The notes under the pieces are model-generated. The model ran no database searches. It saw only the letters and a program-made list of their open reading frames with translations, and was not told the DNA's origin. From Minisyncoccota bacterium (GTDB taxonomy: Bacteria; Patescibacteriota; Minisyncoccia; Phycocordibacterales; CAINVO01), in the NCBI GenBank assembly GCA_028714275.1, contig JAQTMP010000001.1, forward strand, positions 1 to 63,953: DNA of 63,953 nt, in the 5' to 3' direction. This document shows positions 1 through 63,953 of this stretch, piece after piece; positions within the stretch are counted from its first letter, which is position 1, and every line of letters begins with the position of its first letter. The position numbers were made by a program, and so were the translations under genes.

Positions 1-306
1 ATTTATATCATAAGTGCCAAACTTACCAAACGAGACAAACTAGGCCTCCACACTACGGTCGAAGATACTTGTATAGAAATGCTCTCCCTTTCTATAGAAG
101 CTGCATTCAAATCAAAGCTACAAAAGAAAACCGTACTTGAATTCTTGCGAGTAAGAACAGAGGTCCTCAAACACCTTGTTCGCACTGAAAATGAAATCCA
201 TATCCTAGATCTTAAAACATACCTGCGTCTCTCCGAACAAATCGTAGAAATCTCTAAAATGATTAACGGATGGATTACTTATATAACACAAAAGGAGTCT
301 CTATAG
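1..306 (+). CDS. avd: Avd-like four-helix-bundle DGR accessory protein (5' end cut by window edge; frame 1 is open from nt 1)
   Basis: Translation IYIISAKLTKRDKLGLHTTVEDTCIEML...ISKMINGWITYI aligns with the second Avd-like ORF at 56624-57028 (KPHRHSLGLRIDTLFVESM...IGKMLGGWNGQI). It sits immediately next to TR1. Confidence 0.7.
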   Translation: MYIISAKLTKRDKLGLHTTVEDTCIEMLSLSIEAAFKSKLQKKTVLEFLRVRTEVLKHLVRTENEIHILDLKTYLRLSEQIVEISKMINGWITYITQKESL

Positions 307-324
307 ACTCCCCCGTGTAGAAAC

Positions 325-440
325 TTCCGAACGAGCCCCCATGTTGGAGTTCCGATTGCTGGAGTTGTTCCAATTGAACTTGACCTGCGAATTGTTCGGA
401 TTCCAGTTGCCGTTGGCCACATTGCCGGATGGCAAGCGCT
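325..440 (-). repeat. DGR template repeat TR1
   Basis: nt 327-438 align without gaps to 737-848 (offset 410). By hand count there are 23 mismatches, 21 of them at plus-strand T (A on the coding strand). In the target frame TR1 reads RLPSGNVANGNWNPNNSQVKFNWNNSSNRNSNMGARS, rich in AAC/AAT Asn codons. Confidence 0.85.
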
Positions 441-630
441 CATTATTTGTCTTATTTTTTCCATATCGCCAAAAATCGAAAAACTAAAAATAGCTGATCA
501 ATTTTCTGGGTTAACCACGTGGAATATCGTGCATTGTGTAAAATAAGACAAGCAATTTCTTTATAATGGCAAATTGTTATCTATATTACATAGATCAATT
601 TAAAAGCCAAATGTATTATATATAAAAAGG

Positions 631-670
631 AAAGCGTAGACCACAAGTGAGTGTGATCTACGCTTTTTCT
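631..670 (-). terminator. Hairpin downstream of DGR target 1 (10-bp stem aaagcgtaga/tctacgcttt, 16-nt loop) with T-rich flanks on both strands
   Basis: Inverted repeat 631-640/657-666. On the minus strand it is followed by CCTTTTTAT. Confidence 0.45.
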
Positions 671-710
671 TGTCCGAGGACCCAAACTAATGGGGCCAAG
701 GGAACAAGTT

Positions 711-1490
711 TTAAGGTGCAAGCGGAACGGGGATTGCCGAACGAGCCCCCACGCCGGAGCACCGAAAGCTGGAGCTGCTCCGGAAGAACTTGACCTGCGA
801 AGAGTACGGACGCCAGCCGCCGCGGGCCACATCGCCGGATGGCAAGCGGTTATTCGGACACCATGTCCACGTCTCGGGATCCAGGTAGTCTTTCAATACA
901 AGGTAGCGGAGGCCAAAGGCCAAAGCATACCTGCGAAGAGTGAGCCAGATGCGTCCTGTTTCCATGAGCATGTCCGGTGACTTGTTCATGGTATCAAGAC
1001 TGGGACGAAGTGAGTTTTCGATGATGTGTAGAGTCGGCTGCCCAGTGGCCTCCGATCCAGAATAGTTCATCACATCAGTTTCCTCCCACTCATCGATCCC
1101 CTGATCCTTGATTGCCTTTTGCACGGCATCACGGTTGTTCAGAGTGCCAGGATCATAGATGACCATGACGTTCTGCCATGGCAAATCCTCTGGAAATCCG
1201 AATTTCTTTTTCAGGTCCAGACCGCCAGCGACACCGAGGATTTTCTTCGCAAACTTTTCAGCCTGTTTGATTGCCTCGCTGAGGTTGGTTTCCGAGACCT
1301 TGAAGGAGGGGTGTGTGGTGACCTGTTGCTGTTGTCTTGATCCAAAACACCCTTCGATGAGCTCTTGCAAGCCCGCCGAGAGAAGTTGCGGATCAAACGG
1401 ATAACCATTCGGTTGACGGATCTGCCGTTTAAGTTCAAACAGCTGACCATCAACTTTTTGATACATTTCGCCTGTGACAATTGTTGCCAT
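711..1490 (-). CDS. DGR variable (target) protein 1 with C-terminal C-type-lectin-like VR
   Basis: 259-aa ORF. VR1 encodes the last ~40 aa (RLPSGDVARGGWRPYSSQVKFFRSSSSFRCSGVGARS). The TR-encoded NWNN..SN.NSNMGARS resembles the Mtd-type VR ending NSNANIGARG. No N-terminal signal peptide is visible. Confidence 0.85.
   Translation of the reverse strand: MATIVTGEMYQKVDGQLFELKRQIRQPNGYPFDPQLLSAGLQELIEGCFGSRQQQQVTTHPSFKVSETNLSEAIKQAEKFAKKILGVAGGLDLKKKFGFPEDLPWQNVMVIYDPGTLNNRDAVQKAIKDQGIDEWEETDVMNYSGSEATGQPTLHIIENSLRPSLDTMNKSPDMLMETGRIWLTLRRYALAFGLRYLVLKDYLDPETWTWCPNNRLPSGDVARGGWRPYSSQVKFFRSSSSFRCSGVGARSAIPVPLAP
735..850 (-). repeat. DGR variable repeat VR1 (inside the 3' end of the target gene)
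   Basis: Counterpart of TR1. The invariant GC-rich 14-mer GGGGGCTCGTTCGG (coding strand, 737-750) at the VR 3' end is IMH-like. Confidence 0.85.
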
Positions 1491-1722
1491 GACGTTTCCT
1501 TTCTTATTTTATTTATGATTTTTTCTCGAGGATTGCTCGAGATTTTTTAAGGGCTTTGTGCTAGCTAAAAGCGAGCACTCCGCTGACTTGTTTACCTATA
1601 TTATATCACGTTTAATATAAAAAGCAATGGACATTACAGCCCTATATTACTGGCTTATATTTTGTTTTTAAAAAATTTGACTTTAAAAGTGCTAGGTGTA
1701 TTATGTATATGTTTTACATCGA

Positions 1723-1742
1723 GGGCCACCGCAAGGTGGCCC
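1723..1742. terminator. Short GC hairpin (gggccacc-gcaa-ggtggccc) just past the NYN gene stop
   Basis: 8-bp stem and 4-nt loop. T-runs are weak on both sides, so terminator function is uncertain. Confidence 0.3.
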
Positions 1743-1749
1743 TTTGACG

Positions 1750-2295
1750 TTATTCATCTTTTTGAATAAACCCTCTTAGTTTATCTAGGTCGATAAACTT
1801 TACTCGCTGAATAAGTTCAATGGATACATGGTTCCTTGTTGAACACACGAGCACCATTTTCCCTTTAATCTTTAACAGATCGACCAACTGAGCAAAATCT
1901 GAATCTCCTGAAAATAAAATAATATCCCTATAATCCTCCCTCCATCTATAGGCATCGAGAGTCAACTCAACGTCAAGATTTCCTTTCTTTAAAATTCCTC
2001 CATCCCTATTTTGAATAATTTTTAACTCTTTTGAATGAATAATGTATCCTGCATTTTGTAGTATTGTTAAAAAACCTTTTTGCTTAGTGTCTTCTGGTGA
2101 AACTCCTGTATAAAAATGGGTAGCAGAGACTATATAGCCAGCTTGTTTTGCTTCAGCTTTTAAATATTCAATAAGTTTTATGTAGTCGACTTTCCAGCCT
2201 AATGTTTTTTGAGAATGATAGATGTTTGAGGCATCTATAAAAACAGCTAGGTCTCCTTTGATGTATTCGTGTATCATGCACACAACAATACACAC
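1750..2295 (-). CDS. NYN/LabA-like (DUF88) domain protein
   Basis: DLAVFIDASNIYH...GNLDVELTLD...ILFSGDSDF pattern typical of NYN/LabA nucleases. The start is probably M7 at 2277. Confidence 0.7.
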   Translation of the reverse strand: MCIVVCMIHEYIKGDLAVFIDASNIYHSQKTLGWKVDYIKLIEYLKAEAKQAGYIVSATHFYTGVSPEDTKQKGFLTILQNAGYIIHSKELKIIQNRDGGILKKGNLDVELTLDAYRWREDYRDIILFSGDSDFAQLVDLLKIKGKMVLVCSTRNHVSIELIQRVKFIDLDKLRGFIQKDE

Positions 2296-2330
2296 CTGAT
2301 CCTCTATTTATATAAATAAAAGATAAATTT

Positions 2331-5078
2331 TTACACAATTTTCACTTCCTCCTTTTTGTACTTTTTCAACACTTCTTCCTCAACTTCTTCCCGAGCACGA
2401 CCAAATTTTAGATACGAAAGCTCTTTTAGCTTGTCCACTAGCTCTGGACGGCCTTTCGGAGGAAAACCGGCCTTTTCAATATTAAATGGACGAGTAGGGC
2501 GACCGTCAACAAGAAGCCGCAGGTATGCATTGTGATTGTCGATATTCATAATATCTTGCGCCGTGAAAACTGGTTCAAATTGCTTAGCCAGAAACTCGGC
2601 ATCATCAGAACCAACACGGTAGACTGCCATCGAGCCGACGTTGCCAAAAACGGAATCTTTGATTTTTTCATCGAGCTGAGCGATAAACTGATGGGCAATA
2701 GTGAGGGAAAGTTTATATTTGCGAGCTTCGGAAAGAATAGTAGAGATGGAATCGGTAGTAATGTTTTGAAACTCATCAATGTACAAATAAAATGGAGGCA
2801 ACGCCGCCTTTCCAAAAGAATCCACGCGGGAAAGAGCAGCCATCAAAATTTTGCCGACAAGAATGAGACCAATGAGGTTGGAGTTGATCGCTCCAAGACG
2901 GCCCTTAGAAAGATTGACCAGCAGGATTTTCTTTTTGTCCATAATATCTCTAAAATCAAAGGCGGAATGTTCCTGAGCAATAATAGGGCGCATGATTTCA
3001 TTGGCCAAAAAGACGTCGAATTTACTGGTGATATATGGCACCATATTTTGAAGAGCGCCCTCCCCTCCAGCTTTTTCCGCGATTTCTCGCCAAAACTGGA
3101 CCACCACCGGATTTTTGCAACGAGCAATTTTGAGATCGCGAAAACTTTTAACGGCCATCACGCGAGACACATCGAGTAATGTGTTGCCGCTCTCAGGATC
3201 TTCGATGACGAGCATTGTGGCATTACGGAAATACTGCTCAAACATCGGACCCATAGACTCAGGCACGGCGCCATAAAGTTTTTGAAAAATACTGAAAAGC
3301 TCATTGACCACAAAAGTTTTCTGCTCCGGAAAATCAAGATTGTATTCGAGCATGTTGAGACCCATTGGGCGAGCAGTGTGGGCAGGATCAAAATAAATCA
3401 CATCTTCATAGCGCTCGGGTGGAATGTTAGCTAAAATATCCTGAACGTCTGAACCGTGCGGATCAATAAAACACACCCCCTCTCCGTTTTTGATATCCTG
3501 GATGATCATATTCTTGAGTAGCGTCGTTTTACCCGTACCTGTCTGACCGATGACATACATATGACGCAAACGATCTTCAGGAGCAATATATATAGGGGTC
3601 TCAAGATTGCGATGCTTGTTGATGCCGAGCAAAATACCTTCGGTGGGCAGACCGAGCGGTGCGGAGGCGGTGCCCGCCTTTGACTGCTTGAGCTGAGGAG
3701 ACGAGGTCACACTTTCCCCTGGAAAGTGCATCAATGAAGTGATTTCCTGCAAGGACAAAGGCATGGCTGAAACCTCTTCAAAGGAACGAAAGGAAAAATC
3801 TCGGATCACTTTTTTCAAGTCCGCAGGACGCTCCGCTCGTTTGAATTTTAAGGTGTTGCCCAGCGTATTTTCAAACTGATTGAAAGAAGACTCTATGTCT
3901 GTCAAAATATCCGCCGCGCGGGCCCGGTTTTCGGCTGAGGCGAGGATGCGGATGTTGGCTTCGACGATCGGGGTGCTGATTTTTAATTTTATATTTTCTA
4001 CTGCAATTTCATCGACAACTTGAGGTTTTTCTTTATCTTTTTCTTTAGGCCCCTTGATCAAGTCTTTCATCAAATCCGCCCCGACCTTGCTAAACTCACC
4101 CAAAAAAGTATGCCTTATATCAATGGCCTTTTTGGTGGACACGCCTTTAGTGATTTCTTTAAGGGCCTCTTTGTAACGGCCAACATAATAAGCCCCTCGA
4201 GGATTTATGACAATTTGGATAGAGGCCCCCTCACCGTCCTTTTTGAGCTTTGAAAGAGTGTTGAGGATGACGTTGAGAGGATCATAGTCAAACTGTTCGT
4301 AGGTCTTGATAGGAAAAATAGGATTTTTTGCTTGAGTAGCAAATGAGCCAAGGGCAATCCCAGCTGGATTGAAGATATTGTAGTCATTTTTCTGCTCGAT
4401 CAGCTTGGCGTCCGGAAAAATAGAGAGGATTTGCTTTTCAAAAAGCGCCGCTTTTTCATCTGGCACCGAAACATAAAAAATAAATTCATGGCTTCCTTCT
4501 CGGACGGCAAGCTCGATCGAAAAATGGTCGTCTCGCGCCCGCGTCTCAACTGAAAGCATGCCGGCATAAAACTGCTCCATTGAGGAAATAAGCTCCTTGA
4601 GCTGTTTTGATTGCTCCTCCTTTTTTACTTCAGGCAAGGCTACTTCAAAAAGAGTGTGCCTAAGCGATTTAGAAAAGGGCGTGCCCTCTTTTAGCCCAGC
4701 GACAGGAAAACCTTTTTTGATGTACTCAACCAAAAAACGATGAAAATCATCCTCGAGATGTGGGTTGTTCATCCCCTCAATCACTGAAAGGACATTCATG
4801 ACGCCTTTCTCATAAAGAATATGCAGCAAAGCCTCAATCTGCTTGTCGTGAGGCTCAGGTGAAAGGTCAAGCACAATCTCATCACGGCTCTGCTCAGGAA
4901 TCTTGAAGGATTCATGAAGGACCTCTGAAGGCTCTGCTGCACGATAGGTCTTCACTTGATGCTTGATCACATGCTCAAGCTTATTTTCGACACCCTGCTC
5001 ATTGAGGGCACGCTCTTTGGCCGCGACTTGTTCGCGTAAATATGTCAGCTCTTCTTGAGGTGAAGAAAACTTTTCCAT
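2331..5078 (-). CDS. Large P-loop ATPase, TraD/VirD4/HerA-FtsK-like (type IV secretion DNA-binding-domain-type)
   Basis: Walker A GQTGTGKTTLL and Walker B-like FYLYIDEFQN in the C-terminal half of a 915-aa ORF. The N-terminal half is unassigned. Confidence 0.65.
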   Translation of the reverse strand: MEKFSSPQEELTYLREQVAAKERALNEQGVENKLEHVIKHQVKTYRAAEPSEVLHESFKIPEQSRDEIVLDLSPEPHDKQIEALLHILYEKGVMNVLSVIEGMNNPHLEDDFHRFLVEYIKKGFPVAGLKEGTPFSKSLRHTLFEVALPEVKKEEQSKQLKELISSMEQFYAGMLSVETRARDDHFSIELAVREGSHEFIFYVSVPDEKAALFEKQILSIFPDAKLIEQKNDYNIFNPAGIALGSFATQAKNPIFPIKTYEQFDYDPLNVILNTLSKLKKDGEGASIQIVINPRGAYYVGRYKEALKEITKGVSTKKAIDIRHTFLGEFSKVGADLMKDLIKGPKEKDKEKPQVVDEIAVENIKLKISTPIVEANIRILASAENRARAADILTDIESSFNQFENTLGNTLKFKRAERPADLKKVIRDFSFRSFEEVSAMPLSLQEITSLMHFPGESVTSSPQLKQSKAGTASAPLGLPTEGILLGINKHRNLETPIYIAPEDRLRHMYVIGQTGTGKTTLLKNMIIQDIKNGEGVCFIDPHGSDVQDILANIPPERYEDVIYFDPAHTARPMGLNMLEYNLDFPEQKTFVVNELFSIFQKLYGAVPESMGPMFEQYFRNATMLVIEDPESGNTLLDVSRVMAVKSFRDLKIARCKNPVVVQFWREIAEKAGGEGALQNMVPYITSKFDVFLANEIMRPIIAQEHSAFDFRDIMDKKKILLVNLSKGRLGAINSNLIGLILVGKILMAALSRVDSFGKAALPPFYLYIDEFQNITTDSISTILSEARKYKLSLTIAHQFIAQLDEKIKDSVFGNVGSMAVYRVGSDDAEFLAKQFEPVFTAQDIMNIDNHNAYLRLLVDGRPTRPFNIEKAGFPPKGRPELVDKLKELSYLKFGRAREEVEEEVLKKYKKEEVKIV

Positions 5079-5086
5079 GAGCTACA

Positions 5087-5812
5087 TTATATACCTCCTT
5101 TGTACTCTTCGTAAGCGACTTTGAAGGGTAGGTTTCTCTCAGCGTATTTTTCGGTTTTTTCAGGATATTGTTCAAAAAAGGCTTTGTATTTTTCTGAAAC
5201 GGCTCTAGCCTTTTTGGACCTCATCTCGTTAAAATTGTTGCCCACAAAGTCTCCATCGTTGATTTCTTTGATTTGGCCCTCCAATTTTTTGACAGCTGGA
5301 TCCTTTTTATAATCTTCATAGACCCGAACTCTTTCAGCCTCGTCATACTCAGCCGCCTCTGTTGGAAAACGTTCTGAAAATATTTCAAAGGCGCGTTCCC
5401 TGCCGCTTTTGACCCTTTTACCATTAACTACGCCATTTTCCATGTAATTGTGAAGGTCCACCTCTCGATTGGGCGCATCCCCAAGGAGCTGTTCCCAGCT
5501 ATATTGAAGCTCCTGCAAAATAGATTCGAAACGCGAGTCCTGCTCTATGTATTTTAGAGTCTCCCGGGCTTCTTTTTTTTGGCCGGCTTTCTCACTTCCC
5601 TCCTCAAAATCTGGGAAAAGAGCCAGCTCTAAGCGCAAATTTTGCAAACGTTTCGCCTCTCGCTCGACGTGGGGATTGACTCTTTTATTTTGAGCAATTA
5701 AAATAGCCTCCCCCAACGGAGCTTGTCTCATTTTTTCGATTTTACCGATTTCGCTCTTTGGAATTTCTTCTTGAAGATTTTCGGAATTTTCCGGAGATTT
5801 CAAACTGTTCAT
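5087..5812 (-). CDS. Hypothetical protein (charged, Glu/Lys-rich)
   Basis: 241-aa ORF co-oriented with and abutting its neighbours. No motif recognised. Confidence 0.45.
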   Translation of the reverse strand: MNSLKSPENSENLQEEIPKSEIGKIEKMRQAPLGEAILIAQNKRVNPHVEREAKRLQNLRLELALFPDFEEGSEKAGQKKEARETLKYIEQDSRFESILQELQYSWEQLLGDAPNREVDLHNYMENGVVNGKRVKSGRERAFEIFSERFPTEAAEYDEAERVRVYEDYKKDPAVKKLEGQIKEINDGDFVGNNFNEMRSKKARAVSEKYKAFFEQYPEKTEKYAERNLPFKVAYEEYKGGI

Positions 5813-5819
5813 GTCTAAA

Positions 5820-6593
5820 TTATAGCACAGTCAAAATTTCTGGGCCTTTTTCGGTGATAACAATAGTGTGTTCGAACTGAGCGCTACGCTTACCATCGGC
5901 TGTTCGATAGGTGTAACCATCACTATCCATAGTAGCGCGAGGGGTACCTTCATTGATGATCGGCTCCACGGCTATGACCATGCCAGGTTTGAGAGCGGGA
6001 CCTTGACCTTTTTTGCCAATATTTGGCACAAAAGGGTCTTCATGTACTTCATAGCCCACTCCATGTCCGCCTAGATTTTCGGCGATACCAAACTTGCTGT
6101 TTTTTTTGACAAAACTTTCAATAGCGAGGCCAATGTCACCGGTGCGGGCGCCCACCTGTGAGGCTTTGATGCCAGCGGCCAAGGCCCCCCGCGTGACGTC
6201 CATGAGCTTTTGGGCGCCCGCGTCTACCTTTCCAACCCCGACAGTCGTGGCGCTATCCACAATCATGTTTTGATACGAAATACCCATGTCCAGAGTGACG
6301 ACGTCGCCCGTTTTCAAGATCCGAGGCCTTTCATTTGGAATACCATGTACAATTTCATCATTGATGGAGACGCAAATGCTTGCAGGATAGGGACGATCGG
6401 CACCATATGGTTGATAATTTAGAAAAACTGGAACCGATTTATATTTTTTACAAAGTTCATTGGCCTTATCATCAATTTCCTTGGTAGAAATACCCTCCAC
6501 AGTTGTCTCTGATAGTTCCTTTAAAATTTGAGCTAGGATTTTCCCTGCCTTTCGGAGTTTTGCGATATCTTCGGGTGTTTTGATAGTAATCAT
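5820..6593 (-). CDS. map: Type I methionine aminopeptidase
   Basis: ICVSINDEIVHGIP, VTLDMG, GHGVGYEVHEDP and EHTIVIT motifs. Canonical position after adk. Confidence 0.95.
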   Translation of the reverse strand: MITIKTPEDIAKLRKAGKILAQILKELSETTVEGISTKEIDDKANELCKKYKSVPVFLNYQPYGADRPYPASICVSINDEIVHGIPNERPRILKTGDVVTLDMGISYQNMIVDSATTVGVGKVDAGAQKLMDVTRGALAAGIKASQVGARTGDIGLAIESFVKKNSKFGIAENLGGHGVGYEVHEDPFVPNIGKKGQGPALKPGMVIAVEPIINEGTPRATMDSDGYTYRTADGKRSAQFEHTIVITEKGPEILTVL

Positions 6594-6605
6594 TGGCTCA
6601 AGGTG

Positions 6606-7262
6606 TTAGATGCGAGAATTGATTTCGTTGATCAAATCACGCTGCACTTTCTCGACTGGCTGTTCGCCATTTATGTGTAAAAAATGATAATTCTCATTTT
6701 CCTTAAAATAATTGATAGCTGGAATAACATCCCGCTGGTACCAGTCTAGGCGTTTCTCAATCATGGCAATATCAATATCGTCCTCACGCCCCCGCGAAAG
6801 CAGGTGCTTACGCGACCATTCGCGACTAACATCCAGGTAAACCACAAAGGGCATTTCTCTTTTATAAAACCTCATGGCTGTATCCAAAATAACCGCTTCC
6901 TCATGAGAACGGGGTGACCCATCGATAATTAGCTGATCTTTAGGGTTGAATTCTCTGATCAAAAGATTGGACCACATCCAGATGGCTAAAAAATCTGGCT
7001 GGCGATTTCCTAAAGCTGACACTTCACTAGCCAATTTATTGGACGAACCCTTTTCGGACATAAAACTCCGGAAATGTAAGCCTGTCTCCAGGTAATACAC
7101 ACTTGTTTGGTTTTCAGGCGCAACAACCTCTCCCGTCTCCTTTTCCATAGCCTCAATCGCTATCTTGTCCTGTTTTATTAAGTGCTCCTTTAGAAGCTCC
7201 GCCTGCGTGCCCTTACCACAGCCTGAGCGGCCTATAAAAATAAAGGTCTGGGGTTGTTTCAT
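6606..7262 (-). CDS. adk: Adenylate kinase-like NMP kinase
   Basis: P-loop FIFIGRSGCGKGTQAELL. Position is after secY. The track ORF extends to 7361, but the ATG at 7262 (MKQPQTFIF...) avoids running into hairpin element A1. Confidence 0.8.
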   Translation of the reverse strand: MKQPQTFIFIGRSGCGKGTQAELLKEHLIKQDKIAIEAMEKETGEVVAPENQTSVYYLETGLHFRSFMSEKGSSNKLASEVSALGNRQPDFLAIWMWSNLLIREFNPKDQLIIDGSPRSHEEAVILDTAMRFYKREMPFVVYLDVSREWSRKHLLSRGREDDIDIAMIEKRLDWYQRDVIPAINYFKENENYHFLHINGEQPVEKVQRDLINEINSRI

Positions 7263-7290
7263 AGGGCTATTATACAGAAATGGAGAAAAA

Positions 7291-7408
7291 TTGGTACCCA
7301 GAAGTAAAGACTTTTTGGAGACACGGAAAATTTTTGCTAAAATTTTCCTTGTCCTCGCCAACGCTTTGGCTGCGGGGTCTCCAAAAAGTCTTTACTTCTG
7401 GGTACCAA
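7291..7408. repeat. Hairpin element family A, copy 1 (perfect 32-bp stem, 54-nt conserved core)
   Basis: Arms 7291-7322 and 7377-7408 are exact reverse complements. The core plus the TTTTTGGAGAC/GTCTCCAAAAA inner arms recur, inverted, at 13149-13251. Confidence 0.85.
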
Positions 7409-7544
7409 TATTCTATCTTATTGACAGATTATCGGCTGATTTGTTAGTATACTTTCACATACAGAGAATCAAGTGATTCCCTGCCGGCCCCGCCCACAAG
7501 GCGGGGAATATTTATTTATAAAAGCAATTTTAAAAATAAAATAA

Positions 7545-7618
7545 AATTCTCCAAAAGACCTTTAGAACGGGTTAGCGAGTCTTCGAGCGCTTTAGTGAGA
7601 AAGGTCTTTTGGAGAATT
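7545..7618. repeat. Hairpin element family B, copy 1 (perfect 19-bp stem, 36-nt loop with conserved core)
   Basis: Arms are 7545-7563 and 7600-7618. The loop core gaacgggttagcgagtcttcgagcgctttagtga recurs at 24360-24393 with 1 mismatch. It ends 1 nt from the secY stop codon. Confidence 0.85.
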
Positions 7619-7619
7619 T

Positions 7620-8897
7620 CTAATACTCCCGCATGGAAATCTGAGCATCTATCTTTTTAACAAGATCGAGAACAACTGAAACCACGATCAAGAGCGCGGT
7701 ACCTCCTACAGCTAGAGATTTTGGCACGCCTGGCACAATCAAAGGCAGGATAACGGGCAAAACCGCGATGACACCGAGAAAGATGGCTCCGACAAGGGTA
7801 ATACGAGTAACTACTTTGGATAAATATTCTGAGGTAGGCTCACCTGGACGAATGCCGGGAATGAAAGCGCCGCCTCGTTGGAGATTGGTAGAAATCATGT
7901 GAGGGTCAAATGTGACAGCAGTATAGAAATACGTAAAGAGGAATACGAGCATAAAATAAGCACCGGCATAGACCCACTGGTTGGCTATGATATTCAAAAT
8001 CTGGGTTGAAATACCACTGATAGTGGCATTGCCGAGATGGCTCAAAAGATTGAAAATCATCTGAGGAAAAAGAAGGATAGAGAGGGCGAAGATGATAGGG
8101 ATCACTCCAGCTTGATTGAGGCGAAGAGGGAGGTAAGTAGAGATACCTCCATAAACCTTGTTGCCCCGAACCCGTTTTGAATAAGTGACAGGGAGTGGGC
8201 GCTCAGCTTCGGTCACGATTACTACTAGATAAATAACCACCAAGGTCATGATAAAGACACCAGTGTACATAGGGATCTGACTCTGGTCGAAGCTAAAGAG
8301 GGTTTGGTTGAGAGCTTGAGGAATCCGAGAGACGATACCTGAAAAGATAATCATCGAAACGCCGTTGCCAATGCCAAACTCTGTCATAAGCTCTCCAACC
8401 CACATGAGGAGAATAGAACCAGAGACGATAGTAATAACGTTGGTGATCAAAGAGATGCCTGACAAAGCTCCCACAACCCCCTGTCGCTCCAAGAGCACAA
8501 TAAAACCAAAAGCCTGGATGAAAGCTAGAGGGACGGTCAAAATACGTGAGTATTGACTAAATTTTTTGCGACCAAGCTCCCCCTCCTCTTGATACATAGC
8601 TTTGAGAGTTGGAGACATCATGGTCAAAAGCTGCATGATAATAGAAGCCGTGATATAAGGACCAACACCAAGCATCACAATAGAAAGGGTAGAAAGTCCT
8701 CCACCGGAAAAGACGTTGAGCAAACCAAAAAATTGGTTGCTATTAAAAAATATATTGAGCTTGGCAATATCTACACCTGGGATTGGCACTGCAGCAAGAA
8801 GACGAAAAACTACAAGTGAGCCAAGCATAAAAAGGACTCGGTTGCGCAAAGTCCGATCTTGGATGACCAACTTACATTTTTCGATAAAAGTATTCAT
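7620..8897 (-). CDS. secY: Preprotein translocase subunit SecY
   Basis: 425-aa polytopic membrane protein, follows rplO as in spc operons. Confidence 0.95.
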   Translation of the reverse strand: MNTFIEKCKLVIQDRTLRNRVLFMLGSLVVFRLLAAVPIPGVDIAKLNIFFNSNQFFGLLNVFSGGGLSTLSIVMLGVGPYITASIIMQLLTMMSPTLKAMYQEEGELGRKKFSQYSRILTVPLAFIQAFGFIVLLERQGVVGALSGISLITNVITIVSGSILLMWVGELMTEFGIGNGVSMIIFSGIVSRIPQALNQTLFSFDQSQIPMYTGVFIMTLVVIYLVVIVTEAERPLPVTYSKRVRGNKVYGGISTYLPLRLNQAGVIPIIFALSILLFPQMIFNLLSHLGNATISGISTQILNIIANQWVYAGAYFMLVFLFTYFYTAVTFDPHMISTNLQRGGAFIPGIRPGEPTSEYLSKVVTRITLVGAIFLGVIAVLPVILPLIVPGVPKSLAVGGTALLIVVSVVLDLVKKIDAQISMREY

Positions 8898-9340
8898 TAT
8901 TTTACTCCACCTCCCGCTTTCTCAATCTTGGCTTTAGCACTAGCGGAAACGGCACATGAAGTGACCACGATCTTTCGAGTCAGCTCACCCGTACCCAAAA
9001 TCTTAACTACTGGCTTTTTACCTTTGTAAAAAGTGACGAGTCCTGAAGCGACTAGAGTTGTAGGATTTACCTCCACCACACCAGCCTTGAGATGACGTTC
9101 GATAGCATCTAGGTTGACGACAACTGGCTTGTTTTGAATAGAAAGGTTTGAGTTGCGTCCTCGTCCACGCAATTTTGGAATCTTCTTGATAATATCACGA
9201 AGCTCTGGACGCTTTTTGCGACCCGCTCGAGCGTTCTGACCTTTGGTTCCTCGTCCAGATGTTTTACCCCGAGTACCTCCGCGACCTACTTGAGTACTTT
9301 TCTTATTTTTAAATCTTCGTTTTAGGTTGTGTGTCTGCAT
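8897..9340 (-). CDS. rplO: 50S ribosomal protein L15
   Basis: Gly/Arg/Lys-rich N-terminus GRGGTRGKTSGRGTKGQ. Synteny supports the call. Confidence 0.9.
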   Translation of the reverse strand: MQTHNLKRRFKNKKSTQVGRGGTRGKTSGRGTKGQNARAGRKKRPELRDIIKKIPKLRGRGRNSNLSIQNKPVVVNLDAIERHLKAGVVEVNPTTLVASGLVTFYKGKKPVVKILGTGELTRKIVVTSCAVSASAKAKIEKAGGGVK

Positions 9341-9349
9341 ATATTTGAA

Positions 9350-10045
9350 TTATTTTGTCGCTGTTGCCAAAGGGGCTGCGGTCGCTTTCGAAGTACGAAG
9401 CTTTAATTCTGAAAGCGCTTTTATGGTAGCCTGAGCAATGTTTAGCTGGTTTTTGCTTGGAGAAAGGAGCTTGGCCACAATGTCTTTGACTCCGGCAAGC
9501 TCAAGCACGATACGAATAGCTGATCCGGCCACGAGCCCTTTGCCTTTAGCCGGCATGATTTCAAGGCGAGCGCTTGAATATTTTGCAGAAACTTCATGAG
9601 GGATAGACATGTCTGATGTAGTTTTAATAGTGATCATGTGTTTCTTGGCATTTTTCAAAGCTTTTTCGATAGCCAAGGAAGTATCTCCTGCCTTGCCTGT
9701 ACCCACACCTACACGGCCTTTTTTGTCCCCAGCCACAATAGCGACACTAAAACTAAAGCGACGTCCTCCTGAAGCCACGCGAGTCACGCGGCGGATTTCA
9801 AGAATCTTCTGATCAAACTCGGGCTTGGCACGAGGCTCTCGTCGGGGGCCTCCACGACTGCCGCCTCGGCCGCCACGGTCTCCGCCACGATCACCCCCTC
9901 TTCCTGGGCCACCACTACGAAAACCCCCTCTTCCTAGGCCTGGAGTAGGATTGGCGGCTGCGGCAGCTGCAAAAGGAGCGGCTGCTGGTGCAGCTACTGT
10001 AGCTTCTGTGGGATTTGTATTTGTTTCTGTATCGGGAGTAGACAT
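9350..10045 (-). CDS. rpsE: 30S ribosomal protein S5 with Ala-rich and RGG-repeat N-terminal extension
   Basis: Core IRRVTRVASGGRRFSFSVAIVAGDKKGRVGVGTGKA. About 75 aa of low-complexity N-terminal extension. Confidence 0.9.
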   Translation of the reverse strand: MSTPDTETNTNPTEATVAAPAAAPFAAAAAANPTPGLGRGGFRSGGPGRGGDRGGDRGGRGGSRGGPRREPRAKPEFDQKILEIRRVTRVASGGRRFSFSVAIVAGDKKGRVGVGTGKAGDTSLAIEKALKNAKKHMITIKTTSDMSIPHEVSAKYSSARLEIMPAKGKGLVAGSAIRIVLELAGVKDIVAKLLSPSKNQLNIAQATIKALSELKLRTSKATAAPLATATK

Positions 10046-10078
10046 AGTATTTGTGGGTTTTAGTGTATAGAAAATGAG

Positions 10079-10426
10079 TTAAAAGACAAGTCCGCCTTCA
10101 CGAGCCCCTTCTGCAAGTGCTCGGACACGGCCGGTGTAAATAAAGCCGCCACGGTCAAACACAGCCAATTTCAAACCTTTCTCCGCGGCCGCTTTCGCTA
10201 CGGCAACGCCCACCATCTTGGCCTGCTCTGTTTTATTTTTACCCTTCATCGCCAAAGACGTAGCTGAAGCAAGAGTAGTCCCCGCATCATCGTTGATGAG
10301 CTGGGCGTAGATCGCTTTGTTTGATTTAAAGATGGCTAAGCGAGGACGCTCGGCAGTGCCTGCAACCTTGGCGCGAATGCGCTTGCGTCGTCTTTCTCGT
10401 TGCTGATGTTTGCTTTTGTTAATCAT
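10079..10426 (-). CDS. rplR: 50S ribosomal protein L18
   Basis: [20 protein letters not shown]...[25 protein letters not shown]. Confidence 0.9.
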
Positions 10427-10449
10427 AAATATATTTTAAATTTTAGACT

Positions 10450-10983
10450 TTAGACAGATTTTTTGCCTTGCTTGCGGCGAATTACTTCACCCTCGTAACG
10501 AATACCTTTGCCTTTGTAGGGCTCTGGTTTTTTCCATGAGCGAATAGTAGCCGCAAACTCACCCACGGTCTCTTTGTCTGCACCAACAATAGTGATGACG
10601 CCTTTTTCTGAAGTAACTTTAAGCTCTTTTGGAATGGCCACTTTTACCGGGTGAGAAAAGCCAATAATAAGAGTGAGGTCTGCACCGGCAACTTCTGCAC
10701 GGTAACCAATACCCTCAATGATGAGTTTCTTTGTAAAAAGAGCCGTCACTCCTTCCATCATATTGATAAGGTGCGAAGCATAAGTCCCCCAAAGAGCCCG
10801 CGTAGCGATGTCGTTACGTTTTGGATTGAGAATGACGGTATTACCCTCTACTTTTACCTCTACAGAGTCACGAAAAGTTCGAGTCAGCTCGCCTTTTGGA
10901 CCTTTGATAGTCACTCGACCGCCATCCACAGTGACTGTAGTGTTTGCCGGGATTGTGATGATTTTTTTGCCGATTCGTGACAT
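10450..10983 (-). CDS. rplF: 50S ribosomal protein L6
   Basis: MSRIGKKIITIP...GIGYRA...PEPYKGKGIRY. Confidence 0.9.
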   Translation of the reverse strand: MSRIGKKIITIPANTTVTVDGGRVTIKGPKGELTRTFRDSVEVKVEGNTVILNPKRNDIATRALWGTYASHLINMMEGVTALFTKKLIIEGIGYRAEVAGADLTLIIGFSHPVKVAIPKELKVTSEKGVITIVGADKETVGEFAATIRSWKKPEPYKGKGIRYEGEVIRRKQGKKSV

Positions 10984-11011
10984 AAATTTTAATTAAATGA
11001 ATTTAGAATTT

Positions 11012-11401
11012 TTACCAAATTTTAAAGAGAGGCTCACCTCCGACTTTAGCTTTGCGAGCTTCGAGATCAGTCATGATTCCCTGGGGAGTAGTGATGATCA
11101 AGGCGCCAAAACCGTTTCGCACAGGCTTGATATCAGATACTTTGTAATAAATGCGTTTTGAAAACTTTGAAATCTGAGACACGCCTTGGATGCGGGATTT
11201 GCCATCCTCATAGACAAGGGCTGCCTCAAGCGCCTTATTGACCTTTTTGCCCTTTTTGCCAACAGCTTTAACAAAACCACGCTTTTCTAGAGTGTTGAGA
11301 ATTTGCTCACGCATTTTTGAATATGGAAAAGAAACAGTCTCCTTGCCTGAAACATTGGCATTCTTGAGTTTTGTGATTAATTCTGCGATTGAGTCTTTCA
11401 T
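11012..11401 (-). CDS. rpsH: 30S ribosomal protein S8
   Basis: Begins MKDSIAELITKLKNA and ends GGEPLFKIW. Synteny supports the call. Confidence 0.9.
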   Translation of the reverse strand: MKDSIAELITKLKNANVSGKETVSFPYSKMREQILNTLEKRGFVKAVGKKGKKVNKALEAALVYEDGKSRIQGVSQISKFSKRIYYKVSDIKPVRNGFGALIITTPQGIMTDLEARKAKVGGEPLFKIW

Positions 11402-11433
11402 TTATTTTTAGGTATTTTAAGGTTTTTCAGGAA

Positions 11434-11619
11434 TTACCAAGATGATTTTTTGATGCCCGGGATACGGCCTTCGTTGGCAGCTTCACGAAAACAAATACGG
11501 CAAAGCCCAAAATCACGCATAAAAGCGTTTTTTCGTGAGCATCGAAAACAACGTCGCACCACGCGAGACGCGAATTTTGGTGTTTTTAATGCCCTTACTC
11601 TAGTTGATGTTTTTGCCAT
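11434..11619 (-). CDS. rpsN: 30S ribosomal protein S14, zinc-binding short (type Z) form
   Basis: 61 aa with CFRC...CRIC pairs. Confidence 0.9.
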   Translation of the reverse strand: MAKTSTRVRALKTPKFASRVVRRCFRCSRKNAFMRDFGLCRICFREAANEGRIPGIKKSSW

Positions 11620-11711
11620 AATGTGTAAAAAAATAGCTCACTTGAGCGTTCGCTTATACTAGCAGGGACCCAATATAAAGTCAATAATTTCCCTCCCAAG
11701 TCCTATTAGGG

Positions 11712-11969
11712 TCAATATAGTTCGGAATGGGTCCCTATTGTGATAAATATGACCAGATCAGCCTCAATCATAAGAATGGCCCTATAATCCCCTGTTATAT
11801 TGATACTCCGGCAATCGGGAAACGCCCTATCCACAGAATGCTTGTTTAGGACTGGATCAAACTGGTTTTTGTGAAAAACCTCTAATCTTCGGTAAAACTG
11901 CGTTTTTATTTTGCTTGGAAGCTTCTTAAATTTCTTAGTAAAGTGTTTTTTGTATCTGATCTGCAGCAT
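11712..11969 (-). CDS. RelE/YafQ-family type II toxin (mRNA interferase), copy 1
   Basis: 85 aa ending IGTHSELY, with an upstream small antitoxin ORF. Paralogous to 26684-26941. Confidence 0.7.
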   Translation of the reverse strand: MLQIRYKKHFTKKFKKLPSKIKTQFYRRLEVFHKNQFDPVLNKHSVDRAFPDCRSINITGDYRAILMIEADLVIFITIGTHSELY

Positions 11970-11985
11970 TTCTTACAAATTTATT

Positions 11986-12264
11986 TTACAAACTCTTGAG
12001 ATAAGCTACAGCCTCATTGGTACTATTAAAGCTTGGGGATATATCTTTGCCTTCTTTGATATCCTTGATTTCACGAATAAGCATGGCTCGTGTCTGAGCG
12101 CTTATTTTCTGTTGTGAAACTAGGCCAATATCAAGCTGCCCATCAACAAAAGCCTTGGTAGCCAGCTTAAGCACAGAAGAAAATGGAATCCCCTCATTTT
12201 GGGCCTTTTTCATAGCTTTCTCCTTAAGTTTACTATTTATATTAAAAATTATTTGTGTGTTCAT
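11986..12264 (-). CDS. DinJ/RelB-like antitoxin, copy 1
   Basis: 92 aa. MNTQIIFNINSKLKEKAMKKAQNEGIPFSSVLKLATKAFV fits a ribbon-helix-helix antitoxin N-terminus. It lies 16 nt upstream of the toxin. Confidence 0.65.
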   Translation of the reverse strand: MNTQIIFNINSKLKEKAMKKAQNEGIPFSSVLKLATKAFVDGQLDIGLVSQQKISAQTRAMLIREIKDIKEGKDISPSFNSTNEAVAYLKSL

Positions 12265-12309
12265 TGGTTTTTTTGTTTGTCATACATTATCGTCTATTGA
12301 GACGTATAT

Positions 12310-12338
12310 ATCTTATATATATTACAGATATATGTCAA
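12310..12338 (-). promoter_or_regulatory. Candidate sigma70-like promoter of TA module 1 (TTGACA - 17 nt - TAAGAT) inside an imperfect AT-rich inverted repeat
   Basis: The minus strand reads TTGACATATATCTGTAATATATATAAGAT. The inverted repeat is GACATATATCT/AGATATATACGTC. Confidence 0.3.
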
Positions 12339-12605
12339 CAAAGCATTTTTCCTTACGAAACATCTAGGGTATACTTAGATTAATACGCCTTATGTAGCTA
12401 CTATGAGTAAAAAGAGTCTTTGGATATTTGGATACTTTGTTTCTTAATCTTTTCCTATACCCTATTTTTGGCATAATTTTCCTTGTTGCTGGTATTTTTT
12501 TGATTCGCTCGAGGTGATATTTATTCGAACATTCTCCCGGGTGCGCAGCCGAATAAAGTAATGCTGAGGTATTGAACTGTTAAGAAAACTTGACTAAATA
12601 ATAAT

Positions 12606-13079
12606 TTGATTGTATCTTTTGATTTAGAAAACCGTTCAACAAGCAAAAGGATACAAATTATGTCCAAAGCATTTATGAAACGTGGAAGTGAGCGTCAGGC
12701 TCTCCACGAAGAAGCACACAAAGATATTTACAGACTCGAGGAAACATCTGAAGAATGGGCGAAGAACGGGCACAAGGCCTGCGCCTATCTAGCCCAAATA
12801 ATTATTGCCTACCTCTTCGGTAAAAACATGTCTCACCTTTCTAGTACTAGACGTGAACGGTACGAGCTGGTGGCTGAGGAGCTTTTTCAAAAGGTAACCC
12901 TTCGCCGCTATGCAACCTTCGCCAGAGCTGAAGAAGAAGAAAAAGCAATGCTTGCAGAATTTGCACTTTGGCTGATCGAAAGTCAGGCATTGTGTCAGTT
13001 TCCGCATGATCTTGCACGCATTGAAATATGCGATCCTCAGACAATTTTTCGGGCGCCCTCGGCTATGTCTGAAGTATAA
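12606..13079 (+). CDS. Hypothetical protein (opposite strand to the ribosomal operon)
   Basis: 157-aa ORF; a more likely start is MSKAFMKRG at 12660. It is followed by a good terminator. No motif recognised. Confidence 0.5.
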   Translation: MIVSFDLENRSTSKRIQIMSKAFMKRGSERQALHEEAHKDIYRLEETSEEWAKNGHKACAYLAQIIIAYLFGKNMSHLSSTRRERYELVAEELFQKVTLRRYATFARAEEEEKAMLAEFALWLIESQALCQFPHDLARIEICDPQTIFRAPSAMSEV

Positions 13080-13135
13080 AACCCGCCACTCAACCCAGGA
13101 ACCCATCCTGCCAGTTGAGGGTGGGTTTTCTGTTT
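13078..13135 (+). terminator. Rho-independent terminator of the 12606-13079 gene
   Basis: Stem aaaacccgccactcaac / gttgagggtgggtttt, followed by a T-run. Confidence 0.55.
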
Positions 13136-13148
13136 AAACAGTTGCGCT

Positions 13149-13251
13149 AAATAAATAGTGGTTTTTGGAGACCCCGCAGCCAAAGCGTTGGCGAGGATAA
13201 AGAAAATTTCAGCAGAAATTTTCTGTGTCTCCAAAAACCACTATTTAGTTT
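13149..13251. repeat. Hairpin element family A, copy 2 (inverted relative to copy 1)
   Basis: Arms are 13149-13172 and 13227-13251 (1 mismatch). The core equals the reverse complement of the copy 1 core with 5 differences, 4 of which form two compensatory pairs. It ends 3 nt from the rplE stop. Confidence 0.85.
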
Positions 13252-13254
13252 GGG

Positions 13255-13800
13255 CTATTTTTTGAAAAGAAAACCCAACTTCTCCAACATCGCCCGAGTA
13301 AGTTTTTTATCCTTTGAAGTAGTTACGATAGTAACCGCAAAACCAAAGACATCTTTGAGCTCTTCATCTGAAGTTTCAGGAAAGACGGTGTGCTCTTTAA
13401 CCCCAATGGTAAAGTTGCCCATAGCGTCAATGGCTTCTGGCTTGAGGCCACGGAAGTCACGGGTACGAGGGAGAGCAATGTTTACAAGCTTATCAAGAAA
13501 GCTATACATACGGTCACCACGGAGAGTGACCTGATAGCCGACAGGATCGCCTTCTCGCACCTTGAAGGTAGCGATTGATTTTTTGGCGGCTTTCTCAGCC
13601 ACTTTCTGACCAGTGATCTTTGTAAGACGGTCGCCGATAAGTTTCTTCTTGTTGGCATCTTTGACCGAGCCAGTGGCCGAACCAATGACAACTTTGACGA
13701 GCTGAGGAGCTTCCATCTTGTTTTTAAAACCAAAATCTCCTTTCATTTCATCAAAAAGAGCTTTTTCTTTATCTTTTATAGTGTGTGATTGTGTTTTCAT
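13255..13800 (-). CDS. rplE: 50S ribosomal protein L5
   Basis: ATFKVREGDPVGYQVTLRGDRMYSFLDKLVNIALPRTRDFRG. Confidence 0.9.
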   Translation of the reverse strand: MKTQSHTIKDKEKALFDEMKGDFGFKNKMEAPQLVKVVIGSATGSVKDANKKKLIGDRLTKITGQKVAEKAAKKSIATFKVREGDPVGYQVTLRGDRMYSFLDKLVNIALPRTRDFRGLKPEAIDAMGNFTIGVKEHTVFPETSDEELKDVFGFAVTIVTTSKDKKLTRAMLEKLGFLFKK

Positions 13801-13805
13801 AAAAT

Positions 13806-14021
13806 TTATGCGAGCTTAACGTTTGAAACATGGATGGGAGCGGCATATTCAACCACCTGACCCTTGGCTCCGCTACGGGTTGGCTTTTTGTGGCGCTTAC
13901 GCATATTGATCCCTTCTACCACCACAGCTGATTCCTTGGGAATAGACTTGACCACCTTGCCTTTAGCACCTTTATCTTTGCCTGTGATGATGATGACTGA
14001 ATCTCCTTTTTTGATATTCAT
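13806..14021 (-). CDS. rplX: 50S ribosomal protein L24 (short form)
   Basis: [26 protein letters not shown] motif. Synteny supports the call. Confidence 0.85.
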
Positions 14022-14042
14022 AAATTTTTATTAGATTGAAAA

Positions 14043-14414
14043 CTAGACGACTTCTGGGGCAAGTGAAGCGATCTTCTGGTAGCCTTTCTCGGAAAGCTCG
14101 CGAGGAATTGGTCCGAAGATGCGACCGGCAATAGGCTCACCCTTGACCTTGTCCACAATAACCACTGCATTTTCATCAAAACGAATGTAGGAACCGTCTT
14201 TGCGACGAAAAGCCTTCTTTTGGCGAACAACTACAGCTTGTAAAACATCCTTTTTCTTGACTTGTTTGCGAGGCTCCGCTTTTTGGACTGAAAGGACAAC
14301 AAGCTCCCCAATCTCAGCGTAGCGCTTTTTGGAACTGCCAAGCACCTTAAAGATACGTCCGATCTTGGCGCCGGAGTTGTCTGCAATATTTACAATTGAT
14401 CGTGGCTGTATCAT
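14043..14414 (-). CDS. rplN: 50S ribosomal protein L14
   Basis: MIQPRSIVNIADNSGAK...IRFDENAVV. Confidence 0.95.
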   Translation of the reverse strand: MIQPRSIVNIADNSGAKIGRIFKVLGSSKKRYAEIGELVVLSVQKAEPRKQVKKKDVLQAVVVRQKKAFRRKDGSYIRFDENAVVIVDKVKGEPIAGRIFGPIPRELSEKGYQKIASLAPEVV

Positions 14415-14431
14415 GGTAGTTGGTTAATTTT

Positions 14432-14722
14432 TTATTTGATGACTGTAAAGCGCTTATCCTTTGAAATAGGAGCACATTCCTGAATATCTGCCTTGTCCCC
14501 GATTTTCTTGGTATTACCAGGATTGTGGGCTTTGTATTTCTTTGAGCGCTCTATGTATTTACCATACTTTGGCGCTTTTACAAAGCGGCTGATTCTCACC
14601 ACCACAGTATCTTTCATCTTGTCTGATGTGACCACACCTGAAAGCACGCGCTTTTTGCTCGCCTTTGCAGCGGTATCCGTATCAGTTGCGGTCTTTTTGA
14701 TTGTTGATTTTTTTTCAGGCAT
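14432..14722 (-). CDS. rpsQ: 30S ribosomal protein S17
   Basis: LSGVVTSDKMKDTVVV...KYKAHN. Synteny supports the call. Confidence 0.9.
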   Translation of the reverse strand: MPEKKSTIKKTATDTDTAAKASKKRVLSGVVTSDKMKDTVVVRISRFVKAPKYGKYIERSKKYKAHNPGNTKKIGDKADIQECAPISKDKRFTVIK

Positions 14723-14757
14723 GGTATTTTTTAAATTTTTATTAAAATTGACTTAAA

Positions 14758-14949
14758 TTATTTTTTGGAAGCTGAAGGGGTAGAAATTTCAGTCATGATG
14801 CGGGCAATATCACGGCGAAGCACACGGCCTTCGCGTACGTTTTTAGCTTTACTGCCGGCTACAGCAAATCTAAATTCGTTGAGCTTTGATTTCTTTTCCG
14901 TCAGCTCTTTGATTAAGTCTTTTTGATTTTTTCCTTTGTATTCAGACAT
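14758..14949 (-). CDS. rpmC: 50S ribosomal protein L29
   Basis: LNEFRFAVAGSKAKNVREGRVLRRDIARI. The start is taken at the internal ATG 14949 (MSEYKGK) to avoid overlapping rplP. Confidence 0.85.
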   Translation of the reverse strand: MSEYKGKNQKDLIKELTEKKSKLNEFRFAVAGSKAKNVREGRVLRRDIARIMTEISTPSASKK

Positions 14950-14968
14950 ATGTTTGGTTGGATGCGGA

Positions 14969-15400
14969 TTAGTAGAGAGTATGGGCACGGCTAATAATCC
15001 TTGTTTTCACTGGAAGCTTGGTACCAGCCTTTCGGAGAGCTTCGCGGGCGACCGACTCCTCTACCCCGTCAATCTCAAAAAGAACATGCCCTGGCTTTAC
15101 CTGAAAACAATAGCCCTGGGGATCTCCTTTGCCGTGACCCATGCCTACTTCAGCGGCTTTTTGAGTGTAAGGACGATCTGTAAAGACTCGAATCCAAATA
15201 CGGCCAGTTTTTGAAGCTGAGCGGGAAAGGACTTTTCGAGCTGATTCCAGCTGATTGGAACGAACACGGGAAGCGGTTGTGGCTTTGAGACCAAAAGCTC
15301 CGAAGGCCAAAGTGATGCCGCGAGAAGCGACTCCTACTTTTTTAGGATTCTTGCGGGCGGTGTGCCATTTTCGATGTTTTACTTTTCGTGGGACGAGCAT
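14969..15400 (-). CDS. rplP: 50S ribosomal protein L16
   Basis: MLVPRKVKHRKWH...TQKAAEVGMGHGKGDP. Confidence 0.95.
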   Translation of the reverse strand: MLVPRKVKHRKWHTARKNPKKVGVASRGITLAFGAFGLKATTASRVRSNQLESARKVLSRSASKTGRIWIRVFTDRPYTQKAAEVGMGHGKGDPQGYCFQVKPGHVLFEIDGVEESVAREALRKAGTKLPVKTRIISRAHTLY

Positions 15401-15427
15401 AGTAGTTTTTTTATTGAATAAAAAGGT

Positions 15428-16135
15428 TTATTTTAAATCCTTCTCAAAAATTTCACCTTTGTAAATCCAGACCTTGATGCCAATATTTCCGTACGGCAAA
15501 TGCGCCTCATATCGTTTGAAATCGATATCAGCACGCAAGGTTTGGAGAGGAATACGACCTTTCTTAAGCTCTTCTTTTCGGGACATATCGGCACCCCCGA
15601 GACGGCCTGAAAGCAAGATCTTAATACCCTGAACTTCACGACTAGCCATTGATTTTTCTACCATCTGCTTCATGACACGGCGGAAAGGCATACGTTTTTC
15701 AAGGCCTTCTGCTACCATTTGAGCCACAATAGCTGAGCTGGCTTCTGGATTTTTGACTTCTTCGATGTCTAGCTTGAGCTCTTGTTTCTTTTCTTGAGCC
15801 CCTTTTTTGAGGGAGCCTGGTATTTTGGCAGAATTGGCGGAGATTTTTTCTAGATACTTTTCAATGTCTGCACGAAGCTTGGCAGCCCCCTCGCCTGACC
15901 GGCCAATAATCATACCTGGGCGTGAAGTCTTGAGAACAATGCGTAGAGCTTTGGCACTGCGCTCCATTTCAATATCAGAGACGTAGCTGCCACGGAGTTT
16001 CTTCTCAAGCCATTCGCGAAGAAGCATATCCTCTTTCAAATATTCTCGATACTGTGCGTTTACCCCAAACCAGCGTGATCTCCAATCGCGAATGATACCA
16101 AGTCTATGAGCATAAGGGTGAACGGTGTGTGACAT
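15428..16135 (-). CDS. rpsC: 30S ribosomal protein S3
   Basis: HTVHPYAHRLGIIRDWRSRWF...GRLGGADMSR. Confidence 0.95.
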   Translation of the reverse strand: MSHTVHPYAHRLGIIRDWRSRWFGVNAQYREYLKEDMLLREWLEKKLRGSYVSDIEMERSAKALRIVLKTSRPGMIIGRSGEGAAKLRADIEKYLEKISANSAKIPGSLKKGAQEKKQELKLDIEEVKNPEASSAIVAQMVAEGLEKRMPFRRVMKQMVEKSMASREVQGIKILLSGRLGGADMSRKEELKKGRIPLQTLRADIDFKRYEAHLPYGNIGIKVWIYKGEIFEKDLK

Positions 16136-16139
16136 ATAT

Positions 16140-16517
16140 TTATTTTTTCGTTGAAGTTACTTTCTTTTTAGCAGGCTTTTCTATCGCCTTTTTGGCTACA
16201 TCCAAAATAATCGAAACATGGCTTGAACGCTTGTTGATCCGTGAAGCTGACCCGCGAGCACGAGGCATAATGCGTTTTAGCACGACGCCTTTGTTGACCT
16301 GTACTTCTTTGACCATCAAGTCCTCAACCTCTAACTGAAAATTGGCCTTAGCATTGGCAATAGCACTGTTTAGAAGCTTCAAAACCGGCTCAGCTGCGCG
16401 TTTTTCCACAAAAGCTAGAGCCTTGAGGGCATCACTGGCTTTTTTTCCACGAATGACATCCGCCACAAGACGGACTTTTCGAGGTGATTGGCGATAGTTT
16501 TGTAAGGCAGCTTTCAT
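16140..16517 (-). CDS. rplV: 50S ribosomal protein L22
   Basis: YRQSPRKVRLVADVIRGK...RIMPRARGSASRINKRSSH. Confidence 0.95.
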   Translation of the reverse strand: MKAALQNYRQSPRKVRLVADVIRGKKASDALKALAFVEKRAAEPVLKLLNSAIANAKANFQLEVEDLMVKEVQVNKGVVLKRIMPRARGSASRINKRSSHVSIILDVAKKAIEKPAKKKVTSTKK

Positions 16518-16552
16518 GGGATTTTTATATTTTATTCAGATTTATCCAAAGA

Positions 16553-16897
16553 TTATTTTTTGGCTGGCTCTGTGGTAGCTTTTGCGGCTTTAGCAGCTGA
16601 GATTTCAGCTTCTTTTTTAGCGGCTTCCTGTTCTTTCTGCATCTTTCCTCCGTGTCGCAAGAATTTTTTGCTTGGAGAAAATTCACCCAAACGATGGCCC
16701 ACCATTTCTTCGGTCACGAGGACCTCTAGATGCTGCTTGCCATTGTGGACACCAAAAATGAAACCGACCATCTCGGGAGCGATCTGACTGCGTCGGGCCC
16801 ATGTACGAATAACCCCCGTTTCTACAGGTTTTTTACCCTCAATTTTCTTGAGGAGTTTTTCATCGACATATGGTCCTTTTTTAAGTGATCGGGTCAT
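16553..16897 (-). CDS. rpsS: 30S ribosomal protein S19 (with Lys/Ala-rich C-terminal tail)
   Basis: [12 protein letters not shown]...[23 protein letters not shown]. Confidence 0.95.
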
Positions 16898-16978
16898 TTT
16901 TTAACGGTTGTGTAAATAAAAAGCTCAAAATGAGCTAGTTGGTTCATACTAGCAAAACTATCATTAAAGTCAATAAAC

Positions 16979-17818
16979 TTATTTCTTACCTACCTTACGG
17001 CGAGAAACAATCAGCTTATTTGAATATTTCTTTGGGGTCCGAGACTTCTGACCCTTGCCTGTTGGCTTGCCATAGACTGAAATGGCTTTGCGGCGACCTC
17101 GTCCCTGACGTCCTTCACCTCCACCATATGGATGGTCAACGGCGTTTTGAGCAGTACCTCGGACCGTAGGACGGATACCCATCCAGCGACTGCGTCCGGC
17201 TTTTCCGTAATTTTGAAGACGGTTTTCATCGTTTGACACTTCACCAACAGTGGCCCAGCAATCCTCTTTAAGTTTGCGGACTTCGCTTGATGGCATTTTG
17301 ACCTGAGCGTAGCCTTCATCGTGGGCCACCACCTCGGCGTAATTTCCGGCAGAGCGGGCAATCTTGCCGCCGCCTTTTGGTTTGACTTCGATATTGTAAA
17401 CAAAAGTACCGACGGGAATATTTTTGAGAGGTAAACGATTGCCAGCTTTGATTTCAGCCTTTTCTGAGGCAATGAAACTGTCTCCGACTTTTAGGGATTT
17501 AGGCAATATAACATAACGTTTTTCACCATCCTTGTAAGTCACAAGGGAAATGAAAGAGGAACGGTTTGGATCGTATTCAATAGTTGAAAGAATAGCTGGT
17601 ATATCAAGCTTGGCATAAGTAAAGTCAATCTCTCGGAAACTGCGTTTGTGTCCTCCCCCTTTGTGTCGGGTGGTGACCACGCCCTGGTTGTTGCGGCCCA
17701 CTGCGCGTCGAAAACCGCCCGTCAGAGCTTTGTGGGGCTCAGTAGCTGTAATAATATCTCGATATGAGATGTTGCTCATTTGTCGGCGGGATGGAGATGT
17801 TGGTTTATAGCTTTTCAT
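16979..17818 (-). CDS. rplB: 50S ribosomal protein L2
   Basis: GRNNQGVVTTRHKGGGHKR...MGIRPTVRGTAQNAVDHPYGGGEG. Confidence 0.95.
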   Translation of the reverse strand: MKSYKPTSPSRRQMSNISYRDIITATEPHKALTGGFRRAVGRNNQGVVTTRHKGGGHKRSFREIDFTYAKLDIPAILSTIEYDPNRSSFISLVTYKDGEKRYVILPKSLKVGDSFIASEKAEIKAGNRLPLKNIPVGTFVYNIEVKPKGGGKIARSAGNYAEVVAHDEGYAQVKMPSSEVRKLKEDCWATVGEVSNDENRLQNYGKAGRSRWMGIRPTVRGTAQNAVDHPYGGGEGRQGRGRRKAISVYGKPTGKGQKSRTPKKYSNKLIVSRRKVGKK

Positions 17819-17855
17819 ATCGTTTAATTATTGTTTATTTGGTATTTTTTGAAAA

Positions 17856-18155
17856 TTAAATCAAATCAATCTTATCCCCTTTTTTCAAATACACGTAAGC
17901 TTTCTTAATGGCTTTAGTTGAACCAATTTTACCTTTGGACATGACTGTCTTGGCAGGCAAATTTACGATCGCCACTTTCAGAGGCGTCACTTTGTAAAGC
18001 TCAGTGACGGCCTTGGCGATGCTTTTTTTGGTCGCCTCTTTTTCTACCTGAAAAGTATAGACATTCTGAGCATCTACAGCGCGGCTAGCCTTTTCTGTAA
18101 TATGAGGCGTGCGGATGACTTGAGTTGCGTGTTTTTTGATAGAAAGTGATGCCAT
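17856..18155 (-). CDS. rplW: 50S ribosomal protein L23
   Basis: VIRTPHITEKAS...YTFQV. Synteny supports the call. Confidence 0.9.
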   Translation of the reverse strand: MASLSIKKHATQVIRTPHITEKASRAVDAQNVYTFQVEKEATKKSIAKAVTELYKVTPLKVAIVNLPAKTVMSKGKIGSTKAIKKAYVYLKKGDKIDLI

Positions 18156-18159
18156 AAAT

Positions 18160-18891
18160 TTATTTTTTTGTTGTTGCCTTCTTTGTGCTTGTTTTTGAAA
18201 TTACTTTTGTGGTGTTCAGATTTGCCTTTCCTGAAGCTTTACCTGAAAAAATCTTGATGGCCTCGGTAGGATTGGCGATGACAATATACTTGTACTGTAG
18301 GGCTGTCAATGGGTTGAGATTGCGCACCTCGTCGAGCTCGATGTTTTTGAAATTGGAAAAACCACGTTTGATTGAATCATCTTTTGTAGAGACTGCTACA
18401 TACGCTGTGTTGGTCTTCTTGGTGGAAATTTTTTCAAAACCCTTTATTTTTCCAAGATTCAGGATGACGGCCTTGGCTTCTTTGGCTTTTGGAGTGGCAA
18501 AATTGATGGCATCTACAAACATAACCTCACCGTCTCGAAGCTTTTGAGAGAGGATGGTGAAGAGAGCCTTTGATTTCATTTTTTTATTGACCTTGCGATC
18601 AAAATTTTTGTCGTTGCGAGGACCATGAGCGACACCTCCACCTACCCAGATAGGTGAGCGGGTGGATCCGTGTCGGGCGCGGCCAGTCCCTTTTTGCTGC
18701 CAAGGTTTCTTTCCCCCTCCCCGCACTTCACCCCGAGTCTTGGTGTGGGCGACTGGAGTACGCATATTGGTCTTCATTGAGTGAGCCACCTGGTGGACCA
18801 AGTCAGCATTCCAGGTCAAACCAAAAATCTCTTCTGGCAAGGTGATGCTGCCTGTTTCTTTTCCTGTTTGGCTGTAGATTTTTGTTTCCAT
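18160..18891 (-). CDS. rplD: 50S ribosomal protein L4 (Lys/Thr-rich C-terminal tail)
   Basis: TKTRGEVRGGGKKPWQQKGTGRARHGSTRSPIWVGGGVAHGP. Confidence 0.95.
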   Translation of the reverse strand: METKIYSQTGKETGSITLPEEIFGLTWNADLVHQVAHSMKTNMRTPVAHTKTRGEVRGGGKKPWQQKGTGRARHGSTRSPIWVGGGVAHGPRNDKNFDRKVNKKMKSKALFTILSQKLRDGEVMFVDAINFATPKAKEAKAVILNLGKIKGFEKISTKKTNTAYVAVSTKDDSIKRGFSNFKNIELDEVRNLNPLTALQYKYIVIANPTEAIKIFSGKASGKANLNTTKVISKTSTKKATTKK

Positions 18892-18900
18892 ATGTTTATT

Positions 18901-19503
18901 TTAGCCTTTGATTTCGACAAGAGTCCCTCGGCGGCCAGGAACTGCCCCTTTGATGAGCATTTCACCTTTTTCTTGATCGAAAGATACCACTGTGACATTT
19001 TTGATACTAATGCGATCCCCGCCCATTCTGCCGGCCATACGACGAGCCTTGAAGACTCGCTGATATCCAGCAGTACCAATAGAACCCGGCTCACGCTCTG
19101 AGTGTTTTTGACCGTGAGACCTAGGGCCTCCTTTAAAGCCGTGTCGCTTGACCACACCTTGAAAACCTTTTGATTTGCTAATAGAAGAGATGACGACCGT
19201 GTCACCGGCATTGATTTCAGCTGGTACTTTGTCGCCCACTTTGAGCTCACCAGCTGGACCTCGCACTTCTTGGAGAACGCTGAAGTTTCCGAGATCTTTT
19301 ATGTGTCCTTTGACTGGTCGACTGATACGCTTTTCTTTTTTGCTGCCAAAACCAACCTGGACAGCCTCATAGCCGTCAACTTCTTTGGTCTTGACCTGAG
19401 TCACCACCACAGGACCTGTCTTGACGACGGTGACAGGATAAACCTTGCCTTCTTCATCGAAGACTTGAGTCATATTTACTTTTGTTCCTAGTGTGAATTT
19501 CAT
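18901..19503 (-). CDS. rplC: 50S ribosomal protein L3
   Basis: GKSKGFQGVVKRHGFKGGPRSHG...FKARRMAGRMGGDR. Confidence 0.95.
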   Translation of the reverse strand: MKFTLGTKVNMTQVFDEEGKVYPVTVVKTGPVVVTQVKTKEVDGYEAVQVGFGSKKEKRISRPVKGHIKDLGNFSVLQEVRGPAGELKVGDKVPAEINAGDTVVISSISKSKGFQGVVKRHGFKGGPRSHGQKHSEREPGSIGTAGYQRVFKARRMAGRMGGDRISIKNVTVVSFDQEKGEMLIKGAVPGRRGTLVEIKG

Positions 19504-19539
19504 GGTTTTGTTTTCGTTCAGTTTGGCTGAATATTTTGC

Positions 19540-19935
19540 TTACATCATCTTGACATCAATGGTCACGCCGGAAGGCAAACTCATGTTGGTCAAAGCTTCA
19601 ATGATTTTGGGTGAAGGATTGACAATATCAATCAGACGCTTGTGGACACGCATTTCAAACTGTTCTCGCGCATTTTTATACACGAAGGCCGAGCGATTGA
19701 CTGTATACTTTTTAATTTCGGTTGGCAAGGGAATAGGTCCAAGAATTTTGGCATCATAACGAATAGCCGTATCCATGATTTGTTTGACCGAAGCATCTAG
19801 AATTTTTGATTCGTAGGCTCGGACCCGGATGCGAAGCTTACCAAAACCTTCAGGCGCTACACCTACTTCCTTTTTTGAAGCTTTCGGTGCCTTTGGTGTC
19901 TTTGGAGCTTTCTTTGATACCGTTTTTGTTGCCAT
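19540..19935 (-). CDS. rpsJ: 30S ribosomal protein S10 (Lys-rich N-terminal extension)
   Basis: LRIRVRAYESKILD...GPIPLPT...FEMRVHKRLIDI. Confidence 0.95.
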   Translation of the reverse strand: MATKTVSKKAPKTPKAPKASKKEVGVAPEGFGKLRIRVRAYESKILDASVKQIMDTAIRYDAKILGPIPLPTEIKKYTVNRSAFVYKNAREQFEMRVHKRLIDIVNPSPKIIEALTNMSLPSGVTIDVKMM

Positions 19936-19989
19936 TTTTTTAATTTTATTTTTACGTATTATTTTTTACGTATTACGTATTTTACTTAT

Positions 19990-21180
19990 TTAGGCGATGA
20001 TTTTTGTAACCACTCCGGCTCCCACTGTCTTGCCTCCTTCTCGGATAGCAAAACGTGTCTGAGCTTCTAGAGCTACTGGGGCTACAAGCTTGACCTTGAA
20101 TGTAACTGTATCTCCTGGCATAACCATTTCTACACCCTCTTTCAAAGTCACTTCACCTGTAACGTCAGTTGTACGAATGTAAAACTGTGGCTTGTAACCT
20201 GAGAAGAAAGGAGTGTGTCGTCCACCTTCTTCTTTTTTCAAAATGTAGACTTCTGATTCGAATTCTGTGTGAGGAGTCACTGTACCTGGTTTTGCAAGTA
20301 CCTGACCGCGAGTGATATCTTCTTTCTTAAGACCTCGGACCAAGATACCGGCATTGTCTCCAGCGAGACCTTCGTTGAGCTGTTTATTGAACATTTCAAT
20401 ACCTGTGACTGTTGTTTTAGCTGTTGGCTTGATACCCACAACTTCAACTTCTTCACCCACTTTTATCATACCTCGCTCAATACGGCCTGTAACCACAGTA
20501 CCTCGGCCTTCAATTGAGAAGATGTCTTCAACCGGCATAAGGAAAGGCTTGTCAGTATCTCGGACTGGCATTGGAATATAGTTGTCGAGAGCATCAGCAA
20601 GCTCGAGAACTTTCTTTGACCACTCATCATTGTTGTCCTTGGCTTCAAGAGCCTTGAGAGCAGAGCCACGGATCACAGGAGCATTTTCGTCAAAACCTTG
20701 CTTTGCGAGAAGCTCACGGATCTCAGCTTCAACGAGGTCGATCATGTCTTTGTCGTCAACCATGTCGCACTTGTTCAAGAAAACGATAATCTTTGGCACA
20801 CCCACCTGTTTTGCTAGAAGAACGTGTTCACGAGTCTGAGGCATAGCACCATCAGTAGCGGCTACCACGAGAATAGCGCCGTCCATCTGAGCGGCACCAG
20901 TAATCATGTTTTTAATATAGTCGGCGTGACCTGGGGCATCAATATGAGCATAGTGTCGAGCATCAGTAGAATACTCGTTGTGAGAAAGAGCGATAGTAAT
21001 ACCGCGAGCTTTTTCTTCAGGAGCTGAGTCAATTTGGTCAACACCCTTGAGTTTTACATCTTTACCTGCGCGACTGAGAACGTTCAAAATAGCCGCTGTA
21101 AGAGTAGTCTTGCCGTGGTCAACGTGCCCAATGGTACCTACGTTAACGTGTGGCTTTGATCGATCAAAAATTTCTGCCAT
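19990..21180 (-). CDS. tuf: Elongation factor Tu
   Basis: [21 protein letters not shown] and NKCD GTPase motifs. 396 aa. Confidence 0.98.
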
Positions 21181-21370
21181 ATGTTTTAAAATTATTTATA
21201 ATTATTAATAAATTTTGCTAACAATTTTTGCACTGATGCTGCAAGTTTGGCTTATTTCTTGTCTCTTTCGTAGACAAAAAAAGGCGCAAAACGCGATACG
21301 GGTCATCATAGCAAACCTTGTTAGAAAGTCAAATCTTAAAGCCCTTCCTGCGTAATTATCTTTCTTACAA

Positions 21371-21483
21371 GCAAGCCTGTAGGTGACCTTTTGAGGAACT
21401 CACGGAGGACGACGGTCCGAGTGGGAGGAAAAAAGTCAGCAGACTTTTTATCCGTGTCCGAAAAAGGTCACCTACAGGCTTGC
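21371..21483. repeat. Hairpin element family C, copy 1 (perfect 22-bp stem, 69-nt loop with conserved 58-nt core)
   Basis: Arms are 21371-21392 and 21462-21483. Imperfect complementarity continues outward to about 21352/21497. The core recurs at 27324-27381. Confidence 0.85.
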
Positions 21484-21525
21484 CTATAAGAGAATTATGA
21501 GTAGTATGTCTTTTAGAGAAATCAA

Positions 21526-23214
21526 ATGCCCTTTACATCAAGAAAGGCTGAAACTATGCAAAAAGTGAATATTTTGCGGCCGGTGATAAAAATCCTGGCT
21601 TTAGGGCCAAAAGGTAGCAATGCCCATAAGGCGGCGCGCACTTTTGCTCGAAGCCATGGACTGAAAACCTCCGGCTATATGGTGGTCTTTTGCAAAAACC
21701 ACCGCGAGCTTTTTCGAAAATTTACGAGGGAAACCTGCTTTGCTATCGTCCCTGTCGAGAATTCAATTCACGGCAAGGTCAAAGGCGTTGCAGGGGCTCT
21801 AAATCGGGTCACCAGAGAGTACAACGCTTTTGAGATGCGCCGATTTACCAAGCAAATCAAATATTGCCTGGCTACCCGCAACGGATCCACTGTCGAAAGG
21901 GTGATTTCTCACCCCCAAGCCTTGGGTCAATGCAGCGAATTCATCCAAAAAAACTGCTTCGGAAGAAGCAGGGCCCCCTCAACCTCGGCAGCAGCAGAAT
22001 TGGTGGCTAAAAGTGAAAAGCACCAAGCCTATGGGGCTATTTGCTCCGAAGAATCAGCGACTGAAAACGGCTTGTCCATTCGGGCAAGAGACATTCAAAA
22101 TCCAAAAAACCGGACCACCTTCGCTGCCCTTTCCCACGTCAACTCCATTGCATCCAAAAAAATCGCCATTTACGGTGGAAAGGGTGCCTTTGGAAGGCAA
22201 TGGGCCCGTCGACTCAAGGATCAGGGATGCACAGTCAGTTGCATCGAAGTGGAAACTCCTGAGGAAACTCAGAAAAAAATAGTAAAGGAGAGCGATGTCG
22301 TCATGATTAGCACTCCAACCCTAGTTTCCCCTTTGATTGCCAAAAGGCTTGCCCGCTGGCTGAATAAAAAACAGCTGGTGATCGATCTGACGTCCGTCAA
22401 GGTGCCGGTCTGTCGTGAGCTCACAAAATCGCAGGCAGAGTTTGCCAGCATCCACATGATGTTCGCTCCTTCGGCCAAAAGCTGGAAAGGGCAAAACATC
22501 CCGGTGTGCAAAGTGCGCATCTGCAAATGGAAAAAGTGGCTCAACGAACTTCTTAACTCCATAGGGGGGAAGACTGTCCCAACGACTCAGGAAAGGCACG
22601 ACCGGATTGCGATGATAGTCCAGCAGCAAGAGCACTTCCTGACCAAAGTAAAAATACTGGCAACCATTGAAAGCGGAGTCTCTATCAAGGAGATCCTGGC
22701 TTTCGCTAGTCCCTTTTACCAGCCGGGAATAAATCAGCTTTTGCGGTTTCTAGCCAAGCCGACCGGCATTTATACCGACATGCTCGAGGCAAATGAAAAC
22801 ACACCTCAAATGCTGAGCAACCTGCGTCGGGCCTTTAAAAAGCTCGACCTCATGGTGAAAAACAAACGGTCGGAAAAGATTAAACGGGTCATTGCAGATG
22901 CTCGGACGTATTTTGGAAAAAACACCATTCGTGGTGGCGACCAATATTCGGAAGAGCTGATCGCTGACATCGCCCGGAAGGATCCAGACGAGGTGGCGGT
23001 AATTGAGTTTACCGACAAAGAAAACCAAGCTGGCCTGTTGGCGGGTATCGCCAATGTTTTCAAAAAGTCCAACATCAATCAGTCGGGATTTAAGTACCGC
23101 CAACAAGGTCGGCGGCATCAATTCCTGATCTGTTTTGATGATCCCAAGGATCATCCGGTGATCCAAAAGGCCCTAGCTGTCATCCGACAAAAGTACGGAT
23201 GCCGAGTGGGGTAA
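21526..23214 (+). CDS. Fusion protein: prephenate dehydratase-like domain + prephenate/arogenate dehydrogenase (TyrA)-like domain + C-terminal ACT-like domain
   Basis: The N-terminal part has ILALGPKGSNAH, VPVENSIHGKV, ISHPQALGQC and NRTTFAAL (PDT-like). The middle has IAIYGGKGAFG Rossmann, DLTSVK, HMMFAPS and ERHDRIAMIVQQQEHF (TyrA-like). The C-terminal ~70 aa look like an ACT fold. An alternative start is MQKVNIL at 21556. Confidence 0.7.
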   Translation: MPFTSRKAETMQKVNILRPVIKILALGPKGSNAHKAARTFARSHGLKTSGYMVVFCKNHRELFRKFTRETCFAIVPVENSIHGKVKGVAGALNRVTREYNAFEMRRFTKQIKYCLATRNGSTVERVISHPQALGQCSEFIQKNCFGRSRAPSTSAAAELVAKSEKHQAYGAICSEESATENGLSIRARDIQNPKNRTTFAALSHVNSIASKKIAIYGGKGAFGRQWARRLKDQGCTVSCIEVETPEETQKKIVKESDVVMISTPTLVSPLIAKRLARWLNKKQLVIDLTSVKVPVCRELTKSQAEFASIHMMFAPSAKSWKGQNIPVCKVRICKWKKWLNELLNSIGGKTVPTTQERHDRIAMIVQQQEHFLTKVKILATIESGVSIKEILAFASPFYQPGINQLLRFLAKPTGIYTDMLEANENTPQMLSNLRRAFKKLDLMVKNKRSEKIKRVIADARTYFGKNTIRGGDQYSEELIADIARKDPDEVAVIEFTDKENQAGLLAGIANVFKKSNINQSGFKYRQQGRRHQFLICFDDPKDHPVIQKALAVIRQKYGCRVG

Positions 23215-23260
23215 AAACCTTCGCGCAGGAGGGAGGGCGCGATAAAAAGTCAAAAACAAA

Positions 23261-23302
23261 ACGGCGTGCTGGTCCAAGGGGACCTGCACGCCGTATTTTT
23301 TT
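23261..23302. terminator. Bidirectional rho-independent terminator between convergent genes
   Basis: 15-bp stem acggcgtgctggtcc / ggacctgcacgccgt (1 central mismatch), loop aagg, then T7. There is an A-run on the other side. Confidence 0.7.
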
Positions 23303-24005
23303 ACTCAAACTTCAACTGTCCCGGCCACTGCTTTTCGACAATGCCGACAATATCCCCCCATACGAATTCGCACGGAATATGCTTACCCGCTTCCAGGATG
23401 TCGTCGCCGATAAACACCAAGACCTCAAGCGAATAGGGTTCATTTGTGGAGGAAATCCAAGGCCGATACACGAACATTGAAACCCAGTTGGTTGTACCTG
23501 GACCCTCGCCGATATTGCCATGACGGAACTCTCGGTTTTTCAAAAAAAAGCCCTCTGTCGGAAAAACAATCGAGCCGCCTTGTAAGCTAGGCGGATGAAT
23601 GGAGGGCTTACCCGTGAGCTGCCCAAGATAATATTCGACTTGGGGCCTTTCACAGGTCTGATATTCTCCACTGCCCAGATCGAGACTCAAGCTTTCAATC
23701 GCCACCACCAGGACGAGCTGCCCAGGCTTGCTCGCGATCTTTTCCTTAAGAGCCGCCACAGCTTCCTCCTTTTTTTGGTCAAAACCGTAAAAGAACTGAA
23801 ACTGCTTGACCAGATCTTCACCGGGGCCCCCGCTGGCTTCGATCTGTTCGTGAGCACAGGAGGAAAAATGACTGAGCACTTTTTCCAAGCGCCTAATCCG
23901 ACCCGCATGTTTTTTTTCTTCGATGGAGATTTCCACCAAGACTGAAGCGTGCCTTCGCCGCAAGGCCTCGATCACAGGATCGCTACCATTAGAATTTTTT
24001 TCCAT
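23301..24005 (-). CDS. Hypothetical protein
   Basis: 234-aa ORF with protein-like composition. No motif recognised. Confidence 0.5.
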   Translation of the reverse strand: MEKNSNGSDPVIEALRRRHASVLVEISIEEKKHAGRIRRLEKVLSHFSSCAHEQIEASGGPGEDLVKQFQFFYGFDQKKEEAVAALKEKIASKPGQLVLVVAIESLSLDLGSGEYQTCERPQVEYYLGQLTGKPSIHPPSLQGGSIVFPTEGFFLKNREFRHGNIGEGPGTTNWVSMFVYRPWISSTNEPYSLEVLVFIGDDILEAGKHIPCEFVWGDIVGIVEKQWPGQLKFE

Positions 24006-24264
24006 AAAATTTTCAAATCTAAAGCAAGACTAGTCCAAAACGTCCATTTTTGCAACATCCCTTATGTCTAATCTGCCTCTATTGACTTCCCCTGTTTCAG
24101 GAAGGCAAGATCGCCTGCCTTTATTATGCGGGACGCTTCCTTGGAAAGGGTTGCGGAAACTTCGATGAGTTACGCACCTCCTACAATCGGTTAGTGGATG
24201 AAGCAACAGGTGCCATCGCCGGTGGCTCATAATTGTTGCTGCTGTGGAAGCCAAAAGCTCAAAC

Positions 24265-24307
24265 AAAATCGGCCGCACTTCAATGTGTGCGGCCGATTTT
24301 TTCTTTT
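24265..24307. terminator. Rho-independent terminator hairpin (aaaatcggccgcac / gtgcggccgatttt)
   Basis: 14-bp perfect stem and 8-nt loop, with T-runs on both strands. It lies about 40 nt beyond element B2, downstream of fusA. Confidence 0.65.
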
Positions 24308-24347
24308 CCAATTTTAAAGTATTGTAGAAAATAGAAATAAAAAAACA

Positions 24348-24405
24348 GGAAGGCCTCTCGAACGGGTTAGCGAGTCATCGAGCGCTTTAGTGAGAGAGGC
24401 CTTCC
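24348..24405. repeat. Hairpin element family B, copy 2 (12-bp GC-rich stem flanked by A/T runs, 34-nt conserved loop)
   Basis: Arms are ggaaggcctctc (24348-24359) and gagaggccttcc (24394-24405). The loop matches copy 1 except for 1 nt. It ends 6 nt from the fusA stop codon. Confidence 0.85.
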
Positions 24406-24411
24406 TTTTTT

Positions 24412-26556
24412 TTATTTGCTTCTATTTTCTACAATAGTCTTCTCCACATTTGGAGGGACCACATCGTAGTGGTCAAATTCCATGGTAGCTGAACCTCGTC
24501 CAGCGGTCATAGAACGAAGAGAGGTAGTATAGCCGAACATTTCTGACAATGGCACCATCGCCTTGATGGCTTTATTCATACCGCGATCTTCCATGCCTTC
24601 GATCTGAGCCCGCTTGGCTGAAAGTGAGCCAGTGATGTCTCCCATGAACTGTTCTGGGGTGACCACTTCTACCTTCATGATCGGCTCGAGGATGACAGGG
24701 CGAGCTTTTTTAGCGGCTTCTTGAAAGGCTTGAGAACCGGCAATCTTGTACGCGATTTCGGATGAGTCCACATCGTGATAAGAACCAAAGTTCAAATCAC
24801 AAGAAACGTTGACCATTTTAAATCCAGCCACAATCCCGCGCTCCATCGCTTCGCGAACGCCTTTTTCAACAGCAGGAATAAATTCTTGAGGAATAACCCC
24901 TCCTTTAATATTATCGATAAATTCAAAGTCATCGTAGCGCTTGACATTTTTTGGCACTTTGGCGCCCTCTTCCAATTTTTCAAGAGGTTTGATAGCAATT
25001 TTGACGTGGCCATACTGACCTTTACCTCCAGACTGCTTAATATATTTGTGTTCTGCTTCCGCACTGCCAAGAATAGTCTCTCGATAGGCCACTTGAGGTT
25101 TACCCACGTTGGCTTCTACGCCGAACTCACGCTTCATACGATCCACCATGATTTCAAGATGAAGCTCACCCATACCTGAGATGATAGTTTCCATTGTTTC
25201 GGGGTTGGTTGAGATGCGGAAAGTTGGATCCTCGTCTCCCAATTTTTTAAGAGCCATACCCATTTTTTCTTGATCCGCTTTGGTTTTTGGTTCGATACGG
25301 AGGGAAACCACAGGCTCGGCAAACTTAATAGGGTCGAGCACAATGGGATGATTTTCATCACAAAAAGTATGGGAGGTTTTGGCTTCCTTTAGACCTACAG
25401 CTGCCGCAATTTCTCCGGCAAAAACCTTTTTTACTTCTTCACGCTTGTCGGCTTGAAGGCGCACGATACGGCCAAGACGCTCCTTGTTGCCAGTGGTCGA
25501 GTTGTATAAATATGAGCCGGCTTCGACAGTCCCTGAATAAACACGGAAGAAGGTAAGCTGCCCGACAAACGGATCTGATTGGAGCTTGAAAGCCAAAGCA
25601 GCAAAAGGCTCGCTGTCAGAAGCGTGGCGAACAATCACATCTCCAGTGTTTGGATCGATACCTTGGATTGGGGGAACATCAAGAGGTGAAGGAAGATACT
25701 CCACGACGGCATCAAGGACAAGTTGAACCCCGCGATTCTTCAAAGCCGAGCCGGTAAAGACTGGGAAGATTTTGTTGGCAATCACTCCTTTACGCAAAGT
25801 TGCTTTGAGTTCCTCAATAGTAAACTCGCCGCCTTCGAGGTAACGATTCATCAAGTCTTCATCGAGCTCAACGATCTTTTCAACAAGCTCGGCGCGATAT
25901 TTTTTGGCATCTTCGAGATGAGTAGCTGGGATTTCCATTTCGCGGACATCAATACCCATATCTCCCTCGAAAGCGTAGGCCTTCATTTTCAAAAGATCGA
26001 TAACAGCTTCAAATTTGTCTTCTTCGCCAATAGGCAGCTGCATCCGGACAGCACTTTTATTGAGACGGTCAAGAATAGACCTGAAGGAACGTTCAAAAGA
26101 ACCTCCTGTGCGGTCAAGCTTGTTGATAAAACAAATGCGGGGCACATGATACTTGTCGGCTTGACGCCACACTGTTTCAGATTGAGGCTCTACTCCGGCC
26201 ACACCGTCAAAGACCACCACCCCTCCGTCGAGCACTTTGAGAGAACGCTCCACCTCCACGGTAAAGTCCACGTGTCCTGGTGTGTCAATAATATTAAAAC
26301 GATGTTTCTTGGACTGGTCCTTGCCCATATAGCTTGGATTCCAAAAACAGGTAATAGCAGCAGCTGTAATAGTGATGCCTCGTTCTTTTTCCTGTTCCAT
26401 CCAGTCAGTGACAGCTTCACCTTCATGCACTTCACCAATCTTGTGGCTCATGCCTGTGTAATAAAGAATGCGCTCAGACGTAGTGGTCTTGCCAGCGTCG
26501 ATGTGAGCAATGATACCAAAGTTTCGGGTTTTTTCGAGTGAATAGTCGCGTTCCAT
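24412..26556 (-). CDS. fusA: Elongation factor G
   Basis: [20 protein letters not shown] and NKLD motifs. 714 aa. Confidence 0.98.
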
Positions 26557-26683
26557 TTGAAATAAATATTGTTAAATGATAATAGTGATGATAAATATCG
26601 ACTCTAAAATAGATTGAAAGTCGTGGTGGTAAAATAGCACTATTTGGGGAGTTTGGCAAACAAAAAATTAAAGGGACCGTAGG

Positions 26684-26941
26684 CTACTTATATAGAGCAC
26701 TGTGAGTCCCTACCTTGATCAAGATGTATGAGTTCGTTTCAACTTTTTTATAAATCAATCTAATATCCCATGTCACATTAATACTCCTATATAAAGAATA
26801 CTCGCCGTGTAACTGATGATTGTTTAAAATTGACTCAAATTCATTCTTGATTAAAATTTCTAATCGTTCAAGCACTTTGATTTGCTGTTTATGTGGCAAC
26901 TTTTTAAAAAGTCTTTTAAATTCAGGTGAATAAATCAGCAT
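26684..26941 (-). CDS. RelE/YafQ-family type II toxin, copy 2
   Basis: 85 aa ending VGTHSALYK. Clearly alignable by eye to the toxin at 11712-11969. Confidence 0.7.
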   Translation of the reverse strand: MLIYSPEFKRLFKKLPHKQQIKVLERLEILIKNEFESILNNHQLHGEYSLYRSINVTWDIRLIYKKVETNSYILIKVGTHSALYK

Positions 26942-26961
26942 GAGGAGTTTGAAATTGAAAA

Positions 26962-27246
26962 CTAAGACATGAGTTGTCTTGCAAGCTCGTCAATATTTTT
27001 TGCTTTGTAAAAATGACCCTTTTTATACTCTTTCTCAGATCTAGTAATTGAGCGAATTAAGCTAGCTGTAGGACGAGGTGCTATTGAAAAAGTCACTTCC
27101 TTTGAACGAACAAACTGTCTCAGGAAGGCATTTATAACTGTACTCAAAGAGATGCCCATCTCATCAGCGGTTTTTTTTGCATCTAATTTAAGACTCTTAT
27201 CCATTTTTATAGAAATAAGTGTCTTTGTGTGATTGATTGTAGTCAT
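26962..27246 (-). CDS. DinJ/RelB-like antitoxin, copy 2
   Basis: MTTINHTKTLISIKMDKSLKLDAKKTADEMGISLSTVINAFLRQFV. The track ORF (to 27525) runs through element C2 and into rpsG, so the internal ATG at 27246 is used. Confidence 0.65.
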   Translation of the reverse strand: MTTINHTKTLISIKMDKSLKLDAKKTADEMGISLSTVINAFLRQFVRSKEVTFSIAPRPTASLIRSITRSEKEYKKGHFYKAKNIDELARQLMS

Positions 27247-27281
27247 ATACCAAAGTATATACTTTGGTATATTATTGTCAA
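27247..27281 (-). promoter_or_regulatory. Promoter (TTGACA - 16 nt - TATACT) overlapping a perfect 24-bp palindrome ATACCAAAGTATATACTTTGGTAT that abuts the antitoxin ATG; candidate operator and leaderless transcript
   Basis: The palindrome is 27247-27270. The -35 is at 27276-27281 and the -10 at 27254-27259 (plus-strand coordinates). Only 7 nt separate the -10 from the ATG, and no Shine-Dalgarno sequence is visible. Confidence 0.5.
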
Positions 27282-27296
27282 GTAACGTAGTAGTAT

Positions 27297-27409
27297 AAAA
27301 AAACAAAAAACCTCTTGAAGGAGACTCGCGGAGGACGACGGTCCGAGCGTGAGGAAAAAAGTCAGCAGACTTTTTATCCGTTCTCCTGAAAGAGGTTTTT
27401 TGTTTTTTT
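27297..27409. repeat. Hairpin element family C, copy 2 (perfect 20-bp A/T-rich stem, 73-nt loop)
   Basis: Arms are 27297-27316 and 27390-27409. The 58-nt core differs from copy 1 at 3 positions, two of which are a compensatory pair. It ends 3 nt from the rpsG stop. Confidence 0.85.
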
Positions 27410-27412
27410 AAA

Positions 27413-27883
27413 TTACCAAGCCAGGTGGGCAAAAGCCTTGTTGGCCTCGGCCATTTTGTGAGTGTTTTCGCGCTTTTTGACCGCTTCACCTTCGTTTTTG
27501 GATGCGAGGATGATTTCATCAGCAAGCTTGAGATGCATTGGCTGACCCTTTTTAGCTCGAGCAGCGAGAATGATCCATTTCATAGAAAGATGGCTGCGGC
27601 GCTCAGGTCGAACTTCACGGGGAACCTGATAGTTGGCGCCACCAACTCGGCGGGAGCGGACTTCCATAGCCGGAGCGGTGTTGTTGAGAGCTGTATCAAA
27701 AACTTCGAGAGGATTTTCAACTTTTTCCTTTTCTTTAATGGCATCAAAAGCGCCATAGACAATAGCGCGGGCGGCATTTTTCTTGCCTCGTTCCATGACG
27801 TAGTTTACAAACTTCTCAATCTTTTCAGATTTGAAAACTGGATCTGGCTTGACGATATTTCGATTTTTAACTTTTCTTCGCAT
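27413..27883 (-). CDS. rpsG: 30S ribosomal protein S7
   Basis: EVRSRRVGGANYQVPREV...MAEANKAFAHLAW. Confidence 0.95.
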   Translation of the reverse strand: MRRKVKNRNIVKPDPVFKSEKIEKFVNYVMERGKKNAARAIVYGAFDAIKEKEKVENPLEVFDTALNNTAPAMEVRSRRVGGANYQVPREVRPERRSHLSMKWIILAARAKKGQPMHLKLADEIILASKNEGEAVKKRENTHKMAEANKAFAHLAW

Positions 27884-27904
27884 AAATTTTATTTTTCAGA
27901 TTTT

Positions 27905-28321
27905 TTATTTGGCTTTTTTAGGCTTTTTGGTACCGTACATAGAGCGGACCTTGCGGCGCTTTTCCACACCCTGAGTATCGAGCACACCCCGCACAATGGT
28001 GTAACGCACACCGATATCCTTTACCTTTCCCCCTCGAAGGACAACCACTGAGTGTTCCTGGAGATTGTGGCCTTCGCCTGGGATGTAAGCAGTCACTTCC
28101 ATACCGTTGGTCAGACGCACGCGAGCAATTTTTCGAATAGCTGAGTTAGGCTTTTTAGGAGTTTTGGTAGTCACTTTGGTGCAAACACCTCGTTTGAAAG
28201 GAGCGGGATAGTACGTAGGATGATTTTTGATAGCGTTAAAACCCCGAGTCAAAGCAATGGCTTTTGGCTTGCGGGCTGTTTTAGTACGTTTTCGTTTTAG
28301 AAGTTGGTTGACTGTTGGCAT
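27905..28321 (-). CDS. rpsL: 30S ribosomal protein S12
   Basis: [12 protein letters not shown]...[19 protein letters not shown]...LRGGKVKD. Confidence 0.97.
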
Positions 28322-28369
28322 TTGTGTAGTCGCTACTTTACTATGGCTACCTTAAAATTGCAAGTGCGA

Positions 28370-28990
28370 TTAAAAAGTCTGGCCCGTAAAAAGACTGAAA
28401 ATAACGGGCACTACGATGGCGACCAGCCTCCACAGAAAGAAAATATAGAGAAGAATGAGAGGCAATGAATACTTTTCGAGAAATCTACGGAAGGCTCCAG
28501 ATCTATCAGGAACAAGAGAAAAAAGGATTTTTGAGCCATCTAGAGGGGGAATCGGCATTAAATTGAAGACTGCCAAGACAATATTGGTGACTACTATAAG
28601 GGTAATAAAGGAAAGGGTAGCTAAAGGTAAAGAAAGTCCAAATACACCAGTAAAAGCCAGCCTGATAATGGTGCCCCCAATCAAAGCAATAATAAGATTT
28701 GAAAAAGGACCGGCCAGAGCCACGATTGCTTCTCCCCAACGCTGGTTGCGCAAGTTGTAAGGATTGTACGGTACTGGCTTGGCCCAGCCAAACATAATAG
28801 ATCCGGGCAAAAGTGCACATATAATAGGTACAATGACAGAACCGACCGGATCGATATGCTTAATAGGGTTGAGAGTCAGCCGACCTTGTAATTTGGCTGT
28901 CGGATCACCTAGGGATAGAGCGGCCAAGCCATGCGAGACCTCATGGACTACCACAGACATGATAAGTATAGCTAAAGAAAATATAAACAT
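28370..28990 (-). CDS. Site-2 protease family (M50) membrane metalloprotease
   Basis: HEVSHGLAA zinc motif in a multi-TM protein. The start is moved to ATG 28990 (MFIFSLAIL) because the longer ORF overlaps rpmB. Confidence 0.75.
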   Translation of the reverse strand: MFIFSLAILIMSVVVHEVSHGLAALSLGDPTAKLQGRLTLNPIKHIDPVGSVIVPIICALLPGSIMFGWAKPVPYNPYNLRNQRWGEAIVALAGPFSNLIIALIGGTIIRLAFTGVFGLSLPLATLSFITLIVVTNIVLAVFNLMPIPPLDGSKILFSLVPDRSGAFRRFLEKYSLPLILLYIFFLWRLVAIVVPVIFSLFTGQTF

Positions 28991-29042
28991 AATATTTGCA
29001 AAAGGGATATCGCTATGATAGCATGACCAGCACACTAAATAT

Positions 29043-29285
29043 ATGGCTAAAGCTTGTCCAATCACTAAAAAAACATCTCGGATGGGGGGCGGATATTCCA
29101 ACCGTACTCGTGCTACCCAGTACAATCCTACCGGCATGGTCCGTAAATACACCAACCTCCAAAAGAAGAGGATCTACATTCCTGAGCTTAAAAAATTCAT
29201 CACCCTCACTCTCTCTACTAAAGCCATCAAAACCATCCAGAAAAATGGCGCTTTTGCTACCTTGAAGAAGGCGAAGTTGATCTAA
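29043..29285 (+). CDS. rpmB: 50S ribosomal protein L28
   Basis: MAKACPITKKTSRMGGGYSNRTRATQYNPTGMVRKYTNLQKKRIYIPE. 80 aa. Confidence 0.85.
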   Translation: MAKACPITKKTSRMGGGYSNRTRATQYNPTGMVRKYTNLQKKRIYIPELKKFITLTLSTKAIKTIQKNGAFATLKKAKLI

Positions 29286-29343
29286 TTACATTATAAGAAA
29301 GGTGCCCGCTACAGATGTTACATCCAGAAATTGGGATATAGAC

Positions 29344-30690
29344 TTACAACACCGGTTCGTATATTTCTTCTGATTGATTCGGTCTATATTTGAGTGAGGC
29401 CCCATTACTTGAAATATTCTTGAGGGCTTGAACCAGCACATCAATGTCTTTCTTTGTGTTATGGATTCCAATACTTGCCCTCACAATTCCGTAGGACGAG
29501 AGTCTTTTCCCTTTGGCGATTTCTTTTTCGATTTGCGCTTGTTCTGCATCTGAAATATCAAACCATCGACGAACGAGGCGATGATTGCAGATTGTACCTG
29601 CTCGGGTTTCGATGCCATATTCAGCATCGAGAATAGTAGCCAAAAGTGCATGATGGTAGCCCTTGAGATTGAAAGTAATTGTACCTATGCGATTCTCTTT
29701 TTTGTAAGCACTAGGAGATATGTACAAAGTTATGCCGTCTATTGCAGATAACTTGTCGACTGTATAGCTGACCAACTCAGCTTCGTGCTTGTAAATATTT
29801 TTCCATCCTACATTTTCCAAAATGCGACAGCTTTCTGCAAGAGCAACAATTCCTGTCACGTTCCACGTACCCGTCTGATGACGTGACTCTATTGGTGCCC
29901 AAACAACCCTTTCTTCTGAAAGCATGTCGATTGAACCCCCTCCTGGATCAACAGGGTTTCGATTAAGAATACTTGTAGGAAGCACGAGCACTCCGATGCC
30001 AAACGGCGCATATATTTTGTGGGCGGAAAATGCGAGGGCATCAACGCCGTCACTTTTCATTCGTATCTGGCGGTGAGGAGTAAGTTGTGCGGCATCAACA
30101 AATAGTAGGGCATTATACTTATGAGTAAGCCTGACTATCTTCTTTATGTTCGGAACGTATCCAGTAAGGTTCGATGCCCCCGTGATTGCGACCAACTTGA
30201 CCTTATTTTTGTGTAAAAGTATTTTTTTCTCAAAATCTTTATAATCCAAAGCCCCGTCGTGTGTAGAATTCACATAAATGACAGTGGCTTTTGAATTGAA
30301 CCTCCAGGGTAGATTGTTTGAAGTATGCTCAATGTCAGAGGTGAGGATGATATCTCCCTTTTCCAATCTTAGTAGACGAATAAAAAGATTAATTACTGCA
30401 CTGGTGTTGTGCGCAAAAACCATTGACTGATCTTTTCTTGCCTGCAAAAAATCCCTTATTGTTTGCATGGATTCGTGAACGGCCTCGTATGTCTTTTGTG
30501 CATGAGGACCGGCACCTCTATGAAAAGCGCTGTATGTTTCAAGGAAAGTATTTACTTTTTTCAAAGTCTTCTCAAATGGAGGAGTTGTTGCGGCATTATT
30601 AAGCAGCACCACTTTCGCGGTTTTTCCATTATGCAGTTTTATTTTTTTGTCCGTGCCGATTACCCTCGGAAATATATTGCGGAATTTCAT
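29344..30690 (-). CDS. Class V aminotransferase-fold PLP enzyme, cysteine desulfurase-like
   Basis: LLNNAATTP, PLP-lysine context FSAHKIYAPFGIGVL, and Cys loop ETRAGTICNH. Composition is similar to the host backbone. Confidence 0.75.
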   Translation of the reverse strand: MKFRNIFPRVIGTDKKIKLHNGKTAKVVLLNNAATTPPFEKTLKKVNTFLETYSAFHRGAGPHAQKTYEAVHESMQTIRDFLQARKDQSMVFAHNTSAVINLFIRLLRLEKGDIILTSDIEHTSNNLPWRFNSKATVIYVNSTHDGALDYKDFEKKILLHKNKVKLVAITGASNLTGYVPNIKKIVRLTHKYNALLFVDAAQLTPHRQIRMKSDGVDALAFSAHKIYAPFGIGVLVLPTSILNRNPVDPGGGSIDMLSEERVVWAPIESRHQTGTWNVTGIVALAESCRILENVGWKNIYKHEAELVSYTVDKLSAIDGITLYISPSAYKKENRIGTITFNLKGYHHALLATILDAEYGIETRAGTICNHRLVRRWFDISDAEQAQIEKEIAKGKRLSSYGIVRASIGIHNTKKDIDVLVQALKNISSNGASLKYRPNQSEEIYEPVL

Positions 30691-30790
30691 ATTTGATTGT
30701 TAAGTGCCTGCGCACTTTTCTCAGAATTCTAAAAGAATAGAATGCTAGGAAAAGTGCTGGAATAGAGGGCAAGGCCATATTCCAGCATGA

Positions 30791-31693
30791 TTACAACCTC
30801 CTTTCGATCGCTGCTTTATAGACGGCATCCCTGTCTGCCGAGCTGACTACATTCGCGATCTCGAGAACTCTCTCGACCTTCGCGATAGCATCCTCTCTCG
30901 ACAGACGTGGTGTCCGATGCAGACCTTCCCTCAAATACCACTGGCGTGGCGACAAGAGGGAGAAACCCGAATCAGCGACAAGCTTTCGCCATCCGTCTTC
31001 AGGTAGCACTTCCTCCGTCTCGTGACCGAGATAGTGCCGTCGGCTTTTTTCGGGAATCCACGAGGCCATTTGCGCATCGCAGTAGCGGAGTCCTTTGACA
31101 TCAAATTCATTGTATCCGAACTTAGCAAGCTCGGGCAAGAACGATAGGTCGGAGAGTTCCGCTATGTAAGGATGCGAGATGGGCAAAGCTCGAACACCTT
31201 CTTCTTTTGCCAACCGAAGGGTTTCAAGATGCTGTTGCACCGTGACCTTTTCGACTGGCGGATGGTTGCCGGTGATGCCGACGACCAAACAGAAGTTTTC
31301 AATTCGAGCAAGTCTCTTCATCACGTCTCGCTTTATCGGCCACTTCGTTACACACGTCACCAATTTTGCAATAGGCGATACCGTTTCGAAAAAGTGCCAG
31401 AGGAAACGATTGAGCTTCGGCCAGAATGGATCCGTCACTGCCGTAAAACCCACGAAGTCGCCCTCAAGGATCTCGAACGGGAAACGAAAGAATCGGTCCT
31501 GCTCCTCTGCCGAATCAACGATCCACGGAGTGACATTTATGAAGGTCGAGGCTCTGTTTACTCCCGCGATCGGGTTGGTGTTCCAGAGCTCTCGGCGTGC
31601 ATCGTGCTCCGTAATGAAGCAGTATTTGCACGCTACCGGACAGGCTGGTTGACCAGCCTCGAATCTTTGCCCACTACTTATTTTTGTTGGCAT
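30791..31693 (-). CDS. Radical SAM protein, SplB/COG1533-like
   Basis: CX3CX2C motif ACPVACKYCF near the N-terminus, then FTAVTDPFWP and CVTKWPIKRD, resembling the TDPYQP/TKS signature of that family. GC is visibly higher than in the flanks. Confidence 0.65.
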   Translation of the reverse strand: MPTKISSGQRFEAGQPACPVACKYCFITEHDARRELWNTNPIAGVNRASTFINVTPWIVDSAEEQDRFFRFPFEILEGDFVGFTAVTDPFWPKLNRFLWHFFETVSPIAKLVTCVTKWPIKRDVMKRLARIENFCLVVGITGNHPPVEKVTVQQHLETLRLAKEEGVRALPISHPYIAELSDLSFLPELAKFGYNEFDVKGLRYCDAQMASWIPEKSRRHYLGHETEEVLPEDGWRKLVADSGFSLLSPRQWYLREGLHRTPRLSREDAIAKVERVLEIANVVSSADRDAVYKAAIERRL

Positions 31694-32220
31694 TGGCTGA
31701 TCTCCTTTCTGATGGATTGGTTGATTTGTAGTTCGGGCAGTGTTCCATCTATTTCCACATACCGAAACTTTTGCTTGAGATGCGAGAGAAGCTCCGGCAA
31801 ACGATTCACTTCAACAGCGAGACGCGCTTTTGCTTTTGCCAACGCATCGCCTTGACGTTTACGACCGAGCACCCGCTCAATTGCTACTTCCTCCGAAATG
31901 ATCAGATTCACCACGAGGGTGGGATCTACCGGATGAAGCAGAAACTGGTTGAGATTTCTGGGATATCCGTCAAGGATCCAGTTGTCTTGAATGTCCGAAC
32001 CGAGAAGAACCTGGACAGCAAGGTCATCATCGAGCGGTTGCCAGATGTCACCATTGCGTTCGAAATACTCCGCGATTCTTTTTCCAAGATCGTCATCGGC
32101 TTTGAGATGCTTGCGCACCTCATCGCCAATAGAGATATGGGGCACACCGTAACATCGCTGCAACAGTATGCCTTGAGTGCCTTTGCCGGCACCCGGTAAT
32201 CCAATAAGAAGAATTCTCAT
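31678..32220 (-). CDS. Adenylate-kinase-family NMP kinase (second copy in window)
   Basis: MRILLIGLPGAGKGTQGILL...ISIGDEVRK...LDGYPRN. Its 3' end overlaps the radical SAM gene start by 16 nt. GC-shifted. Confidence 0.75.
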   Translation of the reverse strand: MRILLIGLPGAGKGTQGILLQRCYGVPHISIGDEVRKHLKADDDLGKRIAEYFERNGDIWQPLDDDLAVQVLLGSDIQDNWILDGYPRNLNQFLLHPVDPTLVVNLIISEEVAIERVLGRKRQGDALAKAKARLAVEVNRLPELLSHLKQKFRYVEIDGTLPELQINQSIRKEISQCQQK

Positions 32221-32263
32221 ATATACATTATAGAAGAGGGATTGAACCTTTCCTAACCATCTC

Positions 32264-33484
32264 CTAATTTTCGTAGTCGAGGATCCTCGACGGCGACATG
32301 CCGACCGTGACCCGAAACTCTGGCGGAAGCACGTCCTTAAACATTGCCAAGAAGCAGTAGCTGCACTTGAAACAATGTTCTTTGGCGCGATACTCGCTCC
32401 AGACCATCCATGAATTCACTCCGTAGAGCGAACCATGTCCGGACACGCCGTCAGGCATCTTGAAGCGAGGGTGGAGTCTGACTGCCGATGTCTCACCGGG
32501 TGCTATGTGTGGATCCGTCGCCAACATTCCGCCAGTTATAAATCTGGCAAGACTCATCTCTCCCCATGAAGGTGTTTGGCCATCATGAGTTCTGATGTTG
32601 ATATACGGCGTTCCGTATTTGGCAGGCGAAACCGGACAGTTCGTGCAACACAGGCTGCACTGACTTCTCACTTCGACATTACAGTTCTTGTAGCGTTCCG
32701 AGGCGGTATGGACTTCAACCTTGAAGCCGAGGTAACGAAGCAATTCGACAGAGCCCGGTAATGGTTGTGCAAACTGAGCTTGCCCCGCACAAGTGCTCTG
32801 AATGGGACATAGATCGCAACGCACGAACTTTGCAGCGGTGTGGTACGGATTCAAGCTTCTCTTTTTACCGAGAAGCGATGAAATCGCACACTGGGTTCTT
32901 ACCCAGTAAGGAATTTTCAACTCACCTGCAAGCTCGCGCATATATTCTGCGGTTGCCTGAGGAGTGAGTTTCAAAGTCTTCATCCACTGTTGACCGTCTG
33001 GCGCTGCAATGTGTTCCAGTCCGCTGGCGATCACGACATCATGACTTCCTCGGAAACCGGAAGAAATGATTGCGTTGCAACCAGCATCGACGCTTTTGCG
33101 GAAGATTCGCCCGATCGTTTCCTTGTCATCATTCACGGTATGAATGATCGGACGGACATACGATACCGACCATGCTCCGCACTCGCGTGCGGCTTGCAGT
33201 GTTCTGTAGCGATGTTCCGTTCCCATTGGCTCCATTTCTTTCGGGAGTTCCGAGATAGAAGCAAAGACAAAGAGGTTGAGATTTTCTGCCCAATGCGTCA
33301 GACGTTCACGCCACCATGGCGTGTCGAGGTTCCCTTTGGTAATGATGCCAACGGGACCGGTGTGCTTGTCTGCCACCAAGGCATCAAGCTTTGCCGCAGT
33401 CGAATCCCGAAGGATGACTGGATCTGCCAAGTTGTTTATACTCACGGGCAGATTACGCAGGAGTGTTCGATATGTTTCTTTCAC
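32264..33484 (-). CDS. Cys-rich radical-SAM-like protein lacking the N-terminal cluster motif
   Basis: NLADPVI and GIITKGNL echo the SplB-like barrel motifs, but there is no N-terminal CX3CX2C. The C-terminal half carries CDLCPIQSTC, CNVEVRSQCSLCCTNC and HCFKCSYCF. GC-shifted. Confidence 0.5.
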   Translation of the reverse strand: MKETYRTLLRNLPVSINNLADPVILRDSTAAKLDALVADKHTGPVGIITKGNLDTPWWRERLTHWAENLNLFVFASISELPKEMEPMGTEHRYRTLQAARECGAWSVSYVRPIIHTVNDDKETIGRIFRKSVDAGCNAIISSGFRGSHDVVIASGLEHIAAPDGQQWMKTLKLTPQATAEYMRELAGELKIPYWVRTQCAISSLLGKKRSLNPYHTAAKFVRCDLCPIQSTCAGQAQFAQPLPGSVELLRYLGFKVEVHTASERYKNCNVEVRSQCSLCCTNCPVSPAKYGTPYINIRTHDGQTPSWGEMSLARFITGGMLATDPHIAPGETSAVRLHPRFKMPDGVSGHGSLYGVNSWMVWSEYRAKEHCFKCSYCFLAMFKDVLPPEFRVTVGMSPSRILDYEN

Positions 33485-33655
33485 GGGAAAGTCCTTTCTG
33501 TTTGGGTTGTGTGACAGGATCTGAAAGTGGTTGTAATTTCAAAGAGCTTACAGTTATATCTGTAAAACAAAATTAACCGGGGCACATGCCCTTCGTAACG
33601 TAGAACTCTTCTGGTAGAATTGTAGTATATTTACTAACCATAATATAATTTACAT

Positions 33656-33916
33656 ATGAAAATAGAAAAGAAATTGAGAAAAGAATATTTTGAAAAGTTA
33701 CTTGCGGGAGAACAAAATTGTGATATGAAACTTGCTGATTTTGAATGCAATACTGGTGATGTCATTGTATACAAAGAATGGGATGGTGATACAAAAGAAT
33801 ACACAGGACGAACATTAGAGAAGACCGTCAGTGACATTGTACGAAGTCCTCGACCACGAACATGGTCAAATGAAGATATTGAAAAGTTTGGATTCATGAC
33901 AATTTATTTAAAATAA
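33656..33916 (+). CDS. DUF3850/ASCH-like small PUA-fold protein
   Basis: LRKEYFEKLLAGEQNCDMKLADFECNTGDVIVYKEWD...EYTGRTL matches the DUF3850 pattern as remembered. 86 aa. Confidence 0.55.
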   Translation: MKIEKKLRKEYFEKLLAGEQNCDMKLADFECNTGDVIVYKEWDGDTKEYTGRTLEKTVSDIVRSPRPRTWSNEDIEKFGFMTIYLK

Positions 33917-33974
33917 CTTTTAGCTTTCGTCCTTTCGGACTCATCAGTCGGGATACACATCCCGAGAGCAAAGG
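33917..33974 (-). ncRNA. Hammerhead self-cleaving ribozyme, type III topology
   Basis: The minus strand reads CCUUUGCUC|UCGGGAU-GUGU-AUCCCGA-CUGAUGA-GUCC-GAAA-GGAC-GAAA-GCUAAAAG. The complete conserved core is present: CUGAUGA, GAA, the A15.1-U16.1 pair, the G10.1-C11.1 pair and C17. Helix I has 7 bp and helix II 4 bp. The predicted cut is between 33966 and 33965. Confidence 0.8.
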
Positions 33975-34056
33975 ATGTATTTCTACATCCTCGCAAAGTT
34001 TATTTCTAAACTTCACTTGCGACTAAATCGCCAATGCCTTTCGGCTGAGATTTGGC
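33973..34056 (-). ncRNA. Three consecutive GAAA (GNRA) tetraloop hairpins directly 5' of the hammerhead
   Basis: Minus-strand hairpins are GGAUGUA-GAAA-UACAUCC (33973-33990), AAGUUUA-GAAA-UAAACUU (33996-34013), and GCC-GAAA-GGC nested in GCCAA/UUGGC (34030-34056). Confidence 0.55.
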
Positions 34057-34148
34057 ATATGCCGGGTTCTCTACAGGAGGGTTGATGTTCCTGTGACCCA
34101 ATCTATTTGCAGATGCAAGGAGATATATCCCTTAGTCCTCCCCGAAGG

Positions 34149-34472
34149 TTAGGCGACAGTGTCGCCGACCTTCAGGGTTTCGTGACCATGAACCATCGCG
34201 ACCACATGGGTAGCCATGGGAGGGACGAAGAACGCAACCGCGCTGAAGCGGTGCGCCAGGACATGGCCGAAGGCAGCTGCGACGGGAACCAGCAAAGGTC
34301 CCGTGACCTTGATGAGGCCACCGCCGGCGAGTTCGCCGTTGGTGTCCATCTCGGCCAAGCGCGCGACGGTGTCGCGAACCTTGGCGCTGGCGTCACCTTC
34401 GGCGGTATGCTTGAAGGTGATGACGTCCGCGTTGCGGGTGATCTCGACGGTGGGGGCTGTGGTAGTGTTCAT
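34149..34472 (-). CDS. Small protein resembling Csx3/Crn3 (cyclic-oligoadenylate ring nuclease family); tentative
   Basis: 107-aa ORF with strong GC3 bias inside a ~0.4-kb very GC-rich patch. GLIKVTGPLLVPVAAAFGHVLAHRFSAVAFFVPPMATHVVAMVHGHETLKVGDTV aligns by eye with my recollection of A. fulgidus Csx3 (VISGRGPIWLHCFLAHKYHHTPFVAVYDPRLGAVVVQSHSELREGDVI). Confidence 0.4.
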   Translation of the reverse strand: MNTTTAPTVEITRNADVITFKHTAEGDASAKVRDTVARLAEMDTNGELAGGGLIKVTGPLLVPVAAAFGHVLAHRFSAVAFFVPPMATHVVAMVHGHETLKVGDTVA

Positions 34473-34831
34473 ATTTATCAGAACACTACAAGGAAAACCT
34501 ATCCTACATTTCTAGAGCACAACATGTGCCCAAAGCTCCATTTCGGTAACTTTTTCGAAATACAGGACAAGTGTCTTGCAGTGTATTCTAGATATAACAC
34601 TTGTTACGTTCAGAATACACTACAAGACCTCCAGCAAACCCACCATCTCTACCTGCATCTGTTTTAATCAATGAACTCTTTATCTGATATAAGTATAGCA
34701 TATCCAGTTTATTTGTCAAGCACAATGCAATACTAAACCCTTATATATAAGCCTATTTTCACCACGATATTGACAATATCCAGTAAAGCCTATAATATAA
34801 GGCTATTATTGTTATACATATAAAACACTTT

Positions 34832-35599
34832 ATGAGCACCAAATTATTGGAACAAATTGGTTTAACAGGAGAGCAGGCACGGGTATACTCTTGCCTTGTC
34901 TCTTCAGGAACGCTACAGGCGAGAAAAATTGCCTCTGAAAGCAGGGTAAATCGTAGCCTTGTATACAAGATATTGAAGCAGCTTATTGAATTTGGCTTGG
35001 TTATAGAGAATGCTTCCCCCGGCTCTGTCAGTACCTTTACCGCACTCCATCCTTCCAAGCTCCACATTATCGTCAAAAGAAAAGAAGATGATCTCAAAAT
35101 TGCTGACCAGGCACTCCACGAAGCGGTGAGCAGCCTCGGCGCTCAGTTCAATCTTACGTGTGGGAAACCATCGGTACGATTCTATGAAGGACTCGATGGA
35201 ATAAGAATCTTGAACAAGGACATTATCCATAGTAAATCGGATATCAAATTGATACGCTCACCATTCGACAACAATACGGAGGAGCTCGATGCTAAGGCGA
35301 AGAAGCTTCTTGAGGAACGGGCGCAAGCAGGAATAAAGACCAGATTGATCGTTCCTATAAAAAATACCCCTTCTTCTATATCGCAGGAATGGGATAAAAA
35401 TAATCTGATCGAGCGTCGGCGCGTTCCACGAGAAGAACTCCTGAACTCTGCGCAGGTCATCGTCTATGCGAACAAAGTCGCCTTCACGTCTTTTAGCGAT
35501 TGCATGATTACAACCATCATAGAAGATAAAGGCATTGCTGATACCTGCTCGATGCTCTTTGAAGCATTGTGGGCCAAGTACGAATATAATAAAATATAA
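34832..35599 (+). CDS. TrmB-family transcriptional regulator
   Basis: The N-terminal winged helix LEQIGLTGEQARVYSCLVSSGTLQARKIASESRVNRSLVYKILKQLIEFGLV is typical of TrmB. Confidence 0.7.
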   Translation: MSTKLLEQIGLTGEQARVYSCLVSSGTLQARKIASESRVNRSLVYKILKQLIEFGLVIENASPGSVSTFTALHPSKLHIIVKRKEDDLKIADQALHEAVSSLGAQFNLTCGKPSVRFYEGLDGIRILNKDIIHSKSDIKLIRSPFDNNTEELDAKAKKLLEERAQAGIKTRLIVPIKNTPSSISQEWDKNNLIERRRVPREELLNSAQVIVYANKVAFTSFSDCMITTIIEDKGIADTCSMLFEALWAKYEYNKI

Positions 35600-35602
35600 A
35601 TT

Positions 35603-36193
35603 ATGAAATATACTCCTCTTATAGAAAAAGCTATACAGACCTCTGCTCATGCTCACAGAAAACAATACCGTAAAGGCAATCCAGACCTTCCTTATATCAG
35701 CCACCCATTCTCTGTCTTTGTTATTCTTTCAGAATATACCACCAATGAAAACGTGCTCATTGCAGGTCTGCTCCACGATATACTTGAGGATGCTGACCCT
35801 TCCGAATATTCTGAGGCTGCACTAACTAAAGATTTTGGAGAAAAAATAGTTTCTATCATCAAAGAAGTATCTGAGGAAAAAGACGGGGACCTCGAAGAAT
35901 CAGACGCAAAAAGTAATTGGGAGGAAAGAAAGATTGCCTACCTTGAGCATTTAAAGACGTCATCTCCGGAAGCACTTATGGTTTCTTCAGCGGACAAATT
36001 GCATAATATAGAAAACACACTGGTTGATTATAAAAAATCGGGATCAATGATATGGGAAAGATTTAACGCACCAAAAGAAAAGCAGATTTGGTTTTATAAA
36101 GAATTTAACAAAATAATCACAGGAAGACTAAGTAACGAGATCGCACAAAAATTTGCTACTATTGTTACTGAACTAGAGAAGGTTATTCAGTAG
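35603..36193 (+). CDS. RelA/SpoT-type HD-domain hydrolase (small alarmone hydrolase-like)
   Basis: AHAHRKQYRKG...PYISHPFSV...GLLHDILEDA motifs of the (p)ppGpp hydrolase HD domain. There is no synthetase domain. Confidence 0.75.
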   Translation: MKYTPLIEKAIQTSAHAHRKQYRKGNPDLPYISHPFSVFVILSEYTTNENVLIAGLLHDILEDADPSEYSEAALTKDFGEKIVSIIKEVSEEKDGDLEESDAKSNWEERKIAYLEHLKTSSPEALMVSSADKLHNIENTLVDYKKSGSMIWERFNAPKEKQIWFYKEFNKIITGRLSNEIAQKFATIVTELEKVIQ

Positions 36194-36980
36194 GAGAAGG
36201 CTCACCTGAAGACTCTTTTCCTAAGTTAATCACAAAACGTGAGAATGCTTGAATTGTCTCACGGGTTCCAAGAGACTCGCCTCTTTCAAGATGATGGACT
36301 GAGCCACGAAACACACCGTCTTCTCCGACACCCTCAACAAGATCTTCTGTTCCTTTGTAATCAGAATATACCTCTGCAATTACAGGTATACCCAGTGTGG
36401 TAAAAAATTCTTTCCATTGCCCCGGCAAACCGTTTTCAACAGATGTTTGACCAGAAAGAATGACGGCAGCGTTTGCCCCCGAGCATATCTTTTCATTCTC
36501 TGGAGAGATAACTCCTCCGATATCAATAAAATTAAGAGGTAAATTGATTTTTTTAACCGAATCCTCAATTCTTTTTGCAAACTCTGGAGTAAATTTTGAC
36601 TTATATTCCGCCTTGAGTTTTGCAGCCATTTCAGGATCAGCATTCATAGCTTCTTGAAACCAAGAACCTTCTCCGTCTGGACAAGCTGTTAATATGTATG
36701 GGTAAGGAGCACCTGGGGTACTTGCGATTGAGCTCTTAACACCCTGACGAAAGCATGATTTTCCTGAACGCTGTGGTCCTGCCAGTACTATCTTTTTTGC
36801 TTTCAACATCTCTTTTCCATCTGGTGTTTGCAAAAAATCGACCAAGCGAATACCTTCAACTTTTGATGTTGATTCTTTAAGCAAATCAAGTCCTTCTCTT
36901 CCTGTAAGGATTCTCTCGACAGCACCCTCTTGCTGTTGTTCCTGTAAATTTTGTAGTTGAGGTTGCTCTTGAGATTTCAT
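36183..36980 (-). CDS. P-loop NTPase of unknown family
   Basis: Walker A VLAGPQRSGKSCF, then ACPDGEGSW and FIDIGG. 265 aa with a Gln-rich N-terminus. Confidence 0.5.
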   Translation of the reverse strand: MKSQEQPQLQNLQEQQQEGAVERILTGREGLDLLKESTSKVEGIRLVDFLQTPDGKEMLKAKKIVLAGPQRSGKSCFRQGVKSSIASTPGAPYPYILTACPDGEGSWFQEAMNADPEMAAKLKAEYKSKFTPEFAKRIEDSVKKINLPLNFIDIGGVISPENEKICSGANAAVILSGQTSVENGLPGQWKEFFTTLGIPVIAEVYSDYKGTEDLVEGVGEDGVFRGSVHHLERGESLGTRETIQAFSRFVINLGKESSGEPSPTE

Positions 36981-37006
36981 GACTTAATAATAACATGAAC
37001 AATACG

Positions 37007-37993
37007 CTATTCGCGAGGCTTAAGATGCTTTTCCACGATTCCTATTACCTGCTCTGGAGAAAGTTCTGAGCTCTTTCCTTGTGGACTTCCGATGATGGTA
37101 GGTGATCCGCCCCATCCTTCTTCGAGTTGCGCCAGTTCATTTTTTGCAGCGACAAGATCGGCCCATGTTCCCTCATACTGACAGACGGTATATTTCTTGT
37201 ATGCGTCGCCAGGTCCTTGCTTGAACGTAGGATTAAAGGCAACGACGACTGGAGCTTGAGAATATCCGAGAGATGTTCCTGCGCGATGTGAGCTTTCTAC
37301 ATATGCAATGTTTCCATCGGCAACCACTTCTATTTTTATAGCTCCTTTTTCAAGTGCAGCTACCATGTCAGCTCGCTCAGCCTCCACTTTTTCTCGATAA
37401 CCAGCTGGCTCAGTTCCGACAGTGAGATATTCTTCCATTGATTTTACTCTGTCAGCTAGAGGTGCTTTGAAATCCATTACTCGAGCGGCAATACCGGCAA
37501 GCGACTCAGTTTCAGAAGCACTCCCTGATGCAGGCCAAGGATTTTCCTTGCTTGGTAAATCAGTTTTACCCGGCCATCCACCTCGAGCAAATTTATCAGT
37601 CGTTGCAATTTCCTGAATACGAGCAGCCATCTCTGGCGTGACTTGGCCTCCGCTTGCACGATATTTTATAAGAGCCATTGCTCCAAGAGCGTCGAGATCT
37701 GCTCTTACTGTAACCATGGATGCTTCGCTCGCGGGAAGGTCTAATGTTTGAGCGACTTCAATAGCTGCAAGATCTACATTTCCATCCGAGTGTTGAGGGT
37801 CGATATTTCCGAGCGTACATTTTTCAGCATAGGCAGGAATAGTGACTTCGATGCCGAGGACTCCGTGAGGATTTTCAAAGAGCTTTTCATTTGCTGCCTT
37901 CGCGTCAGGGATGGGCCTAGGGTCGATCAGTCCGTACTGATAATCTTTAAATTGCTCTCGTGATTCAAAACCTTGTGTGGGTGATTCGTTCAT
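37007..37993 (-). CDS. Hypothetical protein
   Basis: 328-aa ORF, co-oriented and tightly spaced with the P-loop gene. No motif recognised. Confidence 0.5.
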   Translation of the reverse strand: MNESPTQGFESREQFKDYQYGLIDPRPIPDAKAANEKLFENPHGVLGIEVTIPAYAEKCTLGNIDPQHSDGNVDLAAIEVAQTLDLPASEASMVTVRADLDALGAMALIKYRASGGQVTPEMAARIQEIATTDKFARGGWPGKTDLPSKENPWPASGSASETESLAGIAARVMDFKAPLADRVKSMEEYLTVGTEPAGYREKVEAERADMVAALEKGAIKIEVVADGNIAYVESSHRAGTSLGYSQAPVVVAFNPTFKQGPGDAYKKYTVCQYEGTWADLVAAKNELAQLEEGWGGSPTIIGSPQGKSSELSPEQVIGIVEKHLKPRE

Positions 37994-38086
37994 ATGGGAT
38001 AAATTAATTTATAAATTTAAGGATAAATATTAAAATCGTATGTTGAAATTGTAACAAAATTCAGACTATAACCATAACTTTTTTAG

Positions 38087-38160
38087 TGTTTCAAATTCAA
38101 AACAAGCAAGACAAACTCTTTCAGAAATAGGCCAATACTGTTTTTGAATTTTTACAAAAA
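38087..38160 (-). promoter_or_regulatory. Shared upstream motif pair, copy upstream of the 328-aa gene
   Basis: GTTTCAAATTCAAAACAA (from 38089) and TTTTTACAAAAA (from 38149), start to start 60 nt apart. The same pair recurs at 39821/39883. Confidence 0.35.
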
Positions 38161-38254
38161 GTTATCCTGATCCTTTCACGGTCCGCTGGCTAACAATTTA
38201 CAAAATCTTATCCGAGAATTTAAAAAGATGGGTTAATTTTTTATATCTAAAGTA

Positions 38255-39688
38255 TTACCATATTTTTTCTCCAACTGGCATAGGTCGGGTCCCTCTTTCT
38301 ACTCCTAGACCGAGCGGATCATCTTTCTTCAAGATACCATCCTCAACGATTTTTTTCTGAACAGCCACTGTACCATCTGGCCAAATATGGTAACCGGGCA
38401 TACATGCCATCACATCATGATCTTTTTCTCCATGCTCTGACTTTACATGTCCTGAATAATTTGAGACTTTTCCCGTGTTTATACGGATCTTTTTTAAATC
38501 ATCACTATTAAGATGCTTTTCAAGCTCTTCCCTCATAGTGGATACAAAATCTTTATCACCAAAAAGTATAACTTGCGGGCCTAAGGGTAATAAAGTCTTG
38601 ATCGTGTTAATTGTATCGACTATATATGTATCCATTCTATTTCTAGCCCTTATTTCAAATTGATTTACTGAAATCCTTGTATTAAAAAAATATTCTGTTC
38701 CAAGATTTACTATTTTTTGAGCTGCATTTTGCGCAACATGGTCCGTTTTTGACCATCCAGCAGTAGTTATGTGAAGAGGTCTTTTTTTTGTGGCTAAAGC
38801 TAAAGCGACATCCCCAAAATCCGCAGGCGACCCATCTACATGTGAGAAGTTGTTGTCTTTATAATCAAATGGATCACTGTCATAGTAATTCGCAATAGAC
38901 CAGAAAAGTTGACTGACATGAAAAGGAAAACCACTACCTCTTGTAAGATCTGATAGAAAATATTTCCTATCGTATCTTAATCCTGACTTGTTCACAGCCT
39001 TTATTGTTGTAGACACGAGCTCAGGGGTTTGTCGCATCTGATTTTCAAAATATTCTTCAATAAGTGGAAATTCTCTTATTAAACTTATAAGATATTCATT
39101 GGCTTTGTCTACATCATTATCAAAAAAGTCTGATAAAGCCTTCCTCGCTAATGGCCTAAAATCCGATTGGAGTTTCTTCCTCTGTAGATCCCAATCATCT
39201 CCAAACTTATCATCATACATAAACGAGCTATCGAAATTTAGTCGGCACCCAAGTTCCTTGCAAAAAGCAACCCATTCTTGCACTACTTGATTTTCAACTT
39301 CTTTCATCTGTTCTCCAATCTTTAAAATCGCCTGGTACGGCATCGTTTCTACCGTTCTAGAAGCCCCTGCCGCACAGAAAGTACAAGCATGTCGACAGCC
39401 TTTTGTTATTTGTACATTAGCTAACTTCATTCCCAACAATTCACGTCTATCTGGTATATCTAGATCTTCAAAATATTCTAGATGCGGGTTTTCTACCGTA
39501 GGAAGATTCTCGGGTAAAATGTCAGTTACTTCTTGATTACTAAGACTGTTTTTTACCTCGACCCCTCTTTGACTAAGAGGAAAACGTCTTTCCGTCAGAG
39601 ATCTCGATATTTTCTTTATCAACTCAGGACTGCTTTGAGAGTTACTCTCTACTCTTGGTAGATTTTGTTCCTGAACAGATTCTTTCAT
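38255..39688 (-). CDS. Radical SAM protein with large insertion after the cluster motif
   Basis: CX3CX2C in ITKGCRHACTFCAAG. About 200 aa later come NYYDSDPFDY and HITTAGWS, reminiscent of SplB-like TDP/TK motifs. 477 aa. Confidence 0.6.
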   Translation of the reverse strand: MKESVQEQNLPRVESNSQSSPELIKKISRSLTERRFPLSQRGVEVKNSLSNQEVTDILPENLPTVENPHLEYFEDLDIPDRRELLGMKLANVQITKGCRHACTFCAAGASRTVETMPYQAILKIGEQMKEVENQVVQEWVAFCKELGCRLNFDSSFMYDDKFGDDWDLQRKKLQSDFRPLARKALSDFFDNDVDKANEYLISLIREFPLIEEYFENQMRQTPELVSTTIKAVNKSGLRYDRKYFLSDLTRGSGFPFHVSQLFWSIANYYDSDPFDYKDNNFSHVDGSPADFGDVALALATKKRPLHITTAGWSKTDHVAQNAAQKIVNLGTEYFFNTRISVNQFEIRARNRMDTYIVDTINTIKTLLPLGPQVILFGDKDFVSTMREELEKHLNSDDLKKIRINTGKVSNYSGHVKSEHGEKDHDVMACMPGYHIWPDGTVAVQKKIVEDGILKKDDPLGLGVERGTRPMPVGEKIW

Positions 39689-39817
39689 AAAATTATTTTT
39701 TGGTATGCCTTTCTACAATTTCAATCACTTGATCAGACGAAGGTACATACATAAATTTTTAATCTAATACTTATAAAAGGATTATACCAAAATCTAATCT
39801 AATTCACATCCAGTTTT

Positions 39818-39894
39818 CTTGTTTCAAATTGAGAACAATAGAGAAATATTCTTTATAAAAACTGGATATTACTGTTATCTGTTTTTTACAAAAA
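39818..39894 (-). promoter_or_regulatory. Shared upstream motif pair, copy upstream of the 477-aa radical SAM gene
   Basis: GTTTCAAATTGAGAACAA and TTTTTACAAAAA, start to start 62 nt apart. The pair lies about 130 nt upstream of the ATG at 39688. Confidence 0.35.
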
Positions 39895-40097
39895 TAGTAC
39901 CTAGTACCAATAAGACTGTACCCCTCCCATAGGCATTCAAATCCGGGACATAAGAAATTTACCAGCGACTGAGGGGCTAGAGATTGTGACAAGGAAACAG
40001 ATCAACAGCCAGTCCCTAATGAGATCATCGAAGATCAAGCTATATATGAAATGCATAAAACTTTATTTAATTTTACCTGGAATAAAGCTGATAAAAT

Positions 40098-40856
40098 CTA
40101 ATTTATTCTCCACATTTTTTCTCCATCCGACTCAAATCTCTCTACGCTAGACGAAGATGCCCTCCATTCATCCGCAGGCAGTTTTAAATAATCCCGTATT
40201 GACTGGCTCACCCCATCCGAAAAAGTAAAAACGGTTTTTCCATATACCAAACGACTGACAATGATTCCTTCACGCATTTCTCGCCGAGCGCTGGAAAAAA
40301 TCCGATCTGGAAAAAGAATTTCGAGATAGATGTCACGTTTTTGATCTAAAACAATCTTCATGCCTTGAAGGGCGATTTTTGCTTCAAGCTTTTTTTCTGA
40401 GAGACTGCTCATCACAGCCTCGATCGCTCGCTGATCCGATGTCGAGCTCGCCTCCGAAACCGATGCTGTATTTACATTTAAAAAAGGCGCGAGCACTTTA
40501 CCCACATCGTACCGCTCCGCCACAGAAGGAAAACCGCCAATATATTTTCTTTTCATTTCGGTCAGAATGACTGCGTCAATCTTGTACTGATAGATTGGCA
40601 AACTCCGGCCGAGGATAGACAAGGCTGCTCGATCCTCGTCGCCCGCATTGATCAAAACCCTCACCCCATTTGGAGCTTCTATCAGCACCAACATATTTTT
40701 ATTTTTAGCCGTGCCGAGATTAAAAAACGAAACCCGCAGATGGGCTTGCGGCCACTCCATCCACACCAAATAACCCCCGAAAATAATGGGTAAAAAAGCC
40801 ACCAGAAAGACAAGCCAAAAGCGCGGTGATATACTGCTAGTGTCTTTGTTAGCCAT
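40098..40856 (-). CDS. Membrane-anchored ComEC-C-terminal-like metallo-beta-lactamase-fold protein (His motif degenerate)
   Basis: N-terminal TM, then VLINAGDEDRA...IDAVILTEMKRKYIGG where ComEC MBL domains carry THxDxDHxGG. Confidence 0.5.
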   Translation of the reverse strand: MANKDTSSISPRFWLVFLVAFLPIIFGGYLVWMEWPQAHLRVSFFNLGTAKNKNMLVLIEAPNGVRVLINAGDEDRAALSILGRSLPIYQYKIDAVILTEMKRKYIGGFPSVAERYDVGKVLAPFLNVNTASVSEASSTSDQRAIEAVMSSLSEKKLEAKIALQGMKIVLDQKRDIYLEILFPDRIFSSARREMREGIIVSRLVYGKTVFTFSDGVSQSIRDYLKLPADEWRASSSSVERFESDGEKMWRIN

Positions 40857-40873
40857 AATTTAATTTAAAATAT

Positions 40874-41482
40874 ATGCACACCTATCTTGAAAAAAAATTT
40901 AAAATTCCTGCTCTTGCGGGTATTTCTTCAAACACCATCACTGAGCATCTCAAGCTCTATGCTGGATACGTCAAGCATAGCAATCTGATTCTGCAAAAGA
41001 TTTCCGAGCTATCGGCTACGCCAGAAGCAGCGGAAAAAAATGTCTACGCTATTGGTGAGCTCCGTCGACGCTTTGGCTTCGAATTTGACGGTATGCGCAA
41101 TCACGAATATTATTTTGCGCAGTTTGAAGGGGCGCCCAAGCAAGCTGATCAGAAAAGTCCTCTCTCTAAAAAAATTGCCAGTGTCTGGGGAAACTTTGAT
41201 GCATGGTTTAAGGAATTTAATACCCTCGCCATGACTCGCGGGATTGGCTGGGCTATTCTTTATTACGATCCAACCGCTGATACTCTCCTCAATGTTTGGG
41301 CTGATGAACAGCATCTCGGACACCTCACCGGTCTCAAGCCAATCCTGATGCTCGATATGTGGGAGCACTCATTTATGCTGGACTATCCGCCTTCAGAAAA
41401 GAAAAAATATGTTGAAGCTTTTTTTACCAACCTCAACGGCGAGGTGGTAGAAGAACGTTTTGCAGAGGCGGTCGGTAAGTAA
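40874..41482 (+). CDS. sod: Fe/Mn superoxide dismutase
   Basis: NHEYYF, GWAILYYD and LDMWEHSFMLDY signature. Confidence 0.85.
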   Translation: MHTYLEKKFKIPALAGISSNTITEHLKLYAGYVKHSNLILQKISELSATPEAAEKNVYAIGELRRRFGFEFDGMRNHEYYFAQFEGAPKQADQKSPLSKKIASVWGNFDAWFKEFNTLAMTRGIGWAILYYDPTADTLLNVWADEQHLGHLTGLKPILMLDMWEHSFMLDYPPSEKKKYVEAFFTNLNGEVVEERFAEAVGK

Positions 41483-42984
41483 AAAGCGTGATAGCCACTC
41501 GCCGCACCTAATAAAAAAATATAGGCCCCAATACTCCACCCAAAACTAAACGGGTGGAGTATTGTGTAGGCGTACGGAAGATTTGAACCAACGTCGACTA
41601 CCCCGAGCTCAAAAGCGAGTAAAATATAGGCCGCAAAAACTGACGGCAAGGCCAGAACAACCGAAACAAAAGCTGAAATCCCCATCACAAAACTAAAGAA
41701 CATGGTCAGAGGTACGAGCGGCACCACTAGGAGATTGACTGGCAGGGCGACAAGAGACACTCCGCCAGTGGTGTAGAGCAGCAGGGGCAAAGTCGCAAAT
41801 TGAGTAGAAAAAGTAGCTACGACCAAAGGCCGGATTCCATATTTTTCGGGTAAAAATCTAAAGAGATGTTCAAAGGGAGGTGAAAAAATAATGAGACCAA
41901 GAGTAGCTAAAAAGCTCAGCTGAAAGGAAGGGTTGTGAAGAAGAAGCGAAGGTGTAACACACAACATTATGAAACAGGCTGCCCACAGGGCTCGCGAGGC
42001 ATTGTAGGATCTGGAAGTTTCACGCGCGAACACAGCGATCAAAGCCATGATCACTGCGCGAATGACTGTGGCGCTGCCCCCAGCCATCAAGGAAAACAAA
42101 ACAATCCCTAAAGCCCCGGCAATGGATCCAAAAATTTTCGGAATAAAAGTCGGGAGCAAAGCAAAGACCTGCATCATGGCTTCAGCCACGATGGTGACAT
42201 TTTGACCTGACAAAACGACAATATGAATAATGCCAACCCTTTTAAATTTTTCTTGCAAATCAGCAGATAGGCTGCGCTTGCCAGCAATGACCAAGCCGCC
42301 GGCCAGCGAGCTATACGGCTCCGGCAAAAGTTCATCCAATCTCCCCAGAAAAAGTTTTTTGAATTTTAAAAGCTGACCCTTAAGAATATTGCCGTTATCT
42401 CTTGAAATGATTGCCCCGTCTCGCGCTGTAAAAAGATAATCAACATCCTGACTAGCCAAATATTCCTCGTAATCAAACCATCTGCCATCACCCGACTGAA
42501 AAGACACCGGATTTCTAAGCTGCCCCCACAACTGCAAACGATCTCCGTAACGCAAATCGGAAAGGTTGCGAGAGAAAATGGGAGTGGAGACAAGAATTGT
42601 GGCTTTAAAGGGAGTCTCGACAGAAAAAGTCACTCTGCGATTGTGGGCTCGGAGCTCTGGATCATCCACCACTATGCCCTCAAGAGTGATAGGCTGAGCC
42701 AAAAAGGCTTCTCCATTTTTCACATGGCTCTCAAGGGCGTGCCAAGTCAAAAATATTCCTAGCATTACGAAGATAAAAATAATCAAAAGGAATAATAAAA
42801 ACTTTTTGAAACGAAAATGGGCTTGAGGTAAAAAGAAAAATGAAAGAAGAAAAGTCGCGATTCCGCCTATCAATAAAATCAAAACCAGGCTGAATTTTTT
42901 ATTTAGTAAAAATCGATGGGTGTCCGCCCATACGATCGCTCCACAAAAACTAACGATGGGCATGTAGTAATACATGCCCATCAT
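41383..42984 (-). CDS. comEC: ComEC/Rec2 competence channel protein (DUF4131 + competence domains, no MBL domain)
   Basis: 533-aa polytopic membrane protein with SLAGGLVIAGKRSL...IIHIVVLSGQNV pattern. Confidence 0.75.
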   Translation of the reverse strand: MMGMYYYMPIVSFCGAIVWADTHRFLLNKKFSLVLILLIGGIATFLLSFFFLPQAHFRFKKFLLFLLIIFIFVMLGIFLTWHALESHVKNGEAFLAQPITLEGIVVDDPELRAHNRRVTFSVETPFKATILVSTPIFSRNLSDLRYGDRLQLWGQLRNPVSFQSGDGRWFDYEEYLASQDVDYLFTARDGAIISRDNGNILKGQLLKFKKLFLGRLDELLPEPYSSLAGGLVIAGKRSLSADLQEKFKRVGIIHIVVLSGQNVTIVAEAMMQVFALLPTFIPKIFGSIAGALGIVLFSLMAGGSATVIRAVIMALIAVFARETSRSYNASRALWAACFIMLCVTPSLLLHNPSFQLSFLATLGLIIFSPPFEHLFRFLPEKYGIRPLVVATFSTQFATLPLLLYTTGGVSLVALPVNLLVVPLVPLTMFFSFVMGISAFVSVVLALPSVFAAYILLAFELGVVDVGSNLPYAYTILHPFSFGWSIGAYIFLLGAASGYHAFYLPTASAKRSSTTSPLRLVKKASTYFFFSEGG

Positions 42985-43035
42985 TTTACCTACCCCGCTT
43001 AAAATTTTGATGAAGAGATGCTAAATTTGCTCAAA

Positions 43036-43794
43036 CTATCTTTGCCACCCTTCAATAATATTTTTCTCCTCTCTGGCGTCCAAAGCCTTTTTATATTTGG
43101 CACCCTTAGCCCCCTTGACCCTTTTTTCACATTCGGCCCAGGTTTTATGTTTTTGTAAAACACCCTCAACCAAGGAAAGATACGAATAGGCTTTGGCGCT
43201 GCTTCTATTTTTGGAAGCACTTCGGGCGCCATCGAGCACTGGGTCGACTTTAATATTTAAAATATCTATGTGATGTAAAGCTTTATACCCTTCGAGTGAA
43301 CCTTTGTACAAAGATTCTGGTGCATTATCGGCAAAGGCAGTGGCTATGACATCGCAGCGCTCGTTGCCCGCGATTCCTCGGTGACCTCCAATGTATTCCC
43401 ATTTTATTTTTTTACCCAAGCTGATATCCGCCAACTTTTGCCACAAATCCTTGTTTAAAACTTCTTTTTTTTCCTTGGTTTGCCAATTATTTCTCTGCCA
43501 CCCTGAGACCCAGCGCGTGATGCCGTTGATCAGATATGAGGAGTCTGTATATATAGTATAAAGGCTCTCTTTAGCTGAGGTTTTATCAAAATAATCTTCA
43601 AAATGTTTTAAAGCTGCCAGGGCGGCGTTCATTTCCATTCTATTATTGGTGGCCATGGCCTCAGATCCACCAAGCTCGTCTACCTGTATTCGTCCTGCCG
43701 AATCCGCATAGACCACCACTGCTCCAAAACCCCCTGGCCCTGGATTGCCACGGGATGAACCGTCCGTAAAAATCATCACATTATTTTTAGTCAT
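43036..43794 (-). CDS. rnhA: Ribonuclease HI with C-terminal hybrid-binding-like domain
   Basis: FTDGSSRGNPGPGG..., NNRMEMNAAL, IYTDSSY and GHRGIAGNERCD catalytic pattern. The C-terminal KAYSYLSLVEGVLQKHKTWAECEKRVKGAKGAKYKKA resembles the RNase H1 HBD. Confidence 0.85.
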   Translation of the reverse strand: MTKNNVMIFTDGSSRGNPGPGGFGAVVVYADSAGRIQVDELGGSEAMATNNRMEMNAALAALKHFEDYFDKTSAKESLYTIYTDSSYLINGITRWVSGWQRNNWQTKEKKEVLNKDLWQKLADISLGKKIKWEYIGGHRGIAGNERCDVIATAFADNAPESLYKGSLEGYKALHHIDILNIKVDPVLDGARSASKNRSSAKAYSYLSLVEGVLQKHKTWAECEKRVKGAKGAKYKKALDAREEKNIIEGWQR

Positions 43795-43838
43795 TTTATT
43801 AAAATTCTTTAGGCTATTATACCAGACTGGCCAACGGA

Positions 43839-45662
43839 TTATACTGACTTTACGTCAACGATCCGCAGCCTCAGCTCAGGAAAACCTCGAAACATAGACT
43901 TCTCCATGGTCACAAAAAGGTCCACTTTGGCCCCAGCGCGCAGAGCTTTGTTTTCAAAATTATCTTCGGTCATAAAAAAACCAATGGCTGAAAGTTTTTT
44001 ACCCGCGATATTTTTGGTTATCAACTCAAGATGATTTTTTTCCTTGCCAAAAAGTTTTACTGCATCGAGGATCACATCCCGAATGCGGAAAATAGGTTTG
44101 GGATTGGCCATGCCAAAAGGCGCCATTTTTTCAACCAACGTATACGTCTGCCAAGTAACATCCTCGAGAGAAATTTCGGCGTCCTCTTGTGGCGTATCCT
44201 CTGCCTGTCCTTGATCTGTTTGCCCCTCTACAAGATTTTTCAAGTCATTTTTGGTAGAAAGACTGGCCAGCGCCTTTTCCAGCTCGGTCTGAAAATAATG
44301 AATCTGCTCAGGTTCCACACTGAATCCCCCAGCCCCAGCATGTCCGCCAAAATCCTTGAAAACTTTTTTATCCGTAGCGTTCATGACATCCACTAGACTG
44401 ATTTTACCATTGGATCGACATGACCCTTTGATAGTACCTGTCATCTCGTCTCCATCTCTGCCCCACAAAAAAACCGGACGATCATATTCTTCGACGAGCT
44501 TGCCTGCCACCAGACCAAGCAGGGCCGGACTCCAATTGGGATTGCCAGCCACAATGACTGAAACCTCCGCTGAAAGCTTTTCGAATCTTTCTGCCAAAAT
44601 CTTGCGAATTTCTTTAACCAACGAAGCCACTTTTCCTTTTCGTTCATTATTTATATGATCTAAATGCTCCGCCAAGGCTCCAGCCTGACTGACGTCTTCG
44701 GTTGAAAGCAGCTTAAAGGCATCCATCGGCACACCCATACGCGAGGCCGCGTTGATCCTGGGAGAAATCATAAAACCAATGTCATCTTCCGAAAGGTATC
44801 TCTGATCTATTTTCAATTTTCTCAAAAGAGCGGCGAGTCCGGCTCTGGGAGATTTGCGTAAAACTTTCAAGCCATAATGGGCAAAAATGCGATTTTCCCC
44901 AAGCAAAGGCACCATGTCCGAAAAGGTGGCAATGCCTACCATGTCGAGCAACCATTTTTCCCAGCCATCAACAATCTCTATATCCCGAGCGGCAAGCAGA
45001 TTTCGCAATGGCTTATGCGTAACAAGAGCTTGCACTACTTTAAAAATCACTCCGGATCCGCAAAGCATTTTTTCAGGATACTCACAGTCTGATTGTTTTG
45101 GATTGATGATGGCATAGGCGGGAGGCAAAACATCTGGAGCAATATGGTGATCCGTAATAATCACATCCATGCCGAGCTTCTGGGCGAGAGCAACTTCCTC
45201 CACATCGGTGATTCCACAATCAATCGTAATCATTAGTTTCACCCCATCTCGCGCAAAACCTTCGACAGCTTCCCGATTGAGACCAAAACCTTCGTCGTGG
45301 CGCTGAGGAATATAGACGCGGACACCACCAATATCATTTTTCCCATTTTCGGATTTTCCTCCCAGCCCAATTTTTTTAAAAAAATCATAAAGCACCACTG
45401 CGCCCGGCACTCCGTCGTGGTCATAATCACTAAAAATTAAAATCTGTTCTGGGCGAAGAACGCCCTCAAAGCATTGGCGGATGGCTTGAGTGATCCTCTC
45501 TACCCCTTTTCGCATATCTTTCAGCAAGTAGGGATCATGCCCCTTGGCATAGTCTATGGAAAAAAAATCTTGAGCGGCTTGCGTGGTTTTGATACCCCTC
45601 CTAGAAAGCAACTGCCTCAAAAGCTCTGGGTATTCAGACAACTGAGATTGGGATTCGAACAT
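43839..45662 (-). CDS. recJ: Single-stranded-DNA-specific exonuclease RecJ
   Basis: DHH motifs IFSDYDHDGV, DCG and ITDHH. 607 aa. Confidence 0.9.
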   Translation of the reverse strand: MFESQSQLSEYPELLRQLLSRRGIKTTQAAQDFFSIDYAKGHDPYLLKDMRKGVERITQAIRQCFEGVLRPEQILIFSDYDHDGVPGAVVLYDFFKKIGLGGKSENGKNDIGGVRVYIPQRHDEGFGLNREAVEGFARDGVKLMITIDCGITDVEEVALAQKLGMDVIITDHHIAPDVLPPAYAIINPKQSDCEYPEKMLCGSGVIFKVVQALVTHKPLRNLLAARDIEIVDGWEKWLLDMVGIATFSDMVPLLGENRIFAHYGLKVLRKSPRAGLAALLRKLKIDQRYLSEDDIGFMISPRINAASRMGVPMDAFKLLSTEDVSQAGALAEHLDHINNERKGKVASLVKEIRKILAERFEKLSAEVSVIVAGNPNWSPALLGLVAGKLVEEYDRPVFLWGRDGDEMTGTIKGSCRSNGKISLVDVMNATDKKVFKDFGGHAGAGGFSVEPEQIHYFQTELEKALASLSTKNDLKNLVEGQTDQGQAEDTPQEDAEISLEDVTWQTYTLVEKMAPFGMANPKPIFRIRDVILDAVKLFGKEKNHLELITKNIAGKKLSAIGFFMTEDNFENKALRAGAKVDLFVTMEKSMFRGFPELRLRIVDVKSV

Positions 45663-45715
45663 TTGGGTATTTTAGCACAATCAGCAAAAGTTTATTTTTT
45701 AGGTATAATAAACCC

Positions 45716-46153
45716 ATGCTAAAAAATATCCCTTATATTACCGACCCAGATTGCCTTTTTTGTAAAATCATTGAGGGCTCAATTTCATCATATAAAGTCT
45801 ACGAAGATGCTGACACTTATGCTTTTCTGGATATCAATCCAAACAATCACGGCCACACCCTAGTAGTGCCAAAAGATCATTTTGAAAATATTTATGGCAC
45901 CCCAGATGAAACTCTCTGTCGTACCATGATCACAGCCCGGAAAGTCGCCATCGCAGTCAAAAACGCCCTAAATGCAGACGGGGTAAACATTAACATCAAC
46001 AACGAAACGGCGGCTGGCCAAATAATTTTTCATACTCACATTCATATTATTCCTCGTTTCAATAATGACGGTTTCAAACACTGGGCCCAAAAAAGCTACC
46101 TCCCTGGCGAAGCCGAAAGCGTCTTAGAAAAGATAAAAGAAAAACTTAAATAA
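45716..46153 (+). CDS. HIT-family (histidine triad) nucleotide hydrolase
   Basis: CLFCKII...FLDINP.N.GHTLVVPK...HTHIHIIPR. Confidence 0.9.
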   Translation: MLKNIPYITDPDCLFCKIIEGSISSYKVYEDADTYAFLDINPNNHGHTLVVPKDHFENIYGTPDETLCRTMITARKVAIAVKNALNADGVNININNETAAGQIIFHTHIHIIPRFNNDGFKHWAQKSYLPGEAESVLEKIKEKLK

Positions 46154-46271
46154 AATTAAGAGCCCTTTCGGGAGCACGGATAAATCCTTGCTAGGATTTT
46201 CCTCGTGCTCGCTCCGTCGAGCCTCGCAAGTCTCCCTCAAGGGTTCTTAATTTTATTTAAGTTTTTCTTTT
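46135..46271. repeat. Hairpin element family D, copy 1 (31-bp stem with one G-T, ~75-nt conserved core)
   Basis: Arms are 46135-46165 and 46241-46271. The 5' arm contains the last 5 codons plus stop of the HIT gene, and the 3' arm reaches the pgk stop codon. The core recurs at 55551-55620. Confidence 0.85.
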
Positions 46272-47412
46272 ATTTTAGCGCTTCAATTCCGACTAACGTC
46301 TCATCCAAAAGATATTGCAACATCGCACCGCCGCCAGTAGAAATAAAACTAATTTTTGACTCAGCTTTTTCCCCGAGAGAGCTAATAGCGGCCAGAGTAT
46401 CTCCCCCGCCCACCACCGCTTCTAAAGAGCCGTCCGCATCTGAAATAATTTTAGCCAGCTCAATAGTCGGCTCCGTAAAACCAAGCTCATAATTTCCGAG
46501 TGGACCATTCCACAAAACACATTTTGATTCACCAATCATGGTCTGCAGCATAGACATGGTTTCGGGACCTGCATCCATAATGACGTCTGCGTCACCCACT
46601 TGGTCTGATTTCTTGGCTGAAACAGCCTGAGTATTTTTATCCTGCACGATGACATCTGTCGGGACCAAAAGCCTGGTGTCCGCTACTATATCTGTGACCG
46701 AAAAATCTCCACCTGAGACAAGCGATGCTCCGACATTCCATCTGCGCGCCTTAAAAAGATTGTTGGCCAAAGCTCCTCCCACAAAAACATGGTCAGCCAA
46801 CGTTAAAAACTTTTGAATCAAAGGGAGTTTGGTGTCAAACTTAGCGCCGCCTAAAATAAACAAAAAAGGATGAGGGGGGTGAAATATTTTTTTGAGATGG
46901 TTGATCTCGTCAGACAAAAGCAGCCCAGCATAGTGAGGTAAAAATTCGGGTACCCCCACTATCGAAGCATGTGATCGGTGTGAGACAGAAAAAGCATCAT
47001 TCACGTAGATGTCTGCAAAACCAGCTAGTTTTTTAGAAAATTCTCGATCATTCTTTTTTTCTTCTGGGTATTGGCGGATATTTTCGACGAGAATGATATC
47101 TCCGTCCGCCATAGAAGACATTTCGGCTAAACTTTCTTTGCTAAAAATATCTTCAACAAAAGTTAAAGGAAAAATCTTCATTAAATAATCATAGATAGGC
47201 CGCAGGGAATCTCCGCCCTTGCCTTCAATGTGACTAATGAGGATAATCTTTGCCTTTTGATTGCGTAAAAACTCAATAGTCGCAAGGCTTTTTTTGATTC
47301 GGGTGTCTCCAGTGATTTTACCGTTTTCGATGGGGACATTAAAATCTACCCGCACAAGTACTTTTTTACCGGCAAGGGATTCCAAGGTGGTGATGGATTT
47401 TGGGATGAGCAT
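46270..47412 (-). CDS. pgk: Phosphoglycerate kinase
   Basis: RVDFNVP, ISH.GKG, NDAFSVSHR and STGGGA motifs. Confidence 0.95.
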   Translation of the reverse strand: MLIPKSITTLESLAGKKVLVRVDFNVPIENGKITGDTRIKKSLATIEFLRNQKAKIILISHIEGKGGDSLRPIYDYLMKIFPLTFVEDIFSKESLAEMSSMADGDIILVENIRQYPEEKKNDREFSKKLAGFADIYVNDAFSVSHRSHASIVGVPEFLPHYAGLLLSDEINHLKKIFHPPHPFLFILGGAKFDTKLPLIQKFLTLADHVFVGGALANNLFKARRWNVGASLVSGGDFSVTDIVADTRLLVPTDVIVQDKNTQAVSAKKSDQVGDADVIMDAGPETMSMLQTMIGESKCVLWNGPLGNYELGFTEPTIELAKIISDADGSLEAVVGGGDTLAAISSLGEKAESKISFISTGGGAMLQYLLDETLVGIEALK

Positions 47413-47446
47413 ACAGTAAATAAAATTCCTAATAATTTCTTATAAA

Positions 47447-48295
47447 CTAATCACTATTTTTTAAAAGATGACGAAAATTTTCGACTGACAAACTTTCACG
47501 GCCCACCAACACTCCGTCAGCCTGGCCTTCGTTGATTATGCTGCTGACGTTTTCAGCTGTGACCGAGCCTCCGTATATGACGGCTACCATTGAAGCTGGA
47601 GCGCCGCCCACCAACTCCATTAAATATTTTTTGATAAAAATACTCATCTGGTGCATATCATGAGGAGTAACAACTTGAAAAGCCTGATTGCCGATAGCCC
47701 AGAGCGGCTCGTAGGCAATCACAATATTGGCTATGTCTTTGCCGATGACGTTTTGCAAGGCTGCTTTGATTTGATTTTTTATATGAGAAAGATAATCCCC
47801 CTGATCATCCCGCGCTGACTCTCCCACACAGACCACCGGTTTCAAACCGTTTTCCAGTGCAATCAAAACTTTTTGATTGACTATAGCATCCGTCTCGCCC
47901 ATGGCACGGCGCTCTGAATGTCCGACAATCACATACCCTGCCCCGAGGCTTTTTAGCATGGAAGCGGCCACTTCCCCAGTAAATGAGCCACCCTTTTTGG
48001 CAGACAAGTCTTGGGCTCCAACAAAAATATGTTTACTATCTTTTGTCCTCGAAAAATAAGCGGCTACACTTGTCAAAAACGGATGGGGTGGGCAAATGAC
48101 AAGAACCGTTTTCTTGAGCTCACGGGCAAACGAACGAACCCCTACCGCAAGACTTTTGGCTTCCATCAGTGACCCTGGATTTTCCTTCCAATTGGCAATG
48201 ATGATTTTTTTAGGTTTTGTTGCTATTTTGTTTACCGATTTTTTGCTCCTCGGCTTTATTTTTTTCTTCAAGACTTTTTTAGAGCGCTTTTTCAT
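47447..48295 (-). CDS. tpiA: Triosephosphate isomerase with Lys-rich N-terminal extension
   Basis: ANWKEN, VIVGHSERR, AYEPLWAIG and YGGSV motifs. About 30 aa of Lys/Arg-rich leader. Confidence 0.9.
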   Translation of the reverse strand: MKKRSKKVLKKKIKPRSKKSVNKIATKPKKIIIANWKENPGSLMEAKSLAVGVRSFARELKKTVLVICPPHPFLTSVAAYFSRTKDSKHIFVGAQDLSAKKGGSFTGEVAASMLKSLGAGYVIVGHSERRAMGETDAIVNQKVLIALENGLKPVVCVGESARDDQGDYLSHIKNQIKAALQNVIGKDIANIVIAYEPLWAIGNQAFQVVTPHDMHQMSIFIKKYLMELVGGAPASMVAVIYGGSVTAENVSSIINEGQADGVLVGRESLSVENFRHLLKNSD

Positions 48296-48327
48296 AGGTT
48301 ACAGGCATTATATCACAATCAAAACTT

Positions 48328-48564
48328 CTATTTTGCCCTTCTAATCATCCAAAGGGCAGCCGCCACCAACACCAATACCGCCAAAAGAGTCAAAAACACC
48401 ATAGGAAAATAGCTTCCGGCGTTTTTGACAAGAGGTTGCCCGTTTTGGGTAGCTAAATCAGTAGTGCTAGCCGTTGCATTTTCTGCTGGATTGAGATTAC
48501 CCTGAATATTGCCAGAAATGTTGGCGTGGATATATTGAGGAGGGGGTTGAAGTGTATTTTTCAT
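48328..48564 (-). CDS. Small protein with C-terminal transmembrane anchor
   Basis: 78 aa. The C-terminal FPMVFLTLLAVLVLVAAALWMIRRAK is a TM segment. It is the last gene of the pilus cluster. Confidence 0.4.
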   Translation of the reverse strand: MKNTLQPPPQYIHANISGNIQGNLNPAENATASTTDLATQNGQPLVKNAGSYFPMVFLTLLAVLVLVAAALWMIRRAK

Positions 48565-48582
48565 ATATTTTTCGAATTTATT

Positions 48583-49986
48583 TTAATTACTTGTCCAGCT
48601 TATTTGCTGATATCCTGAAGACGAAGTTGGAAAACTAGGCGGAGGGTAAAAGAGGAGGTTGCTATCGTAGGTATCTGTAGTGTTTGCGTACCCAGAGACC
48701 ACGTTATTAAATGAGTCCACCCAAGACCATGTCCACTGACCAAAAGTCATTATAGAACCAAAAACCGTAATGCTATTTTTGACCACATTGTTTTTATAAT
48801 AATAAAATTGAGCGCTCCCGTTTTGGGCGATCAGAGCCGCGTCAATCTCTAAATTGTTCGGGGCGCCGTAAGTCACTACGATACTGCCTTGGGAAAGAAG
48901 CCCCAGCACACTACTGCCGTCTTTAGCTGAATAAAGAATATTGTTTGGAATATAAATAGTCGGAGCCGTCGAAGAATTGTACGGTAGCAAAGCAGCCGCC
49001 ACCATCACCCGACCGTTGACTGTGCCTTCGACCCATATTTTATCTTCTATATAAATAATGCCGTTGCTAGGGATACTTTTTGTGTACTGCAACGTTCTAT
49101 TTTTATAATCAAAATTTTCATTATGAGCGTTCCCGTAGACATCCCAGCCTGTTGGTTCAGAAACGAGACTAGTCACTTTATACACGCTTACAGTGCCATT
49201 ATTATTAAACACCAGCGAGTAGCCTTGGCTATTAGAAGGAGGTAAATAGATGCCCCCATTTTGAGCACTACTCTTTAGGCTGGCCAAGTTGGAAGTCAAA
49301 GTCGAAAAATCCACTGCGGGCACAGGAAATTGCCAGAAATTTTTAGTAGCTTGATCGGCACTGCCCCACACCCCATTCTCAGTTGCGGGACAAGGGCTGC
49401 CTTGAGAAGAAGGGCAAGTATAGGTAGCCTTGGCCGAACCAATAGGAGAATTGCCTACCCCGTCAAAACGAATACCGCTGTTTGACATCAATTGCCCTCC
49501 GACTGTTTCGTTGCTGCCAATCCAAATAATGTCATTGCTCAAAAAAGAATACTGGGCCAGTGAAGGAATTCCGTACTTGGCTGTCACGGTCCTGGTAATC
49601 GCGGGATTATCGATGGTAGAACCTGTTGATTGGATGGTGACTACAGTTGAACCGACAGCCGGAGGAGTGATCGTCAAGCTGTATTGGCCTACCACTTTCT
49701 GAGTGTCAAAATCAGAGTAACTATGAATATACGGACCGGCAGCATTTGTCCCGTCCGTGTAGTCGCTCGGATAATGAGCAAGATGCCACTGGTAATAATC
49801 AATGCCGGCTTCGGCAATTTGCAAAGCTTCTTCTTTGTTTATAGTCGTAGAAGCTACTTTCATTTTTAACACCACCGCGTCCACCACAGGCAGCATCATG
49901 ATTGAAAAAAGAAAAATAATAACCAAAAGATAGACCAACACATCTCCTCCTTGTCCTCCGCTTTTGGATGTTATTTTTTTAATCAT
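48583..49986 (-). CDS. Pilus-associated protein with N-terminal TM helix (PilX-like position)
   Basis: The N-terminus GGQGGDVLVYLLVIIFLFSIMMLPVV is followed by a Ser/Thr/Asn/Gly-rich beta-type sequence. It is co-operonic with the pilins. Confidence 0.5.
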   Translation of the reverse strand: MIKKITSKSGGQGGDVLVYLLVIIFLFSIMMLPVVDAVVLKMKVASTTINKEEALQIAEAGIDYYQWHLAHYPSDYTDGTNAAGPYIHSYSDFDTQKVVGQYSLTITPPAVGSTVVTIQSTGSTIDNPAITRTVTAKYGIPSLAQYSFLSNDIIWIGSNETVGGQLMSNSGIRFDGVGNSPIGSAKATYTCPSSQGSPCPATENGVWGSADQATKNFWQFPVPAVDFSTLTSNLASLKSSAQNGGIYLPPSNSQGYSLVFNNNGTVSVYKVTSLVSEPTGWDVYGNAHNENFDYKNRTLQYTKSIPSNGIIYIEDKIWVEGTVNGRVMVAAALLPYNSSTAPTIYIPNNILYSAKDGSSVLGLLSQGSIVVTYGAPNNLEIDAALIAQNGSAQFYYYKNNVVKNSITVFGSIMTFGQWTWSWVDSFNNVVSGYANTTDTYDSNLLFYPPPSFPTSSSGYQQISWTSN

Positions 49987-49988
49987 AC

Positions 49989-50612
49989 TTAATTTCCTAA
50001 ATTAGTCTTAAGGCTCCTAATGGTTGAGCCGGCCTGGACTGAAAAAGTAGTGGTGCCGTTTCTTTGATCTTGGCTGGAAATGACCAAGTTGATTTGGACA
50101 TATTTAACTTGATTTAAATTTATCGGAGGGACAAGCGGAGAGCTCGTGCCAGCATAGTTTGAATCATAATAATAAAAGACCGGCACGTTGCCATTGGCGA
50201 GAGCAGACTGAACCGCCGTAATTTTTTCTGAAGCGGAATTGTAAGTCAAAGGATTGCCAGAGGGTATGATGACTCCTTTATAAAGAGTCGCTCCAGACAC
50301 ATAATAACGCACTCGGTTGACCGCATTTCCGCTGGCTCCATAGCTAGTATATAAAACCAAGGTTGAATTGTCCGCCTGGTTGACTGGGTAAGAGCCATCG
50401 TTTCCGGGAGTAGCATCTCTGACTTCGTTAATGAAATTAAATTCCGCCAATCGAGCTTGGTCGATATTATTTAGAGCTAGATTTTTTTGACTAGAGCCGC
50501 TGTATATTTCTTTAAACAGAAGCGAGGCTCCTGACATGAGAATAAGAAAAACAAAAATAGTAACGAGGGTTTCTACCAGAGTAAATCCATAGTTTTGATG
50601 TTTCTTATGCAT
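49989..50612 (-). CDS. Type IV pilin-like protein (prepilin-type N-terminal methylation motif)
   Basis: HQNYGFTLVETLVTIFVFLILM matches the G-F-T-L-x-E class III signal. Confidence 0.8.
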   Translation of the reverse strand: MHKKHQNYGFTLVETLVTIFVFLILMSGASLLFKEIYSGSSQKNLALNNIDQARLAEFNFINEVRDATPGNDGSYPVNQADNSTLVLYTSYGASGNAVNRVRYYVSGATLYKGVIIPSGNPLTYNSASEKITAVQSALANGNVPVFYYYDSNYAGTSSPLVPPINLNQVKYVQINLVISSQDQRNGTTTFSVQAGSTIRSLKTNLGN

Positions 50613-50620
50613 ATAGCGAA

Positions 50621-52429
50621 TTACTGGCTTAAGGATACCTGTAAAATATTATAACCGCTAATATTTAAGTCGCTGATAGTCTTGGTCTGATACCCTGGCA
50701 TACTGACCACCAGCTGATAATTGGAGCCAGCAGTCAAACCTGGAAAGAAAACCTGCCCTGGCGTAAAGCAACCTGCGACATAATTAATTCCTACACTGGT
50801 GACTACAGGATTTTTGGCTAGATCCGTGGTCGAAAGGAAGGCTTTGTATCGAATATACCGATTGTTGTTGCTTGAAGGGCTAATACTTGTGCCTGGCACC
50901 GTATAATATGTGCTGGCCGTGCCATCAGGACCAACAAAGTTCCAAGTAGCGTTGTCGTTGTTTGTGGCAATTTGGAATTTGACAGTGGCAGCGGGATCTT
51001 GAGAAGTTGGCTGCCAGTTTAGATTGGTGTAAGTCGTAGTAGTAGCTCCTGTATCAAAAGATGAAGAGATCAGCGAACCAGAATTAACAACCGCTTGACC
51101 ATTGTTACTGATCAAGCGCATGCCGGTGGGAATATCATTGGTACTAATATTGCCATCATCTTGAGAATACATCGTTGGGTCAACAAAATTCTCTTGACCT
51201 GACCCTCCTGTCCACGACTGCTGACTCCAATTGCTCCCTCCTGTCAATTTATTTGTGTCAGTTTGAGGGCTGAGAGTTTGCAAATCAACATTGGCCCCCT
51301 CAATAGCATTCCCGGTTGATGCATCTTTGACAATCACCAAAAGGCTATTGGCAGTTTCTGGACCAAGAAGTAAAGCAAAAGTCTGATTTGTATTTGGCAA
51401 AATGTTAATTTGTTGGATGGGTGATGAGCCGTAAACCATATAAGTGCTCGTGCTAATCAGGCTTGGAGTATAATTGTCCCACTCTAGGTTTGAAAGCGAA
51501 ACTTGCCCATTTCCATCCGAGGTATAGGTCTTGTCAAATTTTAGAACATTTGGCGTCCCGATTAATTTTGAACCTTGGACTCTTAGACCCACCCCCGAAA
51601 GGGCGCTGCAAGTTTGATCGACAGTATTAATGACAAGATTGCTCAATTGGTCTATCGAAAAACTGACCTGGGTGACTTGACCATTGGCGATGGTCGAATC
51701 AGCTTTGATCGGATTGGGATTGCTGCCGCTGACAGGATAGGTCTGATCTGTCGAATAACCATTTTTGGTCACCACGACGTGATAGCTATTGGCTGCGTCT
51801 GGAAGACCCACCTCAATCCAGTTTCCGCTGGCATCACTGATACGGCTAAGATTGATGGCCGGGGTGATAGTGGCGTTGCGGATAGAAATACTGGCGCCGG
51901 AAATTGGCTGCCCGACCGCGTCAAAGACTTTGATTGAAAATGCTCCCGCATTATTTATATTTTCCAAGCCTTTTGGAACAAAATTGGAAAAAAAACTAGT
52001 CGTCACCCCTGTGACAGTATTTTTAACGTACAGTTTGACCTGCTTATAATCATTTGGAGCAGGATCGGTACCCGCCAAAATAGTCCCATCGGCAGGATCA
52101 TCTATATAATTGACTACATAATAAATTTGGTAGGCGGTCCCATTTACGACCGTGGTGGTAGCGTTGGGCTGGTCATAGAGATTGCCGTGGGGATTTCCAT
52201 TGATGGTACCTATTTGAGAATAGGGCATATTTCTGACTACCTCCATGTACTGATCCGCCAACCCTGAAATAGTAGTAGTCTCTCGAAAAGTTCTTGTTTC
52301 CCGAATGACGGCCGCACTGGTCTGATAAACAGCCAAAGCCAAGAGTACAAAAATAAAGATGCTCACCAAGCTTTCGATGAGGGTAAAACCTTTTTGAAAA
52401 GAGGCTATGTGTAATGTATTTTTTTTCAT
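50621..52429 (-). CDS. Large type IV pilin-like protein (prepilin-type N-terminus)
   Basis: QKGFTLIESLVSIFIFVLLALAV, then about 570 aa of Thr/Ser/Asn/Gly-rich sequence. Confidence 0.75.
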   Translation of the reverse strand: MKKNTLHIASFQKGFTLIESLVSIFIFVLLALAVYQTSAAVIRETRTFRETTTISGLADQYMEVVRNMPYSQIGTINGNPHGNLYDQPNATTTVVNGTAYQIYYVVNYIDDPADGTILAGTDPAPNDYKQVKLYVKNTVTGVTTSFFSNFVPKGLENINNAGAFSIKVFDAVGQPISGASISIRNATITPAINLSRISDASGNWIEVGLPDAANSYHVVVTKNGYSTDQTYPVSGSNPNPIKADSTIANGQVTQVSFSIDQLSNLVINTVDQTCSALSGVGLRVQGSKLIGTPNVLKFDKTYTSDGNGQVSLSNLEWDNYTPSLISTSTYMVYGSSPIQQINILPNTNQTFALLLGPETANSLLVIVKDASTGNAIEGANVDLQTLSPQTDTNKLTGGSNWSQQSWTGGSGQENFVDPTMYSQDDGNISTNDIPTGMRLISNNGQAVVNSGSLISSSFDTGATTTTYTNLNWQPTSQDPAATVKFQIATNNDNATWNFVGPDGTASTYYTVPGTSISPSSNNNRYIRYKAFLSTTDLAKNPVVTSVGINYVAGCFTPGQVFFPGLTAGSNYQLVVSMPGYQTKTISDLNISGYNILQVSLSQ

Positions 52430-52451
52430 TTTAAAAAAATCTTTAAAAGAT

Positions 52452-53666
52452 TTATTTAATATTATTCATCACGGTATACATCGGTGTGATCATTGAAACG
52501 GCAAAAAATCCAACCACCGCTCCAATAATCACCATCAGAAAAGGTTCAATGATAGTGGACATGTCTTTTGTTTTTTGCTCCACCTCATTTTCGTAAAAAA
52601 CAGCCACATTTCCAAGCATTGAGGCTAGTTTTCCTGTCTCCTCTCCTACACTCATCATTTCTGACACAAAGATTGGGTACAGATTGGTTTTTTCAGAAAA
52701 AACTGTCGAGATAGGGTCGCCTTTTTCAACAATTTTTTCGGTCGCTCTGAGAATTTCTTTGTAATATGAATTCTGAAGCACGTCTCCTGTGATCTTGACG
52801 GCCAAGACCATATCCACTCCTGAAGTCAAAAGTGAAGCGAGGGTGCGCGTGGTGCGGGCAGCATTAGTTTCCTTGACCAAAGGACCAATGACAGGAGTGT
52901 GGAGAAAAATATAATCAAAAACCCTCTGCCCCTGAGGGGTTTTTCCGGCAAAATAAAAAAGAGCGGCAACCCCTAACACAAGCATAAGGGCGAGAATATA
53001 ATTATTTTTTAAAAAATCGCTCAAAAAGATGATGAACTTTGTCGAGCTAGGTAAATCAGCCCCTACGTCCTTGAAAGTAGCAGTCAGACTAGGCACTACA
53101 TATACGAGCATCAGAATACCAATCAAAACCATGACTGAGACAATCACCGCAGGGTAAATCATGGCCCCTTTTATTTTTTTCTGAAGGGTATAGTTTTTTT
53201 CCATTTGAGAGGCCACTTCGCGAAGGGCTCCGACCACATTCCCCCCTTCCTCCCCAGCCTTGACCATCGAGACAAAAAGCGTGTTAAAGATATTGGGGTA
53301 GGCTGCCAAGGCCCCGCTAAAAGTCTTACCTGAGCTGATTGAAGCATTAAGCTCTCCTAAAATTTTCTTCAACTTTGTATTGCTTGACTGTCTCTCCATG
53401 ACCGAAAGGGCGCGGGACAAGGCTAGCCCGGCCTCAAGCATACCAGCCAAATTGCGGGCAAAAATTATTTTTTCGTGCTGTTTGATGCCTTTAAAAAAAT
53501 TAAAGGAAAGCTCCAAATGGGCAATCCCCGCCTTCACTTCCTCGACAGACACGAGTGATTCCTCATTTTTTTTCAGCTCGCGAAAAAGGGCTGAGCGATC
53601 CGCCGCTTCCTTTACGGCAGTATAGGTCTGACCTTCTTTGGTGACCGCTGTATATTTAAATTTCAT
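52452..53666 (-). CDS. pilC: Type IV pilus/T2SS platform protein PilC/GspF family
   Basis: Duplicated GspF-type domains. 404 aa, 3 TM segments. Confidence 0.9.
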   Translation of the reverse strand: MKFKYTAVTKEGQTYTAVKEAADRSALFRELKKNEESLVSVEEVKAGIAHLELSFNFFKGIKQHEKIIFARNLAGMLEAGLALSRALSVMERQSSNTKLKKILGELNASISSGKTFSGALAAYPNIFNTLFVSMVKAGEEGGNVVGALREVASQMEKNYTLQKKIKGAMIYPAVIVSVMVLIGILMLVYVVPSLTATFKDVGADLPSSTKFIIFLSDFLKNNYILALMLVLGVAALFYFAGKTPQGQRVFDYIFLHTPVIGPLVKETNAARTTRTLASLLTSGVDMVLAVKITGDVLQNSYYKEILRATEKIVEKGDPISTVFSEKTNLYPIFVSEMMSVGEETGKLASMLGNVAVFYENEVEQKTKDMSTIIEPFLMVIIGAVVGFFAVSMITPMYTVMNNIK

Positions 53667-53712
53667 TGAAATTTTATTAAAATTTTAACTAAAACATGAC
53701 CCGTCGGTTTTG

Positions 53713-55467
53713 TTATTCCGAAATCACCCGCAAAACTTCTTCGATAGTAGTGACTCCTTTGACACATTGATAGATACCATCTTCTATCATAGTAAGCATG
53801 CCTTCACTCCGCGCCTGTTTTTCAATCTCATCTGAGCTAGCCCCGCGAATGATCAACTCCTTGATCGCTGAGCTCACTTTCAACACTTCGTGAATACCTA
53901 CGCGGCCTCCATAGCCGTCTTCCGAATCCGCGCTCGGACGAGGTTTGTAAAAAGGAATCTCTTTCCACTCTGCATTAGCAGCCACAATGTTTTCTTCTTT
54001 CAAAACCTTGAGAACTTTATCCATATCAATCTTCTTACTAACCTGAGCAAGCTCATCTTTTGATAAAAGATATTTGTCTTTTGCGTTAGTCAATCTACGA
54101 ATCAAACGCTGAGCCACAATGACATTGAGAGTCGACACGAGCAAGAAGGGCTCACATTTCATATCTATCAGACGAGGAATGGCACCGGCTGCAGAGTTGG
54201 TGTGCAGTGTCGAAAGCACGAGGTGGCCAGTCAAAGCTGCATTGATGGCGAGTGAAGCCGTCTCATTGTCACGGATTTCCCCCACCATGATGATATCTGG
54301 ATCCTGGCGAACAAGTGAGCGCAGACCTGAAGAAAATGTAAAACCGATTTCGGGTTTGACCTGAGTCTGGTTGACCCGTTTCATTTGATATTCCACAGGA
54401 TCTTCGATGGTCGAAATATTCACATCTGGAGTGTTCAAAATGTCCAGCATGGTGTAGAGAGTGGTGGTTTTTCCGGAGCCGGTGGGACCGGTAGTGAGGA
54501 TCATGCCGGTGGTGAGCTTGGTCGATTCATGCAAAAGTTCAAGTCCTTCACCATGAAAACCCAGACCCTCGAGAGAAAAACCTGAAGCATTTTCTCGCAG
54601 CAAGCGCATGACGGTTTTTTCTCCAAAATAGGTTGGCAGAACAGAGACACGGAAAGAAATTTTTTCCCCGTTTAGATCTATTTTAAAGCGGCCATCCTGA
54701 GGAAGGCGTTTTTCGTCGAGTTTGAGATTGGCCAACACTTTCAAACGCGCCGTAATGCTCGAACCGGCACTTTTTGGCAAAATCATGGCATCGTGCAAAA
54801 TACCATCAATCCGATAACGGACCACCACCTCTGTTTCCATCTGCTCAATGTGAATATCCGAAGCCCCTTGAATGGCGGCGTGCTTGAGGAGCGTGTCCAC
54901 AATACGCACCACTGGCAGATCCTCAGCCAATTTTTTTAAATCGTCTGCGCTTGTCTGATCATCTCCAGAAGAATTTCCTACATTTTTAAGTCCAGCCGCT
55001 TCCTTTTGGATGATATCTCCAAAATCCGCCTTAAGGCTTTTCTGGTATTGAAGTAAGGCTGCCTTGATTGAATCATTGTTGGTAAGTCGAGGAAGAATTT
55101 TTAAACCAGTTTTTTTCTTAATAAAATCAATGGCACTGAGATCCTCGGCGTCTAGCATAGCCACCTCGAGAGTGTCTTTGTGTTTTTTAAAGGCCACGAT
55201 GTTGTGATTGCGGGCAATCGGTTCTGGAATAGTAGACAAGACATCAAAGTCCAATTTTTGATCCGCTAAGTCAATAAAAGGAATGCCGAATAGATACGCT
55301 TGCATGCGGCGGAAATCATCCTCCAAAACTTTTCCCCCGCTCACCAAAATATCCCCTATCGACTGCCCTCGTTTTTTGGCTTCGATTTCCGCCGCGTCAA
55401 TATCCGCTCGACTGACCAGTCCCGAGTCCAGGATAAATTTTTTTAATTGCTCTTCTTCGATGTGCAT
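53713..55467 (-). CDS. pilB: Type IV pilus assembly ATPase PilB/GspE family
   Basis: Walker A TGPTGSGKTTT, Asp box, Walker B IIMVGEIRD and His box LTGHLVLSTLHTN. Confidence 0.95.
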   Translation of the reverse strand: MHIEEEQLKKFILDSGLVSRADIDAAEIEAKKRGQSIGDILVSGGKVLEDDFRRMQAYLFGIPFIDLADQKLDFDVLSTIPEPIARNHNIVAFKKHKDTLEVAMLDAEDLSAIDFIKKKTGLKILPRLTNNDSIKAALLQYQKSLKADFGDIIQKEAAGLKNVGNSSGDDQTSADDLKKLAEDLPVVRIVDTLLKHAAIQGASDIHIEQMETEVVVRYRIDGILHDAMILPKSAGSSITARLKVLANLKLDEKRLPQDGRFKIDLNGEKISFRVSVLPTYFGEKTVMRLLRENASGFSLEGLGFHGEGLELLHESTKLTTGMILTTGPTGSGKTTTLYTMLDILNTPDVNISTIEDPVEYQMKRVNQTQVKPEIGFTFSSGLRSLVRQDPDIIMVGEIRDNETASLAINAALTGHLVLSTLHTNSAAGAIPRLIDMKCEPFLLVSTLNVIVAQRLIRRLTNAKDKYLLSKDELAQVSKKIDMDKVLKVLKEENIVAANAEWKEIPFYKPRPSADSEDGYGGRVGIHEVLKVSSAIKELIIRGASSDEIEKQARSEGMLTMIEDGIYQCVKGVTTIEEVLRVISE

Positions 55468-55530
55468 AAATAGGGTGAAAAAGTATTTTCATATATATTG
55501 TATCAAATTTTTAGGGGCAAGAGAATGAAA

Positions 55531-55640
55531 CTATCAGTCTAAAGTCTCTTTCGGGAGCACGGATAAATCCTTGCTAGGATTTTCCTCGTGCTCGCTCCGT
55601 CGAGCTCGCAAGTCTCCCTCAAGAGACTTTAAACTGATGG
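55531..55640. repeat. Hairpin element family D, copy 2 (20-bp stem with 2 mismatches)
   Basis: Arms are 55531-55550 and 55621-55640. The 3' arm is the last 6 codons of the DGR RT gene (HQFKVS). The core differs from copy 1 by a 1-nt indel. Confidence 0.85.
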
Positions 55641-56620
55641 TTAGCGACCTTTTTCTGCAACTTCCCTGTGTTTCCATGACTTAAAAGCCCTAGATAAGAT
55701 TGGATTACCTCCTTTTTTGTGTCTTTGTGGATATTCCTAAACATCCTTTTCTTGGTGGTGGTCCGTAAAACTCGATGAGTGGGAAAATGTACCCATCCTA
55801 AAAAATCAACGCCTGATGAAAAGGTTTTGAGATAGATTTTATCCGGATGAAGCGAAAGTTTCAGATTTTCGTATAAAAATTGGGAAATTTTTGGAAGAAC
55901 TTTGAGCAATGTGTCTTTATCGTGGTGCATGATCACAAAGTCATCAGCGTAGCGAATATAGTGTTTCTGTTTTAGTTCGTGTTTTACGAACTGATCAAAT
56001 TCGTTCATATAGATATTTACAAGAAGCTGAGAAGTTAGGTTGCCGAGAGGTAACCCCTTACCTTCTCCTATAGACTGAAAGCTATCGATAATTTGGATTA
56101 GCAACCATAAAACGTCCTTATCTTTCAGATACATGTCTAGTATGTCAATTAGTACCTCGTGATCGACAGATGCGAAAAATTTTCTGATATCGCACTTGAG
56201 TATCCAAAGTGTCTTCCTGTTATTCTTGCTCGCCTTGTACCCGTATTTCCTAAACTGCTGCACGGCTTTATGGGTTCCCTTTCCAAACCGACACGAATAC
56301 GAATCTGATATAAATGTCCTGTTAAAGAAAGAATGAAGTTTACGATAAATTGCGTGGTGCAATAGTCTGTCACGAACACTGGCTTTATGAATATTTCTTG
56401 GCTTTGGATCGGATATATTGAACGCTTCATACGGAAGATGAACGTAAGTTTTGTCTTTTAATTCTAGGTGAAGAGCAATGATATTACTCATCAGATTTCT
56501 TTGAAATTCCTGTACATCTTTTCTGCCCTTTTTGCCGTTTATAAACTCCTCCCATGCTTCGAGCAAATTTTCTAGAGAAATGATATCGTTGTAACTACTA
56601 TCAGAAGTAATTAAAGCCAT
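55619..56620 (-). CDS. DGR-type reverse transcriptase
   Basis: RT motifs include YADDFVI and the DGR-diagnostic LPLGNLTSQLLVNIYMNEFD ((I/L)GxxxSQ). The gene is adjacent to avd and a TR/VR pair. Confidence 0.9.
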   Translation of the reverse strand: MALITSDSSYNDIISLENLLEAWEEFINGKKGRKDVQEFQRNLMSNIIALHLELKDKTYVHLPYEAFNISDPKPRNIHKASVRDRLLHHAIYRKLHSFFNRTFISDSYSCRFGKGTHKAVQQFRKYGYKASKNNRKTLWILKCDIRKFFASVDHEVLIDILDMYLKDKDVLWLLIQIIDSFQSIGEGKGLPLGNLTSQLLVNIYMNEFDQFVKHELKQKHYIRYADDFVIMHHDKDTLLKVLPKISQFLYENLKLSLHPDKIYLKTFSSGVDFLGWVHFPTHRVLRTTTKKRMFRNIHKDTKKEVIQSYLGLLSHGNTGKLQKKVANHQFKVS

Positions 56621-56623
56621 TCT

Positions 56624-57028
56624 ATGAAGTCTACCCCCCCCCCGAGAATCCTGCCAGTGTTACAAAAGCTAAAAACTGTGTATATCCAATGGTACGGCTA
56701 TTTACAGACAATTCCGAAGCCTCATCGTCATTCCTTAGGCTTAAGAATTGATACTTTATTTGTTGAGAGCATGGAAGCGATCAGTGTGGCAAGTTTCCTG
56801 CAAAGGAAAGAAAAACTGCCTTGGGTGAAATTGGCTATACGAAAAATTGATACTGCAAAAGTCCTACTTATGGTGCTTTGGGAGACAAAATCATTAGACA
56901 GTAAAAAATATATTGAATTGTCGGTTCAACTGGAAGAAATTGGGAAAATGCTTGGTGGTTGGAATGGACAGATATCATCGAGACTTTTAAAACAAAACTC
57001 TCCTACCATGAAGGCGGGAGAGAAATGA
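56624..57028 (+). CDS. avd: Avd-like four-helix-bundle DGR accessory protein
   Basis: 134 aa with helical heptad-like pattern (YGYLQTIPKPHRHSLGLRIDTLFVESMEAI...EEIGKMLGGW). Its ATG is 3 nt from the divergent RT ATG, and its stop is 5 nt from TR2. Confidence 0.75.
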   Translation: MKSTPPPRILPVLQKLKTVYIQWYGYLQTIPKPHRHSLGLRIDTLFVESMEAISVASFLQRKEKLPWVKLAIRKIDTAKVLLMVLWETKSLDSKKYIELSVQLEEIGKMLGGWNGQISSRLLKQNSPTMKAGEK

Positions 57029-57033
57029 GAGAG

Positions 57034-57165
57034 TTGCGAAGACGGAAGACGATCCGATTGTCGAGATCCCAATGATTGTCGGGATTCGTCCAATTGCCGT
57101 TGAGCCAACGATTGCCGTCATCGTTGCGCTTGACGTTGAACACGTTCGGGTTGCCGTCGGAGTCG
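57034..57165 (-). repeat. DGR template repeat TR2
   Basis: It aligns without gaps to 57568-57699 (offset 534). All 20 mismatches are plus-strand T in TR (A on the coding strand). In the target frame it reads DSDGNPNVFNVKRNDDGNRWLNGNWTNPDNHWDLDNRIVFRLR. Confidence 0.92.
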
Positions 57166-57404
57166 ATTTGTACATGATTTCATCTATTACACCACCCCTA
57201 GAATACTCGCAGGGTTGAATCTTATTTGTGATCTATAATCACTCAAAATCACGCACCAAGTATCTTCATTTTTTTGAAGTGTCTACATACACCACTCTAG
57301 CCGAAACCTTGGTCGCGGATATTCTCGATGCATGGATACTGGATTCGGTAGCGGAAAACCTTGGCCGTCCGCATATTCACCTACTACCGAAATTTATAAT
57401 ATCA

Positions 57405-57440
57405 TAAAATAAAAGCCCCGAGCACGTGATCGTGTCGGGG
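57405..57440 (-). terminator. Rho-independent terminator of DGR target 2
   Basis: Stem ccccgagcacg / cgtgtcgggg (1 bulge), loop tgat, followed on the minus strand by CTTTTATTTTAT. Confidence 0.6.
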
Positions 57441-57551
57441 GGAAGATTTTCTCGTCAGAAATGAATCTGGGCGATAGGTGTATCTTGCCTTAACTTTTTG
57501 CGCCGAAGGACAAAGTTCAAAGGGTCTAAGGAGACCACAGTGGACAAGTCC

Positions 57552-58244
57552 TTAGGGTTTAGCGATCTTGCGAAGACGGAAGACGATCCGAATGCCGAGA
57601 ACCCAACGACGGCCGGGATACGACCAACGGCCGCAGAGCCAACGATGGCCGTCATCGCTGCGCTCGACGCTGAACACGAGCGGGTCGCCGTCGGAGTCGC
57701 TAATGCGTTCCATCGCCATCCAGACGACCTCGCTATTGGGCTGATCCTGATACTGGCGACGGAGTTGCGGCCCGTCTTCAGGAGAGCAAAGTTCGATGAC
57801 GTAGCCATCGAGGCGCTTCGCACTCCACTCGGCGCAGAATTCCTTGGTCATGAACTCGTCCGTGCGCGGATTGGCGGTGAAGCCAAGATCTCGCGGTGTG
57901 AGGTCAATGAGATCAACGTCTTCTTCTTTTTCTGCCACCGAGAACGCGGGTTTGCCCATGATGCCTTTGGCGTAGTCACTGGACTCGTCCTTGACGCTCT
58001 CCGCGAGCTTTTTCTTGGACATACCGCCGACCTTGATGGTTTTCCACGGGGTCAGCGTGCGTTTCTGGATTGGCGAAGAGATCGGGGTCTTGTTTCGATC
58101 CTTAATCGCCACTACCGAGAGCGCGATTGCGGCTTCGGTATTTTCGATGGCCCATTGGACGTCATCGTTTGAGAGGGCTTCGAATCCCTCCTGTTTACTC
58201 ACAATTGCCCCTGCGAGTACGGGGATCTGTTGTTTGGTTGCCAT
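57552..58244 (-). CDS. DGR variable (target) protein 2 with C-terminal CLec-type VR
   Basis: The track ORF runs to 58295. The ATG at 58244 (MATKQQ) is preceded by AGGAG about 10 nt upstream. No signal peptide is visible. GC is elevated. Confidence 0.85.
   Translation of the reverse strand: MATKQQIPVLAGAIVSKQEGFEALSNDDVQWAIENTEAAIALSVVAIKDRNKTPISSPIQKRTLTPWKTIKVGGMSKKKLAESVKDESSDYAKGIMGKPAFSVAEKEEDVDLIDLTPRDLGFTANPRTDEFMTKEFCAEWSAKRLDGYVIELCSPEDGPQLRRQYQDQPNSEVVWMAMERISDSDGDPLVFSVERSDDGHRWLCGRWSYPGRRWVLGIRIVFRLRKIAKP
57568..57699 (-). repeat. DGR variable repeat VR2
   Basis: It encodes DSDGDPLVFSVERSDDGHRWLCGRWSYPGRRWVLGIRIVFRLR. The 24-nt 3' segment (57568-57591) is identical to TR2 (IMH-like). 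Confidence 0.92.
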
Positions 58245-58473
58245 ATATTTATGGCTCCTTTCATTTTTCAGCTTGACTAATGCCGCGAGTTTCAATCTTC
58301 GGTTCTCCTACTGATTGTTTCTCATCGACTAAGGAATCTTTCACCTTTCGTCGCAGCAGGGAGCGGCCTATTTGTAAGCCCCTTTCTGCTGTGACGAATT
58401 TCGCAATGTTTTTTAAAGATCTTAACTGCTGAATATTCTACCATATTTATATGCCCTTTGTCAACGATAGTGT

Positions 58474-58501
58474 TTGACAAATTACATTTACATACTATAT
58501 A
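58474..58501 (+). promoter_or_regulatory. Candidate sigma70-type promoter upstream of nusA (TTGACA - 16 nt - TATATA)
   Basis: Consensus -35 at 58474-58479 and an AT-rich -10 at 58496-58501, about 100 nt upstream of the nusA ATG. Confidence 0.4.
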
Positions 58502-58600
58502 CTATGCTTATTGAAGTTCGCTGTCGGGCGAGCTCGTTTTTTTACCAAAATTTGGCCTATTTTAAGGCTAAAATTAGAAAATTAATCCAACAAACCCAAT

Positions 58601-59758
58601 ATGTTCGACCTTAAAGTCATCCATTCCGTCCTTGATCAGCTCGAGGAAGAGCGTGGCATTCCCAAAGAAAAAGTCATTGAAGCCATAGAATTGGCCCTTG
58701 CAACAGCCTATAAAAAAGAATACGGCAAGCGCGGACAGCTCATCCCGGCGCATTTTGACCTGAATAGTGGCAGTGCCGAGCTCCAACAAGTCAAAGTGGT
58801 AGTGGATGAATCTACCGTGATCATGGGCGAGGAAAGTGTTGAGCACTCAGAAAGTGAAGCTAAAATGTCCGAAAACCCCGACGAAAAACCTCATTTCAAC
58901 CCAGAACAGCATATTCTCATTGAAGACGCCCGAAAAATCAAAAAAGATGTCCAGCTCGGTGAAGAGCTTGTCTTCCCACTAGAAGAAAAGGGTGACTACG
59001 GCCGTATCGCTGCCCAGACAGCCAAACAAGTCATCATCCAAAAGATCCGTGAAGCTGAAAAGGTCTCTGTCCTTGCAGAATATGGCAAACGCGAAGGTGA
59101 AATCGTCACTGGCAGTGTCCAGCGTGCAGAGAGAGGGAATGTCTTTATCGACATGGGTCGCGCTAGCGGTATTCTTCCTTATGAGGAGCAGATCCCTAGC
59201 GAACACTATCGCCAAGGTGAACGTCTCCGCATGTATCTAGCCCGAGTAGAAGAGACTCCTCGGGGTATCTTTCTCAGGCTTTCCCGTGCTCATCCCCAGT
59301 TTTTGGCTGAACTTTTCAAAAGTGAAGTACCTGAAATTGCTTCGGGTGCTGTCGAAATCAAAGCGGTTGCCCGAGAAGCTGGTGCTCGTTCAAAAGTAGC
59401 CGTCTTTTCGTCTGACCCACATATTGATCCGATTGGTTCAATGGTAGGCCAACGCGGTGTCCGAGTTTCGACTGTCATGAGCGAGCTTGGTGGCGAAAAA
59501 ATCGACATCATAGAGTGGTCCGAAGACCCTGCTCGCTTTATCGAGGACGCTCTTTCTCCTGCTAAAATTATTTCCGTCAAACTCAATCCTGAAGAAAAAT
59601 CAGCCACCGTAGAGGTAAATGAAGATCAGCAGTCGCTCGCTATCGGCAAAGGGGGCCAAAATGTCCGCCTTGCAGCCAAGCTCACAGGTTGGAGAATTGA
59701 TATCAAATCCGCAGCTGTTCCAGTCGCAGAAGCAACCCCAACTGAAGAAGAAAAATAA
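58601..59758 (+). CDS. nusA: Transcription termination/antitermination factor NusA
   Basis: The N-terminus, S1 and two KH domains are recognisable (GEIVTGSVQRAERGNVFIDMG; GMVGQRGVRV; AIGKGGQNVRLAAKLTGWRIDI). Confidence 0.93.
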   Translation: MFDLKVIHSVLDQLEEERGIPKEKVIEAIELALATAYKKEYGKRGQLIPAHFDLNSGSAELQQVKVVVDESTVIMGEESVEHSESEAKMSENPDEKPHFNPEQHILIEDARKIKKDVQLGEELVFPLEEKGDYGRIAAQTAKQVIIQKIREAEKVSVLAEYGKREGEIVTGSVQRAERGNVFIDMGRASGILPYEEQIPSEHYRQGERLRMYLARVEETPRGIFLRLSRAHPQFLAELFKSEVPEIASGAVEIKAVAREAGARSKVAVFSSDPHIDPIGSMVGQRGVRVSTVMSELGGEKIDIIEWSEDPARFIEDALSPAKIISVKLNPEEKSATVEVNEDQQSLAIGKGGQNVRLAAKLTGWRIDIKSAAVPVAEATPTEEEK

Positions 59759-59791
59759 TTAAACCGTTTAAAACTTTCAAAAAATAAAAAT

Positions 59792-60325
59792 ATGAGTATG
59801 AATCTATGGCACGACATTGATCCAGGGACTAGCGAAAACATCACGACTATTATTGAGATAAACAAGGGCTCAAAAAATAAGTATGAATTGGATAAAAAAA
59901 CTGGGCTGATCAAGCTCGATCGTGCTATGCACACCGCACAGGATTACCCTTTTGATTATGGCCTTGTTCCTCAAACTCTCTGGGATGATGGAGACCCTCT
60001 CGATGTAGCCGTCCTGACCACGTATCCTCTTTTTCCGGGAGTGATGGTGCACGTCCGACCTGTGGCTATCATGAACATGGTTGATAGTGGAGAATCTGAC
60101 GCCAAAATCATCGCTGTCCCAAATGAAGATCCTCGTTTTGACCACGTCAAGGATGTCACCGATATAAACAAGCACACTCTGAAAGAAATTGAACATTTTT
60201 TTCTTACCTACAAGAAACTCCAGAACAAAGAAGTGACTATTCATGGAATTGAAGGGGCAGATGCCGCTAAAAGAGCTTTCGAAAAATCCTTAAAACTTTA
60301 TCAAGAAAAATATCCAAAGAAATAG
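59792..60325 (+). CDS. ppa: Family I inorganic pyrophosphatase
   Basis: IIEINKGSKNKYELDK...DYPFDYGLVPQTLWDDGDPLDV. Confidence 0.93.
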   Translation: MSMNLWHDIDPGTSENITTIIEINKGSKNKYELDKKTGLIKLDRAMHTAQDYPFDYGLVPQTLWDDGDPLDVAVLTTYPLFPGVMVHVRPVAIMNMVDSGESDAKIIAVPNEDPRFDHVKDVTDINKHTLKEIEHFFLTYKKLQNKEVTIHGIEGADAAKRAFEKSLKLYQEKYPKK

Positions 60326-60326
60326 C

Positions 60327-61445
60327 ATGTCATCTTCACATAAAATTGTAGCGACCAAAGCTCTCCCCGATTCAGAAGTAGAAATAAAGGTTGAAATAGA
60401 GGCCTCAAAGCTTGCCGACCACCGCCTCGAAGCTGTCAAAAACCTCGGAACGCGAGTAAAACTCGATGGTTTTCGTCAGGGGCATATTCCAGAAAAAATC
60501 CTAGTGGATCGTCTTGGTGAAATGACTATCCTTGAAGAAGCCGCTGAGCTTGCTCTCAAAGAGGTCTACGGATCCATCATGGCCGAAGCCAAAATTTCAG
60601 AGACCAAAATCCACCCGATTGGCTCTCCAAAAGTCACTATCACAAAAATCGCAGCCGGCAATCCTCTCGAAGTCACTATCACCACAGCGATAGTGCCGTC
60701 AGTCGTTTTGCCTGATTACAAAAAAATAGCCGGTGAAGTAATGGCCCCAAAAAATGAGACGGCCAAAGAAGAAGAAATCGAAGTATCTGACAAGGAAGTT
60801 GATGATGCCATCGAGGATCTACGCAAGCGAGTAGCCCACAGTGATTTTCATGCAAAACAAGAAAAAGAAAAACCTGCTGAAACCAAATCGGACGATCATG
60901 ACCACAACCACGGAGATCTGCCTCTTCCTGAATTAAATGAAGATTTTATTAAAAAGTTTGGAGATTTTGCCACAATCGAAGCCTTCAAAAAAACTATTCG
61001 TGAAAATATCCTTAAAGAAAAAGAATATAAAGCTAAAGACAAGAAGCGAGTGACTACTATTGAGAAAATAATCGCGGATATGAAGGTAACCCTACCGAAA
61101 ATACTCGTAGAAAGTGAACTCACACGCATGATTTCCCAATTTAAATCAAATATCAAAGACATGGGCATGGACCCTGAAGCTTATCTTGTCCACAGTAAAA
61201 AAACTGAGGCAGACCTGCGCACCGAGTGGAAATCCGAAGCCGAAAAACGCGCCAAAATACAGCTCGCCATGAACCAGATTGCGCTTGAGGAAAAAATCCA
61301 GGCCAGTGAAGAAGAAATTAAAAAGGAAACCGAGCTGCTCCTTTCATCCTATAAGGACGCCGACCCCCTCAATGCTTCTATCTACGTCGAAACTGTCTTG
61401 ACCAATGAAAAGGTCTGGGAATTCTTGGAAAAGCAGAATATGTAA
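60327..61445 (+). CDS. tig: Trigger factor (short form)
   Basis: The N-terminal ribosome-binding region has VKLDGFRQGHIPEKIL. At 372 aa the PPIase domain appears reduced. Confidence 0.75.
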   Translation: MSSSHKIVATKALPDSEVEIKVEIEASKLADHRLEAVKNLGTRVKLDGFRQGHIPEKILVDRLGEMTILEEAAELALKEVYGSIMAEAKISETKIHPIGSPKVTITKIAAGNPLEVTITTAIVPSVVLPDYKKIAGEVMAPKNETAKEEEIEVSDKEVDDAIEDLRKRVAHSDFHAKQEKEKPAETKSDDHDHNHGDLPLPELNEDFIKKFGDFATIEAFKKTIRENILKEKEYKAKDKKRVTTIEKIIADMKVTLPKILVESELTRMISQFKSNIKDMGMDPEAYLVHSKKTEADLRTEWKSEAEKRAKIQLAMNQIALEEKIQASEEEIKKETELLLSSYKDADPLNASIYVETVLTNEKVWEFLEKQNM

Positions 61446-61500
61446 TATAAAGCATAAAAATATGTCTTATACTATATATTGAGAAAAAGGACTACCTAAA

Positions 61501-62277
61501 CTATCTCAAACCACCAAAGCCTGCCAAAGAAATTGCTACGATTCCGGCAATTGCCGCCGTTTCGGCCCTCAAAATCTGACTCCCCAGACTGACAACATCA
61601 AAACTTTCTTTTTTAAAAAGCTCAAGCTCTTTTTCAGTCCAGCCGCCTTCTGGGCCAACAAACACGGCCACTGGGATACTATTTAGTGTGTTGATTTTAT
61701 TTTTATTTTCAAAATTCCTCAGATTTTCCCCAGTCGGATCAAAAGCCACCCCTTGCATTTTTTTCTCTTTGACCAACGCAAGCGCCTCCGTTAGCGACAC
61801 GACTGTCAAAACTTCTGGCAATATCACTCTCCCCGACTGCTCACTGGCTTCTATGACAATTTTCTTTAGGCGCTCTTCATTTAAAGACTTTTTTTCACTT
61901 CTTTCACTCACCACGGGTACAACCCCATCGACTCCCAACTCTGTGGCTTTTTCTACAATCCATTCAAAATTATCTTTTTTGACGACTGCAGCAAAAAGCC
62001 AAACCACTGGTTCTGATTGTTCAGACCCTCCGTCCTTCCTTTCATTCTTTTTATTAATCTTATCAACGATTTCCAAGCTAGCCCCTTTTTTCTCCAGAGC
62101 GTGAAACACCGTTCGATACTCAAAACCCCTTCCGTCAAACAATAAAACCTCAACCCCCGGCCTGAACCGAAAAACATTCCTCCATTGGTGTAGCAGGGCC
62201 GGAGAAGAGACTGTCAGTTCGTCCCCTATACCCAAATCATCTATTTTTTGTTCAATGTAAAATCTGTGAAGTCGCAT
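61501..62277 (-). CDS. rsmE: 16S rRNA (uracil1498-N3)-methyltransferase RsmE
   Basis: MRLHRFYIEQ start (ATG 62277) and C-terminal FVGPEGGWTEKELE...SLGSQILRAETAAI. Confidence 0.85.
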   Translation of the reverse strand: MRLHRFYIEQKIDDLGIGDELTVSSPALLHQWRNVFRFRPGVEVLLFDGRGFEYRTVFHALEKKGASLEIVDKINKKNERKDGGSEQSEPVVWLFAAVVKKDNFEWIVEKATELGVDGVVPVVSERSEKKSLNEERLKKIVIEASEQSGRVILPEVLTVVSLTEALALVKEKKMQGVAFDPTGENLRNFENKNKINTLNSIPVAVFVGPEGGWTEKELELFKKESFDVVSLGSQILRAETAAIAGIVAISLAGFGGLR

Positions 62278-62376
62278 ACGACCAGTATACGTAAAAAGCC
62301 TAAAATACAAAAGGAGATAAAGAAAATGCCACCATCCTCTCGTTGCTTTTTTTGAGAATTTTGTTATTGTTTCTAT

Positions 62377-62946
62377 ATGTTAATCCCAACCGTCATTGAA
62401 AAATCTCAGTTTGGCGAGCGTGCTTACGACATTTATTCTCGCCTTCTTAGAGAAAACATTATTTTTCTGGCTGGTCCAATAGATGACAATGTAGCCAATA
62501 TTGTCATTGCCCAGCTTCTTTTTCTCAATTCTGAAAATCCCAAAAAGGACATCTCACTCTATATCAATTCCCCTGGCGGTCATGTCACGGCCGGTTTAGC
62601 TATTATAGACACCATGAATAACATCAAAAACGATGTCTCCACCATCGGGGTGGGTATAGCTGCCTCAATGGGCGCCATGATCTTATCAGCCGGAGCCAAA
62701 GGTAAGCGTTTTTGTCTGCCAAACGCTGAGGTCATGATCCACCAGCCTCTAGGAGGTGCCGAGGGTCAGGCTACCGATATTGAAATCAGCGCCCGCCAAA
62801 TCCTCAAAACCCGTGAAACTCTCTATAAAATGCTAGCTAAAAACAGCGGCCAGCCAATATCAAAAATTGAAAAAGATGCTGAGCGCAACTTCCACATGAC
62901 AGCTGAAGAGGCCAAAAAATACGGCATCATCGACAAAATTCTCTAG
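62377..62946 (+). CDS. clpP: ATP-dependent Clp protease proteolytic subunit
   Basis: [15 protein letters not shown] (Ser) and MIHQPLGG (His) catalytic contexts. Confidence 0.95.
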
Positions 62947-63154
62947 TTATTGTAGACTGCAGGTATTACCTATATTAATTTAATGGCCTGCGGTTTTCTG
63001 ATATTAGAGTAAATTGCCTTATTTATGCGTAAATTCGAAAAATTAAATCAAATTCATTCGCCTGGATCATTCCTTCTGAAAATTCCTAGAAAATTTTTGC
63101 GTGCTTAGAGTAGCAATTTAAAAACTAGTACAGAGACGGGGCTTAATAAAAGCC

Positions 63155-63953
63155 ATGTTAGTATCATTAAAAACTGTGTTGCTCATTGCCGCCTTTATGG
63201 GGGCCATGGGACTTGCGTGTGGCTACATTCTTCGATGGATTGTGGCCTTGGGAAAAAAGGGCTCTATTGAGCTAGAAATCAAGAAAATGATGGTTGAGGC
63301 CACGGAAGCCGCCCAAAAAATTACCCTCGAGGCTGAGGAAGAGGCGGCGACTATTTTACGGACAGTCCGAGAAGAATCTAAGGATCGTGAAGATAAAAAT
63401 AAAAAAACTGAAGATCGCCTGATTAAAAAAGAAGAACTTCTCGATGGTCGCCAAACTGAAATTGACAAGGAAGTAGAGGCTCTGAAAATAAAAATTGAGG
63501 AAATAAAAACTATCAAGGAACGTGCGGATAAGCTTGAATTAGAAAAAAAGACGGCCTTGGAACGAGTGGCCAAACTCTCTGCCGAAGAAGCTAGAGCGGA
63601 GCTTATCACAAAAGTTGAACGTGAAAGCGAAGAAGATATCCTAAACCGCCTAAAAAAACTAGAAATTTCCGGCCAAGAAAAACTAGAGGGAAAGGCTCGT
63701 GAGATTCTCGCCACTTCTATCCAGCGCCTTGCAAATGCTGTCACAGCTGATGTCTTCACGACTCATGTGCCGATTGCCTCTGATGAAATCAAAGGCAAAG
63801 TCATTGGCAAGGAGGGACGCAACATCAAAGCCTTCGAAAGGGAGACGGGCGTAGAGGTGATCGTAGATGACAGCCCCGGTTCTATCACCATTTCTTCATT
63901 TGATCCTATTCGCCGCCAAGTAGCTAGAGTGGCCCTCGAAGCCCTTATAGCTG
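63155..63953 (+). CDS. rny: Ribonuclease Y (3' end beyond window; not in the ORF track because it has no stop)
   Basis: My own translation from ATG 63155 gives [24 protein letters not shown] (TM), then a coiled coil [16 protein letters not shown]..., then the KH motif [26 protein letters not shown]. Confidence 0.85.

Follow-up and report, generated by a model that had tools for sequence, protein, structure and literature searches.

A type III hammerhead ribozyme behind a Csx3-like gene in a Patescibacteria chromosome belongs to a large covarying family found between small-gene cassettes

Type III hammerhead ribozymes (Rfam family RF00008) have been described in several systems. Those of the sobemovirus virusoids have helices I and II capped by loops and helix III open, and virusoids range in size from 220 to 390 nt (PMC4488728). 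Retrozymes and related tandem-hammerhead circular RNAs were described by de la Peña and Cervera (PMC5680766), while the Obelisks carry variant type III hammerheads that RF00008 models poorly and for which the authors used a model of their own (Zheludev et al., bioRxiv 10.1101/2024.01.20.576352). In prophage clusters, one gene or a short block of genes is enclosed by several hammerheads of the same strand; long transcripts were cleaved in vitro, and cutting into gene-length mRNAs was proposed (Perreault et al. 2011, PMC3088659).

The window analysed here (the whole stretch of 63,953 nt from contig JAQTMP010000001.1) is part of a Pacebacteria (CPR) chromosome, a 64-kb DNA contig with housekeeping genes. 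A sequence-only reading had called the minus strand of 33917–33974 a type III hammerhead, and the segment reads exactly as it was quoted there. Judged on its sequence, it is a genuine type III hammerhead self-cleaving ribozyme, a further instance of an established class of element. Every invariant core residue is present (C3 U4 G5 A6 N7 G8 A9 and G12 A13 A14), A15.1 (33925) pairs with U16.1 (33967), position 17 is a non-G residue (C, 33966), and the 7-bp helix I and 4-bp helix II named in that call are perfect. Both the Rfam structure line and the minimum-free-energy fold close helices I and II with loops and leave helix III open to the flanks. The predicted cleavage site, between 33966 and 33965 on the minus strand, was likewise borne out by the sequence and the Rfam alignment.

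RF00008 aligned to the segment over model positions 7–48 with a score of 32.9 bits (E = 2.8e-5 for 501 nt and 0.0036 when the whole window was scanned against all families), below the gathering score of 48.5 bits. A score under that threshold had been put forward as counter-evidence, but it proved uninformative because the same model gave 28.8–44.2 bits on 20 relatives, 20/20 of which also fell short; the shortfall stems from the longer loop 2 and longer helix III of the model, not from a fault in the sequence. Being invisible to Rfam at the curated threshold, the subclass is therefore missed by standard annotation. No Rfam family reached its gathering score in the whole window, and a whole-window scan by E-value returned, besides the hammerhead, only chance microRNA and snoRNA matches. 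A loose type III descriptor found one site in the real window and none in 600 dinucleotide-preserving shuffles; the hammerhead match is not due to chance. The family model R1 scored 73.8 bits at this sole copy in the window (next best match 15 bits), partly by construction because the window sequence is in its training set.

The pairing of UUUGCU with AGCUAAA proposed for helix III held only in part. Both strands are present and the three inner pairs are all Watson-Crick (A-U, G-C, then C-G), but a U·U mismatch (16.4/15.4) follows before two further A-U pairs, and the helix is weaker than implied. It has three consecutive base pairs against a family mode of five, a pair is formed at the mismatched site in 111/113 relatives (98%), and its strength lies in the family's lowest few percent; cleavage activity may be reduced by so poor a helix III. 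In an 88-nt context, the minimum-free-energy fold comprises an upstream hairpin and the hammerhead three-way junction with its 3-bp helix III. The thermodynamic probability of the constrained three-helix fold did not separate good from poor members and was not used as an activity predictor. The limits first given for the element contain the ribozyme, but their first bases, CC (33974–33973), are part of the upstream hairpin at 33973–33990.

With a pattern search in which the stems were left free and the loops fixed as GUGU and GAAA, the same design was retrieved from at least 120 contigs each among metagenomes and genomes (the genome contigs being mostly Patescibacteria) and from 28 viral ones. 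Fast cleavage at cellular Mg depends on a tertiary contact of loop 1 with loop 2. The GUGU and GAAA loops of the window are those of the family, but these were preset by the search pattern; among hammerheads that the loose descriptor detected without that pattern, most have stems and loops of the same size. Hundreds of near-identical copies separate small-gene cassettes in CPR bacteria and phages. Over 113 distinct sequences, pairing was 99.6% in helix I and 100% in helix II; in helix III the four inner pairs were each formed in 97–99%. All three helices covary across the family: the four outer pairs of helix I take all Watson-Crick types, the two middle pairs of helix II vary among UA, CG, AU and GC while remaining 100% paired, and 13 of 19 pairs changed on both sides (603 cells versus 204 in shuffles). 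The covariation score of 0.64, compared with 0.05–0.13 in slid controls, was reached by 0/500 shuffles. Position 17 is occupied by C (144 family members), U (51), A (34) or, once, G (C/U/A in 229/230), and position 16.1 is U in 228/230.

A co-oriented ORF ends no more than 150 nt upstream of 80% of the family hammerheads and another starts no more than 150 nt downstream of 56%; where the strand of the downstream ORF is clear, 103 neighbours are co-oriented versus 27 convergent, a roughly fourfold excess. The 50 nt upstream folded with a mean energy of −13.6 kcal/mol (n = 261); a coding control gave −11.6 and shuffles gave −7.8. Two to four hammerheads were present in 58 loci, nearly always on one strand and with one forward ORF per unit.

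As had been proposed, the window copy is placed between a Csx3-like gene and a convergent DUF3850 gene (Table 1). It begins 174 nt after the stop of the former and directly abuts the stop codon of the latter, an abutment also found in two relatives, L007 and L236. The Csx3-like label was upheld as well: the 107-aa protein matched positions 8–98 of the PADLOC Csx3-AAA model (E 6.4e-11), the top five PDB matches of a profile were all AF_1864 Csx3 (E 0.045–0.16), and PF09620 was matched by 8/13 relatives, though not by the window protein alone. GC content of this ORF is 60–68%, versus ~44% for the window. The 265-aa protein gave uninformative results against PDB, Pfam and NCBIfam and was resolved by PADLOC as the AAA half; its gene adjoins Csx3 in five other loci (L010, L019, L083, L120 and L175) and is flanked by hammerheads in L236.

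Table 1. Features of the ribozyme and the surrounding Csx3 operon (window coordinates)
Feature	Position	Strand	Evidence
Type III hammerhead ribozyme	33917..33974 (functional unit ~33919–33972)	−	sequence, RF00008, family model R1, shuffles
Predicted scissile bond, 3′ of C17 (33966) / 5′ of U1.1 (33965)	33965..33966	−	sequence and Rfam alignment
Helix I, 7 bp: UCGGGAU 33965–33959, loop GUGU 33958–33955, AUCCCGA 33954–33948	33948..33965	−	
Catalytic core C3–A9, CUGAUGA	33941..33947	−	sequence, RF00008 alignment
Helix II, GUCC-GAAA-GGAC, 4 bp, GAAA loop, including G10.1-C11.1 pair	33929..33940	−	sequence
Core G12–A14 (GAA) 33928–33926 and helix III 3′ strand AGCUAAA, starting at A15.1 (33925), then GCUAAA 33924–33919	33919..33928	−	
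Helix III 5′ strand UUUGCU	33967..33972	−	sequence
Hairpin GGAUGUA-GAAA-UACAUCC directly 5′ of ribozyme	33973..33990	−	folds
Second GAAA-loop hairpin, AAGUUUA-GAAA-UAAACUU, in structured 3′ UTR	33996..34013	−	fold
Csx3 domain of split Csx3-AAA, GC-rich 107-aa ORF	34149..34472	−	PADLOC, PDB profile, PF09620 in relatives
5′ UTR leader hairpin, 56 nt	34573..34628	−	inverted repeat I1, 27-nt arms, 81% complementary
Leader motif GTTCATTGA, ~+9 to +18 of transcript	34668..34676	−	comparison of syntenic loci
Promoter of Csx3-hammerhead transcript: TTGACA, 16 nt, TATACT, TG extension	34692..34719	−	11/12 consensus matches
AAA half of split Csx3-AAA, 265-aa P-loop protein	36183..36980	−	PADLOC PDLC01045 positions 87–285, E 1.6e-50
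Convergent DUF3850 gene, stop codon 33914–33916 abutting ribozyme	33656..33916	+	PF12961, E 1.5e-8
Divergent TrmB-like HTH regulator	34832..35599	+	PF01978, E 1.1e-12

The one-gene Csx3 operon begins at a conserved promoter, oriented divergently to the TrmB-like gene, and ends with the ribozyme; TrmB-like homologues were present in 42/278 hammerhead loci. The promoter is kept as cTTGACA-N17-TGCTATACT in most of eight syntenic loci and the leader motif in 7/8, L001 having a one-base variant (GTTCCTTGA). In relatives this motif also lies 3′ of internal hammerheads; it followed 42% of hammerheads in TrmB-linked genome loci and 13% in others (background 0.27%). Two other readings of GTTCWTTRA, as a −35 box or an integron core site, were dropped: it lies downstream of the −10 box in the window and seven relatives, and as a recurrent motif it does not fit the GTTRRRY / RYYYAAC core of integron attC sites. 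A hairpin ends 0–4 nt before helix III in 9/9 Csx3-linked loci, and the one at 33973–33990 would be the 3′-terminal stem-loop of the upstream cleavage product. A 271-nt fold that includes the structured 3′ UTR gave z = −3.69. No intrinsic terminator (GC-rich hairpin with U-tract) was predicted at 33900–34150 on either strand, tRNA and tandem repeat (CRISPR array) scans of the window were negative, and megablast of 31000–37000 against plasmid and phage collections gave no match.

In the window and eight relatives, the hammerhead lies 59–225 nt after the Csx3-like gene, with Csx3 proteins only 40–90% identical. One to three ribozymes occur at this site in relatives, dividing exchangeable cassettes, and further co-oriented cassettes follow the equivalent site. 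Six loci (L001–L006) have a Csx3 protein 87% identical and no hammerhead, so Csx3 expression does not require it. The window and L007 differ by exactly one unit of 386 nt, which runs from hammerhead to hammerhead in L007 and is absent from the window: the 5′ flank and helices I and II of the window copy match the first L007 ribozyme (HHR1) and its 3′ flank matches the second (HHR2), the flanks being 11–16% diverged. The L007 unit, with its two ribozymes, encodes a conserved 60-aa protein and has 65% of its bases paired in local hairpins; no viroid-like rod was seen in this or other hammerhead-bounded units, which form strings of local hairpins, and the window holds a single ribozyme. L112 also has the 60-aa-protein cassette, complete with 3′ hairpin and hammerhead, at 71% nucleotide identity, whereas the TrmB next to it shows just 33% identity and another gene comes first. 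Synteny is lost at the first hammerhead in several lineages. L236, the closest syntenic genome, has a mutated core (GAAA to GCAA, A13 lost) in the ribozyme abutting DUF3850, and the site is therefore not under strong selection.

Sequence, secondary structure, a large covarying family and a conserved locus architecture are established for this element, and we consider it probable that the hammerhead lies in the 3′ UTR of the transcript that starts at the 34719–34692 promoter and encodes the Csx3 half, as a terminal processing site. In the nascent RNA, helices I and II and the short helix III would fold, helix III probably stacking on the hairpin at 33973–33990, and the RNA would cut itself after C17 (33966). 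The upstream product would be the Csx3 mRNA, ending in the stem-loop and then UUUGCUC with a 2′,3′-cyclic phosphate, so that its 3′ end would be both protected and defined; the downstream product would start with a 5′-OH and contain the folded ribozyme body. That cleavage would set the 3′ end of the upstream mRNA had been suggested from the start, and the suggestion fits the comparative data, namely the invariable upstream hairpin of Csx3-linked loci and the predominance of co-oriented ORFs upstream. In relatives, where the element lies between successive small-gene cassettes of one operon, cleavage would uncouple each cistron, and each downstream cassette would gain a structured 5′ end, followed by the GTTCWTTRA-plus-hairpin leader of the primary transcript. 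This between-cistron role does not literally apply in this genome because no co-oriented gene lies downstream. With just one cassette in the array, what lies downstream of the cut would be no more than antisense RNA to DUF3850, which is probably short-lived, and the ribozyme would act as the terminal processing site of the operon.

The same cleavage had also been credited with blocking antisense read-through into DUF3850, and this part of the sequence-only reading found no support: cleavage does not itself terminate transcription, RNA polymerase continues, and no terminator is predicted on that strand. On this reading, cleavage would serve mainly to keep the Csx3 transcript from forming an antisense RNA to DUF3850; one route would be attack at the 5′-OH end by a 5′-3′ exonuclease that degrades the downstream RNA and perhaps dislodges the polymerase. 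In Bacillus, RNase J1 degrades the 5′-OH product left by glmS ribozyme cleavage, and both the three loci where the hammerhead abuts the DUF3850 stop and the lack of a predicted intrinsic terminator on the Csx3 strand speak for such control. We nevertheless regard it as quite improbable, given that DUF3850 occurs in only four hammerhead loci (the fetched L007, L093 and L236 plus the window), that the L236 copy at DUF3850 is degenerate, that sites in relatives precede co-oriented cassettes and downstream neighbours across the family are mainly co-oriented, and that the terminal hammerhead of L240 is followed by a normal terminator. A different view makes the window copy a solo relic, without a role and with poor or no cleavage, left after loss of one or more hammerhead-bounded cassettes between Csx3 and DUF3850. 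The missing 386-nt unit, the helix III strands of apparently different origin that pair badly, with U·U at a position otherwise 98% paired, the loss of A13 in the terminal hammerhead of L236 and the absence of a co-oriented gene downstream all favour it. Yet neither the catalytic core nor helix I or II has a defect despite the divergence of the flanks, the inner helix III pairs are intact, the junction is the minimum-free-energy fold and the protective upstream hairpin is preserved; moreover, two genomes do not tell loss here from gain in L007. On this evidence a relic seems unlikely.

The indel of one unit that separates the window from L007 falls in register with the ribozyme, as would be expected if the hammerhead and the GTTCWTTRA-hairpin leader marked the ends of exchangeable cassettes that move by recombination at the ribozyme sequence or as excised, possibly circular, RNA copies, the window copy being the attachment point of a minimal array. 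The L112 cassette beside a dissimilar TrmB and the synteny breaks at first hammerheads point the same way, and the window ribozyme was rejected as a simple homologous-recombination product of HHR1 and HHR2 because its helix II (GUCC/GGAC) is that of HHR1 while its 3′ flank is that of HHR2; a crossover would have to fall within the 5-nt CGAAA or at position 15.3/15.4. Against this, an unsystematic look identified no recombinase or reverse transcriptase beside the arrays, the units lack viroid-like rods, the leader motif falls outside the integron GTTRRRY core, and the indel can be explained by ordinary recombination between ~45-nt repeats with later point mutation over 11–16% divergence; for clustered bacterial hammerheads, circular or spliced products were sought and none found (Perreault et al., PMC3088659). 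As a mobile boundary the element is improbable. A broader proposal, which we hold to be distinctly unlikely, is an undescribed modular cassette system of CPR bacteria in which a TrmB-controlled promoter drives an array and the hammerhead is one cassette boundary. The first gene would be ring-nuclease-like, for cyclic oligoadenylates (Csx3, or STIV-B116/Csx16-like), later cassettes would consist of GTTCWTTRA leader, hairpin, small ORF, 3′ hairpin and hammerhead, and exchange between genomes would take place at the ribozyme, via recombination or excised RNA, with the window as a minimal array. Finally, a 40-aa ORF (33894–34016) covers the site, and its reverse complement gives hairpins past the DUF3850 stop codon, so that a chance match, a coding segment or a DUF3850 terminator had to be weighed. 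These readings are effectively refuted by the absence of matches in 600 shuffles, by compensatory covariation in all helices over hundreds of loci with no conserved reading frame, and by hairpins without a U-tract and no predicted terminator on either strand.

Terminal processing of the Csx3 transcript thus remains our preferred reading. The ribozyme itself is one more member of a well-known class, and the added value lies in its context. Genomes of Patescibacteria very commonly contain precisely this type III design, and no paper linking hammerheads to Patescibacteria was found in the literature searched. Across the loci compared, the ribozymes punctuate variable small-gene operons beside a TrmB-like regulator in these bacteria; such operons often begin with a ring-nuclease-like gene (Csx3 or B116-like). 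If active, the element would offer a tractable case for the role of self-cleaving ribozymes in bacterial operons, a question dating from 2011, and the operon layout that recurs may be a sign that CPR bacteria have an uncharacterised module for nucleotide signalling or anti-defence.

Set beside the known systems, the window copy shares its core and topology with the sobemovirus virusoid hammerheads. Two IMG/VR records, L260 and L263 (366 and 377 nt), match the same search pattern and have GGAUGUGUAUCC in common at the helix I tip, as well as GUCC-RAAA-GGAC in helix II; their lengths fit those of the virusoids of velvet tobacco mottle virus and Solanum nodiflorum mottle virus. Unlike the virusoid ribozymes, the window copy is single and lies in bacterial chromosomal DNA, inside an mRNA rather than a circular RNA replicon, with a shorter helix III and a score under the RF00008 gathering score. 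The Obelisk hammerheads are microbiome-associated type III variants likewise badly modelled by RF00008, and four pattern-matched contigs (L016, L017, L024 and L030) are of Obelisk-like size (1.1–2 kb); L016, L017 and L030 have hammerheads on both strands, and L030 contains a 1158-nt repeat. Obelisks, however, are ~1-kb circular RNAs encoding Oblin proteins, whereas the window is bacterial DNA with housekeeping genes. As in retrozymes and tandem-hammerhead circular RNAs, L007 has two same-strand type III hammerheads, and release and ligation of its 386-nt unit would be possible in principle, but that unit is protein-coding and not rod-like, and the window has one hammerhead. The prophage layout of Perreault et al. 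recurs in fetched phage contigs (e.g. L252), with ribozymes ~24 nt before start codons. The window locus differs from those clusters in lying on a CPR chromosome beside a TrmB-like regulator with no obvious prophage, and in being of type III whereas type II predominates in bacteria; in addition, each CPR cassette has a conserved GTTCWTTRA leader, which is absent from the viral copies (0/15).

Reverse complementing of positions 33917–33974 returned the minus-strand sequence of the sequence-only reading unchanged (CCUUUGCUC-UCGGGAU-GUGU-AUCCCGA-CUGAUGA-GUCC-GAAA-GGAC-GAAA-GCUAAAAG), and every invariant hammerhead position it had claimed was found there, with C17 at 33966 placing the predicted scissile bond between 33966 and 33965. 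The Rfam type III model RF00008 aligned over model positions 7–48 of 54 with 32.9 bits (E = 2.8e-5 on 501 nt; E = 0.0036 when all 4227 families were run over the whole window), and no Rfam family reached its own gathering score anywhere in the window. A sub-gathering score had been proposed as counting against the ribozyme; it proved uninformative, since all 20 relative hammerheads scored on RF00008 (28.8–44.2 bits) also fell below its 48.5-bit gathering score, so that the threshold has no discriminating power here. For Obelisk hammerheads, Zheludev et al. described the same shortcoming of RF00008 and turned to a model of their own (bioRxiv 10.1101/2024.01.20.576352). A deliberately loose type III descriptor identified one site in the window versus none in 600 dinucleotide-preserving shuffles; the hammerhead is a real feature and no chance match. 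On a covariance model built from the family alignment, with the window sequence among its training sequences, the window copy scored 73.8 bits (family range 67–77), and this model found no second copy in the window.

Public collections were searched with the pattern GATGNGTATCNNNNCTGATGAGNNCNAAAGNNCGAAA, in which core and loops are fixed and stems are free, producing matches in 28 IMG/VR contigs and in at least 120 contigs each from metagenomes and from GTDB genomes. Among the genome matches listed, 59 of 80 carried Patescibacteria/CPR labels and a further 11 were unclassified bacteria; the former included Saccharibacteria, Paceibacterota, Kaiser-, Uhr-, Shapiro-, Nomura- and Gracilibacteria, and others. 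The pattern itself dictated the invariant columns, which carry no information; stem columns were free, so that covariation within them is informative. Over 113 distinct sequences, pairing amounted to 99.6% in helix I, 100% in helix II and, for the four inner pairs of helix III taken singly, 97–99%; every Watson-Crick pair type was seen at free stem positions, and 603 cells were changed on both sides, versus 204 in shuffles. The observed covariation score was reached by none of 500 shuffles and dropped from 0.64 to 0.05–0.13 when partners were slid by 1–3 columns.

A further type III variant (helix I UCCGCC-UAAG-GGCGGA, helix II long and imperfect) was seen at ~610–690 on the minus strand of L112, one of the fetched relative loci. 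It was missed by both descriptor and search pattern, and the family is therefore broader than the pattern used. Several short metagenome contigs (L016, L017 and L024, 1.1–1.3 kb; L030, 2022 nt) resembled Obelisk-type circular RNAs that had been assembled from community data, with hammerheads on both strands in L016, L017 and L030 and a 1158-nt direct repeat in L030. Two virusoid-sized IMG/VR contigs (L260, 366 nt; L263, 377 nt) match the window hammerhead in helix I tip and helix II; their lengths suggest that they are probably the virusoids of velvet tobacco mottle and Solanum nodiflorum mottle.

The window is a contig of 63,953 bp from a Candidatus Pacebacteria metagenome-assembled genome, and its gene content (SecY, EF-Tu, EF-G, ComEC, RecJ, type IV pilus genes) identifies it as chromosome, not phage. 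The earlier call of a 'Csx3-like' ORF was supported by PADLOC, by the profile of the 107-aa family, whose top five PDB matches were all AF_1864 Csx3, and by PF09620, matched by 8 of 13 family members. Judged from their sequences, the 107-aa and 265-aa genes are a split Csx3-AAA, the PADLOC model being a single fused protein. In the window the two halves are separated by genes of TrmB-like and HD (RelA/SpoT-type) kind; the halves are adjacent in five relatives (L010, L019, L083, L120 and L175). No CRISPR array was found within the window. The Csx3 ORF forms a sharp GC island (34149–34480; 60–68% versus 30–45% around it) with edges coinciding exactly with the ORF, which points to recent acquisition or else to a strong constraint on composition from its Ala/Gly/Val-rich sequence. 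A separate palindromic stretch at 46129–46277, scoring 36 and 32 bits on its two strands with a plant microRNA precursor model (threshold 211), is probably an intergenic hairpin or long inverted repeat.

Features located in the window and in two relative loci
Feature	Sequence	Positions	Strand	Details
Hairpin	window	33973–33990	−	directly 5′ of window ribozyme
Csx3 domain, 107-aa ORF	window	34149–34472	−	PADLOC Csx3-AAA model positions 8–98, E 6.4e-11
Leader motif	window	34668–34676	−	window copy of (A)GTTCWTTRA(AAA)
Promoter of Csx3 gene	window	34719–34692	−	TTGACA-16-TATACT; divergent from TrmB-like regulator
AAA half, 265-aa protein	window	36183–36980	−	PADLOC Csx3-AAA model positions 87–285, E 1.6e-50
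60-aa basic protein	L007	1083–1265	+	hammerhead-flanked in both loci; ~65% identity
60-aa basic protein	L112	348–530	−	
114-aa STIV-B116-like/Csx16-like protein	L112	711–1055	−	PF08960 E 7e-5; PADLOC Csx16 E 3.8e-5

Relative loci were fetched in two ways, via Csx3 homologues and via the hammerhead pattern. Their shared order runs from an AAA protein gene through an HD-domain gene and a TrmB-like gene, both on the opposite strand, a divergent promoter, a Csx3-like gene with the hammerhead behind it, variable cassettes and a convergent DUF3850 gene to the gene for a 406-aa protein. The promoter TTGAC...TGCTATACT is kept in all eight syntenic loci (full TTGACA box in seven), and the leader motif AGTTCWTTRA, ~15 nt past the −10 box and followed by a long hairpin, fits seven of the eight; L001 carries the one-base variant GTTCCTTGA. 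Despite Csx3 identities of only 40–90%, a hammerhead lies 59–225 nt downstream of the Csx3-like gene in the window and eight relatives, and a hairpin ends 0–4 nt 5′ of helix III in 9/9 Csx3-linked loci. Ribozyme number varies: the window has one, L007/L008 have two (386 nt apart, flanking the 60-aa ORF), L236 has three (behind the Csx3-like gene, behind an AAA-protein cassette, and abutting DUF3850) and L001–L006 have none, with another gene downstream. L236 shares 90% identity with the window in TrmB and 94% in the 406-aa protein.

Two to four hammerheads were present in 58 of the 279 sequences searched (278 fetched loci and the window), almost always on one strand, at a spacing of 285–4041 nt and with one forward ORF per unit. 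A co-oriented ORF ended ≤150 nt upstream of 80% of hammerheads and started ≤150 nt downstream of 56%, and the 50 nt upstream showed more structure than either coding controls or shuffles. TrmB-like genes occurred in 42 of the 278 fetched loci (23 of 120 genome loci fetched). The motif [GA]TTC[TA]TT[GAT]A followed 42% of hammerheads in TrmB-linked genome loci, 13% of those in other genome loci and 0/15 viral hammerheads (background 0.27% per 20-nt window). The motif (A)GTTCWTTRA(AAA), ~60-fold over background, is also found with a long hairpin just behind internal hammerheads (L007, L009, L236, L155 and others), and may serve as an RNA leader or as an operator recognised by the TrmB-like protein. 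A structured element ~60–130 nt past the hammerhead (...CTTCGTGAGTAGCAYAGTGGATGTCTCAARAGAGATTTCYAGTRTGCTACTCATGTCGAGGAGC...) is conserved in the CPR loci L067, L115, L130 and L155, with no Rfam match in L155, the sole locus scanned of the four.

Where others have Csx3, the first gene of L112 encodes the STIV-B116-like/Csx16-like protein, from a family which we take to be the viral ring nuclease AcrIII-1/Crn2. A B116-like first gene was seen in a second lineage of TrmB-linked arrays (L112, also L177, L053, L076/L198, L092 and L095). Among loci fetched by the hammerhead pattern only, B116-like ORFs occurred in 6 distinct loci and Csx3-like ORFs in 8. The two families are unrelated, both are type III CRISPR accessory genes, and they occupy the same slot before hairpin and hammerhead.

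With sequence, structure, family and architecture of the hammerhead established, the best-supported role of the window ribozyme is that of a co-transcriptional processing site. The nascent RNA would cleave itself, the 5′ hairpin presumably stacking on the ribozyme, and the upstream product would be an mRNA with a terminal stem-loop and a 2′,3′-cyclic phosphate; in relatives, the downstream product would open with the folded ribozyme, then the primary transcript's own leader. As the window array is one cassette, cleavage would trim the Csx3 mRNA and free an RNA antisense to DUF3850. The earlier suggestion that it blocks antisense read-through into DUF3850 is unsupported, because cleavage does not halt the polymerase, the DUF3850-abutting third copy in L236 is decaying (GAAA to GCAA, A13C) and convergent downstream neighbours are a minority (27 versus 103 co-oriented in strand-clear cases). 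A serious rival, which we nevertheless consider unlikely, holds that the window copy is a relic.

In helix III, the pairing proposed between UUUGCU and AGCUAAA stands for A-U, G-C and C-G, and is then interrupted by a U·U mismatch before two A-U pairs. The CC that opens the quoted sequence is part of the adjoining hairpin instead of the ribozyme. Helix III usually has 4–6 consecutive bp in the family (mode 5) and 3 in the window, a length matched or undercut in only 8 of 230 relatives, and the pair lost to the mismatch is formed in 111 of 113. The minimum free energy fold of an 88-nt context comprised the upstream hairpin and the hammerhead three-way junction with a 3-bp helix III. With the core intact, activity is plausible and may be reduced.

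A dedicated mechanism of cassette mobility is possible, unproven and, in our estimate, somewhat less probable still than a relic. L112 carries another copy of the 60-aa L007 cassette, with 71% nucleotide identity and a 3′ hairpin and hammerhead flank ~93% identical by eye, the L112 TrmB being only 33% identical. The protein of this cassette (ILKYKSKRS.FDHK...RRCLKKADDE.GA.C.G.YWT) had no match in Pfam or PADLOC, and the RNA unit carrying the gene is unusually structured (z = −7). The window aligns to L007 1–1005 and again to 1347–1456, so that the two differ by exactly one hammerhead-to-hammerhead unit, through loss in the window or gain in L007. The window copy agrees with the first L007 hammerhead (HHR1) in 5′ flank and helices I and II, and with the second (HHR2) in 3′ flank; the window sequence is not obtained by a simple crossover within the longest stretch in which HHR1 and HHR2 are identical.

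A search of the literature library used found no paper linking hammerheads functionally to Patescibacteria/CPR or Csx3. What merits reporting is the CPR abundance, the architecture of TrmB and leader motif, and the association with ring-nuclease-like genes. These CPR findings still extend a picture already established for clustered hammerheads in bacteria and phages. Clustered prophage hammerheads cleave in vitro (Perreault et al., PMC3088659), and the processing role favoured here for the window ribozyme agrees with the proposal of those authors.

Follow-up and report, generated by a model that had tools for sequence, protein, structure and literature searches.

Two long hairpins in a 63,953-nt contig of a Minisyncoccota bacterium (the whole stretch analysed, hereafter the window) carry nearly identical cores, and these cores belong to a family that is structured, patchily distributed, multi-copy and widespread in Patescibacteria. 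This is firmly established, as is the fact that in the window genome only the core is common to the copies, the arms being local, one of them the native end of a gene and the other an inverted copy of that end. To explain this arrangement we tentatively favour, ahead of several rivals, a model in which the two hairpins, D1 and D2, are recent copies of a non-autonomous mobile element of ~77 nt whose arms would have arisen by snap-back template switching nucleated by P1, the element's own basal helix. What we infer from these data is the switching of templates and the way it is tied to the core.

That two cores in the window lie one indel apart had been noticed in the first-pass annotation, and alignment bears this out. 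The D1 core (46166-46240, plus strand; 91 bits with our covariance model R1, E = 1.5e-24) is an exact repeat of the D2 core (55549-55622, plus strand; 96.3 bits, E = 3.8e-26) apart from an extra C at 46222/46223 in D1, their sole difference; the range 55551-55620 reported earlier is a trimmed sub-range of D2. The first 57 nt of the core have exactly two matches in the window, against none expected from shuffled sequence. The unit common to D1 and D2 measures 77/76 nt, since one more base on each side (C...G) also matches. Beyond this the two hairpins part company: their long arms are unrelated, and of their inverted repeats the two copies share only the ~10-nt P1 region (CTTTCGGGAG / CTCCCTCAAG). 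The sequences flanking D1 and D2 are inverted rather than direct repeats and hold no direct target-site duplication. The left flank ends in ...CCC in one copy and ...CTC in the other, and these two copies give no clear target motif.

Both hairpins are built partly from coding sequence. D1 lies between a HIT gene (45716-46153, plus strand) and a PGK gene (46270-47412, minus strand), and D2 between a DGR reverse transcriptase (RT) gene (RVT_1; 55619-56620, minus strand) and a gene for a PilB-type ATPase (T2SSE/PilB; 53713-55467, minus strand), with bAvd on the far side of the RT gene (56624-57028, plus strand), all assigned by Pfam. The native 5' arm of D1 (46130-46165) consists of the last seven HIT codons (KIKEKLK), the stop codon (46151-46153) and a 12-nt spacer; its 3' arm (46241-46276) is an inverted copy of the HIT end and takes in the pgk stop codon (46270-46272) and the last pgk codon. 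The earlier derivation of these arms from HIT codons with their stop and from the pgk stop thus agrees with the open reading frame positions, and Pfam confirms the genes. When recomputed, the 31-bp stem described for D1 (46135-46165 with 46241-46271) again had 30 Watson-Crick pairs and one G-T, and the pairing extends to 36 bp (46130-46165 with 46241-46276; 34 Watson-Crick and two G-T). In D2, open reading frame and pairing likewise agree with the first reading: the 3' arm (55623-55641) is the last six codons of the RT gene (HQFKVS, minus strand), the 5' arm (55530-55548) is an inverted near-copy of that 3' end, and the two form 19 bp (17 Watson-Crick, one G-T and one mismatch). The RT stop codon, TGA (55619-55621, minus strand), falls within the core, in sequence common to both copies, and the RT is of normal length with a tail that varies in comparison with homologues. 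The D1 hairpin has a predicted folding energy of -71.3 kcal/mol on the plus strand (z = -12.1 against shuffles) and -70.4 kcal/mol on the opposite strand (z = -11.3).

An alignment of 74 distinct copies shows that the core folds as a three-way junction. P1 pairs a T-run plus GGAG with CTCC plus an A-run (46170-46174 with 46232-46236 in D1) and runs into the arms. P2 (46178-46202) joins GGA/UCC to an AT-rich 7-bp stem with a UGCU loop (TGCT at 46189-46192). P3a/P3 (46206-46228) combines a P3a helix, a conserved UC/UC internal loop and a GC-rich, 4-bp P3 closed by C(N)GUC (hairpin 46211-46222, loop CGTC, in D1). Paired positions are complementary in 92.9% of cells, compared with 68.5% in shuffles and at most 58.6% with slid partners, and compensatory changes occur in 25 of the 28 pairs; none of 500 shuffles reached the observed values. 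This covariation in internal helices means that selection acts on the element in single strands, be they ssDNA or RNA. The invariant bases are those of the junction strands (ACGGAU, UCCUC and AG), and their invariance across phyla implies recognition by some factor. The minimum-free-energy fold of D1 contains an extension, GAGCAC/GUGCUC, that is lost in 'gAg' variants, in which covariation backs P3a instead (UGC/GCA as against AGC/GCU). Of the alternative pairings proposed at the outset, GGGAG/CTCCC is real, being the covarying helix P1, but not as half of a switch. The GGGAGC/GCTCC switch or pseudoknot falls away, GCTCC being D-specific sequence of the variable P3 and not conserved. The motif 'CTCG...CTCG' was considered as a target-site duplication and is better read as a GC/UC-UC/G internal-loop helix. 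ARAGORN finds no tRNA-like gene. Known small ribozymes were also rejected as candidates, with no match in Rfam, and to our knowledge the junction sequences match none of them.

The two D hairpins had been described as a family standing alone; they are instead a subfamily, with four more copies in the window and others in many Patescibacteria lineages. R1 finds six window copies in all, at 96, 91, 74.5, 70.8, 61.3 and 56.4 bits. The third lies directly after rpsG (27290-27416, minus strand; 74.5 bits), with 35-nt arms that are 89% complementary, one of them overlapping the rpsG stop codon (27413-27415; S7 by Pfam). Another lies where tuf and a pheA/tyrA-like gene diverge, in the spacer between them (21363-21491, minus strand; 70.8 bits), and a further one the secY/adk spacer, antisense to the genes (7287-7412, plus strand; 61.3 bits; 36-nt arms, 97% complementary). 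The last, after rplE (13117-13282, minus strand; 56.4 bits; 56-nt arms, 82% complementary), was left out of the R1 training set; its right arm takes in the last 8-9 native codons of L5 with the stop codon, and its left arm bears an inverted near-copy of them. The hairpins of the window follow one plan: variable arm, T-run, GGAG, ACGGA, TGCT-loop hairpin, TCCTC, CGTC/CGCT-loop hairpin, CTCC, A-run, variable arm. A census of the window counted eight long palindromes with cores and three weaker ones without.

A gapped pattern made from the conserved part matches at least 120 stretches in a species-representative genome collection. Among the matches listed, nearly all are in metagenome-assembled genomes (MAGs) of Patescibacteria, often with several copies per genome, and at least 100 copies lie outside the window. 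The lineages with pattern matches are Saccharibacteria, Paceibacterota, Taylor-, Lloyd-, Vogel-, Zambryskii- and Berkelbacteria, and Minisyncoccia. The few listed matches outside Patescibacteria match the pattern only, R1 giving them 23 bits at most or nothing, and viral contigs gave no pattern matches. At the gathering threshold, Rfam has nothing in the window or in 18 element-bearing loci; at an E-value threshold, the region yields only generic long-hairpin (miRNA-precursor) matches far below their cut-offs. Searches of the accessible literature turned up no account of such an element. The structured repeat family spans the phylum and appears not to have been described before.

In several respects, beginning with nearly identical cores set between unrelated arms, the element behaves as mobile DNA. 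No copy was detected by R1 and nhmmer in 632 kb from the nearest relatives, including the syntenic HIT/pgk and rplE regions; the synteny searched comprised RNaseH-RecJ-HIT/PGK-TIM and the ribosomal-protein region. A metagenome scan with L5 returned best relatives that are 74/66/59% identical, with no cores. Gene order downstream of rplE is not conserved in the window, which weakens the operon argument. By crude open reading frame calls, 35 copies are sense and co-directional with the neighbouring genes, 23 antisense, 22 divergent and 17 convergent, and many sit 13-60 nt past a stop codon. Exact-protein look-ups with HIT, RT and S7 for strain variants returned either the same sample only, its contigs broken in the core, or nothing. 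In some other MAGs the repeated unit is the whole hairpin with its arms, flanked by 7-nt direct duplications (AGCGCTT, GAGTTTT, ATAATTA, TAATATA and AGATTAC; five of ~9 copies examined), and in those genomes the long arms are conserved within a subfamily. The core can also be flipped relative to the outer ends, as loci L073/L054 show when set against L035/L060. These duplications point to an ordinary transposase behind at least some subfamilies. Pfam annotation of the 64-kb window revealed no transposase, recombinase or HUH gene, and no RAYT gene is present within it; nor did clustering of neighbour proteins across loci bring out a transposase, recombinase or HUH gene recurring beside copies. 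A NYN-domain nuclease recurs near copies in four loci, and one lies 5 kb from a window copy, which we judged insufficient for naming it the linked enzyme.

The origin of the arms can be read from the genes they overlap. In length and pattern, the end of HIT (EKIKEKLK) agrees with that of 16 homologues. The gene-side arm at 13117-13282 encodes LGFLFKK of L5, where relatives read LGFPFKK; it lies inside the Pfam L5_C domain, which extends to residue 179/181. Since the gene-side arms encode native C-termini, the opposite arm must be the inverted copy. The first-pass annotation had treated conservation of the arm-encoded C-terminal residues as evidence against inverted copying; such conservation marks the template arm and does not refute copying. 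It had also proposed recovering orthologous HIT/pgk junctions, on the view that a palindrome already present in relatives would speak for simple insertion. Five junctions were recovered and none has a palindrome: in these relatives (HIT 64-70% identical), HIT and pgk overlap by 9-12 nt or lie 12-17 nt apart. The spacer is 116 nt in the window as against 17 nt or less, or an overlap, in the five, one of which (L189) has a small unrelated open reading frame abutting HIT, with pgk next to it. The C-terminus of pgk, ALK*, is conserved. From the lack of a palindrome in all five we conclude that the window gained the core together with an inverted copy of ~31 nt of the HIT end, a comparison made at the distance of the nearest relatives (64-74% identical in protein) rather than with the immediate pre-insertion state.

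Across 118 copies, the flanks are complementary to a degree well above chance: the median score is 15.5, compared with 7.0 in shifted controls (95th percentile 9.2), and arms have a median length of ~25 nt, with 91% identity. From P1 outward pairing is continuous (0.87 or more), does not drop at the boundary between element and flank and leaves no loop remnant. G-T mismatches are no more frequent than A-C mismatches in the arms (41 and 66, respectively), and hence the arms are not shaped by selection on a plus-strand RNA. At one locus, L113, the 3' end of a tRNA-Asn gene occurs five times in alternating orientation, with a different core at each of three junctions. The part of the earlier reading that paired a native arm with a copied one stands, on the strength of the HIT and L5 tails, and inverted copying still shares the choice of mechanism with insertion.

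The core folds, as ssDNA or RNA, into the three-way junction of P1 and two hairpins; under the model we favour, a newly made strand would fold back on the element's own P1 helix. The folded-back strand would then copy ~20-50 nt of the upstream flank before returning to its template; the same switching could later keep the arms perfect and flip the core. The core itself might reach new sites through a trans-acting enzyme or by copy-choice from another copy. Coupling of the arms to the core is suggested by the L113 chain, by the arms of D2 and of the copy at 21363-21491, which are not terminator-like, and by the preponderance of core-bearing palindromes in the window. Against the model count the perfect core-less palindromes of these genomes, the 7-nt duplications seen elsewhere and the recognition factor implied by the invariant junction bases. 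When replication switches templates, a perfect stem can arise at a single step, its arms can be homogenised and the spacer between them inverted (PMC8794818; PMC8604942), and the favoured mechanism is consistent with this. Template-switch, or quasipalindrome, mutation (PMC8794818, PMC8604942, PMC7202029) makes reverse-complement copies of adjoining sequence in this way, which matches arms that mirror gene ends, their perfect pairing and the flipped cores; it is known as a sporadic process, however, and neither a systematic link to a dispersed element nor the growth of 20-56-nt arms at many loci has been described for it.

The main rival, a serious one though in our judgement less probable, reverses the order of events. 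Perfect bidirectional terminators, built from gene ends by inverted duplication without any core, would come first, and the core would insert at the single-stranded tip of the extruded palindrome, perhaps by means of a single-strand (HUH/Y1-type) or other palindrome-seeking transposase, with nothing copied. Much of its appeal comes from core-less hairpins, which are common in the same genomes. These have an A-tract, a GC-rich apex and a T-tract, resemble bidirectional terminators and are often perfect through the dyad, with arms of up to 30-32 nt and loops of 0-3 nt; in 925 kb we counted 100 whose loops measure 3-12 nt and a further 26 whose loops measure 0-2 nt. Since perfect core-less palindromes are common, palindrome formation needs no core, and such sites could be pre-existing targets; their existence also indicates that inverted copying of gene ends happens without cores. 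Empty and core-bearing hairpins resemble one another in arm length (~17 nt once the element's own ~10 nt are subtracted, compared with a median of 15.5 nt in empty ones) and in how rarely they overlap coding 3' ends (5% and 7%, respectively). Insertion at the dyad of a perfect palindrome would leave no loop remnant, as observed, and the covariation implies a single-stranded intermediate. There is precedent in insertion sequences that target REP palindromes (PMC1525189). Many arms beside cores are terminator-like. Those of D1, A-rich, then GAGCCC / GGGTTC, then T-rich, look like a terminator of the core-less kind. A wider composition profile of arms against empty terminators gave a signal dominated by conserved subfamily arms.

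Against insertion at a pre-existing dyad stands the HIT/pgk junction, which lacks a palindrome in all five relatives. In addition, the arms of D2 and of the copy at 21363-21491 are not terminator-like, and between the divergent genes that flank the latter no terminator is expected. The L113 chain would need twice the events if every core had entered a ready-made palindrome. A search for empty sites whose arms match those of a filled one came up with nothing, and no candidate enzyme emerged from the window or from the proteins encoded beside copies. The end hairpins of an IS200/IS605 element resemble one another as a pair, and P2 and P3 are unlike each other. IS200/IS605-derived PATEs have similar subterminal hairpins at both ends, no terminal inverted repeats, no target-site duplication and insertion 3' of a fixed tetra- or pentanucleotide; the element, for its part, has no target-site duplication and two internal hairpins, P2 and P3 being dissimilar.

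A variant of the favoured template-switch model, to which we give a smaller chance than dyad insertion, would dispense with a transposase altogether and make the element a parasite of replication. The junction would stall forks; a nascent strand from elsewhere would switch onto a copy of the core by microhomology and copy it, snap back on P1, copy its own flank in reverse and return. One such event would install arm, core and complementary arm at a new site and with them a new hairpin or terminator at a gene end, and the perfect core-less palindromes would be related products or excision footprints.

We consider it doubtful that the element is primarily a structured RNA serving the host. Such an RNA would act in cis, in 3'-UTRs or between genes, to terminate transcription, to direct processing or stability, or to bind a protein; selection would maintain it, with cores homogenised by gene conversion and arms free to vary as long as they pair. 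The strong helix covariation and invariant junction bases across phyla would suit such a role, as would the many copies 13-60 nt after a stop codon, the mild excess of sense over antisense copies (35 and 23, respectively) and the U-rich 3' arms, which make the hairpins plausible terminators. But copies occur in both orientations and in all intergenic contexts, including divergent promoter regions; they are absent from the orthologous loci of relatives; G-T pairs are not enriched over A-C in the arms (41 vs 66); there is no Rfam family; and the target-site duplications elsewhere show transposition. Gene conversion would also leave unexplained why arms mirror native coding sequence. Tested as a structured RNA, then, the element has the covariation but not the conserved context, orientation or orthologous position. 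A secondary role is another matter. Since the hairpin takes in stop codons and A/T-rich gene tails, the D hairpins probably serve in addition as a bidirectional terminator or 3'-end structure, and D1 could terminate transcription through its inner stem and a U-rich arm. Like D1, bidirectional intrinsic terminators lie between convergent genes and have A-/T-rich outer arms and a GC-rich inner stem; here, however, a structured insert of 75 nt replaces the loop, and copies are also found antisense and between divergent genes. D1 was not called as an intrinsic terminator in a terminator scan.

Far less probable is a retro-element, in which an RT, such as the DGR RT beside D2, would copy the core RNA into nicked DNA and the cDNA would snap back on P1, producing the inverted copy of the flank. 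D2 does abut an RT gene, a core of structured RNA would be a fitting target for RT recognition, and snap-back is a known property of reverse transcriptases. Nevertheless, no RT lies near five of the six copies in the window or near almost any copy elsewhere, the DGR comes with a TR and a VR of its own, and D1 and D2 have no poly-A tails, no 5' truncation pattern and no variable-length duplications. We also rejected the element as a component of the DGR itself (TR, VR or spacer RNA): the TR (57034-57165) and VR (57568-57699) lie elsewhere and are unrelated to the core, and five copies are far from any RT. Finally, although multiple-displacement amplification is known to create inverted chimeras, an origin in chimeric inverted joins during amplification or assembly is effectively refuted, the same arm-core junctions being present in an independent Logan assembly of SRR22315509 and the architecture recurring at over 100 loci in data from many studies.

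In kind, the element comes nearest to MITEs, REP sequences and mitochondrial hairpin elements, but it lacks features that define MITEs and REPs: what is conserved lies inside it and not at its ends, and no direct duplication borders D1 or D2. Bacterial MITEs such as Correia/NEMIS, ERIC, RUP and bcr1 (PMC3184786) are likewise small, non-coding, multi-copy, intergenic, hairpin-forming and patchy, and the genomes that repeat the whole hairpin with 7-nt direct duplications strengthen the likeness. By size (~77 nt), lack of coding capacity and copy number (six in 64 kb) the element would pass for a MITE, though no transposase was found in the window or recurrently beside copies. MITEs conserve terminal inverted repeats, whereas here conservation across phyla falls on a non-palindromic core in the interior, with arms that are specific to each locus in the window genome and shared within subfamilies in some others; moreover, D1 and D2 are bordered by inverted flanks right up to the element instead of a direct duplication, and no parent IS is known. 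REP/BIME sequences and REPINs with their RAYT (Y1/HUH) partners (PMC3333891, PMC3116915) are also extragenic palindromes, often located after genes, with a functional single-stranded hairpin, and are non-autonomous and mobilised in trans. In those families, however, the palindrome itself is repeated, whereas here the repeat is a three-way-junction core set between unique arms. IS1397, ISKpn1 and IS110-family elements in REPs (PMC1525189, PMC12288879) similarly occupy the centre of extragenic palindromes, but these are autonomous elements of 1-1.5 kb that enter a conserved repeat, not a 77-nt non-coding core in unique palindromes. The hairpin and double-hairpin elements of sponge and Allomyces mitochondria (PMC2800124) are short and mobile, spread into the spacers and gene ends of compact genomes and have no known enzyme; they belong to another compartment, have no sequence relation to the present family and conserve their stems, and mirroring of the flanks is not reported for them.

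Altogether, this study describes an element that acts on the genes beside it. It rewrites gene 3' ends, supplying the stop codon of the RT gene and shaping the termini of pgk and HIT, and it separates convergent genes that overlap in relatives. It also breaks short-read assemblies: separate short-read contigs of the same organism break within the core. A large part of bacterial diversity belongs to Patescibacteria, whose non-coding DNA has hardly been studied; the covariance model can now be used to annotate this family in their genomes. If snap-back copying nucleated by the element is indeed how the arms are made, it would be a new route by which mobile DNA generates long perfect hairpins and terminators from coding sequence, and in these genomes template-switch mutagenesis would occur naturally and often enough to be investigated.

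Both the str and the spc ribosomal operons of the window are interrupted (26684-27525 and 11986-13106, respectively), and hairpin-core elements, in which a core of about 77 nt forms the centre of locus-specific inverted-repeat arms, bound both interruptions. The rpsG-fusA interval contains an ORF for a RelB-like antitoxin, and downstream of rplE there is a region of approximately 1.1 kb that lacks rpsN. At the HIT/pgk junction, the convergent genes overlap by 9-12 nt in relatives from other genomes (L186, 2924-2932; L190, 1918-1929), such that codons are shared on opposite strands, and in the window HIT and pgk are separated by its hairpin-core element.

Among loci from other genomes, arms of 30-40 nt are conserved along with the core in L030, L035, L051, L054, L060 and L073, all from one MAG, as well as in L049, L052 and L090 and in L008, L011, L063 and L093. 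Because arms and core are conserved together, the repeat in these genomes is the whole hairpin of approximately 150-170 nt. Several of the arm-inclusive copies carry 7-nt direct target duplications, and L054 and L073 have a core that is flipped with respect to the outer ends. Two large subfamilies with many copies (e.g. L049, L080, L017 and L027; L016, L117 and L106) have arms with conserved internal-loop motifs, either 5' CTCTTTCTCGG with 3' CCTTCGACGAG or 5' CGCTCG with 3' CTCGCTC. The two motifs are symmetric loops rich in pyrimidines, similar to the UC/UC loop within the core, and it is possible that arm and core loops represent a common recognition motif.

The core itself varies in its P3 domain, which is greatly expanded in L023 (~4862-5090), L043, L047, L017, L077, L078 and L108, giving elements of ~190-250 nt, and is missing in L062; the domain thus represents a variable or insertable module. 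At L113 (1-720), tRNA-Asn (127-201) leads into a series of repeats of its 3'-terminal sequence (CGAATCCTGTCTCCG; 179-198, 248-267, 357-374, ~463-476 and 538-552) whose orientation alternates. Three junctions of this series each contain one structured core, all three different, and an additional core lies upstream at 21-102.

Beside the copy at the RT gene end, the window contains a complete DGR (55619-58295), comprising the RT (55619-56620, minus strand), a divergent bAvd (56624-57028, plus strand), the template repeat (57034-57165) and an 85% identical variable repeat (57568-57699) at the 3' end of a minus-strand ORF (57552-58295). At L007 (4735-7392), a 16S rRNA gene precedes a sequence matching group II intron domains D1-D4 (6440-6518); a hairpin-core element (~7026-7110) comes next, and then a tRNA (7320-7392). 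In four loci, L035 and three others, elements have a gene for an NYN-domain (PIN-like nuclease) protein no more than 2.5 kb away, and such a gene is also present in the window (1750-2295); this proximity may reflect coincidence or synteny.

The window also holds two copies of a second hairpin-core family (7544-7619 and 24320-24436). Its 34-nt core, AACGGGTTAGCGAGTC(T/A)TCGAGCGCTTTAGTGAG (7566-7599 and 24361-24394), occupies the dyad of terminator-like palindromes immediately 3' of secY and fusA, and the last fusA codons are mirrored as an inverted near-copy in the outer arm (24320-24345). Its reverse complement (..AAAGCGCTCG-nnnn-CTCGCT..) is similar to the CGCTCG/CTCGCTC motifs beside 'class B' copies in other genomes.

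Palindromy that is perfect right through the dyad is unusual among terminators. Many core-less bidirectional terminators are of this kind, with loops of 0-3 nt and arms of up to 30-32 nt (L053, 4272-4347; L117, 2055-2116; L112, 4865-4905; L093, 769-805; among others). These core-less perfect palindromes suggest a general snap-back (intrastrand template switching) or inverted-duplication process in Patescibacteria.
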